Source of the DNA: Clostridium sp. CAG:433
Lineage (GTDB): Bacteria > Bacillota_I > Bacilli_A > RF39 > UBA660
Length of the DNA: 64,000 nt
Direction of reading: 5' to 3'
NCBI GenBank assembly: GCA_000433675.1
Contig: FR893564.1
Location: 52,660 to 116,659, forward strand
A program made the position numbers and the translations under genes. How positions within the stretch are numbered: the stretch's first letter is position 1; the number at the start of each line of letters is the position of its first letter. The notes under the pieces are model-generated. The model was not told the DNA's origin. It made no database searches and saw only the letters and a list, made by a program, of their open reading frames with translations. Shown here in pieces: positions 1-64,000 of this stretch.

Positions 1-201
1 AAGGTTCATGGTGAAATAGTACTTCATTATGATATATATACAAATAAAAATATTATTTTGTTAAAATCAATTTCACCAGAAGAATTATTCTTAGAGGGAC
101 ATGCTACAGAGTTAAATGCATATAAAGGCGTTATGATTAGTAAAGAAAATGCTGATAAAGATATGTTTAAAATTAATTTATTAGATTTATTAAATAAATA
201 G
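1..201 (+). CDS. 3' end of hypothetical protein (partial; start lies upstream of window)
   Basis: Open frame from window edge to TAG at 199-201 (…ELFLEGHATELNAYKGVMISKENADKDMFKINLLDLLNK*); no recognisable domain. Confidence 0.35.
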   Translation, partial: KVHGEIVLHYDIYTNKNIILLKSISPEELFLEGHATELNAYKGVMISKENADKDMFKINLLDLLNK

Positions 202-257
202 TCATTAGACTATTTTTTTTGTCTAAAAAAATACTTAAAACAGGTATAAAAATTAAC

Positions 258-288
258 TTGACAAAATGCTTCGGGGGGGGGGTATACT
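258..288 (+). promoter_or_regulatory. sigma-A-type promoter TTGACA-N19-TATACT with G10 homopolymer in spacer
   Basis: TTGACA at 258-263, ten consecutive G at 273-282, TATACT at 283-288, followed by AGGAGG and ATG at 308. Confidence 0.55.
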
Positions 289-307
289 AACGAAAAGGAG
301 GAGTAAA

Positions 308-964
308 ATGGATAGATTTGAAAGAGCATACAAAAATGAGTTATTAGTTAGATACGCCAAAGAATTAATAGAACTAGACAAAAAAAGAGAGGATAATGAA
401 ACAGATTCTATTGGAACTTCCGATTTTGAATTATTACATTTTTGTGTAAATAATATTGTTTTTAAAACTAACGATTTAGAAAGTTTGTTAGATTCATATT
501 TGTTTTGTGCTGGTAATGAAGAATTAGGACAACATGAAAACGTTTATGGTGATGTTAAAGCAGGAATTAGCGGAGTGTCATTTCCAAATAAAGAAATATC
601 TGTTACATATCATTCATTTCAAATGGTTTTATTTAGGCAAATAGATTACGTTTTATCTCAATCATCAGGTGAAATTCAAAGGGATTTTTTTGAAAGAATT
701 CTAAATGATAGAGAAAAAATTATAGCTAGTGATTTACAAGCTGCAAAAAACCAATCAGTTAGATTAAAAGATAAAGAAAATGCAATCAAAAATAGATATC
801 CTAATCTAACTAGAGAAAATGCTAATCTTCAACATTTTTATGATCAGAATTATACTGGTAGAGAAATAATTGTAGCAAGTAAGCAATTAGAATCTATAGA
901 ATATTTAATTTTTCATTTGGGAGAAGATAGAGTTCAAAATCAAAGTAATGTGCAAAAAAGATAG
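308..964 (+). CDS. hypothetical protein (219 aa)
   Basis: ATG at 308 (MDRFERAYKN…) is preceded by AGGAGG at 8 nt; the tool ORF start at 266 reads through the promoter poly-G and is unlikely to be real. Confidence 0.55.
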   Translation: MDRFERAYKNELLVRYAKELIELDKKREDNETDSIGTSDFELLHFCVNNIVFKTNDLESLLDSYLFCAGNEELGQHENVYGDVKAGISGVSFPNKEISVTYHSFQMVLFRQIDYVLSQSSGEIQRDFFERILNDREKIIASDLQAAKNQSVRLKDKENAIKNRYPNLTRENANLQHFYDQNYTGREIIVASKQLESIEYLIFHLGEDRVQNQSNVQKR

Positions 965-1164
965 TACTTAAAAATAATTATAAATATTGATGATATAAAT
1001 ACTATCTAAAATTTCAAGCACTCATATGAATGCTTGATTTTTTTTGTTCCAACATATTAACTAAAAAATAAAAAAACATAAGAAAAATTAAATCATTATT
1101 TTAGTACTTTTTCTTGCTTTTTATAGAATTTTAGTAATATAATTAACTAAAGGAGGTAAGTGTT

Positions 1165-1578
1165 ATGATATGGTTTATTTTGATATTTGCCTTTTTGATA
1201 ATTGAAGCCTTATCATTTAATTTAATTACTATTTGGTTTGCTTTTGGTAGTTTGTGTGCATTTATTAGTACATATTTTACAGATAATTTAATTATTCAAA
1301 TTGTAGTATTTACATTTTTTACTATTATTTCATTAATATTTACAAAACCATTACTTGATAAATTTATAAATAAAAATGTTACAAAAACAAATATTGATAT
1401 GATAATTGGTAAAATAGGTATAGTTACAAAAGAGATAAATGAGTTATCACCAGGTAGGGTAAAAGTTTCTGGTAAAGACTGGATGGCTATATCAAATAGT
1501 CATATAGATGAAGGCAAAAAAGTAAGGGTACTTAAAATTGAAGGTGCTAAAATAATTGTTAGAGAAGAGGAGAGGTAA
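1165..1578 (+). CDS. NfeD-like membrane protein (short form, C-terminal OB-fold)
   Basis: N-terminal TM helices plus C-terminal beta-rich soluble domain; immediately upstream of an SPFH gene (canonical NfeD-stomatin operon); RBS AAGGAGG. Confidence 0.7.
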   Translation: MIWFILIFAFLIIEALSFNLITIWFAFGSLCAFISTYFTDNLIIQIVVFTFFTIISLIFTKPLLDKFINKNVTKTNIDMIIGKIGIVTKEINELSPGRVKVSGKDWMAISNSHIDEGKKVRVLKIEGAKIIVREEER

Positions 1579-1581
1579 GTT

Positions 1582-2460
1582 ATGCAATTTATTATTTTAA
1601 TTATAGTTTTAATATTGATTATTATTACAAATATTAAAATTGTACCACAATCAAAAACATTCGTTATTGAAAGACTAGGTAGTTATAAATCTACTTGGCA
1701 AACAGGATTACATTTTAAAATTCCATTTATAGAAAGAATAGCAAATAATGTTTCATTAAAAGAAAAGGTAAGAGATTTCGCACCACAACCAGTTATTACA
1801 AAAGATAATGTAACAATGCAAATAGATACAGTTGTTTATTTTCAAATAACTGATCCAAAATTATATACATATGGTGTTGAAAATCCAATAAATGCAATTG
1901 AAACATTAACCGCAACAACACTTCGTAATATTATTGGTGAACTTGAACTTGATGAAACATTAACATCAAGAGATTTAATCAATAATAAAATGTGTTTAAT
2001 ACTAGATGAAGCAACTGATCCATGGGGAATAAAAATAAACAGAGTTGAAGTAAAAAATATTATTCCACCAAGAGATATACAAGAAGCAATGGAAAAACAA
2101 ATGCGTGCTGAAAGAGAAAGAAGAGAAAAAATTCTTCAAGCAGAAGGTGAAAAGAAATCAAGTATATTAATTGCTGAAGGTGAAAAAGAAAGTGCTATCT
2201 TAAGAGCAGAAGCTCAAAAAGAATCACAAATAAAACTTGCTGAAGGTGAAGCAGAAGCAATATTAAAAGTACAAGAAGCAACAGCTGCTGGTATTAAACT
2301 TTTAAAAGAGGCAGGAGCAGACAAATCAGTACTTGCATTAAAACAATTTGAAACATTAGAAAAAGTTGCAGAAGGTCAGGCAACTAAAATAATAATTCCA
2401 TCAGATATGCAAAATATGGCTGGTTTAGTTACAACTGCGAGTGAACTATTAAAAAAATAG
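1582..2460 (+). CDS. SPFH/band-7 (stomatin/flotillin-like) protein
   Basis: N-terminal TM, SPFH core (…VVYFQITDPKLYTYGVENP…), C-terminal A/E-rich coiled coil (AEGEKESAILRAEAQKESQI…). Confidence 0.85.
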   Translation: MQFIILIIVLILIIITNIKIVPQSKTFVIERLGSYKSTWQTGLHFKIPFIERIANNVSLKEKVRDFAPQPVITKDNVTMQIDTVVYFQITDPKLYTYGVENPINAIETLTATTLRNIIGELELDETLTSRDLINNKMCLILDEATDPWGIKINRVEVKNIIPPRDIQEAMEKQMRAERERREKILQAEGEKKSSILIAEGEKESAILRAEAQKESQIKLAEGEAEAILKVQEATAAGIKLLKEAGADKSVLALKQFETLEKVAEGQATKIIIPSDMQNMAGLVTTASELLKK

Positions 2461-2486
2461 AAATGTAAAAAATTTCTATTTTTTTT
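2458..2486 (+). terminator. rho-independent terminator
   Basis: TAGAAAT-gtaaaaa-ATTTCTA hairpin followed by T8. Confidence 0.7.
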
Positions 2487-2567
2487 GTAAATATGTTTAC
2501 ACTAGAAAAATAATGTTTGTTAAGTTTAATTTATTATGCTATAATTAATTTAAAGGTAGGGATTATT

Positions 2568-3662
2568 ATGAATTTTATTAGAGAAAATATATTAAAGATA
2601 GTTACATTTATTGTAATACTTGTAGTTATTATCATTGTTTTTTCATTTGTTTTTAAAGGTACTGGATCATCAAAAGCAAATACATATGCACAAATGGAAG
2701 AAAATTTAAAGAATGCTGCTCAAAGATATGCAACAAAAAATACTAAAGTATTACCAAAAAGTGAAAAAGAACAATCAAAGATAAATACAGATACTTTGGT
2801 TAATGCAGAATATATTAAAGAATTATATTCTATTGATGATGAAAATGTAAAATGTAGTGGTTATGTATTAATAAGCAAAAATGGAGATAGTTATACATAT
2901 ATTCCACATATTAAATGTGGTAAATATTATGAAACTAAGACTATAGCGGATTATATTGAAACAAATGAACAACTTGCTACAGCTGATGATGGATTATATA
3001 AATATGGAGAAAAATATGTTTATAGAGGAGAAAATCCAAAAAACTTTCTAAAAATGGGTGAAAAGTTATATAGAATTATTGAAATAACTGAAGATAATGA
3101 ATTAAAATTAATTTCAACTACAAAATATCAAGATTCATTTGTATGGGATGATAGATACAATATTGAAAAAGACAGAAATTATGGTATAAATGATTATGCA
3201 AAAAGTAGACTAAAAGAAGGATTAGAAGAAGTTTATAAGTCTGATTATTTTACAGAAGGCGAAAAAAGTATAATAATACCACATTCTATATGTATTGGTA
3301 AAAGATATTTAGATGATCAAAGTATTGATGGTAAAACTGAATGTGCAACAGTTTACCCAGATCAAAAAGTAAGTTTAATTAATGTTAGTGAATATATGAG
3401 AGCTAGTTTAGATTCTAATTGTACAAATGCTACAAGCGAATCATGCTCAAACTATAATTATTTTGAAAATATATCTTCATATTTAAAGACAATAACTGCA
3501 GTTGCAGATAATACTTATCAAATATACAAAATAAATTATGGAATAGCGGATGCATCAAATGCATCAACTACAGTTGCTGTTTATCCAGTAGTATATATTG
3601 ATAAAAATACATTATACGCTGCTGGAGATGGAACAGAAGAAAATCCATATACAGTAAGATAG
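2568..3662 (+). CDS. hypothetical membrane-anchored protein
   Basis: ATG at 2568 after GGTAGGGA; N-terminal hydrophobic helix then soluble domain; no recognised motif. Confidence 0.5.
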   Translation: MNFIRENILKIVTFIVILVVIIIVFSFVFKGTGSSKANTYAQMEENLKNAAQRYATKNTKVLPKSEKEQSKINTDTLVNAEYIKELYSIDDENVKCSGYVLISKNGDSYTYIPHIKCGKYYETKTIADYIETNEQLATADDGLYKYGEKYVYRGENPKNFLKMGEKLYRIIEITEDNELKLISTTKYQDSFVWDDRYNIEKDRNYGINDYAKSRLKEGLEEVYKSDYFTEGEKSIIIPHSICIGKRYLDDQSIDGKTECATVYPDQKVSLINVSEYMRASLDSNCTNATSESCSNYNYFENISSYLKTITAVADNTYQIYKINYGIADASNASTTVAVYPVVYIDKNTLYAAGDGTEENPYTVR

Positions 3663-3670
3663 GAAAAAAT

Positions 3671-4432
3671 ATGCAGAGGGTTTTAAAAAAGAATTATACA
3701 TTATATGCAGATTATTCTGGTAAAAGAGTTAAGTTGTATAGTGGTACACTAGAAGAAATTGATGATTTTACAACATATTTTGTAGATAAAAATGCAATAA
3801 GAAAAAGGTTAATAAAGAATGAATTTGGTGAATTCTTAGTTTATATTGAATCATCAAGAGGAAAATATTATAGTGCAATGTATTATAATAATAGAGCTAT
3901 TCTTGATAAAGAAAATTTTAATAGAATTTATGAAAAAATAGAAAAAATAGATAGAGAAAAGATAGAAGAGTTTTTATATAACAAAACAAAGGTAAATGAA
4001 TATTTACATGATAAAAATTCAAAGAATATTCCAATTGTAAATTTATATTTAAATGTAAAAAATAACAAAGATTATAAAGGAATGCTATATCATTATTTAA
4101 AAACAGATTATAAATTATATAGAGAATTTATTATATACTTCTTTGAAAATGAAAACTTGAATACTAATAAAAAAAGTTTATCATATGAAAAAATGAAAGA
4201 AATATCTAGTTTGTTAGATATTGTTTCTAAAGAATACGAAAGTGTTCGAGAAAATCATGAAGAAAAAGAATCTACTTATGATGATTTAGAAGATCGTATA
4301 TATACAATAATGACAAACAGAGAATTAACAACTGATCAAAAAATGAGTGAATTAGATATGTTAGTTGATTCACCAGAAATGGCAAAGAAATATATTTTAA
4401 AATATGAGGATAAATTAACAGAAGAGGTTTAA
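3671..4432 (+). CDS. hypothetical protein
   Basis: 253-aa ORF closely spaced to upstream gene; K/E/Y-rich; no recognised motif. Confidence 0.45.
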   Translation: MQRVLKKNYTLYADYSGKRVKLYSGTLEEIDDFTTYFVDKNAIRKRLIKNEFGEFLVYIESSRGKYYSAMYYNNRAILDKENFNRIYEKIEKIDREKIEEFLYNKTKVNEYLHDKNSKNIPIVNLYLNVKNNKDYKGMLYHYLKTDYKLYREFIIYFFENENLNTNKKSLSYEKMKEISSLLDIVSKEYESVRENHEEKESTYDDLEDRIYTIMTNRELTTDQKMSELDMLVDSPEMAKKYILKYEDKLTEEV

Positions 4433-4464
4433 ATTTTAAACTTCTTTTAATTAGTGGTGATATT

Positions 4465-5355
4465 ATGGAAAAAGAAATAAATAATTTTATAGAATATTTA
4501 AAATATCAAAGAAATTATTCGGATTTTACATGTAATAATTATAAAAAAGATTTAAATGAGTATAATTCGTTTATTTTAAATAATAAAATAAATTATAAAA
4601 ATATGGATTATAATGACGCAAAAGAATATGTAATATATTTAAATAAAAAAAATGATGCAAAATCTACTATATCAAGAAAATTAAGTTCACTTAGAACATT
4701 TTATAAATATTTAGTATTAAATAATAAAGTAAAGTCAAATCCATTTTTACTTGTATCAAGCCCTAAAAAAGAAAAAAGAATACCAAAATTTATAAATTAT
4801 AATAATATGGAAGAAATATTAAATGTTCCTAATATAAAAACAAAAGAAGGACAAAGAGAAAGAGTAATTTTAGAAGTATTATATGCATCAGGAGTCAGAG
4901 TATCAGAACTAGTTAATATAAAATTAAAAGATATTGATTTTAGTAATAAAAATATATTAATATTTGGTAAAGGTAGTAAAGAAAGATTAGTATCATTTGG
5001 GGATTATGCTCTTGAATATATTAATTTATATTTAAAAGAAGGAAGAAACTTATTACTTGATGGTGTTAAAAGTGATTATTTAATTGTTGGTAAAAAAAGT
5101 GAAAAACTTACAACAAGAAGAGTAGAACAGATAATAGATGACATTATAAAAAGAACAAGTATTAAACTAAATATTACTCCTCATATGTTTAGACATACAT
5201 TCGCAACACATTTACTAGATAATGGTTGCGATTTACTTGTTGTTCAAGAGTTACTTGGTCATGCATCATTATCATCAACAGAAATATATACACATGTAAG
5301 TAATGAACATTTAAGAGAAGTATATTTAAAGTGTCATCCTAGAAATAAAAGATAA
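4465..5355 (+). CDS. tyrosine site-specific recombinase, XerC/XerD family
   Basis: C-terminal catalytic region HMFRHTFATHLLDNGCDLLVVQELLGHASLSSTEIYTHV (R..H-x-x-R..H..Y) closely matching Xer recombinases; about 296 aa. Confidence 0.8.
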   Translation: MEKEINNFIEYLKYQRNYSDFTCNNYKKDLNEYNSFILNNKINYKNMDYNDAKEYVIYLNKKNDAKSTISRKLSSLRTFYKYLVLNNKVKSNPFLLVSSPKKEKRIPKFINYNNMEEILNVPNIKTKEGQRERVILEVLYASGVRVSELVNIKLKDIDFSNKNILIFGKGSKERLVSFGDYALEYINLYLKEGRNLLLDGVKSDYLIVGKKSEKLTTRRVEQIIDDIIKRTSIKLNITPHMFRHTFATHLLDNGCDLLVVQELLGHASLSSTEIYTHVSNEHLREVYLKCHPRNKR

Positions 5356-5384
5356 GTTAAAAAGTGTAAAGTAAATGTGTTTAC

Positions 5385-5407
5385 AAATGTAAATACATTT
5401 TTATTTT
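5385..5407 (+). terminator. putative terminator
   Basis: AAATGTA-aa-TACATTT hairpin followed by TTATTTT. Confidence 0.45.
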
Positions 5408-5432
5408 GGTATAATAAAGTAGGGTGAATAAA

Positions 5433-6020
5433 ATGTCAAAATTATATTTTAGATATGGCGCAATGAATTGTGGAAAAAGTTCTGCATTAATGCAAGTTGC
5501 TTATAATTATGAACAAAATAATAAAAAGGTAATTGTAATAAAATCAGAAATAGATACAAAAGGAAATAACTATTTAGAATCAAGAATTGGTCTTAAAAGA
5601 AAGGTAGATATCCTTTTAAAAGAAAATGAATCTATTGAAAAATATTATGATAAGTTAGATGAAATATCATGTATTTTAGTTGATGAAGCACAGTTCTTGA
5701 GTGAAAAACAAGTTGATGAATTATACTATATAACAAAATATTATAATATTCCTGTTATATGTTATGGATTAAAAACAGATTTTCAAAGTAAATTATTTGA
5801 TGGAAGTAGAAGACTTTTAGAATTAGCTGATGAGTTAGATGAATTAATAACTATATGTAGATGCGGTAAAAGGGCAAAATTTAACGCAAGATTTATAAAT
5901 GATAAATTTACATTAAAAGGAGATACTAATTTAATAGATGGTTCAGTTAGTAATGTAAAATATATACCTTTATGTGGTAAATGTTATTTAGAAGAAAAAA
6001 GAAAGTATGAGGAGGAATAA
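5433..6020 (+). CDS. tdk: thymidine kinase
   Basis: LYFRYGAMNCGKSSALMQ P-loop, VDEAQF, C-terminal zinc-ribbon cysteines (CRCGKRA…CGKCY); collinear with E. coli-type Tdk; ATG 5433 has AGGGTG 6 nt upstream. Confidence 0.9.
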   Translation: MSKLYFRYGAMNCGKSSALMQVAYNYEQNNKKVIVIKSEIDTKGNNYLESRIGLKRKVDILLKENESIEKYYDKLDEISCILVDEAQFLSEKQVDELYYITKYYNIPVICYGLKTDFQSKLFDGSRRLLELADELDELITICRCGKRAKFNARFINDKFTLKGDTNLIDGSVSNVKYIPLCGKCYLEEKRKYEEE

Positions 6021-6023
6021 ATT

Positions 6024-8621
6024 ATGAAATATGTATATTCTTTTAAAGAAGGAAATAAAGATATGAGAAATATCCTTGGAGGAAAAGGCGCAAATCTTTG
6101 TGAAATGGCTAAAATTGGTCTTCCTGTTCCAAATGGATTTATAGTAAGTACTGATGCATGTAATAATTATTATGAAAATAATAAAGAGTTAAATGATGAG
6201 ATAGTAAAAGAAATAAATGAAAAACTTGAAGAACTTGAAAAAAGTTCTGGTAAAAAATTAGGTGATAAAGAAAATCCTCTTTTAGTATCTGTTAGAAGTG
6301 GTGCTAGAGCATCTATGCCTGGAATGATGGATACAATATTAAACTTAGGTTTAAATGATGAAATAGTAGAAAGTTTTAGTGAAGAAAATAAAAGATTTAT
6401 ATATGATTCATATAGAAGATTTATACAAATGTTTTCTGATGTTGTTAAAGGATACGATAAAAGTAAATTTGAAAGAGTTTTAGATGAAATAAAAAAAGAA
6501 AAAGGTATTAAATTAGATATAGAATTTACAAAAGAAGATATGAAAGAAATAGTACTTAAATTTAAAGATATCTATAAAGAAATATCAGGAGAAGAATTCC
6601 CACAAGATCCTAAGTATCAATTAATAGAAGCAATAAAAGCCGTATTTAATTCTTGGAATAATGAAAGAGCAAATATATATAGACAAATGAATAATATTCC
6701 ATATTCTTGGGGAACAGCCGTTAATGTTCAGCAAATGGTATATGGTAATTTAAATGAAAAATCAGGTAGTGGTGTAGCATTTTCAAGAAATCCAGCAACT
6801 GGTGAAAATGAATTATTTGGGGAATACCTAATTAATGCACAAGGAGAAGATATAGTTGCGGGAATTAGAACTCCAAATCCAATTAAAACTTTAGAAAATT
6901 ATAACAAAGACTTATATGATGAATTTTATGGATATGCAAAAAAATTAGAAGAGCATTATAAAGATATGCAAGATATGGAATTTACAATAGAAGATGGTAA
7001 ATTATATATACTTCAAACTAGAAATGGAAAAAGAACAGCAAAAGCAGCAGTTAAAATAGCAGTTGATCTTGTAAAAGAAGGATTAATAACAAAAGAAGAA
7101 GCTCTTTTATCGGTAGATGCTAGTACACTTTCACAATTACTTCATAAATCATTTGATGAAGAAGATTTAAAAACAAAAACACCTATTGGAAAAGGCCTTG
7201 CAGCATCCCCTGGTGCAGGAGTAGGTAAAATATACTTTAATTCTAAAGATTTAAAAGATGAAGACTCTATTTTAGTTAGACTTGAAACATCACCAGAAGA
7301 TATTGAAGGAATGAAAAAAGCAAATGGTATATTAACAATTAGAGGTGGTATGACATCACATGCCGCAGTAGTCGCAAGACAAATGGGTGAATGTTGTGTA
7401 AGTGGTTTAAATGATGCATATGCATCGGAAAAAGAAAAAGTATTAAAAATTGGTGATATCATTTTAACTGAAGGAGACTATATTTCAATTGATGGAAATA
7501 CTGGTAATGTATATAAAGGTCAAATAAAAACAAAAGATGCTGTAATAGAAGGCGAATTTGAAGAATTTATGTCTTGGACAAATGAATATTCAAGAATAAT
7601 CGTAAGAGCAAATGCTGATTCAGAAAAAGATGCGTTAAATGCTAAAAGATTAGGAGCTAAAGGTATCGGACTATGTAGGACAGAGCATATGTTCTTTGAA
7701 AAAGAAAGAATATTTAACTTTAGAAGAATGATTTTATCAGAGACAAAAGAAGAAAGAGAAGAAGCATTAAGTAAAATTCTTCCATATCAACAATCAGACT
7801 TTGAAAAATTATTTACAGTAATGAATAATGAAAAAGTTGTTATTAGATATCTTGATCCACCTTTACATGAATTCTTACCAAAAGAAGAAAGTGAAATAAA
7901 AGATCTTGCTAAAAGCCTTAATATATCACTAGAAGAAATTCATGATAGAATTAGTGAATTAAAAGAATTTAATCCAATGATGGGTCATAGAGGAGTAAGA
8001 TTAGATATCACATATCCTGAAATTGCAATTATGCAAACAAAAGCAGTTATAAATGCTGCTGTTAATGTTAAGAAAAATGGTACTAATCCAATAGTTGATA
8101 TTATGATACCTTTAATAGGTGATGATGTTGAACTTAAATATGTAAAAAGTATAATAAAAACAGAAGCAGATAAAATATTAAAAGAAAATAATATTGATAT
8201 TGAATATAAAATAGGAACAATGATTGAGATTCCTCGTGCAATTATAATATCTGATTTACTTGGTAAAGAATGTGACTTCTTTAGTTATGGAACAAATGAT
8301 TTAACACAGTTAACATTTGGTTTCTCAAGAGACGATTCTGGTAAATTCTTAAAAGATTATTATGATAAAAAAATATTTGAAAGTGATCCATTTAAATCAG
8401 TAGATGAAAAAGGTGTATTAAGACTTGTAAATATTTCAAAAGAAAAGGCAAGAAACGCAAATCCTAATATTGAACTTGGTGTATGTGGTGAACATGCTGG
8501 TGATCCAAAATCAATAGAAAACTTTGATAAAATTGGTCTTGATTATGTTTCTTGTTCAGCATTTAGAGTGCCAGGAGCACGACTAGCATCTGCGCAATCA
8601 AATATAAAAAATAGTAAATAG
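6024..8621 (+). CDS. ppdK: pyruvate, phosphate dikinase
   Basis: 865 aa; GGKGANLCEMAKIGLPVP ATP-grasp start, phospho-His motif GGMTSHAAVVARQMG, C-terminal PEP-utilising TIM barrel (CGEHAGDP). Confidence 0.95.
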   Translation: MKYVYSFKEGNKDMRNILGGKGANLCEMAKIGLPVPNGFIVSTDACNNYYENNKELNDEIVKEINEKLEELEKSSGKKLGDKENPLLVSVRSGARASMPGMMDTILNLGLNDEIVESFSEENKRFIYDSYRRFIQMFSDVVKGYDKSKFERVLDEIKKEKGIKLDIEFTKEDMKEIVLKFKDIYKEISGEEFPQDPKYQLIEAIKAVFNSWNNERANIYRQMNNIPYSWGTAVNVQQMVYGNLNEKSGSGVAFSRNPATGENELFGEYLINAQGEDIVAGIRTPNPIKTLENYNKDLYDEFYGYAKKLEEHYKDMQDMEFTIEDGKLYILQTRNGKRTAKAAVKIAVDLVKEGLITKEEALLSVDASTLSQLLHKSFDEEDLKTKTPIGKGLAASPGAGVGKIYFNSKDLKDEDSILVRLETSPEDIEGMKKANGILTIRGGMTSHAAVVARQMGECCVSGLNDAYASEKEKVLKIGDIILTEGDYISIDGNTGNVYKGQIKTKDAVIEGEFEEFMSWTNEYSRIIVRANADSEKDALNAKRLGAKGIGLCRTEHMFFEKERIFNFRRMILSETKEEREEALSKILPYQQSDFEKLFTVMNNEKVVIRYLDPPLHEFLPKEESEIKDLAKSLNISLEEIHDRISELKEFNPMMGHRGVRLDITYPEIAIMQTKAVINAAVNVKKNGTNPIVDIMIPLIGDDVELKYVKSIIKTEADKILKENNIDIEYKIGTMIEIPRAIIISDLLGKECDFFSYGTNDLTQLTFGFSRDDSGKFLKDYYDKKIFESDPFKSVDEKGVLRLVNISKEKARNANPNIELGVCGEHAGDPKSIENFDKIGLDYVSCSAFRVPGARLASAQSNIKNSK

Positions 8622-8625
8622 ATTA

Positions 8626-8659
8626 AAAACTAAGATAGGAATATCTTAGTTTTATATTG
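8626..8659 (+). terminator. putative terminator after ppdK
   Basis: AAAACTAAGATA-ggaa-TATCTTAGTTTT 12-bp stem followed by T-rich run. Confidence 0.55.
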
Positions 8660-8841
8660 AATAAATGGGTAAAATGTATGATTATATATATAAGAAAAAA
8701 TAAAATTAATTCTATGATTCATTATTGGTAATTGAAGATGAAATAGTAAATTAACAATCCAGAAATTAAACGTATTATAAAGTATAAATTAGTATTATTT
8801 TTATTAAAAATATGATACAATTTATCTAAGGTAGGGATTAT

Positions 8842-9078
8842 ATGAAAGATTATATAGATATTATTGATGAAAATAATAATAATGTTAAAGCAGAAATTAT
8901 TATACAGGCAAAAGCAAATGGTAAAAATTATATTGTTTATAAAATTAATTCGGAAATATATGCTTCAAAGTACTTAGAAGATAAGAATGATGAATATTTG
9001 GATTTAGATAATAATTTATCTGAGGATGAATATGAAATGCTTGAAAAATTAATGGAGATTCAAAATGAAAATAAATAG
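8842..9078 (+). CDS. DUF1292-like small acidic protein
   Basis: 78 aa; layout (IDENNNNVKAEIII…KNYIVYKI… acidic tail) typical of Firmicutes DUF1292 proteins. Confidence 0.5.
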   Translation: MKDYIDIIDENNNNVKAEIIIQAKANGKNYIVYKINSEIYASKYLEDKNDEYLDLDNNLSEDEYEMLEKLMEIQNENK

Positions 9079-10888
9079 AAATAATTTAAATAAGAAAGTA
9101 AAAAAATCTAGTATATTAAAAAGTAAAGTTGGCAAAAATTTAATAGAAATTGCTATTGGAGGAACAGTTGTCTTAACTTTATTTTCTCAATTAACAAATA
9201 TTAAACCTAATGAAATTACTCCAAGAGAAGAATATACAATTTCTCAAATTAATCCAGATAAAATAGAAATAAATGATGATACATATTCTATTACTTATTC
9301 AAATCTTGAGGTACTTGATGGGGTAGTTCTTCCAAATGATATAACAGATTTAGATTTGAGATCAAATCTATTACATGATATAAGTGGTATCAAAAATACT
9401 GATAAAATAGAATGGTTAGATATTGAAAATAATTCTATTGACTCTATTGATTTATCAAAATACCCTAGTTTAGAAAATTTACGTATAGAAGGAAATTACA
9501 ATTTATATACAGAAGATTTAGTAAAATATTGTGAATCAAAAAATATATTTTTAGATATTTCAATGAATGACGTTAATAATGTTGAAGTAATAAAAGGGTA
9601 TTTAAATCAATTAGATATTGCTGATAAGAGTGATTTAGAAAAAGAAAGAATAATATACAAATTTGTATTAGATCATATGGAATATGATAAAAAGGCTTTG
9701 AAGGATGATAACTTAGCTTATAAATATAATGATGAAGTACTTGAAAGTGCAATATCAGGAAAAGGGGTATGTGTTAATTATTGTGCATTATTTAATGTAA
9801 TGTGTGAATTATCCGGAATAAATTCTTTTGAAGTTGATGGATATCTTAAATCAACATTTGGTGCTGGTGGACAACATGCTTGGAATATGGTAGAAATCGA
9901 CGGACAATATTTATTTTGTGATTCAACAAATAGTGATAATTATTCAGGGCACTTTTTTTATAATATTGATGAATTATTTGGAAAAAACTTTGATTCTAAA
10001 TTTAATAAAAAAGATTTAAATTCTATTGGTGTTAAATATCAGGAATATTCAGTTGATAATTACGATTATAAAAATCATAAATTGAGTAAGGACGATAAAA
10101 AATATGAAAAAGAAATAGTGGCAAAAAATAGTACAGTTCTTCATCGTGAAGAATCAAAATACAATGATATGCTTAATAATTATAAAAAATCTGATAAATT
10201 TGATAAGATGATTGATAAAATAATAGAAAAAAAGAATCAAGTAGTAAATTCAATAGATTTAACGAGTGAAAATGCAATTAATGTATATAAATATTTAATG
10301 CTTAGTTTAGGTGTTGGTTCAGCAATTTTACTAGGTAAAAAAAGTAAAGATAAAATAGAAAAAAATATAAAGGAAAATAAAATCAAAAAAGAAAAAGTAA
10401 AACCTGTTAGAGTAAAAAAGGATTTTTTAGATAAAATAAAAGTTGCAAAAAAACAAAAAGAACTAAAAAAAGAACAATCTGAAATTAAAGAAAAAGAAAA
10501 CGTTGTTTTCAATAATCCTAAGATTGATTCTAAAAATGAACCTACATTTGAAAATAATGTTGATTATTACAATGAACTTAAACAGAGTATTGATTATATG
10601 TTACAGGTAGAAAAAAGTATGACAAATAATAGTTTTGTTATTAATAAAACACTTGATGAAGAATTAGAATATTATTTATCTACAATGAATATGTCACCAC
10701 AAGAAAGAGCTTTAACTTCGTTAGTTAGAGATTCAATATTGCCATATGAAATTCCTATTGAGAAGATGACACAAGTTCAAAGAGATTCATTAAAAGCACA
10801 AATTCGATTAGAACAAAATATATCATTATGTATAAAAGAGTTACAAGAACAAGGTTATGAAATTAATACTTCAATAAAAAGAGCATAA
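9065..10888 (+). CDS. leucine-rich-repeat plus transglutaminase-like cysteine protease domain protein with K-rich C-terminal region
   Basis: LRR-like DLRSNLLHDISGIKNTDKIEWLDIENNSIDSIDLS; transglutaminase-core triad context GVCVNYCALF … QHAWNMVEIDGQYLFCDST (Cys/His/Asp); N-terminal TM. Confidence 0.6.
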   Translation: MKINRNNLNKKVKKSSILKSKVGKNLIEIAIGGTVVLTLFSQLTNIKPNEITPREEYTISQINPDKIEINDDTYSITYSNLEVLDGVVLPNDITDLDLRSNLLHDISGIKNTDKIEWLDIENNSIDSIDLSKYPSLENLRIEGNYNLYTEDLVKYCESKNIFLDISMNDVNNVEVIKGYLNQLDIADKSDLEKERIIYKFVLDHMEYDKKALKDDNLAYKYNDEVLESAISGKGVCVNYCALFNVMCELSGINSFEVDGYLKSTFGAGGQHAWNMVEIDGQYLFCDSTNSDNYSGHFFYNIDELFGKNFDSKFNKKDLNSIGVKYQEYSVDNYDYKNHKLSKDDKKYEKEIVAKNSTVLHREESKYNDMLNNYKKSDKFDKMIDKIIEKKNQVVNSIDLTSENAINVYKYLMLSLGVGSAILLGKKSKDKIEKNIKENKIKKEKVKPVRVKKDFLDKIKVAKKQKELKKEQSEIKEKENVVFNNPKIDSKNEPTFENNVDYYNELKQSIDYMLQVEKSMTNNSFVINKTLDEELEYYLSTMNMSPQERALTSLVRDSILPYEIPIEKMTQVQRDSLKAQIRLEQNISLCIKELQEQGYEINTSIKRA

Positions 10889-10899
10889 GCTCTTTTTTA
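10877..10899 (+). terminator. rho-independent terminator overlapping stop codon
   Basis: AAAGAGC-ataa-GCTCTTTTTT. Confidence 0.65.
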
Positions 10900-10927
10900 T
10901 TTGGTTATACTAAAAATGGTGAAGAAT

Positions 10928-11812
10928 ATGAATAATATAATAGTAATTGGTGATTTAAATTATAATTTAAATATTTTTTTAAATACATTTTTAAAAGAAA
11001 ATAATGAGTATACAATAAATAATATAACCAAAAGTATAGGAAATATATTAAATGTACCAATAGTTTTAAGTAAATATGATTTAAATGTATATTATTTTTC
11101 ATGTGTAGGAAATGATATTGAAGGAAAAGAAATAATTAATTTTCTTCATTCAAATAAAATAAAGTCTGATTATGTAAATATATTAAATAAAAAAACAAAT
11201 AATAAATATGTAATTAGAAATACAAAGAATAATTCAAAAACAATTCTTTCTTTAAAAAATAATGATAAATATGAATTAATAAGAAGTATTAATTTTATTC
11301 CAAATGTAGTTTACAGTACAATTTATAATTCAGAGTTTATATTAAATATAAAAAGTAAATTTAGAAGTACAAAGATAATAACTGATTTAAAGGAAATAAG
11401 TGAAGAGTCAATAAAGGTATGTAAATTATCAGACTATGTAATAATTGCACTTAAATATGCACAAGTACTTACAGGAATAAATTTAAATATTGCAAATAAA
11501 AATAGTATAATTGAATTATATAGTAGGACAAAAAGACTATTTTCTGGTAAAATAATAATATATATTGAAGAAGTAGGATGTTTGTTTCAAAATAATAATT
11601 TAATTAGCATAATCCCTAAGATGGGAGATAAAAATAAAGTATCAAAAAGTAGTTATGATATGTTTATTTCTACATTTATATATTGTATTAATAAAGATTA
11701 TACATTAGATAAAACAGTAAAAATATCAACGATATCTAAATTTTTATCAGATAATGGAAAACAAACATTCAATATAAAAGAGGTACTTGATATTTATGAA
11801 AAAAATAATTGA
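10928..11812 (+). CDS. PfkB/ribokinase-like carbohydrate kinase family protein (divergent)
   Basis: IIVIGDLNYN start and CVGNDIEGKEIINFLHSNKIKSDYV resemble the PfkB N-terminus; start codon uncertain (tool ORF begins at a TTG at 10901). Confidence 0.4.
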   Translation: MNNIIVIGDLNYNLNIFLNTFLKENNEYTINNITKSIGNILNVPIVLSKYDLNVYYFSCVGNDIEGKEIINFLHSNKIKSDYVNILNKKTNNKYVIRNTKNNSKTILSLKNNDKYELIRSINFIPNVVYSTIYNSEFILNIKSKFRSTKIITDLKEISEESIKVCKLSDYVIIALKYAQVLTGINLNIANKNSIIELYSRTKRLFSGKIIIYIEEVGCLFQNNNLISIIPKMGDKNKVSKSSYDMFISTFIYCINKDYTLDKTVKISTISKFLSDNGKQTFNIKEVLDIYEKNN

Positions 11813-12065
11813 TCCATTTATAGATTTTTTACCTAGTATAGATTTACATGGTATGGATAGAGTATGTGCTAGAATAAAAACAGAAGAATTTATAAATGAT
11901 AGTATAAAATTAAAAAATAAAAGAGTAGTTATTATTCATGGAATTGGACAAGGAATAGTAAAAGATGAAGTATATAAATGTTTAAGAAGAAATAAGAATG
12001 TTATTAATTTTAAACTTAATGTTCCAAATATTGGAAGTACCACAGTTGATCTAAAAATAGATTAA
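11796..12065 (+). CDS. Smr-domain protein
   Basis: IDLHGM…VVIIHGIGQG…LRRNKNV matches the Smr signature (LDLHG…IHGKG). Confidence 0.6.
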   Translation: MKKIIDPFIDFLPSIDLHGMDRVCARIKTEEFINDSIKLKNKRVVIIHGIGQGIVKDEVYKCLRRNKNVINFKLNVPNIGSTTVDLKID

Positions 12066-12109
12066 CTTTTTTTATATCTATGTTATAATTTTGATGTAAT
12101 GTATGGAAT

Positions 12110-12185
12110 GCTGAAATAGCTCAATTGGTAGAGCAACTGAATCGTAATCAGTAGGTTGCGGGTTCAATTCCTGCTTTCAGCACCA
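12110..12185 (+). tRNA. tRNA-Thr (anticodon CGT)
   Basis: Manual cloverleaf: acceptor GCTGAAA/TTTCAGC, D-arm AGCTCAATTGGTAGAGC, anticodon stem ACTGA/TCAGT with loop ATCGTAA, T-arm GCGGGTTCAATTCCTGC, encoded CCA end. Confidence 0.85.
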
Positions 12186-12252
12186 TTGACGAATCTGTTC
12201 GAACTATTCGAACTTTAAATATATGAATCAATCAGAAATGATTGATTTTTTC
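12181..12252 (+). repeat. direct repeat copy A (tRNA 3' end plus downstream; att site of element 1)
   Basis: caccaTtgacgaatctgttcgaactattcgaactttaaatatatgaatcaatca…tgattgatttttt is repeated almost exactly at 21333-21405. Confidence 0.75.
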
Positions 12253-12258
12253 GTTTTT
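12226..12258 (+). terminator. terminator hairpin downstream of tRNA-Thr
   Basis: AATCAATCA-gaaa-TGATTGATT followed by TTTTTCGTTTTTT. Confidence 0.6.
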
Positions 12259-12279
12259 TGAAAAAATCATAGAAAGGAT

Positions 12280-12558
12280 TTGTCTATGGTAAATATTATT
12301 AAAGAAGAAATTGAAATTGAAGAATCTTTAGAATCGAGGTTAAGAGTAATATGTGATTTTTGTAATACTACACCAATAATAGAAAATGGAAGTATTAGAA
12401 GAATTGATAAAACTAATTTAACTTATATTGAACCACATAGAATATATATTAAAAACAATTTATATCTAGCATTTAATTATTCAAGTGATATATATGTTAA
12501 TAACCTAGGTAAGAAGATTAAATTATCAGAACTTGAAGATTATATAAAACAAGCATAG
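12280..12558 (+). CDS. hypothetical small protein
   Basis: 92-aa ORF inside element 1 between att and recombinase; no motif recognised. Confidence 0.35.
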   Translation: MSMVNIIKEEIEIEESLESRLRVICDFCNTTPIIENGSIRRIDKTNLTYIEPHRIYIKNNLYLAFNYSSDIYVNNLGKKIKLSELEDYIKQA

Positions 12559-12751
12559 GTCTTGACTTTTGAAATAAAAACTATTATTATAAGTAACCAA
12601 TAAATGACAAGCAGTATCCGTCTTTTATTAGAAAGCGAGGTACATCTATGGTCAAATATACAATTCATTTAAATAAAATAAATAATAGAAATATTAGAGG
12701 AGTCAAGAGTATTACTTGTTAGTGCTTTTGTCTCCTCTTTTTTCGTATTAA

Positions 12752-14707
<1,956 letters not shown>

Positions 14708-14867
14708 ACAAACGAACACATTTTGTTGAAATTATATTTCAATGAAAGTGGGAAAAGTTTGTTTCATAAATATAAAAAATAAATAGTATTTAATTTTTAT
14801 ATTTAATAATTATCGTGGTACGTTATGAAATTACATTTGTAATTTTGTAAGTAGCGATAGATAATTA

Positions 14868-14930
14868 TGGATTCTAAGGATTTTATCCTTAGCCCCCGAA
14901 TTTTGGCTTAGCCGAAATACCTAGGGGGTT
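14868..14930 (+). other. candidate oriT (inverted repeats upstream of MobV gene)
   Basis: CTAAGGAT-tttat-CCTTAG hairpin then CCCCC…GGGGG-flanked GC-rich IR in otherwise AT-rich DNA, directly 5' of relaxase gene. Confidence 0.3.
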
Positions 14931-14977
14931 AAACATTTTGGATGAATCCCAAATCGTTTAAAAAGGAGGCACATTTA

Positions 14978-16360
14978 ATGGATAAAGGTATGCCATATTC
15001 ACTACATCTTGGTAGTGATAAGAATAAAAAAAATTCAGTAAGAGCAAGTGCTAAAAATAATGTAAGTGGAACTACTTCTAAAAGTAACAATGCTATTCAA
15101 AATGCTAAACAATTATCAAGAGTTGATAAACATAATTATAGAAAATATGATTATAATCAAGAAGATATTTATATAGTAAAAGGATCTAATTCTCTTTATG
15201 AAGATGTAAAAAAATTATATTTAGATTTATTTGAAGAAGCAAGAATCAAGTATAATGAAAAGCAAAGGGAAACAAGAAAGATTAATGATTATTTTTCTCA
15301 TATATCAGATAATTCTAAAAATGATTTAGCCTGTGAATTTATTATAGAACTTGGAAATAAAAAATATTGGAATACAAAAGATATGAACTTTAAAAAGAAA
15401 ATGACTAATGTTTACAAACAACAAGTAGATGATTTAGAAATGTTAGTTCCTAATTTTAAAATAGCAAGTGCAATTATTCACTTTGATGAATCATCACCAC
15501 ATATGCATATTGTAGGAGTTCCAATTAAAGAAAAAAATAAATATGGTATGGAATTACAAGTTGGTAAATCAGATGTATTTACAAAAGATTCTTTAAAAGT
15601 ATTACAAGATAAAATGAGAATACTTTGTATTGAAGAATTTAATAAAGAATATGGATTAGATAATATTCTTAAAAGAAAACGAAAAGGAAGAAATTATGAT
15701 TATCTTGTTAGTGATATGGATAACTATGTTGAAATGCAAGAAGCAATAGAAAGACATCAAATGAATATTGATAAAGTAAATGAAAGTTCAAAAGAACTAG
15801 AAAAAAATACAAATAATATAAAAGATATAGTTAATGATTTAAAGAACGTTCCTTTATCAAAAAATAATTATATTCTAAAACAAGAAGATAAAGATAAATT
15901 AGAAGATTATTTAGATAGAGTAGATAAAACAAATAATGATTATAAAACTATACATGATTTATCAGTGTCATTAAAAGATATATCTACTGAATTATCAGAA
16001 AGTAAAGAAACAATAAAAATATTACAAGAATCAAATAATGCTTTAGAATTAAGAAATACTAATTTAAAAAATGAAAATGCTAAATTAAAAGAGAAAAATA
16101 AAATACTCCAAAAAGAATTAGATAATATTAAGGAATTATTTGAAAAGATAAAAAATAAACTTAATGATTTATATCATTTCTTTGTTAATAAAATGTGGGG
16201 AGATAACGAAAAAAGAGATAAGTATTATCCCGTTGCTTATGAATTATATAAAAAGAATATTTTAGATGAAGAACAAATGAAAGATATATTAGAAACAAAA
16301 AAAAGATCTACTGAAATAGATAGAGGTTCTAAATCAAAAAATGATGATTTTGAATTATAA
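14978..16360 (+). CDS. MobV/Mob_Pre family relaxase
   Basis: HFDESSPHMHIVGVPI (HxDExxPHxH motif III of MobV relaxases), long C-terminal coiled coil; ATG 14978 has AGGAGG 8 nt upstream. Confidence 0.8.
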   Translation: MDKGMPYSLHLGSDKNKKNSVRASAKNNVSGTTSKSNNAIQNAKQLSRVDKHNYRKYDYNQEDIYIVKGSNSLYEDVKKLYLDLFEEARIKYNEKQRETRKINDYFSHISDNSKNDLACEFIIELGNKKYWNTKDMNFKKKMTNVYKQQVDDLEMLVPNFKIASAIIHFDESSPHMHIVGVPIKEKNKYGMELQVGKSDVFTKDSLKVLQDKMRILCIEEFNKEYGLDNILKRKRKGRNYDYLVSDMDNYVEMQEAIERHQMNIDKVNESSKELEKNTNNIKDIVNDLKNVPLSKNNYILKQEDKDKLEDYLDRVDKTNNDYKTIHDLSVSLKDISTELSESKETIKILQESNNALELRNTNLKNENAKLKEKNKILQKELDNIKELFEKIKNKLNDLYHFFVNKMWGDNEKRDKYYPVAYELYKKNILDEEQMKDILETKKRSTEIDRGSKSKNDDFEL

Positions 16361-16442
16361 TGTAAAATAATTGTATAAAATCATCGTATAAGGTTATGAT
16401 TTTTACATTAAATATGTTATACTAAATAAAAGGGTAGTTGAT

Positions 16443-17336
16443 GTGTTCGTGAAAGTAATTAATGAAGATTTTAACGTGATTGAAACGCCAGCAAATGTAG
16501 AACAAATTATTAATTACATAAAAGATAGTTTAGGAAAAATGAATCTTGATAATAGCATTTTGAATGAGTTATTGTTAAATATGGATAATATAAACATTCA
16601 AATTATTGATGGTGAAACCTATTCTATTAAATTACCTAATGGTTCTTTAAGGCAAAATAAAATTTCAAATGAAGTTGGTGCGCTTAAAACAAATATGGTA
16701 ATAAATGCAAATGATGAAGAATTAAACATAATACCCGGTATAGTAATGAGAAAAAACTTCAATAATCATCAATTAATTCATGAAATTTTACATGGAATAT
16801 CATCTAGACAACATAATTTATATAATGAAGATGGTATTACATATACAAAAACAGGGACAAAAATTGATTATTATGATAACTCATTAAATGATTATCCAAA
16901 TGTAACAAATCTTTCTTCAGAAGGGTTGAATGAAGGTATAACTGAATATCTTACATCATTGTTAACAAATGAGTATAACGGAAATTATGCATCTCAGGTT
17001 GTTATTTCGAGTTTATTTATGACAAGCAATAATAATTTGTTGAATGCATATTTTATGAATGATTGCTCTGGTCTTGAAAAATTTTATGATGATGTCGAGG
17101 AAAAACAAACATTGATTACTAGACAAGATTTTATTAATTTAACATCTAAAGGTTATGATTTTGATTTAATTTCAAAAATTATCGCAGCTGGAATTGAATA
17201 TAATAGAGTACATGGAAAAGAAATGACTGAGGAAAAATTAGGCAGTTTAACACAATATTTAGATAATAATATGATTCTAGACTCAGGTTCATGGAAAGAT
17301 TTGATAGCTAATTATCAAACTAATAAAACTTTGTGA
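16443..17336 (+). CDS. putative zincin-like metallopeptidase (HExxH), paralog family member
   Basis: HEILH motif followed by LNEGITEYL; distant similarity to ORFs at 22980 and 34898. Confidence 0.45.
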   Translation: MFVKVINEDFNVIETPANVEQIINYIKDSLGKMNLDNSILNELLLNMDNINIQIIDGETYSIKLPNGSLRQNKISNEVGALKTNMVINANDEELNIIPGIVMRKNFNNHQLIHEILHGISSRQHNLYNEDGITYTKTGTKIDYYDNSLNDYPNVTNLSSEGLNEGITEYLTSLLTNEYNGNYASQVVISSLFMTSNNNLLNAYFMNDCSGLEKFYDDVEEKQTLITRQDFINLTSKGYDFDLISKIIAAGIEYNRVHGKEMTEEKLGSLTQYLDNNMILDSGSWKDLIANYQTNKTL

Positions 17337-17456
17337 ACTAAGGAAAAATTGAATACTGATTTTGACTATGCAAAAGTAATTGAAGATTAAATTGAAAAAT
17401 GAGGTATTATATATGAATGATAATTTAAAAGATGAAATGTTTGATTATATCAAAAA

Positions 17457-18482
17457 ATGTCAGATGGTGAAAGTGATAGTATTAAAAATATTTATGATAA
17501 ATTTTGCAAAAATAAAATTGAAAAAATAGATTTGTTTAAATTACAAGAGGAAATTGAAAATGAATGTGAAAAGTATGGAATAATATTAGATTATTCTAAA
17601 TATGATAGTGCAATTGTCGGATTGCCTTATGATATTAGTTTTGTAAAAATAAGTAATATAAACAATATAGATAAGGATGTGAATAAAATGGAAGAATTTA
17701 AAATTAATAATAATGTATCTTTTGAAGATGAAGAAACAAAGATAGAATATCAAAAATATTTAGACAAAATAAATGAGTATAATAAAAAAATAGCAAATGG
17801 AGAAACTCCAGAAAAGGATTTATCTTCAATAATGGATGAATTCAAAGGGAAATTTATTGTTAGACCTCAAAATGGAGAACCACAAGTAAAATCAACAAAT
17901 GATTTAGATGATTTGATTAAAAAAATAGATGATAAGTTGAATATACATTCTGAAAATAAATCTATAGACGAGCAAATTAAAGATATTGATGATAGGATAG
18001 CAGATCTTGAAAAAATAGAAAATGATTCTACAAATTTTATTCCTGATTCTTTAAAAGATTTCATTTCATTTGATAGTGAAGGATATGTTTTTCCTAATCA
18101 GAAATTACCGGTTGAACTAGAAATTGAATATGATAATTTTACTCATAATTATTATAATAGTGAAGAAAATAAAATTGTTAATAGCATTGTGAATAAAATT
18201 GTTGAACTACCATATAATGTAGAAACAACAATTGCTCAATTAATAAACTATAATCCAAAAGAAGGATTTGTTGATCCTTTGACACAGGGTGTAATTAGTA
18301 ATGCTGTTGAAAAAAAATGCAAAAACAATAATATTAATATAATTGAAATTAGAGATGGTTTTGGCGGATTAGCATATAATTATAAAATTAAAAAAGTTAT
18401 AAATGAATCAAAAGATGATGGAACACCATATGCAAAAGAATATGATAAAATTTATGAAAACACCACTCAAGAAGAGAAATAA
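17457..18482 (+). CDS. hypothetical acidic protein
   Basis: 341-aa ORF; a possible upstream start at 17413 lies in another frame (see findings). Confidence 0.4.
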   Translation: MSDGESDSIKNIYDKFCKNKIEKIDLFKLQEEIENECEKYGIILDYSKYDSAIVGLPYDISFVKISNINNIDKDVNKMEEFKINNNVSFEDEETKIEYQKYLDKINEYNKKIANGETPEKDLSSIMDEFKGKFIVRPQNGEPQVKSTNDLDDLIKKIDDKLNIHSENKSIDEQIKDIDDRIADLEKIENDSTNFIPDSLKDFISFDSEGYVFPNQKLPVELEIEYDNFTHNYYNSEENKIVNSIVNKIVELPYNVETTIAQLINYNPKEGFVDPLTQGVISNAVEKKCKNNNINIIEIRDGFGGLAYNYKIKKVINESKDDGTPYAKEYDKIYENTTQEEK

Positions 18483-18888
18483 GGATATAATAAAATATTA
18501 TTGGATTTAGAAGAAAAGATAGGTATAGATGAAAAATAAAAATAAAAAATAAAAATGGTATTTCCATTTCATTTTCTTTTTGTTATAATTTATATAGGTT
18601 GATTCATATGAATCGTTATTGCCGAGAAAAAGTTGTAGACCTCTACGTCGTCGGCACCAGATTGATAGGAAACTCGAACTATAAAAGATTCGAGTTTTAA
18701 AATACTTAATTTTATGCTTAGGTATTTATAAAATTAAAATAATTATGTCAATTTAGAAAACACACTTGCAAATTGACATACCAATTAGCGTGTGTATACA
18801 TAATTTGAGTAAGAATAATTTATAAATATAAGCATTAAAACTGCAATAAATATGATAAAATATATAACAAAGTTTTGGTGGTGTTATT

Positions 18889-21150
18889 ATGCAAGAAAGC
18901 AAATATTTCTATAATGGCATACCTTTATCTAAATATTGTAAAGATAATAATATTAATATAAGCACTATACGAGCAAGAATATGGAAAAAGAAACAAAGTA
19001 AAAAATATGAAAACTATACAGAACAAGAAATTGTAGATATGGTTATAGAGGCTTATGGTAGTGCTATTAAATATATATATAAAGGGATATCTTTAAGACA
19101 ATATTGCTTAGATAATGGTATTAATATAGGAACTATTAATTCTAGAATAAATAATCTACGAAAGAAAAATGAAAATCTGTCAAATGATGAATTAGTAATT
19201 TTAGCAATGGAAGAGTTTGATAATCAAAATTTTAGATTTTTTTATAAAGGTGTACCTTTAAAGGAATATTGTGAAAGTCATCCAGAAATAAATTACAATA
19301 CTATTAGAACATACATTAACAGAGAAAAAGAAAAGAATCCAGAATTATCTGATGAGGAACTAATTAAACAATATTTAGATAAAGAGCATAAAGGAATTTA
19401 TAAATATTACTATTTGGGAATTCCACTAAAACAATATTGTGATGAAAATAATTTGAATTATAGAAACGTAATTACATATATGAGTAGATATAGAAATACT
19501 GATAACTTTAAAGGCTTAAGTGATGATGAGTTTGTTGAGGCAATTATGGACCAATATCAACCCTTTGAGTCCAAATATCTATATAATGGACTAACTTTAA
19601 GAGAATATTGTGTTCAAAATGATTTGTCATATTATAGTGTAGTATCTTTTGTAAAAAGAAGATTAGCAAAAGACAGTACGAAGAGTATTGACTATTTAAT
19701 CGATGAAGGTATAAAAACAATAAATAGGTATGGAATAATTTACTATTATAAAGGCATACCTTTAAAAGATTATGCCGAGCAAAATGATTTGAATGCAAGT
19801 TCAATTCGTTGTGCTATTTTAAGAAAACAATTAAGAGGTAATAAAACATTACAAGAAATTATTGATGAGTGTGTTGAATCTTATCAAAAATTTTCTATCA
19901 AATATTATTATAATGGGATACCACTCTTAACATTTTGTAACGACATAGGCTTGAATTATAATACAATAATTCAAAAATATTTATATGAATATGCAGATAA
20001 AACTGACATCGGTATAGATGAAGCAATAAAACAAATTGTAGATTATTATATAGAACACCCACCAATAAAAACTAAATATTACTTCAATGATCAATCATTA
20101 ACAAAATTTTGTGATGTAAACGGTTATCCTTATCTAGCAATTTGGAGAAGAATTAAGACACTACAGTCTAAAGATGATTCATTAGATAATGAACAAATTA
20201 TAGCTTTAGCAATAAAAAAATATGAAGATAGATTACAAATAGGTAAAATAAACGAAATTTTTGATAAACTAAAAAATTCCAAGATATGTGATGTTAATGA
20301 AATAAAAAGTATATGTGAATTTTTAAAAGTTGATTTTGAAAATGTAACAGATTTAGTTAATATGGATTTTTCATATAACCAAGCAATTAATATGATATGG
20401 TATTTTTCAGATAAAAAAACTAGTAATAATTATAAAATGATTACTGATAAGAAAATAAAAGATATTTTTATTTTAGTTGATAATTTAAGAAGTTCCAATA
20501 AGGACATTGAGCAGTTTGAATTATATGATTTAATAGGAATATATAAAAGTGAGTTATATGATTCAAGAAGTGAAATATTATTAAGACAAAAAAGATATAT
20601 TTATAAAACAATATATTCATTATGTAGTAGCTATGAAATTAAAGTTAATAATAGTAATTATGAAGATTTTGAAAGCGAGATTAAGTATTATTTATTAATG
20701 GTAATAAATAGAATTAATTTAAACGAAAATGGGCAAATAATTAAATATATGGATTTGACCGTTAAAGGTTATTTTAGAACTTATCTAAAAAAATATAAGA
20801 AGCAAAATAATAGTTTATCATTAGATGATGCTAAATACTCTAGTGATAAAGGCACAAGAAGAGAAAAATCAAAAATTGACTATATTTCTGATCCTAAGAA
20901 TCCGTATGATAAAACTGAAAATACCTCATTTAGTTCAGATATGATGAAAGTATTACAATCATTATCTCCAGAGGATTTATCCCTTATTATGTTAAAATAT
21001 CAAGAAAATTATAGTGATGATGAATTGGTAAGCCATTTCGATTTAACACTTGATGAAATAAAACAAAAAGAAATTGAAATATTATCATTATTAAAAAATA
21101 ATGATAATATAAAAGTCTTAAAAAAAACTAAAAATGATAATAAAAAATGA
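18889..21150 (+). CDS. protein with eight tandem ~55-aa HTH-like repeats and sigma-70-like C-terminal region
   Basis: Repeats of Y(Y/F)YKGIPLKEYCExNNLNYNTIRTYI…; C-terminus LSPEDLSLIMLKYQENYSDDELVSHFDLTLDEIKQKE resembles sigma region 4. Confidence 0.5.
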   Translation: MQESKYFYNGIPLSKYCKDNNINISTIRARIWKKKQSKKYENYTEQEIVDMVIEAYGSAIKYIYKGISLRQYCLDNGINIGTINSRINNLRKKNENLSNDELVILAMEEFDNQNFRFFYKGVPLKEYCESHPEINYNTIRTYINREKEKNPELSDEELIKQYLDKEHKGIYKYYYLGIPLKQYCDENNLNYRNVITYMSRYRNTDNFKGLSDDEFVEAIMDQYQPFESKYLYNGLTLREYCVQNDLSYYSVVSFVKRRLAKDSTKSIDYLIDEGIKTINRYGIIYYYKGIPLKDYAEQNDLNASSIRCAILRKQLRGNKTLQEIIDECVESYQKFSIKYYYNGIPLLTFCNDIGLNYNTIIQKYLYEYADKTDIGIDEAIKQIVDYYIEHPPIKTKYYFNDQSLTKFCDVNGYPYLAIWRRIKTLQSKDDSLDNEQIIALAIKKYEDRLQIGKINEIFDKLKNSKICDVNEIKSICEFLKVDFENVTDLVNMDFSYNQAINMIWYFSDKKTSNNYKMITDKKIKDIFILVDNLRSSNKDIEQFELYDLIGIYKSELYDSRSEILLRQKRYIYKTIYSLCSSYEIKVNNSNYEDFESEIKYYLLMVINRINLNENGQIIKYMDLTVKGYFRTYLKKYKKQNNSLSLDDAKYSSDKGTRREKSKIDYISDPKNPYDKTENTSFSSDMMKVLQSLSPEDLSLIMLKYQENYSDDELVSHFDLTLDEIKQKEIEILSLLKNNDNIKVLKKTKNDNKK

Positions 21151-21332
21151 ATTTTAAATATTGTAATTCTATGTTAATTGATATATAGCTATATTGAAAT
21201 GTGCCTAAGAAACTTTTGACCTTAGGTCTTTTTATTTCGTTTTATAAATTTTTATGATATACTTATATCGATTAACGTTATTACTTACTATTATTTGTTG
21301 TCTAAAAAGTTGTCGTACTTCTTCCTTTAGGG

Positions 21333-21405
21333 CACCAGTGACGAATCTGTTCGAACTATTCGAACTTTTATATATGAATCAATCATTTTTGATTGATTTT
21401 TTTTT
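21333..21405 (+). repeat. direct repeat copy B (att site of element 1, includes tRNA 3'-end remnant)
   Basis: caccaGtgacgaatctgttcgaactattcgaacttttatatatgaatcaatca…tgattgattttttttt; preceded by tttagggcacca resembling the tRNA end ctttcagcacca. Confidence 0.75.
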
Positions 21406-21602
21406 ATCATCGTATAAAGAGTATGTAATTTTTTTATGACTATATTTATTAAAAATATGTCCATATTTTATAAATAAAAAATATTTTAATTGATGATAGA
21501 CAACTAATATACATAATAATATTTCATATTTTTCTGATATTAAATACAATTATAGATATTTTTAAATTTAATGATATAATAAATTAGAAAGAAGATGATG
21601 TT

Positions 21603-22370
21603 ATGGTACCTACAATAAAATTTAGAGAAATGACTTTACAGGAAAATATAGATATAATTAAATGGGCGTTTTATGAACAAAATGGTTCACTTTCTGTTCA
21701 TGATTTTACAGTTGGTTATTTTACAGAATTATCTGTTTTCGATAATAATACTCCACAAGAGGAAGTATATAAAAAAATAGAAGAAGTTGTTACTAAAGAA
21801 TATAATAAATATTTAGATAAAATTAAAAGTGAAACAAAAAGATATAATGATATTTGGAAAAAATATAATAACAAATATTTTTCAATGTTATCAACTTATT
21901 TTGAAATTGAATGGCCTAACATTGATGTGATAGAAGGAACTGTAGGTTTGATTCCAGTTTTCCCTAGATATTTAGATAAATTTTCTTTTTCGATTAGTAC
22001 AGATGTTGAAGAATGGAAATTAATTGAAACTTCTTCTCACGAAACATTACATTTTATATGGTTTGAAAAATGGAAACAAATTCATCCTGAAACTCCAAAA
22101 AGAGAATATGATTCACCATATATAACATGGGAATATAGTGAAATGGTAACTGATCCTATTTTGAACAATAAACCTTTTTCAGAAATTTTTGATAATATAT
22201 TTATTGAACGTGGGTATGATAGTTTTTATGAACTTACAGATAATGGTAATTTAGTAATGGATAATTTAAGAAATATTTATAGTGAAAATATTTCTGTTGA
22301 GGACAAGATGAATAAAGGATTTGAATATGTAAAAAATATTTTGGAATCAACCAATAATAATATAAAATAA
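21603..22370 (+). CDS. hypothetical protein
   Basis: 255-aa ORF with ATG and upstream AGAAAGAAG; no motif recognised. Confidence 0.45.
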   Translation: MVPTIKFREMTLQENIDIIKWAFYEQNGSLSVHDFTVGYFTELSVFDNNTPQEEVYKKIEEVVTKEYNKYLDKIKSETKRYNDIWKKYNNKYFSMLSTYFEIEWPNIDVIEGTVGLIPVFPRYLDKFSFSISTDVEEWKLIETSSHETLHFIWFEKWKQIHPETPKREYDSPYITWEYSEMVTDPILNNKPFSEIFDNIFIERGYDSFYELTDNGNLVMDNLRNIYSENISVEDKMNKGFEYVKNILESTNNNIK

Positions 22371-22979
22371 GTTGGCAATTATATGAATATTTATTTAAAT
22401 AGAATTGGAAATTAGTTTAAAAAATCAAAATAAAATTTCTATTGAACATATAATATAATTTTAAAAAAATAGGTTAAATACCTATTTTTTAATTTATAAT
22501 GTTTTTTATATAGTTTAATTCATATTAAACATTATTACTAAAAAGTTATTTGGGAAAAATTTTTACTTTAATTTTCTTTGATATAGTAGAAAAGGTATAA
22601 TCAAATTTTTCATAGAAATTGACAAAAAAATACTTGTGTGTTAGTATAACGATCATCTTTTTTTTAGATGAAAATTTTATTATGGGATTTTTAGTTTTAC
22701 GGTTAAGTACATACCAACTTTAATAAATAGAATGGTGGCATATTTTATAAATTATTGTTATTTTTTTATTTGATAAAATTCATTTAATATTAATCTTTTT
22801 TTGTAAAGTGTTATAAATATCTATGATGCTCCAACTATGTAGTAATTATATTGCTAAATAAGCATTAATTTAATAAAAAAGAAAACATTATTATGAAGAT
22901 GAGAAAGAAATATGAAAAAATAATAGCGATATGAAGATATAATTTTGTATGACATAATGATTGAATAGGTGGGATATTA

Positions 22980-23927
22980 ATGAAAGATAGAATTATGAAA
23001 TTAGATAAAAATATTCAAGAATACATAGGCTTAGGTTTAAGAGCGGGATTATTTAATAAAAATAATCTTGAGAGGATAGTATCAAGATTAGAACGTGTTA
23101 ATTTTTCTGTAGATAATAACAATCCTGGAGATGCACAAACGGAATCTATAAGGGATAGAAATAATCCAAGAATATCATATGGATTAAATGTAAAAATGAA
23201 TGAAAGAAGAACATTAAATTCAGGAAGATATTATTTTAAAGACGAGGTATTATTTCATGAATTAACACATTGCATTAACGGTATTTATGAAAATTTTATG
23301 GAAAATTTATCTTTATGGTTTGATTTAGATAAAATGTTTGAAAATAATTTTAGTGTTAAGAGTGATGCAATAGAGTCTATGGCAAATGATCCAAATTATA
23401 GACAAAAGTCTTATTCATGGTTAGTTTTAGATGAATTTGTTGCGCAGTATGTTGCACAATTATTGGTTGAAACAAAATATAATAAAAAAATATATGTTAA
23501 TGAAAGCAAACTAATAAGACAATCAAACCCTTCAATAAATGTAAACAATAATTTTGCAGATTATCATGAATTTTATGATATTGTAATTAATTTTATAAAG
23601 CCAATATATGGTAATGATTTAAATAAATTTATTGCTGACTCGTTAGATTCAACAGTTATAAATAAAATATTTAGTTATTATAAAAATGAACCAAGTGGTT
23701 TTGTAAAATTATATAGTTTACTGGGTGAAATGGGAAATATAGGATTTGCAGTTGCATCTCCTAATTTTACTGAAGTTCAGCGAGCAACTGATTATGATAT
23801 GATTGCTAGAGATTCTCATAATTTTTATTTACATTATAATGAGGTACTAAAAATAATAAATATTATTCTTGATAGAAAATCATATATTCCTGGTATTGAA
23901 GGTAATTTTGGAGGATTAAAACAATAG
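22980..23927 (+). CDS. putative zincin-like metallopeptidase (HExxH), paralog of 34898..35857
   Basis: LFHELTHCINGIYE motif; N-terminal GLGLRAGLFNKNNLERIVSRLERV matches YLGTKIGLFNNLNIERVVSRLERV of the 34898 ORF. Confidence 0.55.
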   Translation: MKDRIMKLDKNIQEYIGLGLRAGLFNKNNLERIVSRLERVNFSVDNNNPGDAQTESIRDRNNPRISYGLNVKMNERRTLNSGRYYFKDEVLFHELTHCINGIYENFMENLSLWFDLDKMFENNFSVKSDAIESMANDPNYRQKSYSWLVLDEFVAQYVAQLLVETKYNKKIYVNESKLIRQSNPSINVNNNFADYHEFYDIVINFIKPIYGNDLNKFIADSLDSTVINKIFSYYKNEPSGFVKLYSLLGEMGNIGFAVASPNFTEVQRATDYDMIARDSHNFYLHYNEVLKIINIILDRKSYIPGIEGNFGGLKQ

Positions 23928-24033
23928 TCAAATATTATAAAAATATTTTATAATAAGAATTAATTTATAGGTGATAACATGACAAATTTAGATATTAAAA
24001 ATATTACTTGAAAACTTGTTTTTTTATATATAG

Positions 24034-24061
24034 AATCAATCAGAAACGATTGATTTTTTTT
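24034..24061 (+). terminator. third copy of the tRNA-Thr-associated terminator hairpin
   Basis: GAATCAATCA-gaaac-GATTGATT followed by T9; about 40 bp resemble the distal part of the element-1 att repeats. Confidence 0.55.
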
Positions 24062-24382
24062 GTTATAATTAAAAAAAGTAAAAGAATTTATGGAAAATAA
24101 AATTGATATCATGATTGAAGATTCTTCAACTAAAATTAATGAATTAGTAAAAATAGTTAAAGTGTTATATTATGATACAAGATATAATAGAAATATTGAA
24201 AACGAAAATATTATTAGAGTATATAGTTGGTATGATATTTACATGAAAATAAATGAAATAAAAAAATTATGAGTAACTCAAATTTTTTTAGGGCAATATG
24301 AAAACTACTTCCATTAAATTGAAAGTAGTTTTATTAATTTAAAAATACATTTGTATAATCATTATTGCAAGTGTAAAAAATT

Positions 24383-24901
24383 TTAATCATTATTTTTATT
24401 AAATATTTTTCTGATTAGTTTTTTTGCCCCATTTTCTTGTTTGGATCCAGCAGGATATTCAACACCTTCAGGTAAATTCATTTTTAAATCGTCATGTTTA
24501 AACCAATAAACATCTCTTAAAGAATCAAATTTAAATTCAAGTAATTCAAGTTGGGATATCATATTAATATTTTTTTTCTTTTGTTTTGGCGACATAGAAT
24601 TAAATTTCTCAGCAATTGCGTTCATTTCGTCTGCAATACTTTGAGCTAGTGCAATATGTTCTTCATCAGATAAATCTTTAACTTCATTATAATCTATCAT
24701 CCAATCAATATTTTTAAAGAATTCAATATCTTCTGGTTTATTAAATTCTTTAAAGTCATATCTATTACTATCATCAACCACAAAAATACCAAAACCAAAA
24801 CTCTTCATAAAAACAGATGCAGGTATTGGTAAATCACAATGATTTAAGAAAGTAATATCATTCATTTGAACATAAGCCGCATTATCAGTAATTATTTTCA
24901 T
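24383..24901 (-). CDS. hypothetical protein, tandem paralog A
   Basis: 172 aa; shares MKII(T/C)DN…YVQ, FF(K/S)N(I/L)D…Y(N/D), RD(V/A)(Y/L)WFK…LPxxxEYP with the ORF at 25136. Confidence 0.5.
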   Translation of the reverse strand: MKIITDNAAYVQMNDITFLNHCDLPIPASVFMKSFGFGIFVVDDSNRYDFKEFNKPEDIEFFKNIDWMIDYNEVKDLSDEEHIALAQSIADEMNAIAEKFNSMSPKQKKKNINMISQLELLEFKFDSLRDVYWFKHDDLKMNLPEGVEYPAGSKQENGAKKLIRKIFNKNND

Positions 24902-25135
24902 GCATTAAAACCTCCTTCAATTAGGTTATATAATAGCATAATTTTATTTACGTTTCAATACTTATATTTATTGACCTTTAAAAAATTTGATTAAAAATTC
25001 TTTTTATGATAGTATATATGACAATTTAAAAAAGGTGGGGTTTAAATGGCTACAAAAATACAAAAACTCTTCAAAGATTAAATAAAAACTAATAAATCAA
25101 AAAAACTACTTTTAAGGTAGTTTTTATTAAAATGA

Positions 25136-25636
25136 TTAAGAAATCTTTTTTTGTTCTCTTTTAGTCAATAATCTTGAAAGTCTTTTTACTTTTTTGTCGC
25201 TTTTAATTTCTGTTTTTTCATTATCATCATATTCTATAGGGTATTCAATATTATCTGGTAATTCAAATTTTAAATATTTTTGTTTAAACCAAAGTGCATC
25301 CCTTAATGAATATATTTTGTATTCTTGTTTCAAAATATCATTTTTATTACTTTTTTCAGAATCAGTATTTTCCATTTTTATTTTTTCTAAATTTGCTTTT
25401 TGTATTAATTTAATTACATCATCTTCATCTATATTCTTTATATCATCATAATTAACTATAAAATCTAAATTACTAAAGAACTCTATATCTTTTGGACTAC
25501 TAAAAAGTTCAAATTCATATATATTTTCATCATTGATATTTATAAGTTTTAGATGATCAACATTTTCAGTATTATTTATTACAAAAGCAATATCTTTTTT
25601 TTGTACATATATACCATTATCACATATAATCTTCAA
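25136..25636 (-). CDS. hypothetical protein, tandem paralog B
   Basis: 166 aa; paralog of 24383..24901. Confidence 0.5.
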   Translation of the reverse strand: MKIICDNGIYVQKKDIAFVINNTENVDHLKLININDENIYEFELFSSPKDIEFFSNLDFIVNYDDIKNIDEDDVIKLIQKANLEKIKMENTDSEKSNKNDILKQEYKIYSLRDALWFKQKYLKFELPDNIEYPIEYDDNEKTEIKSDKKVKRLSRLLTKREQKKIS

Positions 25637-25802
25637 TTTTTTTACCTTCTTTCAAACTATTATATAATACCACAAATTTAAAAATAAATGTAGTAAATAA
25701 AATCTAAAAAATATGTAAAATTTTGTTTGCCCAAATTATTTGACAATTCTTATGACTTGTGCTATTATAATGGTCGTTATTTTCGAAGAGGGGGAGTCTT
25801 TT

Positions 25803-28043
25803 ATGGAAGAAACTAGAAAATCAACTGTAATTAGGGATTTAATAATAAAAATATTTCTAATACTTTTATTTGTATTTTTAATAACAATATTATTTCCTAT
25901 GCCTAACTTAACTGCATTTTATGATTCTGTATTTAATAATAACGTACAAAGCATGAAAGATGCTGCAGATAGTTATTTTACTAAAGATAGAATGCCTGAA
26001 AAAGTAGGAGATTCAGTAAAATTAACACTTCAAGATATGCTTGATAAAAAATTAATTTTACCATTCTTAGATAAAGATGGTAACGAATGTGATACTAAAA
26101 AATCATATGTTAAAGTAACAAAAGAAGAAAAAGAATACAAGCTAGAGGTTCATTTATCATGTCCTAATAAGGAAGATTATATTATTGAACCAATTGGATG
26201 TTATAATTTTTGTCCAGAACAAACAGTAAATTGTAATTGTTCATGTAGTGGTGCACAAGAAGAACAACCAACAACATCAGATGATGGTAAGGTTACTGTA
26301 AATAAAACAAATCCAACACCAAGTAATAATAATGATGGTGGTAAATACAAATTACAATATTTATATACAAGAACATTAACTGATATAAATTGGAATACTG
26401 GTAATTATCAATCAAATAAAGAAGACGAAAATGATAATGTAAGATTAGTAGATACTAAAACACAATATACAGGTCAAAAGAAAGTATCTGCTGGATCAAC
26501 ACAATATAAACATGTAAAATATGCTTATAAAGATAATTGGTCAGTAGTAACAGATTGGACTGATGAAGTTAAACCTATAACAGATAAGTTCAAATTATAT
26601 GCAACAAGAACATTATATACAGGTTATAAAAAAGTAACTAAAGATGTAATGAATTATAAACATATAAAATATGGTTATAGAGATAACTGGGTAATTGATA
26701 CAGGTTGGACTTATGATGTGATCCCAGAAACAACAAAAATTAAATTATATGCAACAAGAACATTATATACAGGTTATAAACCATATGTTGAAGAAACAAC
26801 GCAATATAAACATGTTAAATATGCAAATAAAGATACATGGACTGAAACAGGATGGTCAACAACTAAAAGAACTGAAAATAGTAATACTAAGTTAGTTGAT
26901 ACTAGATATACAGTTAGAAAAACAGTTAAAACAACTAAAGGTTCTTGGTCAGATTGGATAAAAGAAGGTGTTTGGAGAGATTCAAAACCTGCTGATTCAA
27001 GTACTAAACAATGGTATGGACCATATAATGAAAAAACTATAAGTACTTGGAAAACACTATATGATTCATGGAGTACAACAGAATTACAACAACCTATTTC
27101 AGGTAATAGAAGATATGAACTTTTAACTCAACATCCAGATGAATGTACAGATGCATGTAATGGTAATTCTACTGTAATGAGATATTATTACAGAGTATAT
27201 GAACTTCAAGAATCTAAACAATATATGTATTACTATAGAACATATTCTGAAACATCATCTACATCAACAGATGAAAAGGTTGTATCAAATCCAAAATCAT
27301 ATACAGATAATGGATATACAATTGTAAAAACAGAATATAAGTATAAAATAAAATCAAGTGATAATGAGATTGTTGATACAAAGTGGACAAATTCGAAAAC
27401 ATCACCATCAGGTTATGTATATGCTAATGAAAAGAAAGTAACTAAAACAACTAAATATAAAGCATTAGATAAATGGGTTACAAGTAAAGAAAAATTAGGT
27501 GAATATACATCTTACGTAAAAACTAAAAAACAATATAAATATAAAAGAAATAACCCAGAGAAATATGTTATTGGTACAATATGGACTACATCAAAAACAT
27601 CACCATCAGGTTATGAATATACTGGTGAATATACAAAGACAACAAAAACAACTTATGAACCATATAATAAATGGGTTACTAATAAAGACAAATTAGGTGA
27701 ATATACATACTATATAACAACAAAAACTCAATATAAATATAAACAAAATAATCCAGAAAAATATATTGAATCAACAATATGGACAGATTCAATAAATCCA
27801 CCTGCTGGATATACATATACTGGAGAATATAAAACAAATAGTTCAACATCATATGTAGATTTAGGTTACTGGGTTGATGATATAAAAGACTTAGGTGAAT
27901 ATACACATAATGTTAAAACTAGAAAATTATATAGATATAAATATAGAACAGTAATAACAAAAACTGAAAGCAGATGGTTTGACAAAAATCCTGGTGGAGA
28001 CTGGGTATATGCAAATCAAACAAGAAAAGTGAGAGTAAACTAA
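25803..28043 (+). CDS. large membrane-anchored repetitive protein (Cys-rich segment plus two families of ~50-aa Y/K/T-rich repeats)
   Basis: ATG 25803 after GGGGGAG; N-terminal TM; CYNFCPEQTVNCNCSCSG; repeats YKHVKYAYKDNW…KLYATRTLYTGYK (exact 39-bp DNA repeats at 26592 and 26742) and KWTNSKTSPSGY…LGEYT…KTQYKYK. Confidence 0.55.
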   Translation: MEETRKSTVIRDLIIKIFLILLFVFLITILFPMPNLTAFYDSVFNNNVQSMKDAADSYFTKDRMPEKVGDSVKLTLQDMLDKKLILPFLDKDGNECDTKKSYVKVTKEEKEYKLEVHLSCPNKEDYIIEPIGCYNFCPEQTVNCNCSCSGAQEEQPTTSDDGKVTVNKTNPTPSNNNDGGKYKLQYLYTRTLTDINWNTGNYQSNKEDENDNVRLVDTKTQYTGQKKVSAGSTQYKHVKYAYKDNWSVVTDWTDEVKPITDKFKLYATRTLYTGYKKVTKDVMNYKHIKYGYRDNWVIDTGWTYDVIPETTKIKLYATRTLYTGYKPYVEETTQYKHVKYANKDTWTETGWSTTKRTENSNTKLVDTRYTVRKTVKTTKGSWSDWIKEGVWRDSKPADSSTKQWYGPYNEKTISTWKTLYDSWSTTELQQPISGNRRYELLTQHPDECTDACNGNSTVMRYYYRVYELQESKQYMYYYRTYSETSSTSTDEKVVSNPKSYTDNGYTIVKTEYKYKIKSSDNEIVDTKWTNSKTSPSGYVYANEKKVTKTTKYKALDKWVTSKEKLGEYTSYVKTKKQYKYKRNNPEKYVIGTIWTTSKTSPSGYEYTGEYTKTTKTTYEPYNKWVTNKDKLGEYTYYITTKTQYKYKQNNPEKYIESTIWTDSINPPAGYTYTGEYKTNSSTSYVDLGYWVDDIKDLGEYTHNVKTRKLYRYKYRTVITKTESRWFDKNPGGDWVYANQTRKVRVN

Positions 28044-28091
28044 TTACTTTCATTTTTTTTTATGATAAAATAATTATTACGGAGGCATAAT

Positions 28092-30251
28092 ATGGTAATA
28101 AGTGTACTTGTAGAAATATCATTTAATAATAAAGAAAAGACTTTTGATTATTTAGTTCCTAAAGATATAGAAGATAAAATAGAGATAGGAAAAAGAGTAT
28201 TAGTACCATTTGGTAAACAAAATCTAGAAGGATTTATAATTGATATAAAGAAAAATAGTGAATATGATTTAAAGGAAATAACTAGTATTATAGATGAAGA
28301 ACCAATACTTAATGAAGAACTTTTAAATCTTGGAAAAGAACTAAAAAAAGACTTAGTATGTAATTTAATATCAATATATCAAGCAATGCTTCCGTCAGGT
28401 TATAAAGCAAGTGCTAAAACTAATATTAATGTAAAAAAAGAAAAATATGTAAAATTAGCAAATATAAAAGAAGCTCAAGAATTTATAACTACATCAAAAG
28501 CACAAAAACAAATTGAAATAGTAGAAGATTTATTAAAAAATAAAATATCATTAAAATCAAAATATCAATCAAATATAATAAAAGTATTAAAAGATAAAGG
28601 CATTGTAATAGAAGACGAAAAAGAAAAATATAGGTTAGATAATAGTTATAAAATAGAGCCTCTTTTAAAATTAAATGAATACCAAGAAGAAGCATTAAAT
28701 CAAATAGAAAATAGTAAAAAAGATGTAATTCTTTTAAATGGTGTTACTGGATCTGGTAAAACAGAAATATATATGCATTTAATAAATAAACAAATTTCTT
28801 TAGGAAAAACAGCAATAATGCTTGTTCCTGAAATAAGTTTAACACCTCAAATTATTAATAGATTTAAAGTACATTTTGGAAATAAAATAGCAGTCTTTCA
28901 TAGTGCACTTTCTGAAAGTGAAAAATATGATGAATACAGAAAAATAAGAAGAGGAGAAGTATCTATTGTAATAGGTGCTAGAAGTGCAATATTTACACCA
29001 CTTAAAAATATTGGAATAATAATAATTGATGAAGAACATTCTAGTACATATAAACAAGAACATAATCCTAGATACAACGCAATAGATGTTGCAACTATTA
29101 GAGGTAAATATCATAATGCAAAGGTGGTACTAGGAAGTGCAACACCTCAAATAGAAAGTTATGCAAGAGGTAAAAAAGGTTATTATGAACTTGTATCATT
29201 AACAAAAAGAGCAAATAATGCAAGTTTACCAAATGTAACAATAGTTGATATGAAAAATGAGGTAAAAAAAGGTAATAGTTTATTTTCAGAAATATTAATA
29301 GAAAAAATGAGGGAAAAACTAGAAAATAATGAACAAGTAATATTATTTTTAAATAGAAGAGGCTTTTCAAGTTATCAATTATGTAGTTCATGCGGTGAAG
29401 TTATTAAATGTCCTAATTGTGATATAACACTTACATATCATAAGACTAGTGGTATGAATAGATGTCATTATTGTGGATATGCAGAAAAGAAAAAAGACAT
29501 ATGTCCAAAATGCAAGAATGAATCATTAAAAGATTTTGGTCAAGGTACAGAAAAAGTAGAAGAAGAAATAAAGAAGATATTTCAGAGTTACAGAACAGTT
29601 AGAATGGATATAGATACAACTACGAAAAAAGGTGCCCACGAAAAAATAATAAATTCATTTTTAAATCATGAATATGATATTTTAGTTGGTACACAAATGA
29701 TAGCGAAAGGTCTTGATTTTCCTCTTGTTTCGTTAGTTGGAGTAATAAATGCTGATACAATACTTAATTTTCCAGATTTTAGAAGTAGTGAAAGAACATA
29801 TCAAATGCTTAGTCAAGTATCTGGAAGAGCAGGTAGAGGAAACATAAAAGGCGATGTAATAATTCAGACATTTAATCCTGATAATTATAGTATTGAACTA
29901 TCTAAAACACATAATTATGTAGATTTCTTTAATAAAGAAATAAAAATAAGAAAGGATTTAAAATATCCACCATATTATTTTATTAGTCTAATAAAGATTG
30001 GTAGTAAAGATTATAATTTATCACTTAGTGAATCAAAAAAAATCGCAAATTATATAAAAGAAAATATAAGTGAAGATATGATTGTATTAGGTCCATCAGT
30101 ATCTGGTGTATCAAGAGTAAATAAAATATATTATTTTCAAATAATTATAAAATTTAGGAATAAAGAAAAAATGAGAGAAATATTAAATAATGTATCGGAT
30201 TTAGAAAATAATAATAAAGTTAGCATTAGTATTGATATAAATCCATGTTAA
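28092..30251 (+). CDS. priA: primosomal protein N' (PriA helicase)
   Basis: Walker A LNGVTGSGKTEIY, DEEH box IIIDEEHSS, Cys4 zinc fingers CSSCGEVIKCPNCD…CHYCG…CPKC, helicase C motifs; 719 aa. Confidence 0.9.
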   Translation: MVISVLVEISFNNKEKTFDYLVPKDIEDKIEIGKRVLVPFGKQNLEGFIIDIKKNSEYDLKEITSIIDEEPILNEELLNLGKELKKDLVCNLISIYQAMLPSGYKASAKTNINVKKEKYVKLANIKEAQEFITTSKAQKQIEIVEDLLKNKISLKSKYQSNIIKVLKDKGIVIEDEKEKYRLDNSYKIEPLLKLNEYQEEALNQIENSKKDVILLNGVTGSGKTEIYMHLINKQISLGKTAIMLVPEISLTPQIINRFKVHFGNKIAVFHSALSESEKYDEYRKIRRGEVSIVIGARSAIFTPLKNIGIIIIDEEHSSTYKQEHNPRYNAIDVATIRGKYHNAKVVLGSATPQIESYARGKKGYYELVSLTKRANNASLPNVTIVDMKNEVKKGNSLFSEILIEKMREKLENNEQVILFLNRRGFSSYQLCSSCGEVIKCPNCDITLTYHKTSGMNRCHYCGYAEKKKDICPKCKNESLKDFGQGTEKVEEEIKKIFQSYRTVRMDIDTTTKKGAHEKIINSFLNHEYDILVGTQMIAKGLDFPLVSLVGVINADTILNFPDFRSSERTYQMLSQVSGRAGRGNIKGDVIIQTFNPDNYSIELSKTHNYVDFFNKEIKIRKDLKYPPYYFISLIKIGSKDYNLSLSESKKIANYIKENISEDMIVLGPSVSGVSRVNKIYYFQIIIKFRNKEKMREILNNVSDLENNNKVSISIDINPC

Positions 30252-30277
30252 TAAAGGGAAAAATCATAAAAATAATA

Positions 30278-30306
30278 TTTACACTTTATTTATGGTATGT
30301 TATAAT
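30278..30306 (+). promoter_or_regulatory. sigma-A promoter upstream of rpsB
   Basis: TTTACA-N17-TATAAT with about 100-nt leader. Confidence 0.6.
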
Positions 30307-30414
30307 AATTTTGGCTTTGAAAAAACACAGATATTGATTTACAAACCATGTGCTCATATGGGTGGAGAGTAAAAAAGATATATCTGGAAGAAAAACAAAA
30401 GGAGGAATGAATTT

Positions 30415-31365
30415 ATGGCAGTAGTTTCAATGGGATATTTATTAGAAGCTGGTGTTCATTTTGGTCATCAAACAAAAAGATGGAATCCAAAAATGAAAGA
30501 ATATATCTTCACTGCAAGAGAAGGTATATATATTATCGATTTACAAAAAACAGTTAAAAAAATCGAAGAAGCATATGTTGCTTTAAGAGAAATCGCACAA
30601 AATGGTGGAAAGGTTATCTTTGTTGGTACAAAGAAACAAGCTCAAGAAGCATCTATGGAAGAAGCAATTAGATCAGATAGTTACTATGTAACAGAAAGAT
30701 GGCTTGGAGGAACTTTAACAAACTTCAGAACTATCAAAAGAAGAATAGGATACTTAGATCAAGTTGAAAAAATGGAAGCAAATGGAACTTTAGATGTTCT
30801 ACCTAAAAAAGAAGTTATTAAAATTAAGAAAGAATATGACAAGTTAAATTCTTATTTCTGTGGAATTAGAAATATGAAAAAATTACCTGATGCTATGATC
30901 ATTACTGATCCAAAGAAAGAATATATAGCAATCAAAGAAGCAAGAAAACTTGGAATACCTGTATTTGGTATTGTTGATACTAACTGTGATCCAGATTTAG
31001 TTGATTATGTAATACCTGCAAATGATGATGCTGTAAGAGCTGTTAAAATCATTTTAGGAGTACTTGCTAATGCAATTAATGAAGGTACAGATAGAGAAAT
31101 GGTAGACTTTTTAACTGATGACGATAAAAACAAAAATGCTAATAAAGAATCAAAAAAAGAATCTAAAAAAAGCGAAACTAAAGAAGTAAAAGCAGAAGCT
31201 AAAAAAGAAGAAGTTAAAGAAACTGTTGAAGAAATCAAAGCCGAAGATAAAGAAGATTTATCTAAAAAAACAGTTGCTGAACTAAAAGAAATGGCTAAAG
31301 CTGAAGGTATCGAAGGATACAGCAAACTTAAGAAAAGTGAACTTTTAGAAATTTTAAATAAATAG
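30415..31365 (+). CDS. rpsB: 30S ribosomal protein S2 with K/E-rich C-terminal extension ending in a Rho_N/SAP-like motif
   Basis: [27 protein letters not shown] canonical S2 start; 316 aa versus typical ~240-260; tail …[31 protein letters not shown]. Confidence 0.9.
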
Positions 31366-31388
31366 TAATCTAAAAGGAGGATATATAA

Positions 31389-32258
31389 ATGAATACAAGT
31401 TTAATTAAAGAATTAAGAGATTTATCAGGTGCTGGATTAATGGATTGTAAAAAAGCACTTGAAGCTAGTAATAATGATATCGATGAAGCAATCGATTATC
31501 TAAGAAAAAAAGGTATTAGTAAAGCTGCTAAAAAAGCAGATAGAGTAGCAGCAGAAGGATTAAGTACAGTTGTTATTGATGGAAATAATGCATCAATAGT
31601 TGAAGTTAACTGTGAAACAGACTTCGTTGCTAAGAATGAAAAATTTGTAAATTTAGTAAATAAAATTGCTGATTTAATCGTTAAAAACGATGTTAAAACA
31701 ATGGAAGAAGCAATGAGTTTAAGTACTGAAGAAGGTACTTTAAACGATACTATAGTTAATTTTACAGCAACTATAGGAGAAAAAATTAGTTTTAGAAGAT
31801 TTGCAAGACTTTCAAAAACTGATTCACAAAACTTTGGAAGTTATATCCACATGGGTGGTAGAATCGCTGTATTAACTTTATTAGAAGGTGCAGACGAAGA
31901 AACTGCTAAAGATGTATCAATGCATGCTGCAGCTATGAGACCATCATATGTAAAAAGAGAAGATGTTCCAGCAGAAGAAGTTGAAAGAGAAACATCAGTA
32001 TTAAAAGAACAAGCTATGAATGAAGGAAAACCTGCTGAAATAGCTGAAAAAATGGTTAATGGTCGTATAAATAAATTCTATAAAGAAATTTGTTTAGAAG
32101 AACAAGACTTCGTTAAAGATTCTGATATGACTGTTGGTGCCTTTGTTAAATCTAAAAACGGTTCTATAGTTAATATGGTACGTTTTGAAGTTGGTGAAGG
32201 AATCGAAAAGAAAGAAGAAAACTTTGCTGAAGAAGTAATGAACCAAATAAAAGGATAA
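31389..32258 (+). CDS. tsf: elongation factor Ts
   Basis: IKELRDLSGAGLMDCKKAL UBA-like N-terminus and dimerisation core; 289 aa. Confidence 0.9.
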   Translation: MNTSLIKELRDLSGAGLMDCKKALEASNNDIDEAIDYLRKKGISKAAKKADRVAAEGLSTVVIDGNNASIVEVNCETDFVAKNEKFVNLVNKIADLIVKNDVKTMEEAMSLSTEEGTLNDTIVNFTATIGEKISFRRFARLSKTDSQNFGSYIHMGGRIAVLTLLEGADEETAKDVSMHAAAMRPSYVKREDVPAEEVERETSVLKEQAMNEGKPAEIAEKMVNGRINKFYKEICLEEQDFVKDSDMTVGAFVKSKNGSIVNMVRFEVGEGIEKKEENFAEEVMNQIKG

Positions 32259-32266
32259 TAATATAG

Positions 32267-32299
32267 GAGAAATAAGAAATTATTTCTCTTTTTCTTTTT
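32267..32299 (+). terminator. rho-independent terminator after tsf
   Basis: GAGAAATA-agaaat-TATTTCTC followed by TTTTTCTTTTT. Confidence 0.75.
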
Positions 32300-32360
32300 A
32301 ATGTAGTACTTGAAGAAAAAAATAATATATAGTAAAATATAACTATATTGAAAGGAAAAA

Positions 32361-32912
32361 ATGAAAATGGATGAAATTATTTTAGAAGCAAATGAAAAAA
32401 TGGAAAAAACTATTGAAAATCTTTTAGAAAGATTTAAAACAATAAGAGCAGGTAGAGCAAATCCTGCAATATTAGATGGCGTAAAGGTAGAATATTATGG
32501 TACACCAACACCACTTAATCAATTAGCAACCGTATCTGTACCAGAAGCAAGAAGACTTCAAATTAAACCATTTGATAAATCTTGTCTTGCTAATATTGAA
32601 AAGGCTATATTTGAAGCTGATTTAGGATTAACTCCTAATAATACTGGAGAACTTATATTTATTGCTATTCCAGAACTTACTGAAGATAGAAGAAGAGAAT
32701 TTGTTAAACAAGCAAAAACTCTTGCTGAAGAAGCTAAAATAGCACTTAGAAATATTAGACAAGATGCTAATAATGCAATTAAAAAAGATGAAGAAATAAA
32801 CGAAGATATGGAAAAGTCTTTAATGAATGAAGTACAGGATTTAATTAATGATTTTAATAAAAAAGTAGATGAAAAATTAAAAGAAAAAGAAGAAGAATTA
32901 ATGACAATATAA
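32361..32912 (+). CDS. frr: ribosome recycling factor
   Basis: ILDGVKVEYYGTPTPLNQLATVSVPEARRLQIKPFD; 183 aa. Confidence 0.9.
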   Translation: MKMDEIILEANEKMEKTIENLLERFKTIRAGRANPAILDGVKVEYYGTPTPLNQLATVSVPEARRLQIKPFDKSCLANIEKAIFEADLGLTPNNTGELIFIAIPELTEDRRREFVKQAKTLAEEAKIALRNIRQDANNAIKKDEEINEDMEKSLMNEVQDLINDFNKKVDEKLKEKEEELMTI

Positions 32913-32931
32913 TTCTTCTTTAGGAGAATTT

Positions 32932-33627
32932 ATGAAAGAAAAAGTTAAAATTGTAGTAGTCTTAGTAGTAATATTATTTATATTTTTAGGAATATTCTTT
33001 ATGGGGAAAAAGGTATCTTTAAATAATTATCTAAATAAAACAAATAAATATTCAAATAAAATAAATTATACAACTGGAATAACACTTAATATAGAAAGCT
33101 TAGATAAACAATCAAAAATTGAATATACTATCGCTAGAACTAAAGGTATTAAGAATATTATAATTAGTAAGTATGACGATGAAGAACTTACTAGTAGTAT
33201 TAATAAATATTTAGTAAAAGAAAATGGTAAAACAAAATGTTATACAAAAGATAGTAGTTCAAATAAAGTATCTTGTGATGCTAAAGAAGATTTTAAAATT
33301 GATTATAAGAAATTAAAGAAAAATATAATTAAAATAAAAAAAGTAGATAATGAAGTAATTAATAAGGTTAGTTATAAAAAGTATACTGTATCTATGAAAA
33401 AAAGCGATGCATATAATTTAATATATGATAAAGATGTTATGGATGAAAAAAAATTAAACGGAACAGTAGATGTTCAAATATTAGTTGATAAATCCACAAA
33501 TTTTATTTATGAAATAGATTATGTAATTGATAATTTAAATTCAGATAGTAATAATAAAATAAAATATAGTGTACAAATAAACAATTTTGATTTTAACAAT
33601 AATAATGAAATTAATTTACCTTTTTAG
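32932..33627 (+). CDS. hypothetical membrane-anchored protein
   Basis: N-terminal TM (VVVLVVILFIFLGIFFMG), K/N-rich soluble part. Confidence 0.45.
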   Translation: MKEKVKIVVVLVVILFIFLGIFFMGKKVSLNNYLNKTNKYSNKINYTTGITLNIESLDKQSKIEYTIARTKGIKNIIISKYDDEELTSSINKYLVKENGKTKCYTKDSSSNKVSCDAKEDFKIDYKKLKKNIIKIKKVDNEVINKVSYKKYTVSMKKSDAYNLIYDKDVMDEKKLNGTVDVQILVDKSTNFIYEIDYVIDNLNSDSNNKIKYSVQINNFDFNNNNEINLPF

Positions 33628-33660
33628 AAAAAAAGTGCATTTTATAGGCACTTTTTTTAT
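33628..33660 (+). terminator. putative terminator
   Basis: AAAAGTGC-attttatag-GCACTTTTTTT. Confidence 0.55.
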
Positions 33661-33695
33661 TTTCTATCATAAATTAAAGTAGAGGAGTGATAAGA

Positions 33696-34226
33696 ATGTC
33701 TAATTATAAAGAAATTGTAACTAAGGCAGTAATAGGTAAAGGTAAAAAGTATTTCAAAAATAAGTATAGTGTTAAAAGTGAAGTTGTTCCAAGTACAATA
33801 TTAGGTTGCTGGATAATTAATCATAAATTTAAAGGATATGTACAAGGTGATGATGTAGTAGTTGATGGTTCATTTGATATAAATATATGGTATTCATATG
33901 ATAATGATACAAAAACAAATGTTATTAATGAAACAATTAAATATAATGAACTTATTAATGTTAAAACAAAACTTGATGTAGATTTTAATGATTCAGAAAT
34001 TATTGTTAGAGTACTTAAACAACCAAGTTGCGGTAATGTACAAATAAATGGTAATACTATAGATTTTGATATAGAAAAGGAACTTGGTATAGAAGTTGTT
34101 GGCGATACAAAAGTTAAAATAATGGTTGAAGATGATGAAGATAAATGGGAAGTATTTGATGATAATGTAACTGATGAAACACTAGAAGAAATAGATAATG
34201 AAGTAAATGAGGACTTTTTAGAGTAG
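33696..34226 (+). CDS. hypothetical protein
   Basis: ATG 33696 with GAGGAGTG upstream; acidic C-terminus; family not recognised. Confidence 0.45.
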   Translation: MSNYKEIVTKAVIGKGKKYFKNKYSVKSEVVPSTILGCWIINHKFKGYVQGDDVVVDGSFDINIWYSYDNDTKTNVINETIKYNELINVKTKLDVDFNDSEIIVRVLKQPSCGNVQINGNTIDFDIEKELGIEVVGDTKVKIMVEDDEDKWEVFDDNVTDETLEEIDNEVNEDFLE

Positions 34227-34263
34227 TTGTCAACAAAAATAGTTGACACTACTTCTTTTTTTT
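34223..34263 (+). terminator. rho-independent terminator
   Basis: AGTAGTTGTCAAC-aaaaat-AGTTGACACTACT followed by T8. Confidence 0.7.
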
Positions 34264-34271
34264 AGTATAAT
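34243..34271 (+). promoter_or_regulatory. rpsP promoter whose -35 lies within the upstream terminator stem
   Basis: TTGACA 34243-34248, 17-nt spacer, TATAAT 34266-34271. Confidence 0.5.
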
Positions 34272-34305
34272 TGACTTACAGTGAGTGGAAAAGGAGGAGT
34301 TAAAT

Positions 34306-34572
34306 ATGGCAGTTAAGATTAGATTAAAAAGAATGGGAGCTAAAAAAAGACCATTCTACAGAGTTGTAATCGCTGATTCAAGAAGCCCAAGAGATGGTAA
34401 AACAATCGATGAAATTGGTTACTATAATCCAATTGATGGTGAAATCAAAATTAAAGAAGAAGATGCTTTAAAATGGTTAAGAAATGGTGCTATCGCAACT
34501 GATACAGCTAAAAACGTATTATCTAAAGCAGGAATTATGACTAAATTCCATGAAGAAAAGAGCGGTAAATAA
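34306..34572 (+). CDS. rpsP: 30S ribosomal protein S16
   Basis: [31 protein letters not shown]; AGGAGG 7 nt upstream of ATG 34306. Confidence 0.9.
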
Positions 34573-34574
34573 TA

Positions 34575-34817
34575 ATGACTTTAGTAGAATTAACAGAAAT
34601 GATTGTTAAAAGTCTTGTTAGTGATCCAGATTCTATTTCAGTAAAAGAATTTCCTAATGATGATGAAATAATTATAGAAGTAGTTGTTAAAGAGGAAGAT
34701 ATGGGTTCTGTAATAGGAAGAGAAGGAAAGATTGCTAATTCTATTAGAACTGTAGTTCAAGCAAGTTCTTATTTAAAAGATAATAAAAGAGTAAAGATTA
34801 ATATCAGTTCTTTTTAA
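34575..34817 (+). CDS. KH-domain RNA-binding protein (YlqC-like)
   Basis: …VIGREGKIANSIRTVV KH GxxG motif; conserved position after rpsP. Confidence 0.8.
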   Translation: MTLVELTEMIVKSLVSDPDSISVKEFPNDDEIIIEVVVKEEDMGSVIGREGKIANSIRTVVQASSYLKDNKRVKINISSF

Positions 34818-34837
34818 AGATATTAATCTTTTTTTTT
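34816..34837 (+). terminator. putative terminator
   Basis: AAGAT-atta-ATCTT followed by T9. Confidence 0.5.
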
Positions 34838-34897
34838 GCTTTTTTTCTTTATTTGTGGTAGAATAACAAAGCTTTAAAAATTAAAGGGGGAATTTTT

Positions 34898-35857
34898 ATG
34901 AATAGCATGTTAGATTTTAGAATAAGAAAATTACATCCAAAAATGCAAGAATATGTATATTTAGGTACAAAAATAGGGCTATTCAATAATTTAAATATAG
35001 AAAGAGTTGTTAGTAGACTTGAAAGAGTAGAAATTGGAATTAACAATAATATGAATTCATATGCACATACTCTTCCTATTAGAACTGAAGATGAAAATGG
35101 AAATTATGTAAGTAAAGGAATAAATATAGATATTAATAAAGATAAAGTAGACTCAAAAATGAGACAAGGTTTATTTTATTTTGAAGATGAAATATTATTC
35201 CATGAATTTTCTCATGCAGTTAATGGTATATACGAAGAATGGTTCGAAAAATTAATGCTTGGATATGATGTAGATGAAAAATTTATATCTACAAGTCCTA
35301 CAAAAGAAGATATGGTAAAAAATTTGTCAAATAATCCTGAATTTAGACAAATTAAATATGCTGGAATATTATTAGATGATTTTGTATCACAAACAATAGC
35401 CCAAAAGATGATAAATTATAAATATGAAAGAAATATATATCCTGATAGAGAAAGAATTTTTGAATTGTCAGAACCACCAATTAAATGTAATTGTAGTCTT
35501 AATGGTTGTTGGCAGTTTGAAAATGTTGCTAAAAAGTTTATAGAATCAATGTATGGTGTATGTGATGTTGATCAATTTTGTATTGATGCAATAGATAAAG
35601 GAATAATAAATAAAATCTTTTCAAAATATATGAAAAGAAAAAGAGGTTTTATAGATTTATATAAAATATTAGGATATATGGGAAATGTTTCATTTTCTGT
35701 TATTAGTAAAAATTTAGATGAATATACAAAAGCAACAGATAGAGATATGGCCGCAAGAAATCCAAAAAAATTATTCCGTTCAATAAAAGAATTAAATGGT
35801 ATATTAGATAAAAATGCAGAAATTGAAAAAGTAAAAATGGGATTTGGTGCGTTTTAA
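34898..35857 (+). CDS. putative zincin-like metallopeptidase (HExxH), paralog of 22980..23927
   Basis: LFHEFSHAVNGIYEEW motif; collinear similarity to the 22980 ORF over most of its length. Confidence 0.55.
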   Translation: MNSMLDFRIRKLHPKMQEYVYLGTKIGLFNNLNIERVVSRLERVEIGINNNMNSYAHTLPIRTEDENGNYVSKGINIDINKDKVDSKMRQGLFYFEDEILFHEFSHAVNGIYEEWFEKLMLGYDVDEKFISTSPTKEDMVKNLSNNPEFRQIKYAGILLDDFVSQTIAQKMINYKYERNIYPDRERIFELSEPPIKCNCSLNGCWQFENVAKKFIESMYGVCDVDQFCIDAIDKGIINKIFSKYMKRKRGFIDLYKILGYMGNVSFSVISKNLDEYTKATDRDMAARNPKKLFRSIKELNGILDKNAEIEKVKMGFGAF

Positions 35858-35929
35858 TTAATAAAAGAAGTAGATTAGTATTAAATCTATTTTTTTTATG
35901 ATATAATTATTTAGAAGGATAGTGATAAC

Positions 35930-38900
35930 ATGGGAAAATATAAAGTAATAGATGGTAATGAAGCATGCGCACATATATCTTATATGTTTACTGAAATAGC
36001 AGGTATATATCCAATAACACCTGCATCACCAATGAGTGAATATATAGATAAGTGGAGCACTGAAGGAAGACTTAACCTATTTAATAATAAAGTTAAATTA
36101 ATAGAAATGCAAAGTGAAGCAGGGGCAATAGCGCTTGTACACGGTTCACTTCAAACAGGTTCACTTGCTAGTACATATACAGCAAGTCAAGGACTTCTTT
36201 TAATGATACCTTCAATGTATAAAATAGCAGGTGAAATGCTTCCTTGTGTAATAAATGTTGCATCAAGAACTATCGCAACACATGCTTTAAGTATATTTGG
36301 AGATCATTCTGATATATATGCATCAAGAAGTACAGGATTTTGCTTTTTAGCGTCTTCTTCCGTAGAAGATACAATATATATGACACTTGCATCTTACTTA
36401 AGTACATTAAAAGGGAAACTACCTTTTGTTAATTTCTTTGATGGTTTTAGAACAAGTCATGAACTAAATAAAGTATATGTTCCAGATATGTCTGAAATAA
36501 AAGGTCTTGTACCATTTAAAGCTATAGATAACTTTAGAAAAGAAAGTATGATATCAAAAAAACAAATAAAAGGTACAACACAAAATGATGATGTATATTT
36601 TCAAAATTTGGAAGCAAGAAATAAATATTATGATAAGATGCCTGATGTAGTAAATGAATGCATGGAAAAAATAAATAAAAAATTTAAAACAGATTATAAA
36701 CCATTCAATTATTATGGTGATGAAAATGCAGAAAAAGTAATAGTTGCGATGGGTTCTGTTTGTGATGCATTAAAAGAACTTGTAGATGTACTTAATGCTA
36801 AGGGAGAAAAAGTAGGTGTACTAATAGTTCATTTATTTAGACCATTCTCTAAAAAATATTTCTTAGAAGCATTACCTAAAAAGGTACGTAAAATAGCAGT
36901 ATTAGATAGAGCAAAAGAAGCAGGAGCAGTTGGTGAACCACTATATGAAGATGTAGTAAATATATTTAATGATGTAAAAAATAAACCATTTATAATAGGT
37001 GGAAGATATGGAATATCTAGTAAAGATACTAATTTAGAAGATTTATATGCAGTATTTAAAAACTTAGATAGTAATGAGCCTATTAACTCATTTACAATAG
37101 GAATAGTAGATGATGTTACAGGTAAAAGTTTAAAACCATGTAAAATAAAAAGCGATAAGAAAAATATTGAAATGCTTATATATGGATATGGTTCAGATGG
37201 TATGATTTCAGCATCTAAAGATATTATTAAAACAATTGGAACAGAGACTGAAGCTTTTGTACAAGGATATTTTGAATATGATTCTAAAAAGAGTGGTGGA
37301 ATTACTGTATCACACTTAAGAATAGGAAAAGAAAAAATAAATATGCCATATTATATAACAAATCCACATATTGTAGTATGTACTAAAGATGTATACTTAG
37401 AAAAGTATGATATGTTATCAAAAATAAGAAAAAATGGTATATTTATATTAGTAACAGATAAAACTGAACAAGAAATAAAGAATGCTATATCAAATAAAAT
37501 AAAATATGAACTTGCAAAAAAGAATGTTAAATTTTATATAATTGATGCATATAAGATTGCTAAAGAAAATAATATTCTAAATAAAATAAGTATGATAATG
37601 GAAAATGCTATTGTATATATAACTAAAGTACTTCCACATGCTGAATTTACAAATGATCAAAAAGAAAGTATTAAACTTCATTTTGCTAAAAAAGGTGATG
37701 AAATAGTAAATAATAATATTAATGCTATAAAAGATATTGAAAGTAAAATTGTTAAAGTAGAAGTAGATGAACTTTGGAAAAATCTAAGTTATTCAGAAGA
37801 AAAATATACTGGAATTATAGATAATATTATTCATTTAAAAGGTAATGATTTAACAGTAAAAGACTTTGAAAAACACGAAAGTGGAGTATTTCCTGTTAAT
37901 ACATCAAATTTAGAAAAAAGAAATATAGCTCAAGTTTTACCAAGATGGGTAAAAGAAAATTGTATAGAGTGTAATCAATGTTCTATAGTTTGTCCACATG
38001 GAGTAATAAGACCAAAATTAATGACAGAAGAAGAAATTAAGAAAAATAAAAATGTAGTAGTTATACCATGTATGGGTAATGATGAATATAAATATGCACT
38101 TGAAATTAGTTATGAAAATTGTACAGGATGTGGTTTATGTGCAAATACATGTCCTGGTAAACTTGGTGCAAAAGCATTAATTATGACAGACCATAAAGAA
38201 GTAGAAAGAATAAATAATGAAATAAAAAATATAACTAATAAAAAATTATATTTAGAATCTACTATAAAAGGTGTAGCATTTAATGAACCATTATTTAAAT
38301 ATTCAGGTGCATGTGCAGGATGCGGTGAAACACCTTACTTAAAATTATTAACACAAATATATAAAGATGGACTTATAATTGCAAATGCAACTGGATGTTC
38401 ATCAATATACGGTGGAAGTCTTCCAACAAATCCATACAATGTGTCTTGGTCAAATTCATTATTTGAAGATAATGCAGAATATGGATTAGGTATGAGAATA
38501 ACTATGGATCTTGCTAAAGAAAAGATTACTAATATAATGAAAGAAAAATTAAAAGGTAGACTTGGAATAAAAAATATAGAAATGTTTAATAAATGGTTAG
38601 TAAATAAAGACAATTATAATATTACTAAAGAAATAATGGAAAATATTAACTATGATGAAGTAAAAGAACTTGAACCATTAAAAGGATATATTATGTCAAA
38701 AGATGTTTGGATAGTAGGTGGAGATGGTTGGAGTTATGATATAGGATTTGGTGGAATAGACCATATTATGGCATCAGGAGAAGATGTAAATATATTAGTA
38801 CTTGATACAGAAGTATACTCAAACACTGGTGGTCAAGCAAGTAAATCAACTGAAAAAGGTGCAGTTGCTAAATTTGCTAATGATGGTAAAAAAACATCTA

Positions 38901-39331
38901 AAAAAGATTTAGCAAGAATGATGATGGGATACCCTAATGTATATGTTGCTCAAATAAGTTTAGGAGCAAATATGAATCAAGCAATAAAAGCATTAAGAGA
39001 TGCTGGAAGTCATAAAGGACCATCACTAGTAATTGCATATTCACCTTGTATTAATCATGGTATAAAAAAAGGAATGGGTAATTCTATTGAAGAAGAAAGA
39101 TTAGCAGTAAAATCAGGTTATTTTCCAATATTTAGATATGATGGTGAAAAAGAAGAATTTACATTAGATTTTAAATCACCAGACTTTGATTTATATGATA
39201 ACTTCTTAGATGGAGAAAATAGATATACAATGATTAAAACTGTTAGTCCAAAACTAGCTAAAGAATTATTAACAGAAAATAAAAAAGAAGCAATTAAAAG
39301 ATTTGAATATTATAAGAATTTAAGTAATTAA
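35930..39331 (+). CDS. por: pyruvate:ferredoxin (flavodoxin) oxidoreductase
   Basis: 1133 aa; MGKYKVIDGNEACAHISYMFTEIAGIYPITPASPMSE; two 4Fe-4S motifs (CIECNQCSIVCP, CTGCGLCANTCP); TPP-binding GGDGW. Confidence 0.95.
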   Translation: MGKYKVIDGNEACAHISYMFTEIAGIYPITPASPMSEYIDKWSTEGRLNLFNNKVKLIEMQSEAGAIALVHGSLQTGSLASTYTASQGLLLMIPSMYKIAGEMLPCVINVASRTIATHALSIFGDHSDIYASRSTGFCFLASSSVEDTIYMTLASYLSTLKGKLPFVNFFDGFRTSHELNKVYVPDMSEIKGLVPFKAIDNFRKESMISKKQIKGTTQNDDVYFQNLEARNKYYDKMPDVVNECMEKINKKFKTDYKPFNYYGDENAEKVIVAMGSVCDALKELVDVLNAKGEKVGVLIVHLFRPFSKKYFLEALPKKVRKIAVLDRAKEAGAVGEPLYEDVVNIFNDVKNKPFIIGGRYGISSKDTNLEDLYAVFKNLDSNEPINSFTIGIVDDVTGKSLKPCKIKSDKKNIEMLIYGYGSDGMISASKDIIKTIGTETEAFVQGYFEYDSKKSGGITVSHLRIGKEKINMPYYITNPHIVVCTKDVYLEKYDMLSKIRKNGIFILVTDKTEQEIKNAISNKIKYELAKKNVKFYIIDAYKIAKENNILNKISMIMENAIVYITKVLPHAEFTNDQKESIKLHFAKKGDEIVNNNINAIKDIESKIVKVEVDELWKNLSYSEEKYTGIIDNIIHLKGNDLTVKDFEKHESGVFPVNTSNLEKRNIAQVLPRWVKENCIECNQCSIVCPHGVIRPKLMTEEEIKKNKNVVVIPCMGNDEYKYALEISYENCTGCGLCANTCPGKLGAKALIMTDHKEVERINNEIKNITNKKLYLESTIKGVAFNEPLFKYSGACAGCGETPYLKLLTQIYKDGLIIANATGCSSIYGGSLPTNPYNVSWSNSLFEDNAEYGLGMRITMDLAKEKITNIMKEKLKGRLGIKNIEMFNKWLVNKDNYNITKEIMENINYDEVKELEPLKGYIMSKDVWIVGGDGWSYDIGFGGIDHIMASGEDVNILVLDTEVYSNTGGQASKSTEKGAVAKFANDGKKTSKKDLARMMMGYPNVYVAQISLGANMNQAIKALRDAGSHKGPSLVIAYSPCINHGIKKGMGNSIEEERLAVKSGYFPIFRYDGEKEEFTLDFKSPDFDLYDNFLDGENRYTMIKTVSPKLAKELLTENKKEAIKRFEYYKNLSN

Positions 39332-39343
39332 GAGGAGGAACAA

Positions 39344-39607
39344 ATGAGAGAAGTTAAACCAAATACAACATGGAGACATTTTAAAGGAGCAACAGCACAT
39401 GTTATAACAGTTGCTAAACACTCTGAAACAGGTGAAGAATTAGTTATATATGAATGTACAAATAGTGAAAATACTAATCATAAAAATGGAATATATGCTA
39501 GACCACTTGATATGTTTTTAAGTGAAGTAGATCATGATAAATATCCAGATGTAAAACAAAAATATAGATTTGAATTACAAGAAATAAAAAGTGTAGTTAA
39601 AAAATAA
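39344..39607 (+). CDS. DUF1653-family protein
   Basis: WRHFKG…[11 protein letters not shown]…YARPLDMF…KYRF pattern typical of DUF1653. Confidence 0.5.
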
Positions 39608-39820
39608 TAACTACACTTTTTTCATATTTTAAGTCAAAAAAAGAGCCGTCCCCCCTGAAGGGCAGCTCTATAAAAAAGAATAAAAAGGGGTTGGCTAGTG
39701 TGATACTAGCACCAATTCGCCATTTGGGAATTGGTAGCATATATATTACTTATAAATAGGTAATTTGTCAAGTACTTTTTAAAAAATATGTTATAATATT
39801 TTTAAAGGATGTGAATAGTT

Positions 39821-41779
39821 TTGGCTGAGTTAACAAATATAAAAGGTATTGGACCTAAAACAGTAAGTACATTAAATAAACTTGGAATAAATAATGTTAA
39901 TGATTTAATAAATGATTATCCATATAGATACGAAATATTAAAACAAACTTCTTTATATGAAGAAAAAGTAGTAGTATCTGGAATTATAGAAACTATTCCA
40001 ACTATTAGTTACTTTAAAAATATGAATAGATTATCATTTAAGTTTAATACAAGTAATAATTTAGTAAATGTTGTAATATTTAATAGAGCTTTTTTAAAAC
40101 CTAATTTATTAATTGGAAAATATATAACTGTAATAGGTAAATATGATACTAAAAGTAATACAATAAATGCAGCAGATATAAAGTTATTTGATTTAGGTGA
40201 TAGAACATTAATAGAGCCTATTTATCATTTAGTAAAAGGTATAAATAATAAGTCATTAAATAAATATATAAATGAAGCATTAAATGAATGTAACGTTATA
40301 GATTATATACCAGAAGAAATAATAAATAAGTATAATTTTATAGATAAAAAAGAAGCACTTAGAATAATTCATAATCCAAAAAAAGGATTAAAGGATGCGA
40401 TAAATAGATGTAAATATGAAGAACTATTTATATTTATGATGAAAATAAATGCACTAAAAAGAAAAAACAATAATTTAAATATTGGCTATGAAAAAGATAT
40501 TGATATAACTAAAATTAATGAATTTATAAATGGATTACCATTTGAATTAACTGTTCATCAAAAAGAAGCATTAAATGATATATTTAAGGATTTAAAAAGT
40601 AATAAAAGAATGAATAGATTATTAGAAGGTGATGTTGGTTCAGGTAAAACAATAGTAGCATTAATAAGTATGTATGCGTTATATTTAAGTGGATATCAAA
40701 GTGCACTTATGGTTCCAACTGAAGTATTAGCTAATCAACATTATGAAAATTTTAAAAATCTATTAGAAGGATATAATATAGAAATTGCACTTCTAACAGG
40801 AAGTACTAAAAAAAGTGAAAAAAATCAAATATATGAAGATATAAAATCAGGTAAGATAAATATGGTAATAGGAACTCATGCCATAATAGAAGATGATATA
40901 AAATATAATAATTTAGGACTAGTAATAACAGATGAACAACATAGATTTGGAGTTAACCAGAGAAATAACTTAAGAAACAAAGGTAATATGCCTGATGTAC
41001 TTTATATGAGTGCAACTCCAATACCAAGAACATATGCTCTTACTATATATGGAGATATGGATATATCTATAATAAATACAATGCCTAGTGGAAGAAAAAA
41101 GATAATAACTAAAGTATTTGATAATAGTGATATTAAAAAGGTACTTGTAAAAATAAAACAAGAATTAGATTTAGGTCATCAAATATATATAGTATCTCCA
41201 TTAATAGAAGATTCAGAAGAAGAAATGGAAGATACTAAGAAACTAGAAAAGAAGTTTAAATTAGCATTTAAAAACTATAATATAGGTGTTATGCATGGTA
41301 GACTTTCGCCTAAAGAAAAAAATAAAGTTATGGATGACTTTGTAAATAAAAAAATAGATATATTAATAAGTACTACTGTAATAGAAGTTGGAGTAGATGT
41401 TAAAAATGCAACTATGATAGTTATATTTGATGCATATAAATTTGGACTTGCAACACTTCATCAATTAAGAGGTAGAGTAGGAAGAAATAGTGAACAATCC
41501 TACTGCGTTTTAATGACTAATAGAGAGACTGAAAGACTTAATATAATGGAAAATGTAAGTGATGGATTTACACTTGCTGAAGAAGATTTAAAACTAAGAG
41601 GATCAGGTGATTTATTTGGTATAAAACAAAGTGGTGATATGAGTTTTAAACTAGCAAATATTCAAAAAGATTATGAACTTTTGATAAAGGCTAAAGCTGA
41701 TTCTGAAGAAGTATTAGATAATATTGATAAATATGAAGTTTTAAAAAATATGTTAAAAGAAAGTATAAATATGGATTAA
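39821..41779 (+). CDS. recG: ATP-dependent DNA helicase RecG
   Basis: Wedge-domain N-terminus, Walker A LEGDVGSGKT, ITDEQHRFGV, helicase motifs V/VI (QLRGRVGR); apparent TTG start. Confidence 0.85.
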   Translation: MAELTNIKGIGPKTVSTLNKLGINNVNDLINDYPYRYEILKQTSLYEEKVVVSGIIETIPTISYFKNMNRLSFKFNTSNNLVNVVIFNRAFLKPNLLIGKYITVIGKYDTKSNTINAADIKLFDLGDRTLIEPIYHLVKGINNKSLNKYINEALNECNVIDYIPEEIINKYNFIDKKEALRIIHNPKKGLKDAINRCKYEELFIFMMKINALKRKNNNLNIGYEKDIDITKINEFINGLPFELTVHQKEALNDIFKDLKSNKRMNRLLEGDVGSGKTIVALISMYALYLSGYQSALMVPTEVLANQHYENFKNLLEGYNIEIALLTGSTKKSEKNQIYEDIKSGKINMVIGTHAIIEDDIKYNNLGLVITDEQHRFGVNQRNNLRNKGNMPDVLYMSATPIPRTYALTIYGDMDISIINTMPSGRKKIITKVFDNSDIKKVLVKIKQELDLGHQIYIVSPLIEDSEEEMEDTKKLEKKFKLAFKNYNIGVMHGRLSPKEKNKVMDDFVNKKIDILISTTVIEVGVDVKNATMIVIFDAYKFGLATLHQLRGRVGRNSEQSYCVLMTNRETERLNIMENVSDGFTLAEEDLKLRGSGDLFGIKQSGDMSFKLANIQKDYELLIKAKADSEEVLDNIDKYEVLKNMLKESINMD

Positions 41780-41880
41780 AGATATTGACTTTTAAATTAA
41801 AATATTTTATTATTAATATAGCGTAACGATATGTTACGTAACACACACTTTTACGGATATGTGTGAAAGTGTAACCAAAA

Positions 41881-41916
41881 CCCCCTGAAGGAGCCGAAAG
41901 GCTCCACTTTTTGTTT
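41881..41916 (+). terminator. rho-independent terminator after recG
   Basis: CCCCCTGAAG GGAGCC-gaaa-GGCTCC ACTTTTTGTTT. Confidence 0.7.
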
Positions 41917-41951
41917 GATTTATAAGGGTTTTCTATAAATATGGTAGAACG

Positions 41952-41972
41952 CTACCCATCATCTACCCATCA
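41952..41972 (+). repeat. direct repeat (left att) of element 2
   Basis: CTACCCATCATCTACCCATCA; matches 53201-53221 with one mismatch. Confidence 0.7.
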
Positions 41973-42003
41973 TAATCTATGGTTTATATAAGTTTAATAT
42001 AGT

Positions 42004-43146
42004 TTATTTGGAAGACTTTTCATTAAAGTCTTTTTCTAATGTGTCAAAGAATTTTGGTACATTTGCAAGATCTTTTTTAAACATATGAGTATAAGTTTCT
42101 AGTGTTTCAGTAGTTTCAGAATGGCCTAAAAAGTTAGATACAGCAGTTATTGGAGCAGAGCCAGATATTAAGGCTGATGCACATGAATGTCTAAAGTCAT
42201 GTAATCTAATTCTTCTTACTCCAGCTTTTTCAGCATATTTATCTCTATAGAAATACATTCTACCTGTAGCCATTGGAACATCATCACCAAGTACAAACCA
42301 AGTTTGTTTGAATTTTGCTATTCGTTCATTTGATTTTTTTAGTTCTGCTAAGTCATTTAGTAGAGTAGTTGCGATTGGAATTGTTCTATTTGATGCTTCT
42401 GTTTTAGTGCTAGAAATATACCATTCTGTACTAGCATTAGAATTAGAGGGATTTAATACTTGTTGAGAAACAGTTAAAAGTTTATTTTTAAAGTCTATAT
42501 GTTTCCATTGTAATCCTCTTGCTTCAGACCTTCTTAATCCACAATAATATAATAATTCAAAGAAACATTTATATCTTAAATCATCAACTACTGAAATAAA
42601 TTTAAAGAATTCTTCAGGTTCGTAAAAATCCATTTCTTTCTTCAATGCCCCTGGAGTTTTAAAAGGCTCTAATTTATTATAAAATTTTCTTAAATTAAAA
42701 TCCCATTGTTTTTCAGCAAAGTTAATGACTTGCTTTATAAATTTTTGAATATCTGTTTTATATCTATCACAGAGATTTGTTTTATTAATTTGTGCTCTCC
42801 ATTTTTGATATAAATCCCAATCTAAGTTTACTAATTCTACATTATCTAGTAATCCCATATATTTGATTCTATCTCTATATGTCTTAAGAGTAGAATCTTT
42901 TATTTTATCTTTCTGATATTCATAATATATAGTGTAGGCTTCTTTAAATGTCATATGTGGATTTACTTCAACATCTTTATATTTATTTAAATATGCTTTT
43001 TCAGCCTGTATTGCTTCTTCTTCAGTCATATATGCTTGTGATTGATATTGATGTCTTTTACCATCTAAACCTTTACTATATTGTATAAATACCCAAGATC
43101 TTCCATCTTTTGTTATTTTATTTTCTTTAAGTTGTCTTACGGACAT
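42004..43146 (-). CDS. tyrosine integrase (phage-integrase family)
   Basis: C-terminal RLHDFRHSCAS…LGHSETTETLETYTHM catalytic motifs; 380 aa; adjacent to att repeat. Confidence 0.85.
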   Translation of the reverse strand: MSVRQLKENKITKDGRSWVFIQYSKGLDGKRHQYQSQAYMTEEEAIQAEKAYLNKYKDVEVNPHMTFKEAYTIYYEYQKDKIKDSTLKTYRDRIKYMGLLDNVELVNLDWDLYQKWRAQINKTNLCDRYKTDIQKFIKQVINFAEKQWDFNLRKFYNKLEPFKTPGALKKEMDFYEPEEFFKFISVVDDLRYKCFFELLYYCGLRRSEARGLQWKHIDFKNKLLTVSQQVLNPSNSNASTEWYISSTKTEASNRTIPIATTLLNDLAELKKSNERIAKFKQTWFVLGDDVPMATGRMYFYRDKYAEKAGVRRIRLHDFRHSCASALISGSAPITAVSNFLGHSETTETLETYTHMFKKDLANVPKFFDTLEKDFNEKSSK

Positions 43147-43294
43147 TTCATTCCTCCTTTTCTTATCCGTAAAATATCGACATACATCTATATTTTACCA
43201 TTTATTTATATATTTTTTTATATTTATCTTGTTTATCATTTTTTATTAAGAAAAAAGACCAACAATAGAGTTGATCTTTTAATAATTTGAAACG

Positions 43295-43879
43295 TTATTT
43301 TTTATTTTTGGTATTAATCTGTTTTTTTACATCTTCTTGCATTTTTATTAATTTATTGTGTACATATACATTAGCAATATCAATTTCTTCAGAATTTGGT
43401 GTTTTTAGTATTTTATCGCAGTTTGGACAATAATTTTGAGCAGTTCCATAATAATAATTTCCATAGGAACTTCTTTTAATTAATTCTCCTTTGCATTTGT
43501 TACATATTGGTCTAAAGTTTTTGATTGTTATTTCATTATATAACTCAGAGTAATTCCAAGCATATCTAATACCTTCATAAATATCATCATTATAATCTTC
43601 ATACCATTTTTTAATATTACTAGCATCGTTTATTTTAACAATAATTAATAAAATAGCAAATATTATTATACCTACTATTAACAATACCCATAATGGAATA
43701 TTAATATTAAGTATAAAAACGATACTATTGAATATCCATTTTAAAAAAGATAGTATTCCTTCTAATATGTTGATATCTTGTAGTTTAGAAGTTATTATTC
43801 CTCCAACTACAGTCACTATAACTGGTAATAAAAACCAAATCCAAATAGATTTAAAAATTTTTTTCATATGATAAATCAC
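43295..43879 (-). CDS. hypothetical membrane protein with C-terminal zinc ribbon
   Basis: Three predicted TM helices then CNKCKG…CPNCDK. Confidence 0.4.
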   Translation of the reverse strand: MIYHMKKIFKSIWIWFLLPVIVTVVGGIITSKLQDINILEGILSFLKWIFNSIVFILNINIPLWVLLIVGIIIFAILLIIVKINDASNIKKWYEDYNDDIYEGIRYAWNYSELYNEITIKNFRPICNKCKGELIKRSSYGNYYYGTAQNYCPNCDKILKTPNSEEIDIANVYVHNKLIKMQEDVKKQINTKNKK

Positions 43880-43911
43880 CTTTCGAAATGTTGTTTACAT
43901 AGATAATTATA

Positions 43912-45360
43912 TCATAATTCAAAGTCATCTGATTTATCTCGTTCATATTTTTTATTAACTTTTTTACTTAAATCTTTAAAAGCAGAGTAATCGTATTTCT
44001 GATTTTTATCAACATCAAATCCTAGCGTTCTTTTTAGTGCTTTATATAAATCTATTGCTATATTTTTAACATTACTAATAATTGTATCGATATTTTCTTT
44101 TAATTCAGTTAATTCATTTCTTAATGAACTAATTATTGTGTTTTGATATTTTATAGTATCATCTTTTTCTTTAATAATTAAATTTTGATTTTCGATTATT
44201 TTATCTTTTTCTATTAATGTTTTACCTGATTTAAGATTTTTAATTTCAGTATTTAATTTATCAATTTGTTTCTGTTTGGATTCTAATTTTATTTCATTTT
44301 GTTCTATTATTTTTGATTTATTCAAATTATCTTTAGTTATTTCTTTTGAGTATTTAGATAGATTATTTATATCTTTTTCTTTATATCCAATTATTTTGCT
44401 TTTTTCAGGATTTAGAAGAGGATTTGTATCTACATCAGATATTTTCTCTTTATATGATATTTCAACTTCATTTAGGGCTTTATTCTTATTTAATTCAAGT
44501 TCCATTAGTTTGTTTTCTTCCTGTAGTTCTTCTAAATATTTTTCTGCTTTTGTTTGATGATATTTATTTCCTCCAATTTGACCTCTATCAAGATTAAAAC
44601 CTTTAGATGTTATAAATTTATTATAATCATCTTGTATTTTAGCAAATGATGTTTTAAAGCCTTTATCCTTCCAAAACTGATCACAATTTAGAAATTTTCC
44701 TTTTTCTATTGAATATAAATTTTTACCGTTTTCATCTTTCTTTTGAATAGGTATTAACTTTTCTTTTCCGTCTTTTCCTATATAAGATTTTAATATTTGA
44801 TGACCATTACTATCTGTTTCAAATACTTTTCTATGAACTTCATTCACTACTGGAGTAAAATAAAAATGCATATGTGGAGTATCTTCATCAAAATGAATAG
44901 CAGAGTAGACTACGTTTTCCTTTCCAACTAAATTACTTAAAAATTCATGTGAATATTTAAAATAGTTTAATACTTGTTCTGGAATATCATTTGGATTATT
45001 AATAACTACTTTATTAATAGGTTCTCCTTTATGTTCTCCAGTTAAATATTTTCTTCCTGTATCTTCAAATTTCATTCCTAATGATTTAAAGAATTCTTGT
45101 CCACTTGTTATTATGCATCCATTTAATAAATTGATATTTTTGTTGCTCTTGTTAAATTCTACATTATTTTTATAGAGAGTTTTATATGTTGAACTAGCTA
45201 AATTAGTACTACATAATGGAATAAATTCAATGTTATATTTAGTTCTATTTGTATCATAATTACCTGTACCAATTCTATCAGTAAGTTCTTTACTAAGACC
45301 ACCAATATCTGAAGATTTAATTTTGTTTGTTATAGTTAAAACCTGTTTTCCATCAAACAT
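43912..45360 (-). CDS. MobV/Mob_Pre family relaxase (paralog of the 14978 gene)
   Basis: HFDEDTPHMHFYFTPVV motif III; coiled-coil C-terminus ending …DDFEL like the element-1 relaxase. Confidence 0.8.
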   Translation of the reverse strand: MFDGKQVLTITNKIKSSDIGGLSKELTDRIGTGNYDTNRTKYNIEFIPLCSTNLASSTYKTLYKNNVEFNKSNKNINLLNGCIITSGQEFFKSLGMKFEDTGRKYLTGEHKGEPINKVVINNPNDIPEQVLNYFKYSHEFLSNLVGKENVVYSAIHFDEDTPHMHFYFTPVVNEVHRKVFETDSNGHQILKSYIGKDGKEKLIPIQKKDENGKNLYSIEKGKFLNCDQFWKDKGFKTSFAKIQDDYNKFITSKGFNLDRGQIGGNKYHQTKAEKYLEELQEENKLMELELNKNKALNEVEISYKEKISDVDTNPLLNPEKSKIIGYKEKDINNLSKYSKEITKDNLNKSKIIEQNEIKLESKQKQIDKLNTEIKNLKSGKTLIEKDKIIENQNLIIKEKDDTIKYQNTIISSLRNELTELKENIDTIISNVKNIAIDLYKALKRTLGFDVDKNQKYDYSAFKDLSKKVNKKYERDKSDDFEL

Positions 45361-45625
45361 TTATATAAATCCTTTAATATATTTATGACATTGTGACATT
45401 AATAATATGTGTGGCTTTGAGGAATTGGTCATTTATGACCTATCTCACTAGGGCATAGCCCAAAAGTGAGTTAAGGGAATCCCTTAAAAACCCATTCTTG
45501 TTTAAGCAAAGACTTAAGGTGATTTAAGTCTAAGCAATAAACAAGTGATTATTTATTAAAAAATAAATAATCAGAAGATGAGCCATTATCGCCACTTTCA
45601 TTGCTACGCAACAAAACGTGCCACA
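45361..45625 (-). other. candidate oriT/promoter region upstream of relaxase
   Basis: Several short inverted repeats (CTCACT…AGTGAG; GACTTAA…TTAAGTC) in the 265-bp region 5' of the relaxase gene. Confidence 0.25.
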
Positions 45626-46582
45626 TTATTCATCTTCATTTTGTGAAGGCTCTATAAATGTAGCATGATATAATCTACTATCAGCAGTTCTACATTTAGT
45701 AATATGAACACCTTCACTTTCTAAAAGTTCAATACTATTATTTAGTAATCTTCCGAATCTTTTAGGTGACATTGGTATATTAGCTTTTAATACTATATCA
45801 GTACAGGTAAAATCAATTTCTTTTTGACTAGCAACATATTTTATAAACGATGTTAGTTCAAAAGATAATTCATCTTCCTCAATAGAATTTATTTTACGAA
45901 ATATAAGGTTATCTAATTTTTTTAATTGAATATCTATTTCTGAAAAATCTCTATTTATTGTTTGTAATTTAACATATTTTTTATTTGCTTTATTTTCAAT
46001 TAAAGTTATTCTTCCATCAACAGTTGCATCTAGTGCAATACTTCCTAATGTTTTACCGGTTTTATTTAGATGATGTGTAACTAAAAAAGTTACATTATAT
46101 TTATCACAATAAGTTCTTAATTTTGGAAATATTTGCTGTGATACATCTTGATAATTATTAATATCATATTGGACTCCAAAATCAATATCTTTTAACATAT
46201 CTAAAATTATAAGTTTGCCGTTATATTCTTCAGCAAATGTTTTTATATCATATTCTAAATCATTTAAAGATATATTTGCTTTATTCTGTCTATCAATTAT
46301 AAATAAAGAGTCTTTTTTTGCTGATAGTTCCATGAATTCTAGGCGTTCCTTTAATTGAATTTTATCTGATTCTGTGGTAACATATAAAACAGGTGAGGGA
46401 TTTACTTTGTATCCTAAAAATGGTGTTCCGTTAATAACGGAGCAGGAAAGTTGCAGTGCCAACATAGACTTTCCTACTTTTGGATTAGATACTAAGAGAT
46501 ACACACCTTTAGACTTCATTATATTATTTATGATGATGTCTTTTTTTATGTTTGTATCTATTTGTTCTATTGGTTTAAGCAA
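45626..46582 (-). CDS. RecA-fold ATPase (RepA/AAA_25-like)
   Basis: P-loop GVYLLVSNPKVGKSMLALQL; layout typical of mobile-element replication/primase-associated ATPases. Confidence 0.5.
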   Translation of the reverse strand: MLKPIEQIDTNIKKDIIINNIMKSKGVYLLVSNPKVGKSMLALQLSCSVINGTPFLGYKVNPSPVLYVTTESDKIQLKERLEFMELSAKKDSLFIIDRQNKANISLNDLEYDIKTFAEEYNGKLIILDMLKDIDFGVQYDINNYQDVSQQIFPKLRTYCDKYNVTFLVTHHLNKTGKTLGSIALDATVDGRITLIENKANKKYVKLQTINRDFSEIDIQLKKLDNLIFRKINSIEEDELSFELTSFIKYVASQKEIDFTCTDIVLKANIPMSPKRFGRLLNNSIELLESEGVHITKCRTADSRLYHATFIEPSQNEDE

Positions 46583-46829
46583 TTCTAATATCTCCTTTCA
46601 AATTTTTACTTTTTGACTCTAAATAGTCAATATCAATATTTAAATACTTAATAACTTCTTGCATAGGAACAGCATTCTTAGGAACATAATATCCTTCTTT
46701 TTCTAAGTCATTTTTAATTTTACTTTTAATAGCTAGTGCTGAATTTCTTCCTATGTTTGCTAATTTCATTAAATCTGATAAATTGCACCATTGTTGTGCG
46801 ATTAATTTTAAAGTTTCATCTACGGTCAT
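46575..46829 (-). CDS. hypothetical small protein (possible DNA-binding)
   Basis: 84 aa, overlaps start of ATPase gene by 8 nt. Confidence 0.3.
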   Translation of the reverse strand: MTVDETLKLIAQQWCNLSDLMKLANIGRNSALAIKSKIKNDLEKEGYYVPKNAVPMQEVIKYLNIDIDYLESKSKNLKGDIRIA

Positions 46830-46841
46830 ATTCCACCTCCT

Positions 46842-47174
46842 TTATCTTTCTAATTCTTTGTATTTCTTGTGTTTCAAATCAACTAAGTTTTTAAATTCAT
46901 CAGTTGGTTGTATTGAAACATTAAGACCAAGATATGAATCTTTATCTACACATTCTTCTAAATTATAAAAATGTGCATAATCATATTTTTCTAATTCTTT
47001 AGAACTTTTAATAGTTTCTTCTCTAGTATTTTGGTTTATTAATAATCTTCTAAGTGATTTAGTTAAGTCATAACAGATTAAACAATATAATCCTTTAGCA
47101 CTTAATGATAAATCAGGATTATCTAAAACATCTTTTCTTACTAAAGTGAAATATTTTTGATCCACTTTTAACAC
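46842..47174 (-). CDS. hypothetical small protein
   Basis: 110 aa; first gene of the leftward operon, divergent from the XRE gene. Confidence 0.3.
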   Translation of the reverse strand: MLKVDQKYFTLVRKDVLDNPDLSLSAKGLYCLICYDLTKSLRRLLINQNTREETIKSSKELEKYDYAHFYNLEECVDKDSYLGLNVSIQPTDEFKNLVDLKHKKYKELER

Positions 47175-47511
47175 CTCCTTTACTAATTTTAAAAGGGTAG
47201 AGCTCTACTTGAACTATTGCTCTTTGTGAAATTTTAGTTATTTCATAACTCCCGTGCCAATAGGGTATTCTGCCTTACTTTTTTTACTTAATGGCTTATC
47301 GGCGATTTCCACTAAGACTAAGTTTTCAAAGAACTATTTTTGAATGTAGAACGATGATATCGTTCATAAATTCAACTACATAATATCAAACCTAAATAAA
47401 CATGTCAATACATTTTGAACGATTTTTTCGTTCTTTTTTATTTACATTAAATTTTTATTATGGTAAAATGGATATAGATACCAGAAAAACGGTGAAAGAG
47501 AGGAATCTTTT

Positions 47512-48033
47512 ATGGCTAATAGTGATTTAAAAAATGTTATTGAGAATGCAAGAAAGGCACAAGGATATTCACAAAGACAATTAGCAAAACAAATAGGATT
47601 AAGTCAAAGTACATATAACGATACAATTAATGGAAAAATAAAAAAAGTTGATGTTGAGATTTTAAGAAAAATAGCAGAAGGCTTAAATCTTTCTTTAGAT
47701 TATTTATTAAAATTTTCTGGTTATGGTGATGTATATAGTTACATGAACGCCGAAAAATATTCAAATAAATCTACAAAAGATTTTGTTGAAATGTTAGACA
47801 AATATGAAAAATTTAAAATGGATATATTAGATTGGGATTATCAAAAAAGACAAAAGGCATTTGAGTTACAAGATTATATAAACAACATAAAAACTGAAAT
47901 AAGAATCATTTCAGCTGGAGGAGTTAGAAGAATGACTGATGAAGAACTTCTTCAAAATTTAGATGGAATGTATGAAATAACTAAGAAAATTGCTAAAAAG
48001 TATGATTATAGCAAATTACCGAAGGATTTATAG
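47512..48033 (+). CDS. XRE-family HTH transcriptional regulator
   Basis: HTH_3 motif SQRQLAKQIGLSQSTYNDTINGK. Confidence 0.7.
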   Translation: MANSDLKNVIENARKAQGYSQRQLAKQIGLSQSTYNDTINGKIKKVDVEILRKIAEGLNLSLDYLLKFSGYGDVYSYMNAEKYSNKSTKDFVEMLDKYEKFKMDILDWDYQKRQKAFELQDYINNIKTEIRIISAGGVRRMTDEELLQNLDGMYEITKKIAKKYDYSKLPKDL

Positions 48034-48044
48034 GAGGGTTAGTA

Positions 48045-48899
48045 ATGATAAAAGGAAAACCATTTGTAAAGTGGGCAGGTGGAAAAAGACAAATAATAGA
48101 TAAATTAAAAGAATATGTTCCATACGAGTTTAACACTTATTATGAACCATTTATAGGTGGTGGAGCATTATTATTTGAACTTTCACCTAAAAAAGCGGTT
48201 ATTAATGATTATAACAAAGAACTTATGAATGTATATGAATGTATTAAAGATGAAAAAAAATTCGAGGCAATGTGTAGAGAATTAAATCACCATGAAACTG
48301 AACATTCAGAAGAATACTATTATGAAGTTAGAAATATTGATAAAGATAAGAAGAAGTTTAATAAGTTAGCAGATTATAAAAGAGCAGCTCGTACTATTTA
48401 TTTAAATAAAGCTTGCTTTAACGGATTATATAGAGTTAATAGTAAAAATGAATTTAATGTACCATTTGGCAAGAAAACTAAAGTAAATACTTATGAAGGA
48501 CAAAATTTGGGTATTATATGTGGCTATTTAAATTATAATGACATTAAGTTATTATCAGTTGATTTTGAAGAGGCTGTAAAAGATGCCAAAAAAGGCGATT
48601 TTGTTTATTTTGATCCACCTTACGATTCTGATACTTCTACATTTAATAGTTATACTGAAGATGGTTTTGGAAAAGAAGAACAAAAAAGGCTTGCTAAAGT
48701 ATTTAAAGAATTATCTGATAGAGGATGCTATGTAATGCTTTCTAATCACAATACAACTTTAATAAATGAGTTATATAAAGATTTTCATATACATGTAATT
48801 GAGGCTAAAAGAAACATAAATGCTAATGGAAAGAAAAGGGGAAAAGTAGAAGAAGTTATTATAACAAACTTTGAAAATAAAAAAGGTTTTGAAGAATAG
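48045..48899 (+). CDS. Dam-family N6-adenine DNA methyltransferase (DpnM-like, GATC)
   Basis: FVKWAGGKRQ, YYEPFIGGGALLFEL, NGLYRVNSKNEFNVPFG, GDFVYFDPPY, YVMLSNHN…ELYKDFHIHVIEAKR – collinear with DpnM as recalled from memory; 284 aa. Confidence 0.85.
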   Translation: MIKGKPFVKWAGGKRQIIDKLKEYVPYEFNTYYEPFIGGGALLFELSPKKAVINDYNKELMNVYECIKDEKKFEAMCRELNHHETEHSEEYYYEVRNIDKDKKKFNKLADYKRAARTIYLNKACFNGLYRVNSKNEFNVPFGKKTKVNTYEGQNLGIICGYLNYNDIKLLSVDFEEAVKDAKKGDFVYFDPPYDSDTSTFNSYTEDGFGKEEQKRLAKVFKELSDRGCYVMLSNHNTTLINELYKDFHIHVIEAKRNINANGKKRGKVEEVIITNFENKKGFEE

Positions 48900-48915
48900 T
48901 TAAGGAGGTGGCAAT

Positions 48916-49683
48916 ATGTTTAAGAAACCATATTATGAAACAGATGGTTTTAAATTGATAAAAGGAGATTCATTTAAAGAATTAAAAAAGATTGAACCTA
49001 AATCAATAGACATGATTTTTGCAGATCCTCCTTATTTTTTATCTGGAGATGGTATAAGTTGTAGTGCAGGTAAAATGGTAAGTGTAAAAAAAGGTGAATG
49101 GGATGAAAAAATAAATATTGATAAAAAACATAAGTTTAATCGAAACTGGATTAAATTGTGTTACAATATTTTAAAAGATGAAGGAACAATATGGATTAGT
49201 GGAACAATGCATAATATTTACTCAATAGGTATGGCATTGGAACAAGAAGGCTTTAAAATAATAAATAATATAACTTGGAAAAAATTAAATCCACCACCGA
49301 ATATAAGCTGTCGTGCATTTGTTCACTCGACAGAAACAATTTTATGGGCAAAAAAAGATATTAAAAAAGCAAAACATAAATTTAATTATTCCTTGATGAA
49401 AGAGTTAAATGATAATAAACAAATGAAAGATGTTTGGGAGTCATCATTAACTAAACCTAGTGAGAAAAAACAAGGAAAACATCCAACTCAAAAACCTATT
49501 GCCATATTAGAAAGAATAATATTAGCATCTACAGATGAAGGAGATTTAATTTTAGATCCGTTTAATGGAAGTGGAACAACAGGAATTGTAGCGAATAAAT
49601 TAAATAGAAAATATATAGGAATAGAACAAGAAAAAGAATATTTAGATTTAACTATTAGAAGAAAGGAAGAAAATGATGAATAG
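48916..49683 (+). CDS. second N6/N4 DNA methyltransferase (DpnA-like, beta class)
   Basis: IFADPPYFLSGDG motif IV near the N-terminus, …HPTQKPIAILERII…, C-terminal FNGSGTTG (motif I). Confidence 0.8.
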   Translation: MFKKPYYETDGFKLIKGDSFKELKKIEPKSIDMIFADPPYFLSGDGISCSAGKMVSVKKGEWDEKINIDKKHKFNRNWIKLCYNILKDEGTIWISGTMHNIYSIGMALEQEGFKIINNITWKKLNPPPNISCRAFVHSTETILWAKKDIKKAKHKFNYSLMKELNDNKQMKDVWESSLTKPSEKKQGKHPTQKPIAILERIILASTDEGDLILDPFNGSGTTGIVANKLNRKYIGIEQEKEYLDLTIRRKEENDE

Positions 49684-50533
49684 AAATTTTAATGATTGGT
49701 TAAGTAAATTTAAAGCAAGTATTTCAAATTATAGTTATTATGTTGATTTTAACAAGATATATGGAAATGTAGACAAAATAAAAATTGAACTTAATATTTT
49801 AAATTCTTTAATTGGTAGTCAAAATATAGAAGAAGAATTTAGAAATATTATTTTTAAATATCCTGAAACATTGGAGTGTATTCCAGTTTTATTGGCAGTT
49901 AGATCAAATGAAATTTTTGTTAAAGATGAATTTGATGAATATTTATTCAAATTTAATAAAATGGTTTATTCAATTGATGATTATGTAAAATTCATGAAAG
50001 AAACTGGGTTATTTGATTTATTAGAAAATCATTTGATAAATAATTTATATGATTATGTTTTAGGTGTTGAAGTAGGCTTAGATTCAAATGGTAGAAAAAA
50101 TCGTGGTGGACATTTAATGGAAGATTTAGTAGAAAGTTATATTGTAAAAGCTGGATATGAAAAGAATGTTAATTATTTTAAAGAAATGTATTTAAGTGAC
50201 ATTGAAAAAAGATGGGGATTAGATTTATCTGCGATGTCTGGTGATAATACTTCTACAAAAAGATTTGATTTTGTTATTAAAACTGATAATCAGGTATATG
50301 TTATAGAAACTAATTTTTATGCTTCAGGTGGTTCGAAATTAAATGAAACAGCAAGAAGTTATAAAATGTTAGCAGAAGAATCAAAAAAAGTTGGTGGAGT
50401 AACATTTATATGGTTCACAGATGGAAAAGGTTGGAATAGTGCAAGAAAGAATCTTGAGGAAACATTTAATGAATTAGATACTTTATATTCAATAAATGAT
50501 TTGGAAAATGGTGTGTTAAATAATTTGGAGTGA
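49673..50533 (+). CDS. probable DpnII/MboI-like restriction endonuclease
   Basis: Third gene of a two-methylase cassette in the order of S. pneumoniae dpnM-dpnA-dpnB; 286 aa; overlaps upstream gene by 11 nt; no motif recognised by eye. Confidence 0.5.
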   Translation: MMNRNFNDWLSKFKASISNYSYYVDFNKIYGNVDKIKIELNILNSLIGSQNIEEEFRNIIFKYPETLECIPVLLAVRSNEIFVKDEFDEYLFKFNKMVYSIDDYVKFMKETGLFDLLENHLINNLYDYVLGVEVGLDSNGRKNRGGHLMEDLVESYIVKAGYEKNVNYFKEMYLSDIEKRWGLDLSAMSGDNTSTKRFDFVIKTDNQVYVIETNFYASGGSKLNETARSYKMLAEESKKVGGVTFIWFTDGKGWNSARKNLEETFNELDTLYSINDLENGVLNNLE

Positions 50534-50539
50534 TAAGCA

Positions 50540-52297
50540 GTGAATAATAGAATAATTAATAGTTATGTAGAAAATTTTTGTGGACAAAACGATTTTGATT
50601 CAAATAAATTTTTGTTATTTTCTACATATCAAATTTGTAAAAAACATAATTTAGATGAAAATATGTTAATTGATTGTGTTGTAGAAGGTGGAGGAGATGG
50701 TGGATTAGACTCTATTGTTGCATTAGTAGATAAAAAATATATATATTCTTTAGATGAATTTAATGAGTATGCTGAACAAATTAATGAAAACTCAAGAATA
50801 GATTTATACTTTATACAAGCAAAAGAAACAAATGGCATAAAAGAAACAGCATTTATGAAAATTAAAGATGTATTTGAAAAGTTGTTAGTTTCCAACAGTA
50901 TAACAGAAGAATTAAGAATACAATATAATCAAGTGTTAATAGAAAAATTCGAGTTAATAAATGAAATAATTATTAAATCATCTCCTAAAACAAATAATAT
51001 ATATATTAATGTTGCATATGCATATACAGGAAATTTAGATAAAGATAGTATTTCAATAGGAACTAAAAATCAAATTAATTCTATAAAAAAACTAGTTAGC
51101 GATACAACATATATAAATGAAGCAAATATATCCGTTGATATTTTTGATAGTAATAAATTAATTAACATAGCTAATAAAAGCATACAAAAAGATTATATAA
51201 TAAAATATAAAACGATTTTTAAAATGAATTATAGATCAGATAGTGAAAATGGTTTTGTTATGAATATGTCTATAAAGGATTATTATAATTTAATAACACA
51301 AGATAATGAAATTATCGATGTATTATTTGAAGGTAATATTCGTGATTTTGAAGGTCAAACAGTTGAGGTGAATAAAAATATAAAAAACACACTTGAAGAA
51401 GTTTATGATGCAGATTTTTGGTGGCTAAATAACGGCATAACTATGATAGTTGATTCGTATACTCCATTGCCAAATGATAGTGCGAAGGTTGTAAATCCTA
51501 TAATAGTTAATGGACTTCAAACTTCATATACAATATTTAATTATTTTAAAGAAAATATTGATAAGCTAGAAAATGAAGACAGAAACATATTACTTAAAAT
51601 AGTTAATACTGATAGCATAAATATCTCTGATATGATTATATCATCAACAAATAGGCAAAATGCTGTTAAACCAGCACAACTAAAAGCTACAGATCCGATA
51701 CAAAAAGACATAGAACAATTATTGTTGAAAAATGGTATATATTATGAAAGAAGAAAAAATTATTATAAAAACAGAGGAATTGATAAACATAAAATAGTGA
51801 CATTAGAAAACTTAGCTCAATATCTAGAATCAATTTATTATGGTAATTGCAGTGGAGCACGTAATAATCCAACTACATTATTAAAAAGTGAAAAACTTTA
51901 TAACAAATTATTTAATAATAGTATAAATCCTAATATATATACTATAACATCTGAAGTCGCTCTAAAAACATTAGAATGTTTAAGAAAAATCAAAAAAAAT
52001 AATGATGATATTTTTAACAAAAAACATTCTGTTTCATTAGATATATTTAAATTTTATATTATGAGAATGATTGTATTATGTTTATGTGGTAACAACATAA
52101 GTGAAAACTACTTAGAAATAGATTTAGAAAAAATAGATTATGATTTAACAGTAAATATTATTAATAAATTAGAATCTATAGTATCAGATATAAAAGATGA
52201 TAACGATAATATCATTAATATTTCTAAATCAAAAGAATTAGATAATAAAATTAATTCAGAAGATTTGTCTGAAATATGCTTAAAAGTAACTACTTAA
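50540..52297 (+). CDS. AIPR-like abortive-infection protein
   Basis: N-terminal VVEGGGDGGLDSIVAL resembling the AIPR GDGG(I/L)D signature; 585 aa; directly downstream of an RM cassette. Confidence 0.5.
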   Translation: MNNRIINSYVENFCGQNDFDSNKFLLFSTYQICKKHNLDENMLIDCVVEGGGDGGLDSIVALVDKKYIYSLDEFNEYAEQINENSRIDLYFIQAKETNGIKETAFMKIKDVFEKLLVSNSITEELRIQYNQVLIEKFELINEIIIKSSPKTNNIYINVAYAYTGNLDKDSISIGTKNQINSIKKLVSDTTYINEANISVDIFDSNKLINIANKSIQKDYIIKYKTIFKMNYRSDSENGFVMNMSIKDYYNLITQDNEIIDVLFEGNIRDFEGQTVEVNKNIKNTLEEVYDADFWWLNNGITMIVDSYTPLPNDSAKVVNPIIVNGLQTSYTIFNYFKENIDKLENEDRNILLKIVNTDSINISDMIISSTNRQNAVKPAQLKATDPIQKDIEQLLLKNGIYYERRKNYYKNRGIDKHKIVTLENLAQYLESIYYGNCSGARNNPTTLLKSEKLYNKLFNNSINPNIYTITSEVALKTLECLRKIKKNNDDIFNKKHSVSLDIFKFYIMRMIVLCLCGNNISENYLEIDLEKIDYDLTVNIINKLESIVSDIKDDNDNIINISKSKELDNKINSEDLSEICLKVTT

Positions 52298-52351
52298 TAA
52301 CATATATGTATATAATGTCATAATGTCATTAGTTAAAAAATATTAGGAGGT

Positions 52352-53026
52352 TTGGATATGAAAATGAGAAGTCAAATTATAATTGATTTAATTAATAATA
52401 AAATAAATATTACTCAAGCTATGGATACTTTAAAAATATTATTAAATGATATAGACAATCCAGAAATTAAAAATTGGTTGCTAAAAGAAATTGACGGTTA
52501 TAATCAAGATGATGATATTCCAAAATATAGAATTGTTCCAGCAACTATCACTGGAGAATATCTTGCAAGTTATGGAAGGATTCATGCAAAAAAACACCCA
52601 ATACCTATCGATCCACAATATATAGCTGATTGGAATTCAGTAAAAATTTTTGCTGGAATAAATGAAATATACCAATTTTCATTAGCAGAACAAAAAGAAG
52701 ACAGTCATCACTTATCAATATCATTACATCCAGTTTTAGTCAATCAAATAGCAATGATCGATGGCGAAGTGTTAGAAGCACATCAAGATTTATCAATTTA
52801 TGCTTATACTAATATAATAGGAAAATTAAAAGAAATAATACTTGATATTTTATTAAAATTAGAAAAAGAATATGGAAATTTAGATAGCTATTATATTGAA
52901 TTTGAGAATGATGAAAAAGAAAAGCAAACAATAAATTATATTATTAGCATAATAGACAATTCAATTAAATTTGGAGATAAGAATACTATAAAAAATTCTA
53001 ATATTGGTGATGAAAATGAAAATTAA
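52352..53026 (+). CDS. hypothetical protein (possible Abi-associated component)
   Basis: 224 aa; RBS AGGAGG; last protein-sized gene before right att. Confidence 0.4.
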   Translation: MDMKMRSQIIIDLINNKINITQAMDTLKILLNDIDNPEIKNWLLKEIDGYNQDDDIPKYRIVPATITGEYLASYGRIHAKKHPIPIDPQYIADWNSVKIFAGINEIYQFSLAEQKEDSHHLSISLHPVLVNQIAMIDGEVLEAHQDLSIYAYTNIIGKLKEIILDILLKLEKEYGNLDSYYIEFENDEKEKQTINYIISIIDNSIKFGDKNTIKNSNIGDENEN

Positions 53027-53183
53027 AATTGGAAAGAAAAATAAATTTAAAAATGTAAATATGGGTAATAACAATATAATTAACGAAGATAAAAACAATA
53101 AATCAAATATTATCATAGATATAATTGTCGGAATAATAGTTGCAGTTATTGGAGCTATAATTATAAAATTGTTAAAAATATAA
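53016..53183 (+). CDS. small membrane peptide (55 aa), translationally coupled
   Basis: ATG at 53016 overlaps the stop region of the upstream ORF; MKIKIGKKNKFKNVNMGNNNIINEDKNNKSNIIIDIIVGIIVAVIGAIIIKLLKI has a C-terminal TM helix; below the size cutoff of the ORF track. Confidence 0.4.
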   Translation: MKIKIGKKNKFKNVNMGNNNIINEDKNNKSNIIIDIIVGIIVAVIGAIIIKLLKI

Positions 53184-53200
53184 ATAGCTGACAAGTATTT

Positions 53201-53221
53201 CTACCCATCAGCTACCCATCA
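53201..53221 (+). repeat. direct repeat (right att) of element 2
   Basis: CTACCCATCAGCTACCCATCA. Confidence 0.7.
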
Positions 53222-53293
53222 AATTCATGTAAATTTATCAATTTTTGATTAAATTTTATTAAACTTAAAATGAGTTATATGTCGATATTACGT

Positions 53294-53317
53294 GGCTTTT
53301 CAACAAGCCTCTTTTTT
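53294..53317 (+). terminator. rho-independent terminator
   Basis: GGCTT-ttcaaca-AAGCC followed by TCTTTTTT. Confidence 0.6.
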
Positions 53318-53327
53318 AATATAATAG

Positions 53328-53360
53328 CCCCCTGAAGAGAGCGAAAGCTCTCATTTTTTT
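53328..53360 (+). terminator. rho-independent terminator (CCCCCTGAAG-type)
   Basis: CCCCCTGAAG AGAGC-gaa-AGCTCTC ATTTTTTT. Confidence 0.7.
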
Positions 53361-53547
53361 ATTTAATTTATTTGTGAAAAATTGAAATAAATTGTTTTTT
53401 ATAAAAATGACTTTTATAAATTATATTATTTATTTTAGACAAGTTATTGCTGATTTACAAATATTATTATACATTAAAGTCAGAAAGTATATACCTATTA
53501 TGGCTTTGGGAATTATGGTATAATTAATTTGTATTGAAGGTGATAAA

Positions 53548-53994
53548 ATGTTGAATATGTCAAATAGTGAACAAAAAAATGTAAATAGTGAAAATAATAC
53601 ATTAATTATAAATAATAAAAATTATGAAATAGATAAAATAGAAATCTGTGGTAAATACAATATTGAATTAGTAACTAAAAATTCAAATATAACATTATAT
53701 CTAGATTTAAATAAAGACGTTATTGCCTCATTAGTTTTAAATGAAAAAACTAATATTTCTGATAAAATAAGTAAAGACCAAAATATAAAAATAGAAAATA
53801 TTAGTTATACATTTTATATTGAAAATGAATTATATATAACAAAAATAAATGATAATGGGTATAAAATTGAATTATCAATGCCTAATATAGAATTATTAAT
53901 TCCGCCATTTGATGAAATAAATAAATCAAGAAATGATACTAATAAATCATTTTTAAAAAATATTTACTTAAATGTCGTTATTGAATTAAAATAA
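53548..53994 (+). CDS. hypothetical protein
   Basis: 148-aa N/K-rich ORF upstream of the Type IIG RM gene. Confidence 0.35.
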   Translation: MLNMSNSEQKNVNSENNTLIINNKNYEIDKIEICGKYNIELVTKNSNITLYLDLNKDVIASLVLNEKTNISDKISKDQNIKIENISYTFYIENELYITKINDNGYKIELSMPNIELLIPPFDEINKSRNDTNKSFLKNIYLNVVIELK

Positions 53995-54190
53995 AAATAT
54001 AAATAAATCAAAAATTTATACTTGATAATCTTTATGTTCAAAATTTTAAGTGGTATAATAAAACTATACTTTTTTCTTAGAAATATAGTTTTTATATAAA
54101 AATAAAAAGTAGTTGATATAAAGTGAATTTAAGTAACTAAATGTAGATTCATAAAAAATATAAGATAAACAATCAGTTAGGAGTACAGAC

Positions 54191-56926
54191 ATGAACATAT
54201 TAGATTTAATCGATTATTTAAAAAAAATGGGTTATAAATTTCACAATTTAGATACAAATGAACCTTTTTTAAAAATAAATGGAACAAAAATTATTTTTAA
54301 TATAGTTAATAAAAAATATAAAGTAGAGGGTATTTCTGTAGGACATGAAAGAATCCTAGATTTAACAAGGCCTGAAAATTACAGCGTTGTAATGTTTTTG
54401 ATAAAACTATTAAAAAAAGGTTATTCGAAAAATGTAATTTCATTAGAAAAAAGGTGGCAATTAGGACATAATGATAGTGGATCACTTGATGTTATGTTAA
54501 AAAATCCTATTAATAATGATATTTACATGATAGAAATAAAATCTCAATCAGAAATAAATAAATACGTAAATTTAAATAACGAAAAAAAATTAAAACAAGT
54601 TTTTTCTTATGCAATTCAGGAAAAAACAACTAAAATAATATCTTTTTATTCTTATGATTTTTCTGAAAATAAGGATATGTTTTACAATGTATATACAGAA
54701 GATATATTAAAAGAATCCCAAAATGTAGATGACTTTTTTGAAAGATGGAATAAAGTATTTGATAAAAGCGATTATATTTCTAATAACAAAATATTTAATT
54801 CAAGACAATCAGTTAAAAAATATAGTCAATTAGAGAATATTACAAATAATGATACAAAAACCTTATTTAATCAATTTGCGACAATATTAAGATTACATTC
54901 TATTTCTGATAAGCCCAATGCTTTTATTAAGATGATTAATTTGTTTTTGGCTAAAATAAATGATGAAATTACATCTGATAAAAAATTTGAAGTAAAGGAT
55001 AATGCAGGAAATATACATACTTTAAATGGTATGAAGTTCCAATATATTAGGGGTATAGATACTCCAGTATCTTTTATGAAAAGACTTAATGAGTTATATA
55101 AAGAAGGAATGAAAGAATACTTAAATAAAGATGTAATTGATTATAATGATGAAGAAATCGATGATTTATTACCAGACAATGTAGAAAATAGAAAACTTAT
55201 TGTAGAAACATTTGATAATCTAAGACTTAAGAAAAATAATAATTTTACATTTATTGATGTATTTGATGATGAAACATTCTATCTTAATTTTGAGGTTGTA
55301 AAAAGTGTTGTTGAACTTCTTGAAAATTATAGATTTAAGTATGATACGAAACATCAATTTTTAGGAGACTTTTTTGAAGAATTATTAAATACCAGTTTAA
55401 AACAAGAAGCTGGTCAGTTCTTTACACCTTATCCAATTGTTGATTTTATGGTTGATTCATTACCATATGAAAAACTTATTAAGAAGAATGTAGATTTAGG
55501 AAGAATTAATTTTATCCCTTCTGTTATCGATTATGCGTGTGGAGCAGGACACTTTTTAATAAGCAGTATGGCAAAAACACAAGAAATAATTAAAAAAATG
55601 AAAAATGAAAATTATAATTTTAACGAATTACAAACTAAAAAAATAAATGCATATATTGATGATCCATATTCATGGGTAAACAAAAGAAATTGTGTTGGAA
55701 TTGAAAAGGATTACAGACTTGCCAAAACAACTAAAATAGCAACGTTTCTTAATGGAGATGGTAATGCTGAAATAATTAGTGGAGACGGAATTAACAAATT
55801 TAATTCTAAGGATTATGAAAATACAATTTTAAATTCAAGTAAAAATAAAATTGAAAAGTTTGATTTTGTTATATCAAATCCACCATATTCAATAGATGGA
55901 TTTATGAGAAATTTTTCAAAGAATGGAATTACTCCAGAATCAGGCGATTTTTCATTATTAAAAAAATTAAATTATACAGATTCTGCAATAGAAACATTTT
56001 TTGTTGAAAGAACAGAACAACTTTTAGTTAATAATGGATATTGTGCAATTGTATTGCCACAATCTATTCTATCAAATTCAAAATATGAAAATATGAGAAG
56101 ATTCATGTTTAAAAATTTTGAAATAAAAGCTTTAGTTATGACATCAGATATTACTTTTTCAGGAACAACAACATCACCAGTTATATTATTTTTAAAGAAG
56201 ACAAAAGTACCAAATAAGCATTACAAAACATTAGTAGTAGGATCACCAAAATACATGAAACCAACTGGAAGTAAAATGAAAGATCAGGAAATTAAATTTC
56301 TTGGTTATGAATTTAGTACAAATAGGGCAAAGTCAGGAATTACTATAAAAGATAATTCAATATTATCAAAAATATCACCTATAATAAATAATTTTATTTC
56401 TAACGATGAAATAAATATACCTAAAAATTTATCTAATTTAGTGTATAGTAAATATTTTGATGATATATTATTAAATTCTTCTAAAGAATATTGCGGAGAT
56501 ATATATCCAAAATATAATCTTAATGAGGGTAAACCATTATCTAATTATTGCAAGATTAATTGTAGAACAACAGAGGATTTCGATAAAATGCCATCTGATT
56601 ATCTTGAAATAGGGGGCTTATCTACATTACAAACTAGTGAAAAAAAGAAAACAACTAATAGATTCTGCAAAAAAGGTGATATTCTAGTCTCTAGTTTATG
56701 TCCAAAAAGAAATCAAATTAAAATAGCAGATAAAGATTATATGGTTACAACAGCAATACATGTATTATCTGATTTTGAAAGTGAAGAGATAAAAGAAAAA
56801 ATTTATGAAAAAATTAGATCTGATGAAGTTTTAGAACAAATGAATTCTTTACTTGATGGTTTTAAAATCACTTATGCTAAAATTTCAGATGCAAATTTAA
56901 TTAATAATATATTAATTAATATATAA
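54191..56926 (+). CDS. Type IIG restriction-modification enzyme (fused PD-(D/E)xK nuclease plus gamma-class N6-adenine methyltransferase plus target-recognition domain)
   Basis: N-terminal D…EIK (SLDVMLKN…IYMIEIKSQ), GQFFTPYPIVDFMV, VIDYACGAGHFLIS (motif I), FVISNPPYS (motif IV), about 340-aa C-terminal region; 911 aa. Confidence 0.7.
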   Translation: MNILDLIDYLKKMGYKFHNLDTNEPFLKINGTKIIFNIVNKKYKVEGISVGHERILDLTRPENYSVVMFLIKLLKKGYSKNVISLEKRWQLGHNDSGSLDVMLKNPINNDIYMIEIKSQSEINKYVNLNNEKKLKQVFSYAIQEKTTKIISFYSYDFSENKDMFYNVYTEDILKESQNVDDFFERWNKVFDKSDYISNNKIFNSRQSVKKYSQLENITNNDTKTLFNQFATILRLHSISDKPNAFIKMINLFLAKINDEITSDKKFEVKDNAGNIHTLNGMKFQYIRGIDTPVSFMKRLNELYKEGMKEYLNKDVIDYNDEEIDDLLPDNVENRKLIVETFDNLRLKKNNNFTFIDVFDDETFYLNFEVVKSVVELLENYRFKYDTKHQFLGDFFEELLNTSLKQEAGQFFTPYPIVDFMVDSLPYEKLIKKNVDLGRINFIPSVIDYACGAGHFLISSMAKTQEIIKKMKNENYNFNELQTKKINAYIDDPYSWVNKRNCVGIEKDYRLAKTTKIATFLNGDGNAEIISGDGINKFNSKDYENTILNSSKNKIEKFDFVISNPPYSIDGFMRNFSKNGITPESGDFSLLKKLNYTDSAIETFFVERTEQLLVNNGYCAIVLPQSILSNSKYENMRRFMFKNFEIKALVMTSDITFSGTTTSPVILFLKKTKVPNKHYKTLVVGSPKYMKPTGSKMKDQEIKFLGYEFSTNRAKSGITIKDNSILSKISPIINNFISNDEINIPKNLSNLVYSKYFDDILLNSSKEYCGDIYPKYNLNEGKPLSNYCKINCRTTEDFDKMPSDYLEIGGLSTLQTSEKKKTTNRFCKKGDILVSSLCPKRNQIKIADKDYMVTTAIHVLSDFESEEIKEKIYEKIRSDEVLEQMNSLLDGFKITYAKISDANLINNILINI

Positions 56927-56958
56927 AAAATAACTAGTTCTTTTTTGAACTAGTTATT

Positions 56959-57519
56959 TTAATAATCAAATAGTTTACAATTATAGTCAAATAATAAATC
57001 ATTAATAGTAGATATTTTATAAATTTTATTAATAAAACAAAATCTAATTATTAAATCATAACGATTATTCTTTGGTAATGAATACGATGCACTATTTAAA
57101 AGTGTATCAATTTCTTGTTCATTAAGTTCAAGTGATAATCCTAAAAGAATAACAGTTTCTTTACTTGGATGATATTTTTTATCATTTCTTATTTTTGAAA
57201 ATAATCTTCTATCAATATGTACTTTATTATAAACATCACTATCTTTTAAATTTCTATCATCTATCATTTTAAAAAGAGTTGTTTGAAAGTCACTATATTT
57301 GTTTTCATTGTTTTCAATATATTTATCTATACTAGAATCATTTATTTCATTAGTAATATCAATTGATGAAATACTGTAGTATTCATTTTCTTCAAATTCA
57401 TCATTTTTAGATACGTCTTTTATTCTTGTTATAAAGTTTTTAAAAAGTTTTTTTCTGTTACTATTTTTGTATAAATTTTCTTCTAAATATTGTTTAAGTT
57501 CTTCTTTCATATATATCAT
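56959..57519 (-). CDS. hypothetical protein
   Basis: 186-aa ORF convergent with the RM gene; no motif recognised. Confidence 0.4.
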   Translation of the reverse strand: MIYMKEELKQYLEENLYKNSNRKKLFKNFITRIKDVSKNDEFEENEYYSISSIDITNEINDSSIDKYIENNENKYSDFQTTLFKMIDDRNLKDSDVYNKVHIDRRLFSKIRNDKKYHPSKETVILLGLSLELNEQEIDTLLNSASYSLPKNNRYDLIIRFCFINKIYKISTINDLLFDYNCKLFDY

Positions 57520-57626
57520 CCCCTTTCATGAACTATTATACCATATAGTATATATTTGTCGCTTATTTGGCGACCAATTTTAAATTTTATTTTGATAATA
57601 TATTGGTGAAAAGAGGAGTGAGAATA

Positions 57627-58217
57627 ATGAAAAAAGAAGTAACAGATATTGTTTTTTTACTTGATAGAAGCGGTTCAATGTCAGGATTGGAAAATGATAC
57701 CATAAAAAGTTATAATAATTATTTAGAAAGGATGAAAAGTCAAAATGTAAGAGTAACAACAGTATTATTTGATGATAAGTATGAAATGATTACAGAACAA
57801 ACAGATATTAAAAATGTAAAAAAGATGGATAAAAGAACATATTACACAAGAGGAAGTACTGCACTATTAGATGCGATTGGTAAGACTATAAAATACTTAG
57901 ATAATATAAATCCAAAAAAAGTTTTATTTATTATAACAACAGATGGATATGAAAATTCATCTATAGAGTATAGTAAGAATATGATAAAAAAGTTAATTGA
58001 AAGTCATAATAATTGGGAATTTATATTTTTAGGTGCTGATATTGATTCATATACAGAGGCTTGTTCTATAGGTATAAAAGAAAATAGAATTTCAAATTAT
58101 TGTAAATCTAAAAATGGGGTAAAAAAAGTTTTTGATAGGTTAAAAAATTTATCAGAGATGTATTACGAAAGTAATTGCATTTCAGAAGATTGGAATGATG
58201 GATTAGAGGATGATTAA
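57627..58217 (+). CDS. von Willebrand factor A domain protein (TerY-like, about 196 aa)
   Basis: MIDAS motif DIVFLLDRSGSMSG plus downstream T and D (ITTDGYENS); RBS AGAGGAG. Confidence 0.7.
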   Translation: MKKEVTDIVFLLDRSGSMSGLENDTIKSYNNYLERMKSQNVRVTTVLFDDKYEMITEQTDIKNVKKMDKRTYYTRGSTALLDAIGKTIKYLDNINPKKVLFIITTDGYENSSIEYSKNMIKKLIESHNNWEFIFLGADIDSYTEACSIGIKENRISNYCKSKNGVKKVFDRLKNLSEMYYESNCISEDWNDGLEDD

Positions 58218-58360
58218 AATATAAGGAAAAACAAAATCTCAATAAAATGAGATTTTTTTAGTATTTTTATATAATGTAGTAATATTGTAGTAAAATTGTA
58301 GAAATATGTTGACAATGAATTTTTCTGGTGATATATTTAATTCAGGAGGTTGAGAAATTT

Positions 58361-58798
58361 ATGGGTAATGTAAGTGAAAAAATGACAAAAGAAGAATTAT
58401 TGGAGTTATTTAGTAAGTATGATTTAGTTGAGTTAACTGCGATGAATACAGTTTTAAATTATGCAAAAGATGTTGATACAATGGAAGCAGAAACTGTAAT
58501 TAGAAAAGTATTTAATGATGCGGATGATGAAGTTAGTGAAGATTATGGACTTTTTATGCGTCATTATACACCTTCAATGTCTATGATCAATAAAAAATCA
58601 GATTTATTAACTAAGAAAGAGGCAAAATATTTATTAGAATTTGCAAATGATGCTAAAAAATATTTTGAAGATATTAAATTATCTAAACCTGATGCTAATG
58701 TTGAACATGAATTACTTGAACTATACAAAATAACAGATTCATTAAATTCAATAGCATCAAGAAATGTTATAAAATTAAATTTAAGAAAAAAGGAATAA
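58361..58798 (+). CDS. hypothetical protein (146 aa)
   Basis: ATG 58361 with AGGAGG upstream; helical, no motif recognised; 19 nt upstream of the DinJ-NUDIX gene. Confidence 0.45.
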   Translation: MGNVSEKMTKEELLELFSKYDLVELTAMNTVLNYAKDVDTMEAETVIRKVFNDADDEVSEDYGLFMRHYTPSMSMINKKSDLLTKKEAKYLLEFANDAKKYFEDIKLSKPDANVEHELLELYKITDSLNSIASRNVIKLNLRKKE

Positions 58799-58817
58799 TG
58801 TATTGTGAGGTAAAAAA

Positions 58818-59408
58818 ATGGAAAATAAAACAAGCGCTATTAACATACAAGTAGATAGTAATGTAAAAAAAGAAGCAACAGACGTATTAACTGAACTTGG
58901 TTTATCAATGAGTTCTGCAATAAATTTATTTTTAAAACAAGTTGTTAAAAAAAATGGTATTCCATTTGAAATAACTAATGTATCACCTAAGAAAAAAATA
59001 CTAGATGTTGTGTGTGGATTAATTATGAAAGATGGGAAATGCTTAATTGCACAAAGAAAAAAAGAGGATCATTTATATGGTAAATGGGAATTTCCAGGTG
59101 GAAGAAGAGTAGGTCTTGAAGATGAAAAGAAAACTCTTGATAGAGCATTTACTGAAGTACTTGGAATTAATACAAAAATAAATGATTATATTACACATAG
59201 TATATGTGAATATCCAGGTCATATAGTAGACTTAAAATTATATGAATGTGATTATATAAGTGGTGATTTTAAATTAAATATTCATTCAGATTATAAATGG
59301 GTAGCAATTGAAGAACTATTAGATTATGATTTAGCAGATGCAGACGTTATCTTAACTAAATTCTTAATAAAAAAATATATAGAAGATGCTAAAGAAAATA
59401 ATAAATAA
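58818..59408 (+). CDS. RelB/DinJ antitoxin-like domain fused to MutT/NUDIX-like domain
   Basis: N-terminal INIQVDSNVKKEATDVLTELGLSMSSAINLFLKQVV (DinJ/RelB ribbon-helix-helix type); GKWEFPGGRRVGLEDEKKTLDRAFTEVLGI matches the MutT Nudix box but with RAF…EV in place of REL…EE. Confidence 0.55.
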   Translation: MENKTSAINIQVDSNVKKEATDVLTELGLSMSSAINLFLKQVVKKNGIPFEITNVSPKKKILDVVCGLIMKDGKCLIAQRKKEDHLYGKWEFPGGRRVGLEDEKKTLDRAFTEVLGINTKINDYITHSICEYPGHIVDLKLYECDYISGDFKLNIHSDYKWVAIEELLDYDLADADVILTKFLIKKYIEDAKENNK

Positions 59409-59422
59409 AGGAGTGCATAAAA

Positions 59423-59728
59423 ATGGTGGATTTTAGAAAATTACAAAAAGATGTTTATCAAAATAAAGTTGATAAAGGATTTAATACAACAGATGTAAAT
59501 AAGGAGTTTTGTTTAACATACGCAGAACTTGCAGAAGCATATGATGCTTGGCTTAAGAAAAAAGATGATGTTGGCGAAGAACTTGCAGATGTTGTTATAT
59601 TTACAATGGGATTATCAGAAATATTAGGTGTAGACTTAGAAAGTGAAATAATTAATAAAATTAATAAAAACTCTAAAAGAGTTTATAAGACTGTAGATGG
59701 AGTTTTAATGAAAGTAAAATCAGAATAA
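59423..59728 (+). CDS. MazG-like nucleotide pyrophosphohydrolase domain protein (small)
   Basis: 101 aa; LTYAELAEAYDAW…EELADVVIFTMGLSEILGVDL typical MazG/NTP-PPase helices. Confidence 0.55.
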   Translation: MVDFRKLQKDVYQNKVDKGFNTTDVNKEFCLTYAELAEAYDAWLKKKDDVGEELADVVIFTMGLSEILGVDLESEIINKINKNSKRVYKTVDGVLMKVKSE

Positions 59729-59794
59729 TATAAAATAAATTAAACAAAAAAATATAAAATATTAAAATTAGTAGAAGAATAGAGAAAAATTACT

Positions 59795-60406
59795 ATGGAT
59801 GAATTAAAATTTGATAAAATAGTTAAATCTAATTTAGAAGATATTGCAATAATTGAATATGGAATAATTGAAGGAAATAATACAATTGTTTTTATAAAAT
59901 CTGGACAAAATGGTTCAATATATGGTTATAACAATAAATATATTAAAATGGCTAAAAGATTAAATAAAAAATATAAGTGTACAGTAATATGTTCATCAAA
60001 TCCATTTGATGGAAACAATCCTCTTGATAATGCATTTACTGTAATAGAAAAATATACATCAAAGTTTGAAGATTATAAAGTGTATTATTTAGGTTTTTCA
60101 AATGGTGCATTGATAGGGGCATATTTTGGTATAAATTATCCTAAAATAAAAAGAATGTTACTTGTAAATATGCCTTTAATTTATGATATAAATTTAATAA
60201 AAAATAATCTTAATAATTTTAATAATGAAAAAATAACAATTGTATATGGATCACTTGATTATTCTATTAATTCACTTGAAAATATTAAGGATATTAAGTC
60301 AAATAGAATGGATATTAAAGTTGTTCCAAATGAAGATCATTATTTTAGTAAAGATGAAGAAGATTTTTACTCTTTACCTGAAAAATATTTGTTTTATAAA
60401 GAATAA
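59795..60406 (+). CDS. alpha/beta-hydrolase-like protein
   Basis: GFSNG (GxSxG nucleophile elbow) after beta-strand YYLGF; 203 aa. Confidence 0.45.
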   Translation: MDELKFDKIVKSNLEDIAIIEYGIIEGNNTIVFIKSGQNGSIYGYNNKYIKMAKRLNKKYKCTVICSSNPFDGNNPLDNAFTVIEKYTSKFEDYKVYYLGFSNGALIGAYFGINYPKIKRMLLVNMPLIYDINLIKNNLNNFNNEKITIVYGSLDYSINSLENIKDIKSNRMDIKVVPNEDHYFSKDEEDFYSLPEKYLFYKE

Positions 60407-60511
60407 AACTTATGAATATGAAAATAGAACCAAAAATTCTATTTTTTTAATATAAAAAATATATTCCAAAAATATTGTTTAATCATAAACTATATTGGGA
60501 GAGTAATATAT

Positions 60512-61509
60512 ATGAATAACATAAATAAGGATTTTTGTTGTGATGATTTTTCAAAGGCAAAGAAAATACTAGAAGGCGCAAATAGTTGTAAATATTGTTA
60601 TGTATTAGGTCCAACAGGACCACAAGGTGGTCCAGGCCCAATTGGTCCACAAGGAGAAATCGGTCCAAAAGGTGACATGGGTCTTCAAGGACCTAAGGGT
60701 GATAGAGGAGATATTGGTCCAACAGGACCTAAAGGAGAAAATGGACCTACTACAATTACAGTAGAATCAACTTCTTTAGCAGAAGTAACAAATACTGGAA
60801 CCAATAAGGATGTTATTTTAAATTTCAAAATACCAAAAGGCGCAACTGGTGAAATGTGCCCTAAGGGTGAAAAAGGCGATATAGGACCTAGAGGACTTCC
60901 TGGTGAAATAGGTATTAGTCAGGCTATTACAATAGATGGGACAGAAACAATAGAACCAAACGAACTTGCAGAAGTGCAAGATGATTTTGAAAGTAATATT
61001 CATCATTTGACATTCTATATACCAAAAGGAGAAAAGGGTGAAAAGGGTGATCAAGGAGAAGTGGGACCAAGAGGACCCGCAGGACCTGCCCCAGATGTTG
61101 CATATGGTGAAAGATATTTAGATTTAGAACAAGAATTAGTTTTAACAAAGGATCGAGATACAGTAGTTCCTTTAAATTTAGGGGGACCTGCATTTTTACA
61201 TATTTTGATACTGAAAACACTATTGAAATAAAACAAAATGGTTTCTATTTAATATCATATTTCTTTAGTGCATCACCTAGTGAGGACTGTAAGATAACAG
61301 CTATGGTAAAATATAATGATTTATTATTCCAGGCATGTAATGTAACAACTGACATGAAAGCAAATACTATTGGAAATATTACTAATACAATAATAGGAGC
61401 ATTAAATGATGGAGACAAGGTTACATTATGTGTAAGGTCATCAGTAAATACAACATTAACATTTGATGGAAGCACTAGCGCTAATCTAGTATTAGTAAGA
61501 ATTCACTAA
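60512..61509 (+). pseudogene. BclA-like collagen-triple-helix-repeat protein, frameshifted between collagen region and C1q/TNF-like C-terminal domain
   Basis: GPTGPQGGPGPIGPQGEIGPKGDMGLQGPKGDRGDIGPTGPKGENGP and GEKGEKGDQGEVGPRGPAGP repeats in frame A (60512..61231); C-terminal domain (…FDTENTIEIKQNGFYLISYFFSASPSEDCKITAMVKYNDLL…VRIH) continues in the -1 frame to 61509; switch region contains G5 and T5 runs. Confidence 0.5.
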
Positions 61510-61671
61510 TTAAAAGGCTTATATAATGAAATATAAGTCTTCTTTTTTTGCAATTTGATTTTGTATTTTTTTAAGCATATGATTATTGTTTTTATAATAA
61601 TCATAATATGTACCCTTGATTATTTTATTAATTAATGTTATTATAAATACGCTTTTATAAGGGGGATTTTT

Positions 61672-62694
61672 ATGGGAATAATATCTAATTTTGAAGGACA
61701 AAGTCAAATAAGAAATTTATTAAATAATGAGAATTATGATAAAGAAAAAGCGGATCAATTCTTAAAAAATAATGCTAGTATACCTATGTCTTCAGAATTA
61801 TTCTATGATACAGATAGATATATCAGAATGCAACAAAGTAAAATACAAGAAACGGATGCAGTATTTAAGTCCCCAAAATTATCACCAGAATTAAAAAAGG
61901 TTTTAATGTGTGAAAAGTTACCATTTAGAACTAAGACAAAAGATATGATAAGATATAATTTGATACAGGATTATCTAGATCGTGTCCTTTATACAACACA
62001 TTCTTCATGCATATATGATAATATAAAATATTATAATGCTGTTCCTGAAAGAAATATTCAATATGTTAGAGGTTATTTTGAATATAATGGAATAGATCTA
62101 AATAATAAAAAATCAATCGGGGATATATTTTGCAATTATGGTAATCCATATAAAGATCCAGATGGTATAAAACGCGATTTTGAAAAAATTGATAACCTTA
62201 TTGAAGATAAAAGAAATAGTGCATTAGGAAGATATGGAGAACTTGAAATATATAATATGTTAAAAGAAAATTTAAAACTAGAAGAAGAAATAAAGTGGGT
62301 TTCCAAAGATGTTGGAGATTTATTTGGCTATGATATTATAATTAGTAATGTAATGACAGGTGAAGTTAAATTAATCGAAGTTAAGACATCCTATAATAAT
62401 GGAGGCGAATTAACTTTATCTTTAAATGAATATAATAAACTACAAGAATCAATTAAAAATGGTATTGAATATGAAATGTACAAAGTTGAATATGTGAATG
62501 GTGAAAGAAAATTATTTAAAGTAACACATGATCATGATGAATATTATACTGTAGAAAATTTAATTACTGGCATCAAGAGTAATATGTTCTTTGATCAAAG
62601 TAGAATTAATCCAGAAAAAAAAGGAATATGCTTAAAACTTTCTGATTTGCCTTTAGTAGCATACTCTAATTATGTACCTAGAAAGGAACTATAA
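61672..62694 (+). CDS. hypothetical protein with C-terminal DUF3883-like (PD-(D/E)xK-fold) domain
   Basis: …KWVSKDVGDLFGYDIIISNVMTGEVKLIEVKTS… (GYDI…IEVK signature); paralog of the ORF starting at 63341. Confidence 0.45.
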   Translation: MGIISNFEGQSQIRNLLNNENYDKEKADQFLKNNASIPMSSELFYDTDRYIRMQQSKIQETDAVFKSPKLSPELKKVLMCEKLPFRTKTKDMIRYNLIQDYLDRVLYTTHSSCIYDNIKYYNAVPERNIQYVRGYFEYNGIDLNNKKSIGDIFCNYGNPYKDPDGIKRDFEKIDNLIEDKRNSALGRYGELEIYNMLKENLKLEEEIKWVSKDVGDLFGYDIIISNVMTGEVKLIEVKTSYNNGGELTLSLNEYNKLQESIKNGIEYEMYKVEYVNGERKLFKVTHDHDEYYTVENLITGIKSNMFFDQSRINPEKKGICLKLSDLPLVAYSNYVPRKEL

Positions 62695-62695
62695 T

Positions 62696-63328
62696 ATGGA
62701 AAAACAAGTATTATATCATATACATAAAATCGAGGGTAAGGATAGTACGGGTAAGTTTTGGAAAGAAAATAAAGAGATAAAAGTGGATGATAAGTTTAAA
62801 AATGGAATGCTTAAAAGATATAATGAATTTACAACTAAAACTTCAATTTTAGATGTAGATGGCAATATAATTGATAAGAATATACATGATTATTTAGCAA
62901 GAGTTTTATTTAAATTAAATAGTGGTAGAACTTTTTCAAAACAAGAACTAGAAGAAATTTTAAAATTATCATATCGTGCTTCCTATTATGGAAATATGTT
63001 TAAAAGAGAAACAGCATTAGAAAATTATAGAAAAGATAATGTTAGTACATTGCCCAGTAGATTACATACAATTTATTTAACTGATGAAAAAGGAATAGAT
63101 TATTGGGTAAATGCTTTACAAACAGATAATTATACACTATATAGAGTAGAAGCAAGTGGTGAAATATTTAAAACAAATGAACAATTAATACCAGAAGAGA
63201 TGTTAAGTTATAAAGATGTTTATGAAAGTGCATATAATTATTGGCATCCAAACTTTAAACATGTACCAGATTATACAAATGAATATTTGGTAAAAGGAAA
63301 AGTAAAAGTACTTGAAAAAATAAAATAG
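62696..63328 (+). CDS. hypothetical protein
   Basis: ATG 62696 just after stop of the upstream gene; no motif recognised. Confidence 0.4.
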   Translation: MEKQVLYHIHKIEGKDSTGKFWKENKEIKVDDKFKNGMLKRYNEFTTKTSILDVDGNIIDKNIHDYLARVLFKLNSGRTFSKQELEEILKLSYRASYYGNMFKRETALENYRKDNVSTLPSRLHTIYLTDEKGIDYWVNALQTDNYTLYRVEASGEIFKTNEQLIPEEMLSYKDVYESAYNYWHPNFKHVPDYTNEYLVKGKVKVLEKIK

Positions 63329-63340
63329 ATGAGGTAAAAC

Positions 63341-64000
63341 GTGGATAATATAGCAAAAAAAGAATGTCAAAATGATGTAATAAACTTACTTCAAGAAAAA
63401 GAATATAATGAGGATGGAGTAAGGATGTTTTTTAGAAATTTTGTCAACATAGAAGTAGAAGAACAATTAAAAGATGAAGTAAATAAATATAAAGAAAAAC
63501 AAAAAAGAAGAATAATCGATGTATATAATGCATTTAATGAAGATACTCCTAATGAAATAAAGAAAATAAAAATGGTAGAAAGATTACCATTTAGAACAGC
63601 ATTAAGAGATTATGAAAGATATTTTAAAATACAGTGCATATTATCAAAATTGTTATATAATGGTACTCATGATTTTAATGTATATAAAGTGATACCATAT
63701 TATGAAGCAATTAGTTTAGATGATATAGAAAAAATAAAAGAATATTTAGAAAATAATGGCATATATTTAAAAAATGAAAACTTTATTAAAGATAAATTAT
63801 GCAATTATGGAGAGCTATATAAAGATGAAGATGGAATAAAAAAGGATTTTGATAGATTGTCCCATCATCACGAATATATATTAAAGGAAAATTCAGATTT
63901 AATTATTAGAAGATATAGTGAATTATGTATATATAATATGCTTAAAAATAATTTAAAAAGTTATGAAGAAATAAAATGGGGTTCCAAAGATGTTTGTGAT
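63341..64000 (+). CDS. hypothetical protein, paralog of 61672..62694 (partial, runs off window end)
   Basis: GTG start with GAGGT RBS; …LPFRTALRDYERY…NYGELYKDEDGIKKDFDRL…IKWGSKDVCD is collinear with the 61672 protein. Confidence 0.45.
   Translation, partial: MDNIAKKECQNDVINLLQEKEYNEDGVRMFFRNFVNIEVEEQLKDEVNKYKEKQKRRIIDVYNAFNEDTPNEIKKIKMVERLPFRTALRDYERYFKIQCILSKLLYNGTHDFNVYKVIPYYEAISLDDIEKIKEYLENNGIYLKNENFIKDKLCNYGELYKDEDGIKKDFDRLSHHHEYILKENSDLIIRRYSELCIYNMLKNNLKSYEEIKWGSKDVCD

What the first reader, a model, noticed from the sequence alone, without database searches (positions are those of the whole stretch)
258..310. G10 homopolymer inside the spacer of a strong promoter: candidate phase-variation switch
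A near-consensus promoter (TTGACA … TATACT) drives the ORF at 308. Its spacer is 19 nt, and 10 of those nt are one uninterrupted G run (273-282). A G10 tract is very unlikely by chance in DNA this AT-rich. Slipped-strand mispairing that changes G10 to G8 or G9 would bring the spacer to the optimal 17-18 nt. This is the classic architecture of transcriptional phase variation, as in fim, opc and hifA-type promoters. The tool ORF start at 266 reads through the tract; the real start is the RBS-preceded ATG at 308. An incomplete upstream ORF ends at 201 and is of unknown function.
Basis: partly seen in the sequence, partly recalled or inferred. Interest (0 to 1): 0.6.

Follow-up and report, generated by a model that had tools for sequence, protein, structure and literature searches.

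The report
Variable G-run in a gene's promoter
An uncultured human-gut bacterium carries an uninterrupted run of G's between the two recognition boxes of a promoter, and the run's length differs (9 to at least 14) among otherwise near-identical strains, which fits a known kind of random on/off gene switch here attached to a small protein of unknown function.

Summary
TTGACA (258-263), a 19-nt spacer ending in G10 (273-282), TATACT (283-288), a Shine-Dalgarno site and ATG 308 are all present. G10 is the only G or C run longer than 6 in 64 kb of 24.6% GC DNA.

The gene product is identical to CDD29777.1 of "Clostridium sp. CAG:433", a human-gut metagenome species. In 16 further assemblies of the same locus the tract is G9 (4), G10 (8), G11 (1), G12 (1) or at least G14 (1). 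Two contigs break inside it. Length varies within haplotypes whose 657-nt gene is identical. L001 and L002 differ by that one base over about 1.36 kb. Nearby A/T runs mostly follow haplotype.

In a diverged lineage the intergenic DNA is replaced, but the -35 box, G tract, -10 box and ribosome-binding site are kept. No inverted repeats flank the promoter.

The best reading is slipped-strand transcriptional phase variation through spacer length, as in porA and tp0126. That makes it a new member of a known kind. Switching rate, within-population heterogeneity and the effect on expression are untested.

The controlled gene encodes a soluble, all-helical orphan protein with no family or fold match. 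Within the species it shows an excess of amino-acid changes and some frameshifted alleles.

The parts
199..222 (+). Weak hairpin plus U8 after the upstream 139-aa gene (stop at 201). It is a likely terminator that insulates the cassette from polA-side transcription.
   Evidence: RNA fold of 196-250: -8.8 kcal/mol, z = -2.4, 8-bp stem followed by T8.
258..263 (+). -35 hexamer TTGACA. The 12-nt block TTGACAAAATGC is conserved.
   Evidence: The block is identical in both diverged lineages, while the DNA directly upstream of it is unrelated.
264..282 (+). Promoter spacer, 19 nt in this window. Related assemblies have 18 to 21 nt, and about 23 or more in L006 if its missing 9-nt stretch upstream of the tract matches L005.
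273..282 (+). Hypervariable uninterrupted poly-G tract, G10 here. The other 15 readable assemblies give G9 x4, G10 x8, G11 x1, G12 x1 and at least G14 x1.
283..288 (+). -10 hexamer TATACT (5 of 6 matches to TATAAT).
   Evidence: Invariant in all 17 sequences that reach it.
295..303 (+). Shine-Dalgarno site AAGGAGGAG, about 5 nt before the ATG.
   Evidence: AGGAGGAGTAAAATG is kept in the window lineage, L005 and L006; L107 reads AGGAGAAGTAAAATG (one substitution). The leader between -10 and SD differs between lineages.
308..964 (+). CDS of a 218-aa acidic, soluble, all-alpha orphan protein, identical to CDD29777.1 of Clostridium sp. CAG:433.
   Evidence: No match in Pfam, NCBIfam or PHROGs (one sub-threshold PADLOC hit, E=0.0014), and no match in phage or plasmid records.
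745..750 (+). A6 run inside the CDS. An A5 allele in one sub-lineage frameshifts the gene to 152 aa.
   Evidence: The allele follows haplotype, so it is an ordinary inactivating mutation and not a switch.
1014..1045 (+). Intrinsic terminator after the gene: hairpin 1014-1037 plus T8.
   Evidence: RNA fold: -11.5 kcal/mol, z = -4.7, 0 of 200 shuffles fold as well. The palindrome was also flagged.

Best explanation
This is a simple-sequence contingency switch. A monocistronic cassette (promoter, Shine-Dalgarno site, 218-aa gene, terminator) is transcribed from a sigma-70/sigma-A-type promoter, and the distance between its -35 and -10 hexamers is set by an uninterrupted poly-G tract. Slipped-strand mispairing during replication adds or removes G's, so the spacer moves in 1-nt steps: G8 gives 17 nt, G9 gives 18, G10 gives 19, G12 gives 21.

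RNA polymerase holoenzyme needs about 17 +/- 1 nt between the hexamers. G8-G9 cells should therefore transcribe the gene, G10 cells should do so only weakly, and cells with G11 or more hardly at all. A population would then contain heritable but reversible ON, low and OFF subclones.

Shown here: the anatomy, the conservation of the promoter elements, and tract lengths that differ among near-identical strains much more than substitutions or neighbouring homopolymers do. Inferred: the slippage mechanism, the dependence of expression on length, and reversibility. What the orphan protein does is unknown. Its excess of amino-acid changes within the species and its recurrent inactivation suggest a dispensable gene that is costly or involved in conflict.
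For: 1. Anatomy. A perfect -35 box, a 5/6 -10 box and G10 filling the 3' half of the spacer. A strong Shine-Dalgarno site and ATG 308 coincide with the N-termini of all homologues. Hairpin-plus-U-tract terminators lie on both sides.

2. The tract is not chance. It is the only G/C run longer than 6 in 64 kb at 24.6% GC, with 3e-4 expected. Such runs are essentially absent from 616 kb of relatives.

3. Length polymorphism. Of 17 independent sequences (16 other assemblies plus the window), 16 have a readable tract: G9 x4 (L002, L108, L112, L107), G10 x9 (window, L001, L003, L024, L026, L111, L113, L115, L116), G11 (L114), G12 (L005) and at least G14 (L006). The 17th, L004, starts inside the tract.

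4. Homoplasy. Within the haplotype whose 657-nt gene is identical to the window's, the tract is 9, 10 or 11. L001 and L002 are identical over about 1364 nt except G10 versus G9. L005 and L006 have identical genes but G12 versus at least G14. The A7/A8, T8/T7 and coding A6/A5 runs follow haplotype. One T8-to-T7 change in the terminator tail of L112 is the only other within-haplotype indel seen.

5. Phylogenetic footprint. In the L005/L107 lineage the DNA upstream of the -35 box, 3 nt next to the tract, and the leader are all different. TTGACAAAATGC, G(n), TATACT and the Shine-Dalgarno-ATG region (one base changed in L107) are kept.

6. The tract is never interrupted in any copy, despite a strongly AT-rich genome.

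7. Two contigs (L004, L006) begin inside the tract, as expected if assembly graphs break at a length-heterogeneous site.

8. No inverted repeats bracket the promoter, so a recombinase-driven switch is not needed to explain the variation.

9. Precedent. The poly-G tracts between -35 and -10 in T. pallidum tp0126 and N. meningitidis porA work this way, with the optimum at a 17-nt spacer (PMC7864442).
Against: - No assembly shows G8, the predicted optimum. The modal state is G10 (19 nt), so most populations would be low or OFF, and the ON state is only inferred.
- Differences of +/-1 in a G9-G11 run can be consensus errors in short-read assemblies, some of which have low coverage. Only the 9 versus 12 versus at least 14 differences are beyond that doubt.
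- There is no read-level data, so within-population heterogeneity is untested.
- The transcription start site is not mapped.
- The product is a cytoplasmic orphan, not a surface structure or restriction-modification enzyme, which are the usual targets of phase variation (PMC11868660).
- Distant homologues have ordinary promoters without any repeat.
- An excess of nonsynonymous changes and frameshift alleles are also what a decaying gene would show.
Confidence: 0.72

Rival explanations
1. The tract is hypermutable but there is no adaptive switch. The gene is a decaying accessory gene, and the G tract drifts in length because nothing selects for expression. The promoter is effectively dead at G10 or longer.
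For: No G8 allele was seen, the modal spacer is 19 nt, and expansions to 12 and at least 14 occur. Within-species changes are 11 nonsynonymous to 1 synonymous, against 2 to 21 in the neighbouring genes (Fisher p = 2e-6). An A5 frameshift allele occurs on at least 13 contigs. The family is tiny, with 10 representatives among 1.84 billion proteins.
Against: The -35 box, -10 box and tract survive where the surrounding intergenic DNA was replaced, and the ribosome-binding site survives there with at most one base changed. The tract is uninterrupted in every copy despite AT-biased composition. The intact 218-aa protein with exactly this sequence is on 132 contigs, and a second intact variant is on 68, against about 13 contigs with the truncated form. 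G9 (an 18-nt spacer, within the working range) is present in 4 of 16 readable tracts. A nonsynonymous-to-synonymous ratio well above 1 fits diversifying selection better than neutrality.
Confidence: 0.15
2. The length differences are sequencing or assembly artefacts at a difficult homopolymer, and the true tract is one fixed length.
For: Several contigs have low coverage, for example cov 3.0 and 1.0 in the record names. G runs of 9 or more are error-prone on short-read platforms. Most differences are +/-1. Two contigs end in the tract.
Against: The tract is present with conserved flanks in 17 independent sequences from several assemblers (MEGAHIT k119/k141, SPAdes, Logan). Lengths of 12 and at least 14 cannot be +/-1 errors of 9-10. 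Long contigs of 70-110 kb carry G9, G10 and G11. Other homopolymers of 7-8 nt in the same contigs are stable within haplotypes, apart from one T8-to-T7 change in L112.
Confidence: 0.06
3. The tract acts through something other than hexamer spacing. It could be a binding site or a structural element, such as rigid A-like G.C DNA, for a regulator. Or it could be a translated Gly-rich N-terminal extension from the ATG at 266, switched by frameshifting.
For: In this window the ATG at 266 is in frame with the main ORF through the tract. In T. pallidum tpr and N. meningitidis opc promoters, homopolymer effects involve regulators and not only spacing (PMC7864442).
Against: There is no Shine-Dalgarno site before 266. 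The ATG at 266 lies inside the promoter and therefore upstream of the expected transcription start. In the L005 lineage that frame hits a stop after 9 codons. Homologues align from residue 1 of the ATG-308 product. The tract lies exactly between conserved consensus hexamers.
Confidence: 0.07

Closest known systems
Treponema pallidum tp0126 (OmpW homologue) promoter poly-G
   Same: An uninterrupted poly-G tract lies between the -35 and -10 hexamers. Length varies within and among strains, and transcription is best when the spacer is 17 nt (PMC7864442). The original annotation also ran the ORF wrongly through the tract, as the mechanical ORF at 266 does here.
   Different: It occurs in a spirochaete pathogen and controls an outer-membrane protein. 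Length dependence was shown there with reporters and fragment-length analysis. Here the host is an uncultured gut Bacillota MAG species, the product is a cytoplasmic orphan, and nothing has been tested experimentally.
Neisseria meningitidis porA promoter poly-G
   Same: A poly-G tract between -10 and -35 gives graded expression (high, medium, none) as single G's are gained or lost and the spacing leaves 17 nt (as summarised in PMC7864442).
   Different: It belongs to a Gram-negative pathogen with a large multi-locus set of phase-variable genes, and the target is a surface porin. Here only one tract was found in 64 kb, and G/C tracts are essentially absent from relatives.
Mycoplasma hyorhinis vlp promoters (poly-A in the spacer) and Haemophilus influenzae hifA/hifB (TA repeats in the spacer)
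   Same: The principle is the same: a simple repeat inside the -35/-10 spacer is changed by slippage and sets the promoter ON or OFF. This rests on my own knowledge of the literature and was not re-read here. The vlp case is also in a low-GC, Mollicutes-related lineage.
   Different: The repeat units differ (A or TA, against G). The targets are surface lipoproteins or fimbriae, and they occur as multi-gene families or divergent promoter pairs. Here there is a single monocistronic gene.
Invertible promoters (invertons) of gut bacteria, such as Bacteroides and C. difficile
   Same: They produce the same outcome, heritable ON/OFF promoter states, and they are the form of phase variation so far catalogued in gut metagenomes (PMC11868660).
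   Different: They need flanking inverted repeats and a recombinase. No such repeats flank 258-288. The XerC/D-like recombinase at 4465-5355 is 4 kb away with no linked repeats.

Membership tests
SSR-mediated transcriptional phase variation through promoter spacer length (porA / tp0126 / vlp / hif type) | An uninterrupted simple repeat long enough to slip (about 8 or more for G/C homopolymers) | tested here: met
   G10 at 273-282, and G9 to at least G14 in relatives, never interrupted.
SSR-mediated transcriptional phase variation through promoter spacer length (porA / tp0126 / vlp / hif type) | The repeat lies between the -35 and -10 elements of the promoter that drives the gene | tested here: met
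   TTGACA-N19-TATACT with the tract in the spacer. Both hexamers are conserved where the flanking DNA is replaced. This holds at the motif and conservation level only, because the transcription start site is not mapped.
SSR-mediated transcriptional phase variation through promoter spacer length (porA / tp0126 / vlp / hif type) | Repeat length is polymorphic among closely related strains, independently of the surrounding haplotype | tested here: met
   Five length classes in 16 readable tracts. Lengths 9, 10 and 11 occur within a zero-SNP gene haplotype. L001 and L002 differ only at the tract.
SSR-mediated transcriptional phase variation through promoter spacer length (porA / tp0126 / vlp / hif type) | Length heterogeneity within a clonal population, with high-frequency reversible switching | not testable with these tools
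   There is no access to reads or cultures. The only indirect hint is two contigs that break inside the tract.
SSR-mediated transcriptional phase variation through promoter spacer length (porA / tp0126 / vlp / hif type) | Transcription level depends on repeat length | not testable with these tools
   This needs reporter fusions or paired DNA/RNA data. It is inferred from the known 17 +/- 1 nt spacer requirement.
Invertible-promoter (inverton) phase variation | Inverted repeats flank the promoter segment | tested here: not met
   No inverted-repeat pair brackets 258-288 in window 1-1300.
Translational (intragenic) SSR phase variation | The repeat lies inside the translated reading frame, so that length changes shift the frame | tested here: not met
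   The tract is 26 nt upstream of the real start. The ATG-266 frame has no Shine-Dalgarno site and is closed in the L005 lineage. The coding A6/A5 polymorphism follows haplotype.
FusB/Far1 (EF-G-binding fusidic-acid resistance) proteins, considered for the gene product | Significant sequence similarity that includes the C-terminal Cys4 zinc-binding domain | tested here: not met
   Only a 50-residue local match at E = 0.017. The Cys residues of the Far1 motif YICRDSIHC align to non-Cys positions. There is no Pfam hit and Far1 does not appear among the fold matches.

The most novel reading that the evidence does not exclude
The tract could be a genuine bet-hedging switch in an uncultured, non-pathogenic gut commensal lineage. 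It would control a new class of target, neither a surface antigen nor a restriction-modification enzyme: a solitary cytoplasmic all-helical protein under diversifying selection. That target might be a single-gene anti-phage or anti-mobile-element effector, or a costly growth modulator. If so, SSR contingency loci extend beyond pathogens and beyond envelope functions, and they can be mined directly from metagenome assemblies by looking for homoplasic tract lengths.
Probability: 0.2. Interest if true: 0.65.

Novelty: new member of a known kind. Interest (0 to 1): 0.42.

Why it matters
Phase variation driven by simple repeats has been described almost entirely in cultured pathogens. Whether that restriction is real or a sampling bias is an open question (PMC11868660). 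In gut commensals the catalogued switches are mostly DNA inversions.

This locus is a clean candidate for repeat-driven switching in an uncultured human-gut species that occurs in hundreds of public samples. Public reads could therefore show tract-length dynamics within and between hosts with no culturing needed.

The locus also attaches a "contingency" label to an orphan protein family with no known fold relatives. That gives a reason, and an ON/OFF handle, to study what the protein does. The mechanism itself would not surprise a specialist.

Tried and rejected
**Function of the 218-aa protein**
- Pfam, NCBIfam and PHROGs gave no hit; PADLOC gave one weak hit (PD-Lambda-5_B, E=0.0014, 16 bits) that I do not credit.
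- An exhaustive profile search of 1.84 billion representative proteins found only 10 family members.
- A weak Far1/FusB sequence hit (E = 0.017) was rejected because the Cys residues are missing.

**Mobile-element origin**
- There are no homologues in phage records, plasmid records or IMG/VR contigs. One viral scan with alignment A3 failed for lack of a conserved stretch.

**Conserved partner gene**
- Neighbours of distant homologues share no similarity with each other or with the upstream 139-aa gene.

**Synteny in related species**
- None of the 80 loci from related species has polA, the 139-aa gene or this gene upstream of nfeD. The first genome-contig scan, with the protein alignment, found nothing.

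**Convergent repeats upstream of distant homologues**
- None were found.

**Other checks**
- An alternative promoter, TTGTCT-N20-TATAAA at 219-250, has a poor spacer and is not conserved in the L005 lineage.
- Rfam found nothing in the region.
- The taxonomy look-up for the CAG:433 name failed because of name-format limits.
- A literature search for CAG-433 returned only association studies.

Full report
**1. The observation**

The sequence reads ...aacTTGACAaaatgcttcGGGGGGGGGGTATACTaacgaaAAGGAGGAGtaaaATG.... The features are:

| Feature | Coordinates |
|---|---|
| TTGACA (-35) | 258-263 |
| Spacer (19 nt) | 264-282 |
| G10 | 273-282 |
| TATACT (-10) | 283-288 |
| Shine-Dalgarno site | about 295-303 |
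| ATG | 308 |

- The window is 24.6% GC.
- This is the only G or C run longer than 6 in 64 kb. An iid model expects 3.4e-4 G10 runs.
- In 616 kb from 80 loci of related species, only one G/C run of 8 or more exists, and it lies in a 41% GC spirochaete.
- The hexamer pair alone is not statistically remarkable: 3 matches to TTGACA-N15-21-TAYAMT against 1.4 expected.
- The consensus scan missed the site because its spacer limit is 16-18 nt.

The signal is therefore the tract and where it sits. The product is 218 aa, not 219.

**2. What surrounds it**

- The upstream ORF ending at 201 is the tail of a 139-aa protein with no Pfam match. It follows polA in related contigs.
- That ORF is followed by a weak hairpin plus U8.
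- After the 218-aa gene comes a good intrinsic terminator at 1014-1045 (-11.5 kcal/mol, z = -4.7).
- Next is an nfeD-SPFH pair with its own ribosome-binding site.

The unit is therefore a self-contained monocistronic cassette. No inverted repeats bracket the promoter, and Rfam finds nothing there. The rest of the window is ordinary chromosome: PPDK, PriA, PFOR, a Xer-like recombinase and a tRNA.

**3. Whose genome**

The protein is identical to CDD29777.1, "unknown [Clostridium sp. CAG:433]". That exact sequence is recorded on 132 contigs and indexed in 263 blocks of the assembly collection. One hit is explicitly a human-gut metagenome. The closest species representatives for the neighbouring SPFH protein are uncultured gut "Bacilli/Tenericutes" MAGs at 82% identity or less.

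**4. The key test: the same tract in relatives**

I recovered 16 further independent assemblies of the locus.

| Tract | Count | Sequences |
|---|---|---|
| G9 | 4 | L002, L108, L112, L107 |
| G10 | 9 | window, L001, L003, L024, L026, L111, L113, L115, L116 |
| G11 | 1 | L114 |
| G12 | 1 | L005 |
| At least G14 | 1 | L006 (contig starts in the tract) |
| Not readable | 1 | L004 (contig starts inside the tract) |

The variation does not follow phylogeny:
- Among sequences whose 657-nt gene is identical to the window's, the tract is 9, 10 or 11.
- L001 and L002 are identical over about 1.36 kb except for G10 versus G9.
- L005 and L006 have identical genes but G12 versus at least G14.

The other homopolymers in the region behave differently. 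Upstream A7/A8, T8/T7 and coding A6/A5 follow haplotype. One T8-to-T7 change in L112 is the only other sporadic indel. The tract therefore mutates far faster than its surroundings.

**5. A phylogenetic footprint of the promoter**

In the L005/L006/L107 lineage (94-95% protein identity) three things differ from the window. The intergenic DNA upstream of the -35 box is unrelated and longer. The 3 nt before the tract differ (CCT against TTC). The leader between the -10 box and the Shine-Dalgarno site differs in sequence and length.

Yet TTGACAAAATGC, the G tract and TATACT are retained, and AGGAGGAGTAAAATG is retained apart from one base in L107. That pattern is what selection on a promoter with a built-in repeat would leave. 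The tract is never interrupted in any copy, even though the genome is strongly AT-rich.

**6. The real start codon**

The mechanical ORF from ATG 266 runs through the tract, but four points count against it:
- It has no Shine-Dalgarno site.
- It lies inside the promoter.
- It is closed by a stop after 9 codons in the L005 lineage.
- All homologues align from the ATG-308 product's first residue.

**7. Mechanism**

The best-supported reading is slipped-strand mispairing of the G tract, which changes the -35/-10 spacing in 1-nt steps.

| Tract | Spacer | Expected activity |
|---|---|---|
| G8 | 17 nt | Optimal |
| G9 | 18 nt | Within the working range |
| G10 | 19 nt | Poor |
| G11 or more | 20 nt or more | Essentially inactive |

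The expected activities rest on established knowledge of sigma-70/sigma-A promoters. The same logic was demonstrated for T. pallidum tp0126 and N. meningitidis porA (PMC7864442).

Observed states would then be mostly low or OFF, with a minority (4 of 16) in a permissive state. G8 was not seen. The rate of switching, its reversibility, heterogeneity within a population and the effect on transcription are all inferred and untested.

**8. The gene under control**

- The protein is acidic (pI 5.25) and hydrophilic (GRAVY -0.65). It has no hydrophobic segment (maximum KD19 0.91), so it is cytoplasmic.
- It matches nothing in Pfam, NCBIfam or PHROGs; the only PADLOC hit is weak (PD-Lambda-5_B, E=0.0014, 16 bits).
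- An exhaustive HMM search of 1.84 billion representatives returns only 10 members.
- With a 13-sequence alignment, AlphaFold gives a confident seven-helix model (pLDDT 87.7, pTM 0.85).
- A weak Far1/FusB hit was rejected.
- There are no homologues in phage, plasmid or viral-contig collections.
- Distant homologues sit in different contexts with no shared partner gene. In two lineages they lie beside pfl genes, and one lies near an HTH_XRE gene and an IS200-like fragment.
- None of the distant homologues has an upstream repeat. The tract is therefore a lineage-specific acquisition.

**9. Selection on the gene**

Between the window and L005 haplotypes the gene has 11 nonsynonymous and 1 synonymous differences (dN/dS about 2.6). 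For comparison, polA, the 139-aa gene, nfeD and SPFH together have 2 nonsynonymous and 21 synonymous (Fisher p = 2e-6).

One sub-lineage carries an A5 frameshift that gives a 152-aa product, seen on at least 13 contigs.

This fits a dispensable contingency gene under diversifying or fluctuating selection. It also fits a gene sliding towards loss, which is the main rival (0.15). Against decay stand the conserved promoter elements, the uninterrupted tract, the large majority of intact alleles, and a dN/dS above 1 where neutral decay would give about 1.

**10. Other rivals**

- A pure sequencing artefact (0.06) is contradicted by the 12 and at least 14 alleles, by several assemblers agreeing on the flanks, and by stable neighbouring homopolymers.
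- A non-spacing role or a translated Gly-rich extension (0.07) has little support.
- An inverton is excluded by the lack of inverted repeats.

**11. Comparison with known systems and verdict**

In how it works, the locus matches the porA/tp0126 class: a homopolymer in the promoter spacer. For membership, three defining features were tested and met: a repeat long enough to slip, placement between conserved hexamers, and homoplasic length polymorphism among strains. Two could not be tested: within-clone reversible switching and length-dependent expression.

It is a new member of a known kind. The less usual aspects are the host, an uncultured gut commensal lineage in which G/C tracts are otherwise nearly absent, and the target, a cytoplasmic orphan protein instead of a surface or restriction-modification function (PMC11868660). 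No paper on phase variation in this organism was found.

- Interest: 0.42.
- Confidence that this is a real hypermutable promoter tract acting through spacer length: 0.72.

Noticed in passing
window 308-964, compared with L005, L006, L107 and L115: The 218-aa gene has a strong within-species excess of amino-acid changes: 11 nonsynonymous to 1 synonymous between window and L005, dN/dS about 2.6. The flanking polA, 139-aa, nfeD and SPFH genes together show 2 to 21 (Fisher p = 2e-6).
   Followed up: partly
window 745-750 (A6); L001, L002, L003 and L026 have A5: A one-base deletion in a coding A run truncates the protein to 152 aa in one sub-lineage (P0003, at least 13 contigs). It follows haplotype, so it looks like a fixed inactivating mutation and not a second switch.
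   Followed up: yes
L005 2901-2950, also in L107: In the diverged lineage the DNA upstream of the -35 box is replaced. It contains an 18-nt direct repeat, TAYTAACACTCCATTKAC, twice and 32 nt apart. The second copy overlaps the -35 hexamer, so it looks like a duplication of the -35 region.
   Followed up: no
L004 position 1; L006 position 1: Two independent metagenome contigs begin inside the G tract. This is consistent with assembly breaks at a length-heterogeneous or hard-to-sequence site.
   Followed up: no
L007-L012 (P0009) and L118-L123 (P0017): Distant homologues of the orphan protein lie next to pyruvate formate-lyase or its activase genes in two different lineages. In the P0017 lineage a 100-aa ORF ends 10 nt before the gene and varies between contigs. 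In the P0009 lineage an HTH_XRE gene and an IS200-like Y1 transposase fragment are nearby.
   Followed up: partly
cluster member P0034 (307 aa, ENA contig of 2673 nt): One assembly fuses the first 147 or so residues of the protein, breaking at the coding A run, to unrelated sequence. This is either a real rearrangement at that run or a chimeric assembly.
   Followed up: no
window 26465-27831, inside ORF 25740-28043: Long tandem repeats of 150 and 198 nt (73-81% matches) lie inside a 767-aa ORF with no Pfam hit, directly upstream of priA. It may be a repeat-containing surface protein.
   Followed up: no
window 54191-56926: A 911-aa ORF has an N6 DNA-methylase domain, so it is a possible fused restriction-modification enzyme. 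It was not examined for repeats or phase variation. No G/C tract longer than 6 is present in the window outside 273-282.
   Followed up: no
window 225-231 and 1038-1045: Other homopolymer polymorphisms exist among strains. The upstream A7 is A8 in the 3-SNP haplotype, so it follows haplotype. The terminator T8 is T7 in L112 only.
   Followed up: yes

What the first reader, a model, noticed from the sequence alone, without database searches (positions are those of the whole stretch)
18889..21150. 753-aa protein with eight tandem HTH-like repeats fused to a sigma-70-like C-terminus, carried on the mobile element
Residues 1 to about 450 are eight tandem ~55-aa units of the type YYYKGIPLKEYCE-NNLNYNTIRTYI, each resembling a helix-turn-helix. 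The C-terminal 250 aa contain stretches resembling sigma region 2 (…EDFESEIKYYLLMVINRIN…) and region 4 (LSPEDLSLIMLKYQENYSDDELVSHFDLTLDEIKQKE). I do not recognise this architecture. It could be an element-encoded alternative sigma or anti-repressor with an extended DNA-binding array. An AT-rich upstream region carries a 9-bp perfect inverted repeat (TGTCAATTT…AAATTGACA, about 18747-18780) overlapping a TTGACA-N16-TATACA promoter. A GC-rich structured segment (18600-18700) is also present.
Basis: seen in the sequence. Interest (0 to 1): 0.55.

Follow-up and report, generated by a model that had tools for sequence, protein, structure and literature searches.

The report
Sigma-like protein with eight-unit HTH-like array
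The gene encodes an unannotated relative of bacterial sigma factors (the RNA polymerase subunits that choose promoters) with eight small helix-turn-helix-like modules in front. It travels as cargo of small mobile elements that insert at the 3' ends of tRNA genes in uncultured gut bacteria.

Summary
ORF 18889-21150 (+) encodes 753 aa with eight ~55-aa units (each a beta-hairpin plus three helices), a ~95-aa helical domain, and a sigma-70-type module (sigma2, region-3.2-like linker, sigma4, no sigma3).

Sigma homology is solid:
- 46 of 47 diverse relatives hit TIGR02937.
- Profile-profile probability against bona fide sigmas is 98.2%.

The HTH nature of the units rests only on weak summed profile hits and the predicted fold.

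The family has about 292 clusters at 50% identity, with 1-11 units before the sigma module. It carries no Pfam domain and no source name.

Mobile context is partly right. An empty-site contig shows that an intact serine-recombinase/MobV element (12186-18659) inserted at the tRNA-Thr CCA end, and the gene lies just outside it. The gene itself sits in a 2.7-kb segment bracketed by the same att-like pseudo-tRNA ends, which I read as a decayed element. In another genome it is the last cargo gene inside such an element.

The inverted repeat belongs to the element family's leader. The conserved promoter is an extended -10 at 18853-18861.

Most likely function: an element-borne alternative sigma with an auxiliary DNA-reading array (inferred).

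The parts
12110..12185 (+). tRNA-Thr(CGT). Its CCA end (core GCACCA, 12180-12185) is the integration site.
   Evidence: ARAGORN and Rfam. Identical to L001 bases 1-77.
12186..18659 (+). Intact integrative mobilizable element (about 6.47 kb). Contents: leader with two hairpins (12186-12279), small ORF C3 (12280-12558), large serine recombinase (12767-14707), MobV/Mob_Pre relaxase (14942-16360), two unknown cargo ORFs (16443-17336, 17457-18482), and a pseudo-tRNA right arm ending in GCACCA (18654-18659).
   Evidence: Absent from the empty-site contig L001, which joins the tRNA directly to window 18651 onward at 99.9% identity. Pfam and NCBIfam domains.
18620..18698 (+). It comprises a pseudo-tRNA acceptor/T-arm-like hairpin of the element's right end, the GCACCA core, and then the hairpin AAACTCGAA/TTCGAGTTT (18670-18697) that follows the CCA end.
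   Evidence: Junction alignment. RNA fold z = -3.6. Inverted repeat I7.
18660..18810 (+). A-type leader (GATTGATAGGAAACTCGAAC...) of the gene-bearing segment. It includes the 11-nt inverted repeat (18744-18754 / 18770-18780) and TTGACA-N16-TATACA (18773-18800). This is the left end of the element family.
   Evidence: All 15 copies in the loci follow a CCA or pseudo-CCA end. The leader is shared with cassettes carrying other genes. In metagenomes it is followed by C3 and the recombinase in about one third of cases.
18853..18884 (+). Conserved extended -10 promoter TGATAAAAT (18853-18861) and RBS GGTGGTG (18878-18884).
   Evidence: The only upstream block conserved in all 12 aligned orthologous loci.
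18889..21150 (+). Gene for the 753-aa protein.
   Evidence: ORF list. 26 species-level orthologs at 59-100% identity. dN/dS 0.14-0.31.
18904..20244 (+). Eight ~55-aa units (aa 6-452). Each is a beta-hairpin plus three helices, with signature Y-x-Y-x-G-x-x-L-x-x-Y-C.
20245..20523 (+). Conserved helical domain X (aa 453-545) of unknown identity, possibly a degenerate ninth unit.
   Evidence: Conserved across the family. pLDDT 86-98. No family hit.
20524..20811 (+). Sigma2-like domain (aa 546-641; regions 2.1-2.4, preceded by the invariant YKxxLYDTR motif).
20812..20934 (+). Disordered linker (aa 642-682). Its SLDxxxY...IDxI motif aligns to region 3.2/4.1 of SigA. There is no sigma3 domain.
   Evidence: pLDDT 49-58. 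Alignment to SigA ISLETPIG...GDFIE.
20935..21123 (+). Sigma4 domain (aa 683-745; regions 4.1-4.2 HTH).
21304..21337 (+). Pseudo-tRNA right arm ending in GCACCA (21332-21337). This is the right end of the gene-bearing segment.
   Evidence: Alignment with the tRNA end and with the right end of the intact element. Core scan.
21338..21402 (+). N-type leader remnant, about 90% identical to the left end of the intact element (12186-12251). It includes the terminator hairpin at 21349-21365.

Best explanation
What it is (shown). The protein is a divergent member of the sigma-70 superfamily. Its last ~210 residues form a sigma2 domain, a region-3.2-like flexible linker and a sigma4 domain, with no sigma3. 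This is an ECF-like two-domain layout with group-3-like sequence features. A conserved helical domain and an array of eight specialised ~55-aa HTH-like modules precede the sigma module.

How it works (inferred). It binds core RNA polymerase through sigma2 and sigma4 and directs initiation at its own promoter class. The N-terminal array makes additional sequence-specific contacts with upstream DNA. Each unit would read a different subsite, because the units keep positional identity across orthologs.

Expression and context (shown, except where marked). The gene has its own conserved sigma-A-type extended -10 promoter. It is cargo of a family of small serine-recombinase/MobV integrative mobilizable elements that insert at the CCA end of many tRNA genes. 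In this window it sits in a recombinase-less, att-bracketed remnant (18660-21337), in tandem with an intact element (12186-18659). The remnant status and any mobilisation in cis or trans are inferred.

Targets. They are unknown.
For: Sigma homology:
- TIGR02937 hits 46 of 47 diverse relatives, best E 8e-14. Sigma70_r4 hits 26 of 47.
- The family profile against PDB returns only sigma factors at the top, with E about 1e-12. FliA and SigW align across sigma2 to sigma4.
- hhalign against genuine sigmas from related genomes gives 98.2% probability, E 3e-14, over 168 columns from region 2.1 to 4.2.
- The linker retains the SLD...ID.I motif, which aligns to SigA region 3.2.

Array:
- Eight units share one predicted fold.
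- Positional orthology holds down to about 40% overall identity.
- dN/dS for the array is 0.09-0.28.
- The family has 1-11 units ahead of the same sigma module.
- Summed hits to HTH families: IS66 TnpA 2.6e-12, BcepMu gp16 6e-9.

Mobile context:
- Empty site in L001.
- att-like cores at 12180, 18654 and 21332.
- Cargo position in L004.
- The gene follows six different tRNA or tmRNA genes in orthologous loci.
- Gene dS of 0.10 against 1.07 for a syntenic neighbour, for the window versus L021.
- The junction motif follows 11 kinds of tRNA and is followed by C3 and the recombinase.

Promoter.
Against: - The window protein itself scores below NCBIfam's cutoff for TIGR02937 (26.2 versus 42.9 bits) and hits no Pfam sigma model.
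- Core-RNAP binding and promoter recognition are untested.
- The canonical tryptophans of region 2.3 are not evident in the alignment (by inspection).
- No anti-sigma gene or autoregulatory ECF-type promoter was found. The gene's promoter looks sigma-A-type.
- Per-unit HTH hits are marginal.
- The array is not basic (pI 7.4).
- No periodic DNA target was found near the gene.
- Most elements of the family lack this gene: 1 of 119 junction loci has it. It is therefore not a core element function.
- Distant family members are chromosomal and not tRNA-linked.
Confidence: 0.5

Rival explanations
1. It is a sigma-derived DNA-binding regulator (repressor, activator or anti-repressor) that no longer works as an RNA polymerase subunit. 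Sigma4, sigma2 and the HTH-like units would all serve only as DNA-binding or protein-binding modules controlling element or host genes.
For: The window protein scores below the curated sigma cutoffs. No sigma3 domain is present and region 2.3 is atypical. Many HTH-like modules in one chain is more typical of DNA-binding regulators. Some family members consist of repeats only, with up to 21 units.
Against: The whole sigma2-linker-sigma4 arrangement is conserved across about 300 clusters and aligns end to end with real sigmas. This includes the region-3.2-like linker motif, whose known role is inside the polymerase. Sigma2 is under purifying selection (omega 0.07-0.24).
Confidence: 0.2
2. It is a functional sigma factor whose N-terminal array is regulatory rather than DNA-reading. 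The array would act as an auto-inhibitory or signal- or partner-binding extension, as proposed for ECF sigmas with terminal extensions.
For: ECF sigmas with N-terminal extensions are known only from genome surveys, and their extensions are thought to regulate activity (PMC8103513). No anti-sigma gene is adjacent. The array has a neutral pI. The unit fold could not be placed among DNA-binding folds.
Against: The units resemble the HTH segments of IS66 TnpA, BcepMu gp16 and terminase or excisionase families. Unit-specific conservation and a variable unit number fit modular recognition of an extended ligand better than a simple inhibitory domain.
Confidence: 0.15
3. It is a cargo gene that benefits the element or the host by hijacking transcription under stress or phage attack. 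This would be a defence-type or toxic element-encoded sigma. Plasmid-encoded sigmas that trigger cell death are an analogy from my own knowledge, not tested here.
For: It occupies the cargo position of the elements. In L004 its neighbour is a strong match to PADLOC candidate defence gene PDC-S56 (E 7e-224). It appears to spread horizontally.
Against: No PADLOC match for the protein itself. Distant family members sit in ordinary chromosomal contexts. The conserved promoter looks constitutive.
Confidence: 0.1
4. It is an accessory factor for site-specific recombination at tRNA CCA ends, either architectural or controlling directionality. The many HTH-like units would bind the att arms.
For: It lies next to att-like sites in eight loci. 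It has weak resemblance to excisionase and terminase-type HTH families.
Against: Only 1 of 119 element junction loci carries it. Distant relatives are not near tRNAs or recombinases. The sigma module is unexplained by this role.
Confidence: 0.05

Closest known systems
Sigma-70 family alternative sigma factors, especially two-domain (ECF, group 4) and FliA/SigF-type (group 3) sigmas
   Same: Sigma2 and sigma4 domains in the canonical order, joined by a flexible linker with a region-3.2-like motif. Profile, profile-profile and structural matches are all to sigma factors.
   Different: About 545 extra N-terminal residues (eight HTH-like units plus domain X). The protein scores below the curated family cutoffs. 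No sigma3 domain. No anti-sigma partner or ECF-type autoregulated promoter was seen.
ECF sigma factors with N-terminal extensions (former groups ECF87-89, Planctomycetes)
   Same: A sigma core with a long N-terminal extension of unknown mechanism. The review states that no mechanistic information exists for such extensions (PMC8103513).
   Different: A different phylum (gut Firmicutes/Bacilli). The extension here is a modular tandem array with a variable number of units. No sequence relationship was tested.
Tn916 Orf7/Orf8 regulatory module
   Same: An element-encoded transcription regulator located near one end of an integrative element (PMC5812530). That Orf7 is sigma-like is from my own knowledge.
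   Different: No homology was tested. Here a terminator hairpin follows each att core, so read-through across the joint is unlikely. The gene is absent from most elements of the family.
IME-CIME accretion at tRNA genes (cis-mobilizable elements)
   Same: A recombinase-less segment flanked by att-like sites, in tandem with an intact IME at the 3' end of a tRNA gene. This matches the three-step accretion model (PMC5704250).
   Different: The recombinase is a large serine recombinase. According to that review, known serine-recombinase IMEs mostly target sites inside protein genes. Here the targets are the CCA ends of at least 11 kinds of tRNA.
Modular DNA-binding repeats of homing endonucleases (NUMOD/IENR-type)
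   Same: Tandem small DNA-binding modules. The only high-probability BFVD hit is a putative phage HNH endonuclease (E 0.013).
   Different: No nuclease domain. No Pfam NUMOD hit. The evidence is a single weak structural match.

Membership tests
Sigma-70 superfamily | Sigma2 domain (regions 2.1-2.4) | tested here: met
Sigma-70 superfamily | Sigma4 domain (regions 4.1-4.2 HTH) | tested here: met
Sigma-70 superfamily | Score above the curated family threshold (TIGR02937 42.9 bits, or the Pfam gathering scores) | tested here: not met
   The window protein scores 26.2 bits for TIGR02937 and has no Pfam sigma hit. Relatives reach E 8e-14.
Sigma-70 superfamily | Binds core RNA polymerase and confers promoter-specific initiation | not testable with these tools
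   Requires biochemistry.
ECF (group 4) sigma factors | Only sigma2 and sigma4, no sigma3 domain | tested here: met
   The AF2 model shows a ~40-residue low-confidence linker between sigma2 and sigma4 and no third domain.
ECF (group 4) sigma factors | Cognate anti-sigma factor encoded nearby, or an autoregulated ECF-type promoter | tested here: not met
   Neighbouring genes differ between genomes. The conserved promoter is an extended -10 of the sigma-A type.
Helix-turn-helix DNA-binding domains (for the repeat unit) | Recognisable match to an HTH family, or an HTH fold confirmed by structure comparison | tested here: inconclusive
IS66 accessory protein TnpA / BcepMu gp16 | Full-length match to the family model | tested here: not met
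   Only profile positions 17-45 of 79, and 13-33 of 55, are matched, repeatedly.
Integrative mobilizable element (for 12186-18659) | Integrase plus relaxase, flanked by att sites, with a documented empty site | tested here: met
   Serine recombinase and MobV. Empty site in L001 and a shared GCACCA core.
Cis-mobilizable element (for 18660-21337) | attL- and attR-like sites retained, with integration and transfer genes lost | tested here: met
   Cores at 18654 and 21332 with pseudo-tRNA arms. The segment holds a single gene and no recombinase. The related intact arrangement is in L004.
Cis-mobilizable element (for 18660-21337) | Actual excision or mobilisation | not testable with these tools
   Only indirect evidence: different tRNA neighbours in close relatives, and dS of 0.10 against 1.07 for a neighbour.

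The most novel reading that the evidence does not exclude
The family is a new class of 'array-guided' sigma factors. A variable, modular chain of specialised mini-HTH units (1-11 per protein) reads a long composite DNA address and delivers a minimal sigma2-sigma4 initiation module to it. Promoter choice would then be set largely by the array rather than by classical -35/-10 recognition, making this a protein-based analogue of guided sigma recruitment. The family spreads between gut bacteria on tRNA-targeting serine-recombinase elements.
Probability: 0.15. Interest if true: 0.85.

Novelty: new variant of a known kind. Interest (0 to 1): 0.55.

Why it matters
- Sigma factors with long N-terminal extensions have no mechanistic precedent. 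The review read here (PMC8103513) says none has been studied.
- A sigma core fused to a tunable array of DNA-binding-like modules would be a new way to specify promoters. It could also serve as a modular tool.
- The family is abundant in uncultured human and animal gut Bacilli, yet it carries no annotation.
- Its carriers are small serine-recombinase/MobV elements that insert precisely at the CCA end of at least 11 different tRNAs and build tandem arrays. That is unusual for serine recombinases and relevant to gene flow (including defence genes) in reduced-genome gut bacteria.

Tried and rejected
- tblastn of the protein against phage and plasmid collections found nothing.
- Pfam on the window protein gave only spurious sub-threshold hits: UDPG_MGDP_dh, Peptidase_C34, Phage_GPD.
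- Rfam on the whole window found only the tRNA.
- A unit profile against PDB sequences found nothing.
- AFDB50 Foldseek was unavailable.
- Tandem DNA repeats as possible array targets: none near the gene.
- PADLOC gave no hit for the protein.
- No source provides a name for the protein.
- I considered the gene a conserved chromosomal 'anchor' next to an insertion hot spot. I rejected this because close orthologs follow six different tRNA or tmRNA genes, downstream genes are not syntenic, and dS is ten-fold lower than for a neighbour.
- I considered the gene the element's own integrase-like function, given its position next to the tRNA. I rejected this because 118 of 119 junction loci lack it and the recombinase is present instead.
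- I considered read-through from the gene across the att joint, as in Tn916. This is unlikely because a terminator hairpin follows each core.
Full report
**Observation.**
- The ORF at 18889-21150 (+) encodes 753 aa.
- A motif scan finds eight units starting at aa 6, 62, 117, 173, 230, 285, 339 and 397.
The inverted repeat is actually 11 nt perfect: 18744-18754 and 18770-18780. TTGACA-N16-TATACA lies at 18773-18800. A stably folding segment lies at 18600-18705, with z = -3.6.
- Promoter-like sites are no more frequent than in shuffled sequence, 33 against 33.0. Short inverted repeats are common in this ~23%-GC DNA. These upstream features therefore matter only if they are conserved.

**The C-terminal module is a sigma-70-type module.**
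- The window protein alone gives sub-threshold hits: TIGR02937 E 5e-6, phrog_1740 'RNA polymerase sigma factor' E 2e-9, and SigA region 4 in PDB E 0.004.
- An exhaustive search found 292 clusters (at 50% identity) of relatives.
- Among 47 diverse full-length members, 46 hit TIGR02937 (best E 8e-14) and 26 hit Pfam Sigma70_r4.
- The top hits of the family profile in PDB are all sigma factors. Sigma4 matches at E about 1e-12. FliA and SigW align from region 2.1 to region 4.2.
- hhalign against seven genuine sigmas from related genomes gives 98.2% probability, E 3e-14, over 168 columns.
- An AlphaFold model of aa 445-753 has pLDDT 84.7. It shows a helical domain, a four-helix sigma2, a ~40-residue disordered linker, sigma4 and a terminal helix.
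- The linker motif SLD...ID.I aligns with SigA's ISLETPIG...GDFIE, which is region 3.2/4.1.
- There is no sigma3 domain. The protein is a sigma-superfamily homolog with a two-domain layout, but it does not pass the curated thresholds.

**The N-terminal array.**
- AlphaFold predicts eight copies of a beta-hairpin plus three-helix unit. Per-unit pLDDT is about 80, and pTM is 0.30, so the units behave like beads on a string.
- NCBIfam hits to IS66 TnpA (E 2.6e-12) and BcepMu gp16 (E 6e-9), and PHROG hits to terminase small-subunit and excisionase HTH families, cover only the helix-turn-helix part of those models. They are sums over units. Single units score E of 0.001 or worse.
- Each unit is most similar to the same-numbered unit in orthologs, down to about 40% overall identity.
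- The array has the lowest dN/dS in the protein, 0.09-0.28.
- Across the family, 1-11 units precede the same sigma module. Some proteins are repeats only, with up to 21 units.

**Distribution.**
- Orthologs at 59-100% identity occur in 26 species-level genomes of uncultured gut Bacilli, including CAG:582 and Ca. Onthousia, from human, rabbit and ruminant samples.
- No source names the protein, and no Pfam domain is precomputed for it.
- There is one copy in the window.

**Mobile context.**
- Upstream lie a tRNA-Thr(CGT), a small ORF (C3), a large serine recombinase, a MobV relaxase and two unknown ORFs.
- Contig L001 encodes a 100% identical protein and joins the tRNA (its bases 1-77) directly to window 18651 onward at 99.9% identity. 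So 12186-18659 is a recent 6.47-kb insertion at the CCA end, sharing the core GCACCA, and the gene lies outside it.
- A third core with a similar pseudo-tRNA arm lies at 21332-21337. It is followed by a ~65-nt copy (about 90% identical) of the intact element's left leader. The gene therefore occupies a 2.68-kb att-bracketed segment with no recombinase.
- In L004 the gene is the last gene of an element: tRNA-Thr(GGT), then C3, recombinase, Mob and a 643-aa ORF, then the gene, then a pseudo-tRNA end, then a second element. The 643-aa ORF is a strong match to PADLOC candidate PDC-S56.
- Orthologs follow Thr-CGT, Thr-GGT, Arg-TCT, Leu-CAA, Leu-TAG and tmRNA genes. Other flanking genes are not syntenic.
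- Between the window and L021 the gene's dS is 0.10, against 1.07 for the one syntenic neighbour.
Of 123 junctions, 60 follow genuine tRNAs of 11 kinds and 57 follow pseudo ends. C3 and the recombinase start about 100 nt downstream in roughly a third of cases. Only one locus (L100) carries the gene, again just upstream of a junction.
- This fits the published accretion model, in which decayed elements (CIMEs) sit in tandem with IMEs (PMC5704250). The gene is an occasional cargo, not a core function.
- Distant family members are chromosomal and not tRNA-linked.

**Upstream elements.**
- The leader containing the inverted repeat and the TTGACA box is shared with cassettes that carry other genes. 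It is absent or different in many orthologs.
- The only universally conserved upstream block is TGATAAAAT (18853-18861) plus the RBS.

**Mechanism.**
- Shown: sigma2-linker-sigma4 homology, the specialised and constrained unit array, an independent conserved promoter, and the cargo position in tRNA-targeting elements.
- Inferred: the protein acts as an alternative sigma whose array adds upstream DNA contacts. Targets are unknown.
- Rivals: a sigma-derived regulator that does not bind polymerase, a regulatory rather than DNA-reading extension, a defence-type or toxic sigma, and a recombination accessory factor.
- ECF sigmas with N-terminal extensions exist but remain mechanistically unstudied (PMC8103513). 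Tn916's Orf7/Orf8 is a loose analogue of an element-end regulator (PMC5812530).

**Verdict.** This is a real, unannotated and widespread variant of the sigma-70 family with a novel modular N-terminal array, carried by tRNA-targeting serine-recombinase elements. Interest is moderate to high, and function remains to be tested.

Noticed in passing
window 12186-18659; loci L033-L151: A family of small IMEs (C3 small ORF, large serine recombinase, MobV relaxase) integrates exactly at the CCA end of at least 11 different tRNA species and forms tandem arrays separated by pseudo-tRNA ends. According to the IME review (PMC5704250), serine-recombinase IMEs usually target sites inside protein genes, so tRNA-end targeting looks unusual.
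   Followed up: partly
L011 8020-8190, L012 8139-8309, L020 4421-4591, L007 4275-4445: A second leader type follows the junction. It has a hairpin AAAACGCAC...GTGCGTTTT, then a conserved ~90-nt stretch (…GGATACATTTGATTG…AATCAAATGCAATCCCTTAT…GGATAGCATCTGAA) with apparent internal complementarity. This may be a structured RNA.
   Followed up: no
L004 8027-9958: The element cargo gene next to the L004 ortholog is a near full-length match to PADLOC candidate defence gene PDC-S56 (E 7e-224).
   Followed up: no
L031 1048-5924 and L032: A distant family member (P0169, 622 aa, six units) lies immediately upstream of a 244-aa ORF, two sigma genes, a PRC-barrel gene and sepF. This arrangement is reminiscent of a spoIIGA-sigE-sigG-ylmC-sepF cluster.
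   Followed up: no
window 16443-17336 and 22980-23927: Two unannotated ORFs flanking the gene's segment each contain an HExxH motif (HEILHGISS and HELTHCINGIYE), suggesting zinc metallopeptidase-like cargo. No family hit was found.
   Followed up: partly
window 25740-28043: A 767-aa ORF contains 150-nt and 198-nt tandem DNA repeats (26465-27831). It is probably a repeat-domain surface protein.
   Followed up: no
window 60512-61231: The ORF contains GGxCCx-rich sequence that reads as collagen-like Gly-X-Y repeats.
   Followed up: no
L013 3509-5806, L017 6173-8437, L024 9986-12247: In three species-representative genomes the ortholog is split into two or three ORFs. These may be pseudogenes or assembly errors.
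   Followed up: no
window 28092-30251: A 719-aa ORF has weak helicase-type matches to defence-system proteins (Cas3, DpdF, DruE; E 1e-5 to 1e-2).
   Followed up: no

What the first reader, a model, noticed from the sequence alone, without database searches (positions are those of the whole stretch)
41952..53221. About 11.3-kb integrative mobilizable element carrying a DpnII-like GATC RM cassette plus Abi module
Near-identical 21-bp direct repeats (CTACCCATCA[T/G]CTACCCATCA) at 41952 and 53201 bracket the element. A tyrosine integrase abuts the left repeat, followed by a leftward operon (membrane/zinc-ribbon protein, MobV relaxase, AAA ATPase, two small proteins). A divergently transcribed XRE regulator follows. 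The defence cargo comprises a Dam-type methylase closely resembling DpnM, a second beta-class methylase (DPPY near the N-terminus, as in DpnA), a 286-aa candidate endonuclease, and then an AIPR-like gene, a 224-aa gene and a 55-aa TM peptide. The gene order and sizes (284/255/286 aa) mirror the pneumococcal dpnM-dpnA-dpnB cassette. The relaxase is paralogous to the one in element 1, and both end in …DDFEL. This suggests a family of related mobilizable islands in this genome.
Basis: partly seen in the sequence, partly recalled or inferred. Interest (0 to 1): 0.7.

Follow-up and report, generated by a model that had tools for sequence, protein, structure and literature searches.

The report
Mobilizable island carrying DpnII restriction system

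Summary
The 21-bp repeats are real. So are the integrase, MobV-type relaxase, AAA ATPase, XRE regulator, DpnM/DpnA/DpnB-like genes, AIPR (AbiU) and AbiTii genes.

The repeats do not bracket the element. An empty site from the same species, plus junctions in at least four other host backgrounds, place the crossover in a 10-bp core, CCCCCTGAAG (41881-41890 and 53328-53337). The element is 11,447 bp.

The core lies in the unpaired linker of a conserved, covarying ~92-nt small-RNA gene downstream of recG that is not in Rfam. The element supplies a replacement terminator for it. The 21-bp repeats are two pairs of CTACCCATCA inside the element, probably integrase arm sites.

Copies are 99.94-99.99% identical in hosts whose RecG is only 53-54% identical, which means recent horizontal transfer.

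The backbone recurs, with integrase at least 77% identical, in 27 fetched genome loci (17 of them over 90%). The slot after XRE holds a different restriction system in each member examined.

Excision, conjugative transfer and GATC methylation are inferred, not shown. A known kind of element; moderately interesting.

The parts
41785..41912 (+). Target gene: candidate small RNA 'sRNA-1'. Promoter is TTGACT-17-TATTAT (41785-41813). The transcript runs about 41821-41912: hairpin P1, hairpin P2, unpaired linker AACCAAAACCCCCUGAAG, then a terminator. In this occupied site the terminator GGAGCCGAAAGGCTCC + T-run (41890-41912) is supplied by the element.
   Evidence: 19 homologues from different species all fold into the same three hairpins. 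The outer 6 pairs of P1 and 5 pairs of P2 are 17-19/19 canonical with 3-5 pair types each. Promoter and terminator were found by scan. No Rfam family matches.
41881..41890 (+). attL core CCCCCTGAAG (crossover region)
   Evidence: Host sequence diverges immediately to the left of this 10-mer in five host backgrounds, while the element sequence to the right is identical. The empty site L011 holds a single copy.
41952..41972 (+). Left pair of CTACCCATCA 10-mers (probable P' arm-type integrase sites), 71 nt from the core and inside the element
   Evidence: The motif keeps its distance from the core across family members even where the flanking sequence diverges. Other elements using the same core carry other repeats.
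42004..43146 (-). Tyrosine integrase (380 aa)
   Evidence: Pfam Phage_integrase E 2.7e-28. SAM_3 and Arm-DNA-bind_4 match only weakly, below threshold. The identical protein lies next to recG in different hosts.
43295..43867 (-). Accessory slot 2: 190-194-aa membrane protein with a CxxC...CxxC zinc ribbon, function unknown
   Evidence: No family match. In relatives the slot holds Fic (L026) or a CHAT-domain protein (L033) instead. A terminator follows at 43280-43253.
43912..45360 (-). MobV-type (Mob_Pre) relaxase, 482 aa. It has the HFDEDTPHMH motif, Glu25 at the position of MobM catalytic His22, and a C-terminal DDFEL.
   Evidence: Pfam Mob_Pre 52.6 bits (cut-off 25.5). NCBIfam MobV 89 bits, below the cut-off of 100. 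hhalign to the MobM N-domain gives 99.6% probability. Plasmid MobV identity is at most 28%.
45435..45497 (-). Candidate oriT core: TTAAGGGATTCCCTTAA CTCAC-N4-GGGCTATGCCC-TAGTGAG/ATAGG. TAGTGAG is at 45450-45444.
   Evidence: The mob-upstream region 45340-45650 (which includes the 45361-45625 intergenic spacer) is 84-86% identical in members whose integrase is about 80% identical. This block is near-invariant even in the more divergent members L020 and L027. It resembles the mapped MOBV1 nick sites TAGTGTG/TTA and TAGTGCG/TTA (PMC5090054).
45626..46582 (-). AAA_25 (RepA/DnaB-like RecA-fold) ATPase, 318 aa; probably a helicase for the excised circle
   Evidence: Pfam AAA_25 E 1.4e-23. PHROG primase/helicase families match.
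46575..46829 (-). 84-aa protein, possibly a helix-turn-helix (excisionase or regulator candidate)
   Evidence: No family match. AF2 pLDDT 72, with no significant fold match. Conserved in the backbone.
46842..47165 (-). 107-aa protein, first gene of the leftward operon
   Evidence: Only a weak PHROG replication-initiator match, E 1.4e-3. The AF2 model is unusable, pLDDT 46.
47349..47469 (.). Divergent switch region. Leftward promoter is TTGACA-17-TATTAT (47408->47380). Rightward promoter is TTTACA-17-TAAAAT (47441-47469). Two palindromes GAACGA-N5-TCGTTC lie at 47349-47365 and 47417-47433.
   Evidence: Members with another XRE type carry GTCCGA motifs here instead.
47512..48033 (+). XRE-family regulator (173 aa), first gene of the rightward (cargo) operon
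   Evidence: Pfam HTH_3 E 3.6e-15. It is 42% identical in L035 and L038, which carry the same DpnII cassette, and 86% identical in L040, which carries another cargo.
48045..48899 (+). DpnM-like Dam-class (D12) m6A methyltransferase
   Evidence: Pfam E 1.4e-63. 49% identical to DpnM, PDB 2DPM, E 2.4e-86. 50% identical to the first methylase of pSRQ700.
48916..49683 (+). DpnA-like beta-class methyltransferase (DPPY near the N-terminus)
   Evidence: Pfam N6_N4_Mtase E 1.1e-64. 66% identical to the second methylase of the pSRQ700 cassette.
49673..50533 (+). DpnB-like DpnII-family restriction endonuclease
   Evidence: Pfam DpnII E 6.3e-110, covering 5-283 of 286 residues. PADLOC REase_II E 4.9e-100. 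36% identical to the pSRQ700 enzyme.
50540..52297 (+). AbiU-type AIPR protein (585 aa)
   Evidence: PADLOC AbiU E 9e-131, full length. Pfam AIPR E 1.1e-35.
52352..53183 (+). AbiTii (222-224 aa) and an overlapping 57-59-aa peptide with a C-terminal TM helix
   Evidence: Pfam and PADLOC AbiTii, E about 2e-27. The peptide is called as a gene in public assemblies.
53201..53221 (+). Right pair of CTACCCATCA 10-mers (probable P arm sites), 107 nt left of the attR core
   Evidence: The same motif occurs at the right end of the L036 relative.
53328..53337 (+). attR core CCCCCTGAAG, followed by the host's own terminator GAGAGCGAAAGCTCTC + T-run (53337-53360)
   Evidence: Element identity ends exactly after this 10-mer in four different right-flank contexts. 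The sequence matches the empty site.

Best explanation
An 11,447-bp canonical integrative mobilizable element (IME).

Shown here:
- It sits between two copies of the core CCCCCTGAAG, in the unpaired linker just 5' of the terminator of a conserved small-RNA gene downstream of recG.
- It brings its own terminator hairpin, so the RNA gene stays complete.
- It is absent from an otherwise identical site in the same species.
- It is virtually identical in distantly related hosts.

Inferred mechanism:
- The tyrosine integrase binds the core and the two pairs of CTACCCATCA arm sites that flank the core in the circular form. It catalyses integration and, with an accessory factor (perhaps the 84-aa protein), excision.
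- The excised circle is nicked by the MobV-type relaxase at the conserved inverted-repeat block upstream of mobV, near TAGTGAG/A. One strand is exported through the mating pore of a co-resident conjugative element.
- The AAA_25 ATPase may support replication of the circle.
- An XRE repressor acts on two GAACGA-N5-TCGTTC palindromes between divergent promoters. These promoters control the mobility operon leftward and the XRE-cargo operon rightward.

Cargo:
- a DpnII-type system: a Dam-class methylase, a DpnA-like second methylase and a GATC endonuclease
- AbiU
- AbiTii with a small membrane peptide

Together these should protect the host from phage and stabilise the element. The family has a conserved backbone and an exchangeable restriction-system slot.
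For: Limits and mobility:
- Empty site L011.
- Left junction identical in five host contexts and right junction in four.
- 99.94-99.99% nucleotide identity across hosts whose RecG is 53-54% identical.
- Tandem arrays with other elements at the same core.

Genes:
- Domain assignments.
- No mating-pore or coupling-protein domain among the element's ORFs.

Cis sites:
- Arm motif conserved at a fixed distance from the core.
- oriT-like block conserved and similar to mapped MOBV1 nick sites.
- Operator motifs co-vary with XRE type.

RM identity.

Family:
- 27 fetched genome loci (L019-L045) with integrase at least 77% identical. 17 of the 27 loci also carry a detectable recG, and in the ones whose junction was read the element abuts the sRNA gene downstream of it.
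- Cargo differs among members: Type III, AlwI, Type IIG/ISP-like, TdeIII, C5-methylase sets and DpnII.
Against: - No circular (attP) junction was found. The one metagenome scan for it returned only hybrid or tandem junctions.
- No helper conjugative element or mating-pore gene is visible in the window, so transfer by conjugation is inferred from the relaxase alone.
- The relaxase scores below NCBIfam's MobV cut-off. It has Glu where MobM has its catalytic His22, so its chemistry is unverified.
- No excisionase could be identified.
- GATC methylation cannot be tested from sequence. GATC observed/expected is 0.6, which is not distinctive.
Confidence: 0.85

Rival explanations
1. The 21-bp direct repeats are the attachment sites or target duplication, and the element is the 11.27-kb segment between them.
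For: The repeats are highly non-random and lie near both ends.
Against: The empty site contains no copy of the repeat. Both repeats lie within DNA that is absent from the empty site and that travels with the element into other hosts. Identity with host flanks stops at CCCCCTGAAG, not at the repeats.
Confidence: 0.01
2. The element is a phage satellite or phage-related island that moves by transduction. The Mob_Pre protein would then act only as a plasmid-type recombination or replication enzyme.
For: - The layout of integrase, divergent XRE switch, and small proteins plus AAA_25 helicase recalls phage-inducible islands.
- PHROG matches to primase/helicase families.
- One relative lies on an IMG/VR contig.
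Against: - No capsid, terminase, portal or packaging gene, and no match to 50,697 phage records.
- A full-length relaxase with a conserved oriT-like block resembling mapped MOBV1 nick sites.
- The IMG/VR contig shows only integrase, relaxase and a second degenerate integrase.
Confidence: 0.06
3. The island is now immobile, a fixed defence island inherited vertically whose mobility genes are relics.
For: No circular form was found. Decayed relatives exist, such as L014 with only integrase and 107-aa fragments.
Against: All mobility ORFs are intact. There are 1-7 nucleotide differences in 11.3 kb between hosts with 53-54% identical RecG. A precise empty site exists in the same species.
Confidence: 0.03
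4. XRE is the controller (C) protein of the DpnII cassette, and the RM genes form an autonomous mobile unit that merely landed in the island.
For: XRE lies 11 nt upstream of dpnM with no terminator between them. PADLOC 'Control_protein' models match weakly, E 6e-6.
Against: - L035 and L038 carry the same cassette (dpnM 91-92% identical) behind an XRE only 42% identical. L040 has an 86% identical XRE in front of C5 methylases.
- Operator motifs sit at the backbone's divergent promoters.
- The protein is 173 aa. As a recalled comparison (not checked here), C proteins are roughly 80-100 aa.
Confidence: 0.05

Closest known systems
IMESag-rpsI of Streptococcus agalactiae, and other canonical MobV-encoding IMEs (Tn6215, Tn4451, ATE-1, Tn5520), as reviewed in PMC5704250 and PMC5090054
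   Same: - Size of about 9-11 kb and integration at a single site.
- An own site-specific recombinase and a MobV-type relaxase with oriT upstream of mob.
- No mating-pore genes.
- Site-specific tandem accretion.
- RM systems as cargo or addiction modules are described for IMEs.
   Different: - The target is a small-RNA gene rather than the 3' end of rpsI or another protein or tRNA gene.
- The relaxase is at most 28% identical to plasmid MobVs and has Glu at the MobM His22 position.
- The backbone includes an AAA_25 ATPase.
- The hosts are uncultured low-GC gut Bacilli.
- Excision and mobilisation are not demonstrated here.
DpnII system of Streptococcus pneumoniae (dpnM-dpnA-dpnB) and LlaDCHI of Lactococcus plasmid pSRQ700
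   Same: - Same three-gene order and similar sizes: 284/255/286 aa here against 284/269/304 aa in pSRQ700.
- 49% identity to DpnM.
- 50%, 66% and 36% identity to the three pSRQ700 proteins.
- Full-length Pfam DpnII match.
   Different: - Carried on an integrative element behind an XRE gene.
- GATC specificity and single-strand methylation by the second methylase are inferred from homology only.
- The pneumococcal DpnA and DpnB sequences were not compared directly.
Lactococcal abortive-infection systems AbiU and AbiT (AbiTii)
   Same: Full-length PADLOC AbiU match (E 9e-131). AbiTii domain match (E 2e-26).
   Different: There is no AbiTi-like partner upstream. Instead a 57-59-aa membrane peptide overlaps the 3' end of AbiTii. 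No phenotype is known.
Arm-site-dependent tyrosine integrases (lambda Int, Tn916 Int); this comparison is from recalled knowledge
   Same: A short core with identity between attP and attB. Repeated 10-bp motifs at fixed distances on both sides of the core within the element ends.
   Different: The arm-binding domain is detected only weakly (Arm-DNA-bind_4, 17 bits against a cut-off of 22.3). Binding was not tested.
Defence-carrying mobile islands with exchangeable cargo hotspots (for example SXT/R391 ICE hotspots and pipolins, PMC11551731)
   Same: A conserved mobility backbone with a slot that holds a different defence system in each member.
   Different: Here the slot is the distal part of the regulator's own operon. 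In the members examined it almost always holds a restriction-modification system. A second small slot lies between mobV and int.

Membership tests
Integrative mobilizable element (canonical IME) | Own site-specific recombinase with attL/attR flanking the element and an attB in empty genomes | tested here: met
   Integrase domain. Core CCCCCTGAAG at both ends, with a single copy in empty site L011.
Integrative mobilizable element (canonical IME) | Encodes a relaxase | tested here: met
   Pfam Mob_Pre above the gathering score. hhalign to the MobM relaxase domain gives 99.6% probability.
Integrative mobilizable element (canonical IME) | Carries an oriT recognised by that relaxase | tested here: inconclusive
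   A conserved inverted-repeat block with a TAGTGAG/A motif lies upstream of mobV and is similar to mapped nick sites. No nicking data exist.
Integrative mobilizable element (canonical IME) | Lacks its own mating-pore (T4SS) genes | tested here: met
   None of the 14 ORFs matches a T4SS or coupling-protein family. Three small or membrane ORFs remain unassigned.
Integrative mobilizable element (canonical IME) | Excises as a circle and is mobilised in trans by a conjugative helper | not testable with these tools
   The attP-junction scan of metagenome contigs found only hybrid junctions. Near-identity across distant hosts shows transfer but not its route.
MOBV1 relaxases (MobM type) | Metal-binding motif HxDE..PHxH | tested here: met
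   HFDEDTPHMH at residues 156-165. H156, D158, E159, P162 and H163 are invariant in 20 relatives.
MOBV1 relaxases (MobM type) | Motif I HxxR with the catalytic histidine (MobM His22) | tested here: not met
   The profile alignment places Glu25 opposite His22. Glu is present in 19 of 20 clade members. The protein scores below the NCBIfam MobV cut-off. It is therefore filed as a Mob_Pre/MOBV-superfamily relaxase, not as MOBV1.
DpnII-type RM system | DpnII-family endonuclease | tested here: met
   Pfam PF04556 E 6.3e-110, full length.
DpnII-type RM system | Two methylases (Dam-class, then beta-class) upstream of the nuclease in the order M1-M2-R | tested here: met
DpnII-type RM system | GATC recognition, m6A methylation, and cleavage of unmethylated GATC | not testable with these tools
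   Inferred from 49-66% identity to the methylases of characterised GATC systems. GATC observed/expected of 0.6 is uninformative.
AbiT two-gene system | AbiTi partner gene next to AbiTii | tested here: not met
   Only AbiTii matches. The adjacent 57-59-aa peptide has no family match.
Rfam small-RNA families (for the target gene) | Match to any curated covariance model | tested here: not met
   No hit at gathering score. The best hit at E<=1 is PrrF at 21.6 bits against a threshold of 90.

The most novel reading that the evidence does not exclude
The family's attachment site is the invariant C-rich linker of a previously undescribed structured small RNA. That RNA may pair with a second undescribed small RNA encoded on the other side of recG, whose terminator loop carries the complement, C(U)UCAGGGGG.

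By targeting this invariant 10-mer and replacing the RNA's terminator, one IME family would gain a host range spanning genera of uncultured gut Bacilli. It would act there as a main vehicle for swapping restriction systems.

It would do so using a MobV-like relaxase clade that has lost the MobM-type histidine nucleophile, perhaps in favour of the clade-conserved Tyr167.
Probability: 0.3. Interest if true: 0.65.

Novelty: new member of a known kind. Interest (0 to 1): 0.45.

Why it matters
It gives a precisely delimited, apparently active mobile element for a group of gut bacteria that nobody has cultured.

- Virtually identical copies in hosts as distant as 53% RecG identity imply ongoing gene flow in the human and animal gut.
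- The family shows how restriction and abortive-infection systems are exchanged as cassettes behind a fixed mobility backbone.
- The integrase, core and arm sites could serve as an integration tool for these organisms.
- The target and its neighbour add two candidate small RNAs with strong comparative support.
- The relaxase clade offers a test of whether MobV-type enzymes can work without the histidine nucleophile.

Tried and rejected
- **Rfam on the whole window and on both intergenic RNAs:** only tRNA-Thr was found.
- **MAFFT plus RNAalifold on the sRNA homologues:** the alignment was not structural and recovered only the terminator. I replaced it with per-sequence folds and a helix-anchored alignment.
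- **AlphaFold2 without an alignment:** the 107-aa protein gave pLDDT 46, unusable. The 84-aa protein gave pLDDT 72, but Foldseek against PDB found nothing with E<0.5. No excisionase call was made.
- **Exact-pattern scan of metagenome contigs for the attP junction:** two hits, both right ends of relatives joined to other left ends or host terminators. Neither is a circle of this element.
- **Megablast of the element against plasmids and phages:** no match.
- **GATC observed/expected as a proxy for RM activity:** 0.6, similar to other palindromes, so uninformative.
- **Codon reassignment known in RFN20 Bacilli (PMC8629427):** AGG is rare and ATG is the normal Met codon. CGG is almost absent, so nothing can be said.
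- **IMG/VR relative:** integrase, relaxase and a degenerate integrase only, with no phage genes examined further.
- **pMV158 record:** not held in the plasmid collection.
- **Pluta et al. 2017:** could not be read.


Full report
**Observation**

Both 21-bp repeats are present at 41952-41972 and 53201-53221, and none is expected by chance. Each is two copies of the 10-mer CTACCCATCA separated by one base. The window is about 25% G+C. Strand skew flips at the leftward operon. Only one tRNA (Thr, 12110) and no other Rfam family is found.

**Genes**

- RecG, 39821-41779
- tyrosine integrase, 42004-43146 (-)
- a membrane protein with a CxxC...CxxC ribbon, 43295-43879 (-)
- Mob_Pre relaxase, 43912-45360 (-)
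- AAA_25 ATPase, 45626-46582 (-)
- two small ORFs of 84 and 107-110 aa
- XRE regulator, 47512-48033
- D12 (Dam-class) methylase, 48045-48899
- N6_N4 methylase, 48916-49683
- a full-length DpnII-family endonuclease, 49673-50533 (Pfam E 6.3e-110)
- an AIPR protein that PADLOC identifies as AbiU (E 9e-131), 50540-52297
- AbiTii, 52352-53026
- an overlapping 57-59-aa peptide with a C-terminal membrane helix

The first methylase is 49% identical to pneumococcal DpnM (PDB 2DPM, E 2.4e-86). The Lactococcus plasmid pSRQ700 carries the same M1-M2-R order. Its three proteins are 50%, 66% and 36% identical to those here. The system is therefore a DpnII/LlaDCHI-type cassette. GATC specificity is inferred from homology.

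**True limits**

Looking up the exact RecG protein in public assemblies returned 22 contigs. Most carry the element. One, L011, goes from the same recG straight into the same 148-aa and 911-aa genes that follow the element in the window. Aligning this empty site to the window shows that the left and right flanks overlap in a 44-nt imperfect repeat. Only the 10-mer CCCCCTGAAG is identical. That 10-mer lies at 41881-41890 and 53328-53337.

Looking up the exact integrase and the exact AbiTii gave the element in other hosts, with RecG of 665 or 673 aa and different neighbours, and in tandem arrays. In five left-junction contexts and four right-junction contexts, identity with the window begins or ends exactly at that 10-mer. 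The element is therefore 11,447 bp. The 21-bp repeats lie inside it, 71 nt from the left core and 107 nt from the right core.

**Target**

The core is not in anonymous spacer. Downstream of recG lie:
- a strong promoter, TTGACT-17-TATTAT (41785-41813)
- about 92 nt that fold into two hairpins
- an unpaired linker AACCAAAACCCCCUGAAG
- a GNRA-capped terminator

Nineteen homologues from different species fold independently into the same architecture. In a helix-anchored alignment, the outer six pairs of P1 and five pairs of P2 are canonical in 17-19 of 19 sequences, with three to five pair types each. The linker CCCCCUGAAG is invariant. No Rfam model matches.

The crossover falls in the linker. 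The element carries its own terminator (GGAGCCGAAAGGCUCC) in place of the host's (GAGAGCGAAAGCUCUC), so the RNA gene remains complete after integration. This is the logic known for elements that insert into the 3' ends of tRNA genes.

Other, different elements use the same core with other repeats at about the same distance:
- TAGGTACCCA x2 in L015/L016
- AACTACCAA x2 in L079
- TTTAGGTACAA x2 in L084

**Arm sites**

The CTACCCATCA pair keeps its position relative to the core in all family members examined, including those whose surrounding sequence has diverged. The same motif occurs at the right end of the L036 relative. In the circular form the two pairs would flank the core.

Together with the different repeats of the other elements at this site, this fits arm-type integrase binding sites. 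The arm-binding domain itself is seen only weakly.

**Mobility**

Across 11.3 kb the element differs by 1-7 nucleotides (99.94-99.99% identity) between hosts whose RecG proteins are 53-54% identical. That can only reflect recent horizontal transfer.

A scan of one genome per species returned 27 loci (L019-L045) whose integrase is at least 77% identical; 17 of them are over 90%. They come from MAGs labelled uncultured Bacilli, Tenericutes, Mollicutes or Candidatus Coprovivens. A few short contigs binned as Bacteroidota are probably mis-binned. A recG is detectable on 17 of the 27 loci, and where the junction was read the element abuts the sRNA gene downstream of it.

The backbone (int, mobV, AAA_25, 84-aa, 107-aa) is conserved in the longer loci, which cover more than the integrase.

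The slot after XRE holds different cargo in each member:
- Type III RM (L026, L033)
- a D12 methylase with an AlwI-family nuclease (L031)
- a 1342-aa helicase-methylase fusion (L032)
- a D12 methylase with a TdeIII-family nuclease (L036)
- two C5 methylases with an AAA_5 protein (L040)
- Eco57I-type and C5 methylases (L020)
- the DpnII cassette (L035, L038, window)

A second small slot between mobV and int holds the membrane/zinc-ribbon protein here and in L040, Fic in L026, and a CHAT-domain protein in L033. L014 is a decayed relative.

**Transfer functions**

The relaxase aligns with the MobM relaxase domain at 99.6% probability and has the HxDE..PHxH motif. It is at most 28% identical to plasmid MobVs. 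It scores below NCBIfam's MobV cut-off. Its clade is small: 31 clusters at E<=1e-30 among 1.84 billion representatives.

Opposite MobM's catalytic His22 it has Glu25, as do 19 of 20 relatives. Tyr167 is nearly invariant in the clade. I therefore file it in the Mob_Pre/MOBV superfamily but not in MOBV1.

The region upstream of mobV (45340-45650, which includes the 265-nt intergenic spacer) is 84-86% identical in members whose integrase is about 80% identical. It contains a block, TTAAGGGATTCCCTTAA CTCAC-N4-GGGCTATGCCC-TAGTGAG/ATAGG, that is near-invariant even in the more divergent members L020 and L027. Its TAGTGAG resembles the mapped nick sites TAGTGTG/TTA (pMV158) and TAGTGCG/TTA (IMESag-rpsI) (PMC5090054). 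This is my oriT candidate; it is inferred, not shown.

No mating-pore gene is present in the element or evident in the window, so a helper is required. None is identified.

The DDFEL tail is conserved in the family. DD[FY]E[LR]-like tails occur in more distant clade members. The second relaxase of the window shares the tail but only 35% identity over 43 residues, and it keeps a KHNxR motif.

**Regulation**

The best promoter in the region (11 of 12 matches) points leftward from 47408. A rightward one lies at 47441-47469. Two palindromes GAACGA-N5-TCGTTC lie at 47349-47365 and 47417-47433.

Members with an XRE 86-100% identical keep these palindromes. Members whose XRE is 42-47% identical have GTCCGA repeats instead, while the adjacent leader stays conserved. 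XRE type does not follow cargo type.

XRE is thus the element's exchangeable repressor, not an RM controller. Because dpnM starts 11 nt after XRE with no terminator between them, the cargo is probably co-transcribed with it. That last point is inferred.

**What was not found**

- No circular junction.
- No similar DNA in plasmid or phage collections.
- No fold assignment for the 84-aa and 107-aa proteins.
- No informative GATC bias.

**Comparison and verdict**

Canonical IMEs with a MobV relaxase and their own recombinase, RM systems as IME cargo, and site-specific tandem accretion are all described (PMC5704250, PMC5090054). This is a new, well-delimited member and family of that kind. It has three unusual details: a small-RNA target, an RM-swapping cargo slot, and a relaxase without the MobM histidine.

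Noticed in passing
window 41785-41912 (+): A conserved, covarying small RNA of about 92 nt with its own promoter and terminator lies downstream of recG. It is absent from Rfam, and its invariant linker CCCCCUGAAG is the att core. Homologues occur next to recG in at least 19 species loci.
   Followed up: yes
window about 39637-39771 (-), between the DUF1653 gene and recG: A second candidate small RNA lies on the opposite strand. Its promoter is TTGACA-17-TAATAT. It has hairpins CACCAAUUC...GAAUUGGUG and CUAGUAUCACACUAG, then CCAACCCCUUUUUAUUC, then a terminator. The terminator stem covaries. Its loop C(U)UCAGGGGG is complementary over 8-11 nt to the sRNA-1 linker. The RNA is conserved in 14 species loci, and the loop motif is missing in one of them (L019). 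It holds the window's third copy of CCCCCTGAAG (39651). No Rfam match.
   Followed up: partly
window 43912-45360 (-), residues 25 and 167: The relaxase clade has a near-invariant Glu where MobM has its catalytic His22, and a near-invariant Tyr just after the PHxH motif. This raises the question of which residue is the nucleophile.
   Followed up: partly
It consists of tRNA-Thr, a large serine recombinase (12767-14707) and a Mob_Pre relaxase (14942-16360) ending in DDFEL. Large ORFs with no Pfam match follow up to about 28043.
   Followed up: partly
window 53548-63328: The host flank right of the element is itself rich in defence-like genes. It holds a 911-aa Type IIG RM enzyme (54191-56926; PADLOC E 4.5e-112), then VWA, NUDIX/RelB, MazG-like, NOV_C and DUF2441 proteins.
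   Followed up: partly
L015/L016 about 12060-12230; L079 about 3970-4080; L084 about 490-620: Other elements occupy the same CCCCCTGAA(G) core. They bring their own terminator hairpins and different tandem arm repeats: TAGGTACCCA, AACTACCAA and TTTAGGTACAA. One brings an amino-acid/ATP-grasp/radical-SAM gene cluster. The small-RNA gene is an integration hotspot.
   Followed up: partly
L014 12200-21959: A decayed relative lies at the same locus in the same species. It has fragments of the integrase and the 107-aa gene, then a 46%-identical XRE followed by D12 methylase, HNH, GmrSD and Fic genes.
   Followed up: partly
L085 2847-6171: On this metagenome contig a family right end and core are followed, about 600 bp later, by a DpnII cassette 93% identical to the window's. 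This arrangement does not fit the standard element layout.
   Followed up: no
whole window, coding regions: CGG is almost unused: 1 in 6,521 host codons and 0 in 3,181 element codons. AGG is rare. Some RFN20 Bacilli are reported to reassign these codons (PMC8629427). There is no evidence either way here.
   Followed up: partly
L010, L015-L017 against L011-L014, upstream of rpsP (locus coordinates about 1-4400): Contigs with the identical RecG differ upstream of the S16 gene. Some have PriA-S2-EF-Ts-RRF-CotE. Others have a 773-aa protein, an EF-Tu-domain protein, a Band7/SHOCT protein and a 477-aa protein. This is a second variable region in this species.
   Followed up: no

What the first reader, a model, noticed from the sequence alone, without database searches (positions are those of the whole stretch)
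50540..53183. AIPR-like gene, then a 224-aa unknown gene, then an overlapping 55-aa membrane peptide: candidate three-gene abortive-infection module
Directly after the RM cassette comes a 585-aa protein with an N-terminal GGGDGGLD motif resembling the AIPR abortive-infection family. Next is a 224-aa protein of unknown function with a strong RBS. A 55-aa ORF follows; it was missed by the ORF track because it is under 60 aa. Its ATG overlaps the preceding stop region, and it encodes a basic N-terminus plus a single C-terminal TM helix (IIIDIIVGIIVAVIGAIIIKLL). Small membrane-depolarising peptides are recurrent effectors of Abi and toxin systems. The tight coupling suggests that the 224-aa protein and the peptide work together, possibly as a sensor-effector or toxin-immunity pair, downstream of or with AIPR.
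Basis: partly seen in the sequence, partly recalled or inferred. Interest (0 to 1): 0.65.

Follow-up and report, generated by a model that had tools for sequence, protein, structure and literature searches.

The report
AbiU plus a split AbiT-like pair
The three genes are real, but they are two neighbouring anti-phage systems: a known single-gene AbiU, and an AbiT-like pair whose second gene is a conserved, unannotated 55-residue membrane peptide that shares a short motif with its partner.

Summary
All three ORFs exist as described.

- **585-aa protein:** a full-length AbiU (AIPR family).
- **"Unknown" 224-aa protein:** an AbiTii-domain protein, the larger component of the lactococcal two-gene AbiT abortive-infection system.
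- **55-aa ORF (53016-53183):** a real gene. All 17 distinct relatives of this AbiTii (43-51% identical) carry it with the same 11-nt overlap and a Shine-Dalgarno site. dN/dS is 0.2-0.55.
- **AbiU link:** AbiU is adjacent only in the source genome, so the three-gene module is not supported. The conserved unit is AbiTii plus peptide.

Across the AbiTii family the same peptide type (motif φxφG[DN]xNxφxNSxφ[G/A], linker, one TM helix) lies downstream, lies upstream, or is replaced by a TM helix fused to AbiTii. The motif also ends AbiTii itself. AlphaFold2 predicts both copies as disordered.

My best reading: AbiTii is a cytosolic sensor joined through the shared motif to a tail-anchored membrane effector or anchor. 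That makes this a minimal AbiT variant with the gene order I recall for abiTi-abiTii reversed. An amyloid-like (RHIM/BASS-type) signalling mechanism is a lead only. Homology to lactococcal AbiTi could not be tested.

The parts
50540..52297 (+). abiU-like gene (585 aa, AIPR family). A separate single-gene Abi system that starts 6 nt after the DpnII endonuclease stop.
   Evidence: Pfam AIPR 1.1e-35. PADLOC AbiU 9e-131, residues 2-573 on model positions 2-532 of 537. PHROG 'Abi alpha-like' 1e-40. Adjacent to AbiTii only in the source genome.
52345..52350 (+). Shine-Dalgarno AGGAGG for abiTii, 7 nt before ATG 52358.
   Evidence: Sequence read.
52358..53026 (+). AbiTii-domain gene (222 aa from ATG 52358; 224 aa from TTG 52352). 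Globular alpha+beta domain plus a flexible C-terminal tail.
   Evidence: Pfam AbiTii 2.8e-27 and PADLOC AbiTii 1.8e-26. AlphaFold2 pLDDT 91, pTM 0.83, tail residues 203-224 at pLDDT about 50. 1698 representative clusters in the family at E<=1e-3.
52964..53008 (+). Tail motif of AbiTii, IKFGDKNTIKNSNIG (pattern phi-x-phi-G-[DN]-x-N-x-phi-x-N-S-x-phi-G).
   Evidence: G208, N211 and I213 are nearly invariant in 66 diverse family members. The motif is present in 115 of 135 full-length representatives that lack a TM helix. The peptide HMM hits this tail.
53006..53010 (+). Shine-Dalgarno-like GGTGA for the peptide gene. It lies inside the last codons of abiTii.
   Evidence: Homologs have GGAGA or GGTGA at the same distance from the ATG.
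53016..53183 (+). Gene for a 55-aa tail-anchored membrane peptide (AbiTi-like partner). It overlaps abiTii by 11 nt (53016-53026).
   Evidence: The same 11-nt overlap is found in all 17 distinct clade members. dN/dS 0.19-0.56. An HMM built only from the upstream-order clade finds it as the best of 308 window ORFs, E=4e-4. 531 clusters of 53-87-aa relatives, with no Pfam family and no functional name among the 120 best listed.
53022..53066 (+). N-terminal motif of the peptide, IKIGKKNKFKNVNMG. Same pattern as the AbiTii tail, 9 of 15 residues identical.
   Evidence: Predicted unstructured in the monomer, pLDDT about 50.
53109..53174 (+). Transmembrane helix IIIDIIVGIIVAVIGAIIIKLL, with conserved small residues (G39, A43, G46/A47).
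   Evidence: Kyte-Doolittle maximum 3.08. AlphaFold2 helix 26-54, pLDDT 89-97. Alignments.
53294..53360 (+). Two intrinsic-terminator-like hairpins (GGCTTTTCAACAAGCC+T-run; GAGAGCGAAAGCTCTC+T-run) that end the transcription unit.
   Evidence: 9 terminator-like sites against 1.1 expected in shuffles. No such site lies between 47500 and 53290 on the + strand.

Best explanation
Two independent abortive-infection systems sit side by side at the 3' end of a DpnII restriction-modification operon, on an integrative mobilisable element.

**System 1** is AbiU, a single AIPR-family protein.

**System 2** is a two-gene AbiT-like system.
- The second gene is translationally coupled to it and encodes a 55-aa tail-anchored peptide: the same Asn/Gly-rich motif at its N-terminus, a linker, then one TM helix.

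**Proposed mechanism**
- The two copies of the motif pair as beta-strands and join AbiTii to the membrane peptide.
- AbiTii senses a phage cue.
- The membrane component then oligomerises through its small-residue face and compromises the membrane, aborting infection.

**Relation to AbiT.** The peptide is the functional counterpart of AbiTi, reduced to motif plus TM helix and placed after abiTii. From memory, the lactococcal order is abiTi then abiTii.

**Shown by computation:** family assignments, conservation of the peptide, the overlap, the shared motif, gene-order permutation and fusions, and the independence of AbiU.

**Inferred:** the sensor role of AbiTii, the effector role of the peptide, motif-mediated association, and any phage-resistance phenotype.
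For: **Family assignment:**

**The peptide is a real, coupled gene**
- 17 of 17 distinct members of this clade have it with an 11-nt overlap and a Shine-Dalgarno site.
- It is under purifying selection.

**Functional linkage (Rosetta-stone evidence)**
- A large clade of about 245-aa proteins, plus scattered others, carries a C-terminal TM helix fused to AbiTii.
- One such fusion is the last gene of a type I RM operon and has no small partner.

**Permuted gene order**
- In the clade sampled by the FGNLDDL pattern scan (AbiTii representatives 27-33% identical to the window's) a homologous 67-68-aa peptide lies immediately upstream.
- Starting from the peptide side, the Bacillus thuringiensis homolog lies just downstream of AbiTii and the Clostridium perfringens homolog just upstream.

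**Larger partners:** some partners of 240-250 aa end in the same motif plus a TM helix.

**Shared motif**
- It is present in both proteins.
- Both copies are predicted disordered in the monomer.
- Four of the seven TM-fused proteins among the top 150 representatives lack the tail motif, and no motif was read in the tails of the ~245-aa fused clade.

**Literature**
- AbiTii occurs N-terminal to HEPN effector domains (PMC3710099).
- C. catus AbiTi is toxic in E. coli (PMC3985639).
- AbiT is a two-component system whose phage escape mutations map to the major capsid protein and to hypothetical proteins (PMC13064643).
- From my own memory of Bouchard et al. 2002: AbiTi is 127 aa and its C-terminal hydrophobic region is essential.

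**AbiU is separate:**
Against: - No experiment exists on this clade.
- The lactococcal AbiTi sequence could not be obtained, so homology of the peptide to canonical AbiTi is untested.
- No PADLOC model matched the peptides.
- The 2026 review assigns lactococcal AbiTi an endoribonuclease-like fold. This peptide is too small to hold one.
- Some family members end in a basic amphipathic tail instead of a TM helix. That fits membrane targeting as well as it fits a pore-forming effector.
- Support for pair-specific co-variation of the motif is weak: permutation p=0.16 in this clade and 0.016 in the others.
- All genes from 47512 to 53183 may be one transcript. Regulatory coupling with AbiU and the RM cassette is therefore not excluded.
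Confidence: 0.68

Rival explanations
1. One reading: one integrated three-gene Abi module in which AIPR/AbiU works with the 224-aa protein and the peptide.
For: The genes are adjacent on one strand. Only 54-60 nt separate abiU from abiTii, depending on the start used, and no terminator lies between them. The arrangement is kept in the 99%-identical source MAG.
Against: AbiU is absent from the flanks of every other AbiTii-plus-peptide locus searched (L001-L060). Neighbours there include integrases, T4SS coupling proteins, RM genes and a KAP NTPase. The review of lactococcal Abi systems treats AbiU as a single-component system.
Confidence: 0.06
2. The peptide is only a passive membrane anchor. 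AbiTii itself acts at the membrane, for example on phage DNA entry, replication or assembly complexes, and no membrane damage is involved.
For: The family reaches the membrane in interchangeable ways: a separate TM peptide, a fused TM helix, or a basic amphipathic tail. From the review's table, lactococcal AbiT affects phage DNA replication and capsid-protein synthesis.
Against: C. catus AbiTi alone is toxic in E. coli. Elsewhere the AbiTii domain is a module N-terminal to enzymatic effectors (HEPN), which fits a sensor or adaptor better. The AbiTii model shows no fold similarity to any solved enzyme.
Confidence: 0.22
3. A toxin-antitoxin pair: the peptide is a holin-like or type-I-like membrane toxin that AbiTii holds in check until phage infection.
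For: It is a small hydrophobic peptide. There are weak sub-threshold Pfam hits of relatives to the LydA holin family (E about 0.01). The genes are tightly coupled.
Against: AbiTii of C. catus showed no antitoxicity towards AbiTi. Natural single-chain AbiTii-TM fusions are hard to reconcile with a toxin and a separable antitoxin. Rfam detects no antisense RNA family here.
Confidence: 0.08
4. The two ORFs are one protein: a programmed +1 ribosomal frameshift near the abiTii stop yields an AbiTii-TM fusion like the natural fusions.
For: Fused homologs exist. L020 shows an in-frame junction through the repeated motif. The overlap sequence is A-rich and conserved.
Against: The ATG and an upstream Shine-Dalgarno site are conserved in every clade member. 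A frameshift would not require them. The motif is duplicated on both sides of the junction. In other clades the peptide is encoded upstream of abiTii, where fusion by frameshift is impossible.
Confidence: 0.04

Closest known systems
AbiT of Lactococcus lactis pED1 (AbiTi 127 aa + AbiTii 213 aa; Bouchard et al. 2002)
   Same: Both are two-gene systems. Both have an AbiTii-domain protein (Pfam and PADLOC). Both have a small partner with a C-terminal hydrophobic segment. The lactococcal genes are putatively transcribed as a bicistronic operon.
   Different: The gene order is the reverse of the abiTi-then-abiTii order I recall (abiTii then peptide, 11-nt overlap). The partner is only 55 aa, a motif plus a TM helix. 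It has no room for the globular, reportedly endoribonuclease-like part assigned to lactococcal AbiTi. Sequence homology to AbiTi is untested.
AbiU (AbiUi/AbiU1) of Lactococcus lactis LL51-1, AIPR family PF10592
   Same: The 585-aa protein matches the PADLOC AbiU model end to end (9e-131) and carries the AIPR domain.
   Different: It comes from an uncultured gut Firmicutes MAG, not Lactococcus. No AbiU2 (HEPN) gene follows it. It is fused transcriptionally to a DpnII RM cassette.
Single-chain AbiTii-TM proteins (about 245 aa) and AbiTii-HEPN fusions (c2405 and Ymh families; Anantharaman et al. 2013)
   Same: All share the same N-terminal AbiTii domain followed by an effector or targeting element. 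The TM juxtamembrane sequence of some separate peptides (EKWYQKLMWQIIIPVIV, L055) resembles that of the fusions (PWYSKIAWNIVIPIIT).
   Different: Here the membrane element is a separate polypeptide, and the linking motif is duplicated on both chains.
Amyloid-signalling gene pairs: E. coli Bab/Agp (BASS11), bacterial Bell/NLR BASS1-10, fungal HET-S/NWD2, metazoan RHIM
   Same: The products of adjacent genes carry the same short Gly/Asn-rich motif, at the C-terminus of one and the N-terminus of the other. One partner targets the membrane and the outcome is abortive infection or cell death. The pattern phi-x-phi-G-[DN]-x-N-x-phi matches the RHIM description: GVQVGD in RIP3, then a conserved Asn, a variable residue and an apolar residue. 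Some family members begin MGIQIG.
   Different: There is no NLR/STAND or Bell/HeLo partner. The central Gln of G-phi-Q-phi-G is not conserved; the window has SIKFG and KIKIG. The motif is shorter, about 15 aa. No fibril or prion data exist. BASS motifs were reported mainly in multicellular Actinobacteria and Cyanobacteria.

Membership tests
AbiU / AIPR (PF10592) | AIPR domain above Pfam's gathering score | tested here: met
   124.2 bits against a cut-off of 25, residues 263-553.
AbiU / AIPR (PF10592) | Full-length similarity to lactococcal-type AbiU (about 590 aa) | tested here: met
   PADLOC AbiU 9e-131, covering 2-573 of 585 aa and 2-532 of 537 model positions.
AbiU / AIPR (PF10592) | Confers abortive phage resistance as a single gene | not testable with these tools
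   Needs cloning and phage challenge. Literature only.
AbiT (two-component) | AbiTii-domain protein | tested here: met
   Pfam PF18864 at 96.6 bits against a cut-off of 27.6. PADLOC AbiTii 1.8e-26.
AbiT (two-component) | Adjacent, co-transcribed small partner with a C-terminal hydrophobic region | tested here: met
   55-aa ORF with an 11-nt overlap and a TM helix at residues 32-53, conserved in the whole clade.
AbiT (two-component) | Partner is a sequence homolog of lactococcal AbiTi | not testable with these tools
   The AbiTi sequence was not retrievable: the paper is not held and no canonical abiT was found in PLSDB. No PADLOC model hit the peptides at E<=10.
AbiT (two-component) | Gene order abiTi then abiTii (order recalled from memory of Bouchard et al. 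2002) | tested here: not met
   The order here is abiTii then peptide. The abiTi-first order is found in other clades, including C. perfringens.
AbiT (two-component) | Abortive-infection phenotype that requires both genes | not testable with these tools
   Needs an experiment.
Amyloid signalling motif pairs (BASS / RHIM-like) | The same short motif at the C-terminus of one protein and the N-terminus of the product of the adjacent gene | tested here: met
   15-residue motif, 9 of 15 identical in the window and a mean of 57% identical over 29 pairs. Both copies are disordered in monomer models.
Amyloid signalling motif pairs (BASS / RHIM-like) | G-phi-Q-phi-G core (RHIM, PP, BASS3) | tested here: not met
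   The window has S-I-K-F-G and K-I-K-I-G. Only some relatives have G-I-Q-I-G. Core definition taken.
Amyloid signalling motif pairs (BASS / RHIM-like) | An NLR/STAND-type receptor on one side and a Bell/HeLo-type executioner on the other | tested here: not met
   [not shown]
Amyloid signalling motif pairs (BASS / RHIM-like) | Motif peptides form amyloid fibrils and template each other | not testable with these tools
   Needs ThT or EM on synthetic peptides, or foci assays.
Type I toxin / holin-like small membrane toxins | Small membrane peptide with an antisense RNA antitoxin, or a role in phage lysis | tested here: inconclusive
   The peptide has a TM helix. Rfam finds no RNA family in 50000-54300. 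Holin family hits are sub-threshold and only in relatives.

The most novel reading that the evidence does not exclude
The AbiT family may be a widespread Firmicutes abortive-infection system that signals through a paired RHIM/BASS-like beta-motif. The disordered Asn/Gly-rich tail of the AbiTii sensor would template or co-assemble with the identical motif at the N-terminus of a tail-anchored TM peptide. That would drive cooperative oligomerisation of the TM helices and membrane failure. It would be a minimal bacterial analogue of HET-S/NWD2, RIPK1/RIPK3 and Bab/Agp amyloid signalling, without any NLR.
Probability: 0.2. Interest if true: 0.8.

Novelty: new variant of a known kind. Interest (0 to 1): 0.5.

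Why it matters
AbiT was described in 2002 and, per the 2026 review's table, its effect on the host cell is still unknown.

- **Annotation.** The membrane partner belongs to a small-protein family of at least 531 clusters. Among the 120 best matches listed it has no Pfam family and is named only 'hypothetical protein'. It lies on either side of abiTii or is replaced by a fused TM helix. An annotation tool that requires a canonical AbiTi match next to AbiTii would score such loci as incomplete.
- **Mechanism.** The family-wide picture gives a concrete, testable model: AbiTii tail motif, the same motif on the partner, and a membrane helix. It also supplies a very small model system of about 222 aa plus 55 aa.
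- **Wider reach.** If the shared motif works by beta-templating, amyloid-type immune signalling would extend to common gut and pathogenic Firmicutes such as Clostridium perfringens and the Bacillus cereus group.

Tried and rejected
**Retrieving canonical lactococcal AbiTi failed**
- Bouchard 2002 is not held.
- tblastn of three AbiTii proteins against PLSDB found no canonical abiT. It found a 299-aa Lactococcus AbiTii fusion and an E. faecium AbiTii with a 192-aa partner that has an N-terminal TM helix.
- A literature search for the hydrophobic-region result returned nothing.

**Locus searches**
- The viral-contig scan found no relatives.

**Family and structure searches with no useful hit**
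- PADLOC, Pfam and NCBIfam gave no significant family for the peptide.
- Rfam found nothing credible in 50000-54300.
- Foldseek against the PDB gave nothing for AbiTii, best E 0.48.

**Other**
- A search for att-type direct repeats flanking the island found nothing convincing.
- The motif co-variation test was only marginal.
- I rejected the three-gene module, a chance ORF and a frameshift fusion.
Full report
**1. Observation**

The window is very AT-rich, about 24% G+C. On the + strand, three genes sit directly after a DpnII restriction-modification cassette. That cassette is an HTH gene at 47512-48033, DpnM-like and DpnA-like methylases, and DpnII at 49673-50533.

- A 585-aa ORF at 50540-52297.
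- A 224-aa ORF at 52352-53026. The better start is ATG 52358, 7 nt after AGGAGG.
- A small ORF ending at 53183.

With ATG 53016 the small ORF encodes 55 aa and overlaps the previous stop by 11 nt. GGTGA lies 5 nt upstream. Two terminator-like hairpins follow at 53294-53360.

**2. What the proteins are**

The 585-aa protein carries the AIPR domain (1.1e-35). It matches the PADLOC AbiU model over its full length (9e-131).

The 224-aa protein is not unknown. It is an AbiTii-domain protein (Pfam PF18864 2.8e-27; PADLOC 1.8e-26). AbiTii is the larger component of the lactococcal two-gene AbiT system.

The peptide matches no Pfam, NCBIfam, PADLOC or PHROG family at a meaningful level.

**3. Is the peptide a gene?**

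Relatives of this AbiTii, 43-51% identical, were found in metagenome assemblies and in 11 MAGs of uncultured gut Bacilli and Firmicutes. One of them, L009, is 99% identical and is evidently the source genome.

Every one of the 17 distinct members has a 51-58-aa ORF that overlaps the abiTii stop by exactly 11 nt. Each has a conserved ATG and an SD-like GGAGA or GGTGA.

The peptides align as MK[IV]x[IL]GxxNKIxNSNIG, a polar linker, then a TM helix with conserved small residues. Pairwise dN/dS is 0.19-0.56 at dS 0.7-2.9. AlphaFold2 gives one confident helix at residues 26-54 and an unstructured N-terminus.

The strongly conserved GENNEN* end of AbiTii is probably dual-coding, because it holds the peptide's SD and ATG.

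**4. Is it a three-gene module?**

No. A phmmer search with this AbiU against ORFs of 60 aa or more in all the AbiTii-bearing loci held at that point (L001-L060) hit only L009.

The flanks of the AbiTii-plus-peptide pair differ from place to place. They include integrases, T4SS coupling protein genes, type I or II RM genes and a KAP NTPase.

The review of lactococcal Abi systems treats AbiU as a single-component system (PMC13064643). The three genes may share a transcript with the RM cassette, but the conserved functional unit is the pair.

**5. The family-wide picture**

An exhaustive profile search found 1698 representative clusters of AbiTii proteins at E<=1e-3. Most are 215-235 aa. Nearly all end in the motif phi-x-phi-G-[DN]-x-N-x-phi-x-x-S-x-phi, and G208, N211 and I213 are nearly invariant.

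The membrane element takes several forms:

- (a) **Upstream peptide.** In a clade sampled by the FGNLDDL pattern scan, whose AbiTii representatives are 27-33% identical to the window's, a 67-68-aa peptide lies immediately upstream, with its stop overlapping the abiTii ATG. It has the same N-terminal motif and a TM helix. From memory, abiTi-first is the lactococcal order.
- (b) **Downstream peptide.** This is the arrangement in the present clade, in L055 and in Bacillus thuringiensis.
- (c) **Fused TM helix.** A populous clade of about 245 aa has the TM helix fused to AbiTii. Four of the seven TM-fused proteins among the top 150 representatives lack the tail motif, and I read no motif in the tails of the ~245-aa clade. 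One such protein ends a type I RM operon and has no small partner.
- (d) **Larger partners.** Some partners are 240-250-aa proteins ending in tandem motif copies plus a TM helix. An E. faecium plasmid has a 192-aa partner with an N-terminal TM helix.
- (e) **Other endings.** Some members end in a basic amphipathic tail, or are fused to HEPN domains (PMC3710099).

An HMM built only from upstream-order peptides picks the window's peptide as the best of 308 window ORFs (E=4e-4). It also touches the AbiTii tail.

A profile of the peptides retrieves 531 clusters of 53-87 aa. Among the 120 best listed, none has a Pfam family and the only names are 'hypothetical protein'. They include Clostridium perfringens and the Bacillus cereus group, and they lead back to abiTii neighbours.

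Tallying the distinct AbiTii genes in the fetched loci gives 17 with the peptide downstream, 15 with it upstream, 4 matched only within the AbiTii ORF itself (one fused protein, one remnant and two loci cut at a contig end), and 7 with another partner, a fragment or none. The sampling was targeted, so these counts are not frequencies.

**6. Structure**

AbiTii folds confidently, with pLDDT 91 and pTM 0.83. It forms an alpha+beta globule over residues 1-202, and the motif-bearing tail is disordered.

**7. Mechanism (inference)**

The AbiTii domain behaves as an N-terminal sensor or adaptor module attached to varied effectors (PMC3710099). Escape mutants of lactococcal phages map to the major capsid protein and to hypothetical proteins.

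C. catus AbiTi alone is toxic in E. coli, and AbiTii does not neutralise it (PMC3985639). From memory, the hydrophobic C-terminus of lactococcal AbiTi is essential (Bouchard 2002).

I therefore propose that AbiTii is tied to the tail-anchored peptide through pairing of the two identical, intrinsically disordered motifs. A phage cue sensed by AbiTii would then lead to oligomerisation of the TM helices and membrane failure. A purely anchoring role for the peptide is the main rival.

**8. A more novel lead**

Adjacent genes that share a short Gly/Asn-rich motif, at the C-terminus of one product and the N-terminus of the other, are the hallmark of amyloid signalling pairs. Examples are fungal HET-S/NWD2, the bacterial BASS families, and the E. 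coli Bab/Agp Abi system.

The present motif fits the RHIM description phi-x-phi-G-[AD]-x-N-x-phi, and some relatives begin MGIQIG. Three things argue against membership: the central Gln is not conserved, no NLR or Bell domain is present, and pair-specific co-variation is marginal. This is a hypothesis for experiment, not a classification.

**9. Verdict**

The AbiU and AbiTii assignments are routine. The peptide is a real, conserved gene missing from the functional annotation I could consult. The locus is a minimal variant of AbiT with the recalled gene order reversed. The shared-motif and membrane-partner rule across the family appears not to have been described in the literature I could search, where only three papers mention AbiTii.

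Noticed in passing
window 39821-47174: Directly after recG (39821-41779) lie a tyrosine integrase (42004-43146, -), a Mob_Pre relaxase (43912-45360, -) and an AAA_25/RepA-like ATPase (45626-46582, -). The defence genes therefore look like cargo of an integrative mobilisable element. No flanking att repeats were found.
   Followed up: partly
window 47512-50533: A complete DpnII-type cassette: an HTH (controller-like) gene, a D12-class methylase, an N6_N4 methylase and the DpnII endonuclease. abiU starts 6 nt after the endonuclease stop, with its SD inside the DpnII coding end.
   Followed up: partly
window 53548-56926: After the terminators comes a 148-aa ORF with no family match (53548-53994), then a 911-aa type IIG restriction-methyltransferase (PADLOC 4.5e-112). 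This is a third or fourth defence system in the island.
   Followed up: no
L020 3808-4318: A remnant in an uncultured Bacilli MAG. A serine-recombinase fragment is joined to the C-terminal third of AbiTii, whose tail motif runs in frame straight into the peptide's linker and TM helix. It looks like a deletion between the two motif copies, and shows how split and fused forms can interconvert.
   Followed up: partly
window 53006-53026 and the homologous sites in L001-L019: The nearly invariant GENNEN* end of AbiTii in this clade coincides with the SD (GGAGA/GGTGA), spacer and ATG-AAA of the peptide gene. This is a dual-coding constraint rather than a protein-level one.
   Followed up: partly
[not shown]
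   Followed up: no
L058 3116-3868; L060 1892-2614: Inside RM operons, AbiTii is followed by 240-250-aa proteins with an unknown N-terminal domain. They carry several tandem copies of the motif (VDNSVHGN VDNSIHVEN VDNRISIGDGNTINSSVIGNDN) and a C-terminal TM helix.
   Followed up: no
L054 3120-3698 (E. faecium pDY32-optrA) and L051 3102-3686: A different partner class. This 192-194-aa protein has an N-terminal TM helix and overlaps the 3' end of a motif-less 206-208-aa AbiTii.
   Followed up: no
window 53180-53219: An imperfect inverted repeat starts at the peptide's stop codon (AGCTGA...TCAGCT). It was scored as terminator-like on the minus strand only. Its function is unknown.
   Followed up: no
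window 58818-59408: A 196-aa ORF combines a RelB antitoxin domain with a NUDIX hydrolase domain. This is an unusual fusion and lies outside the finding.
   Followed up: no
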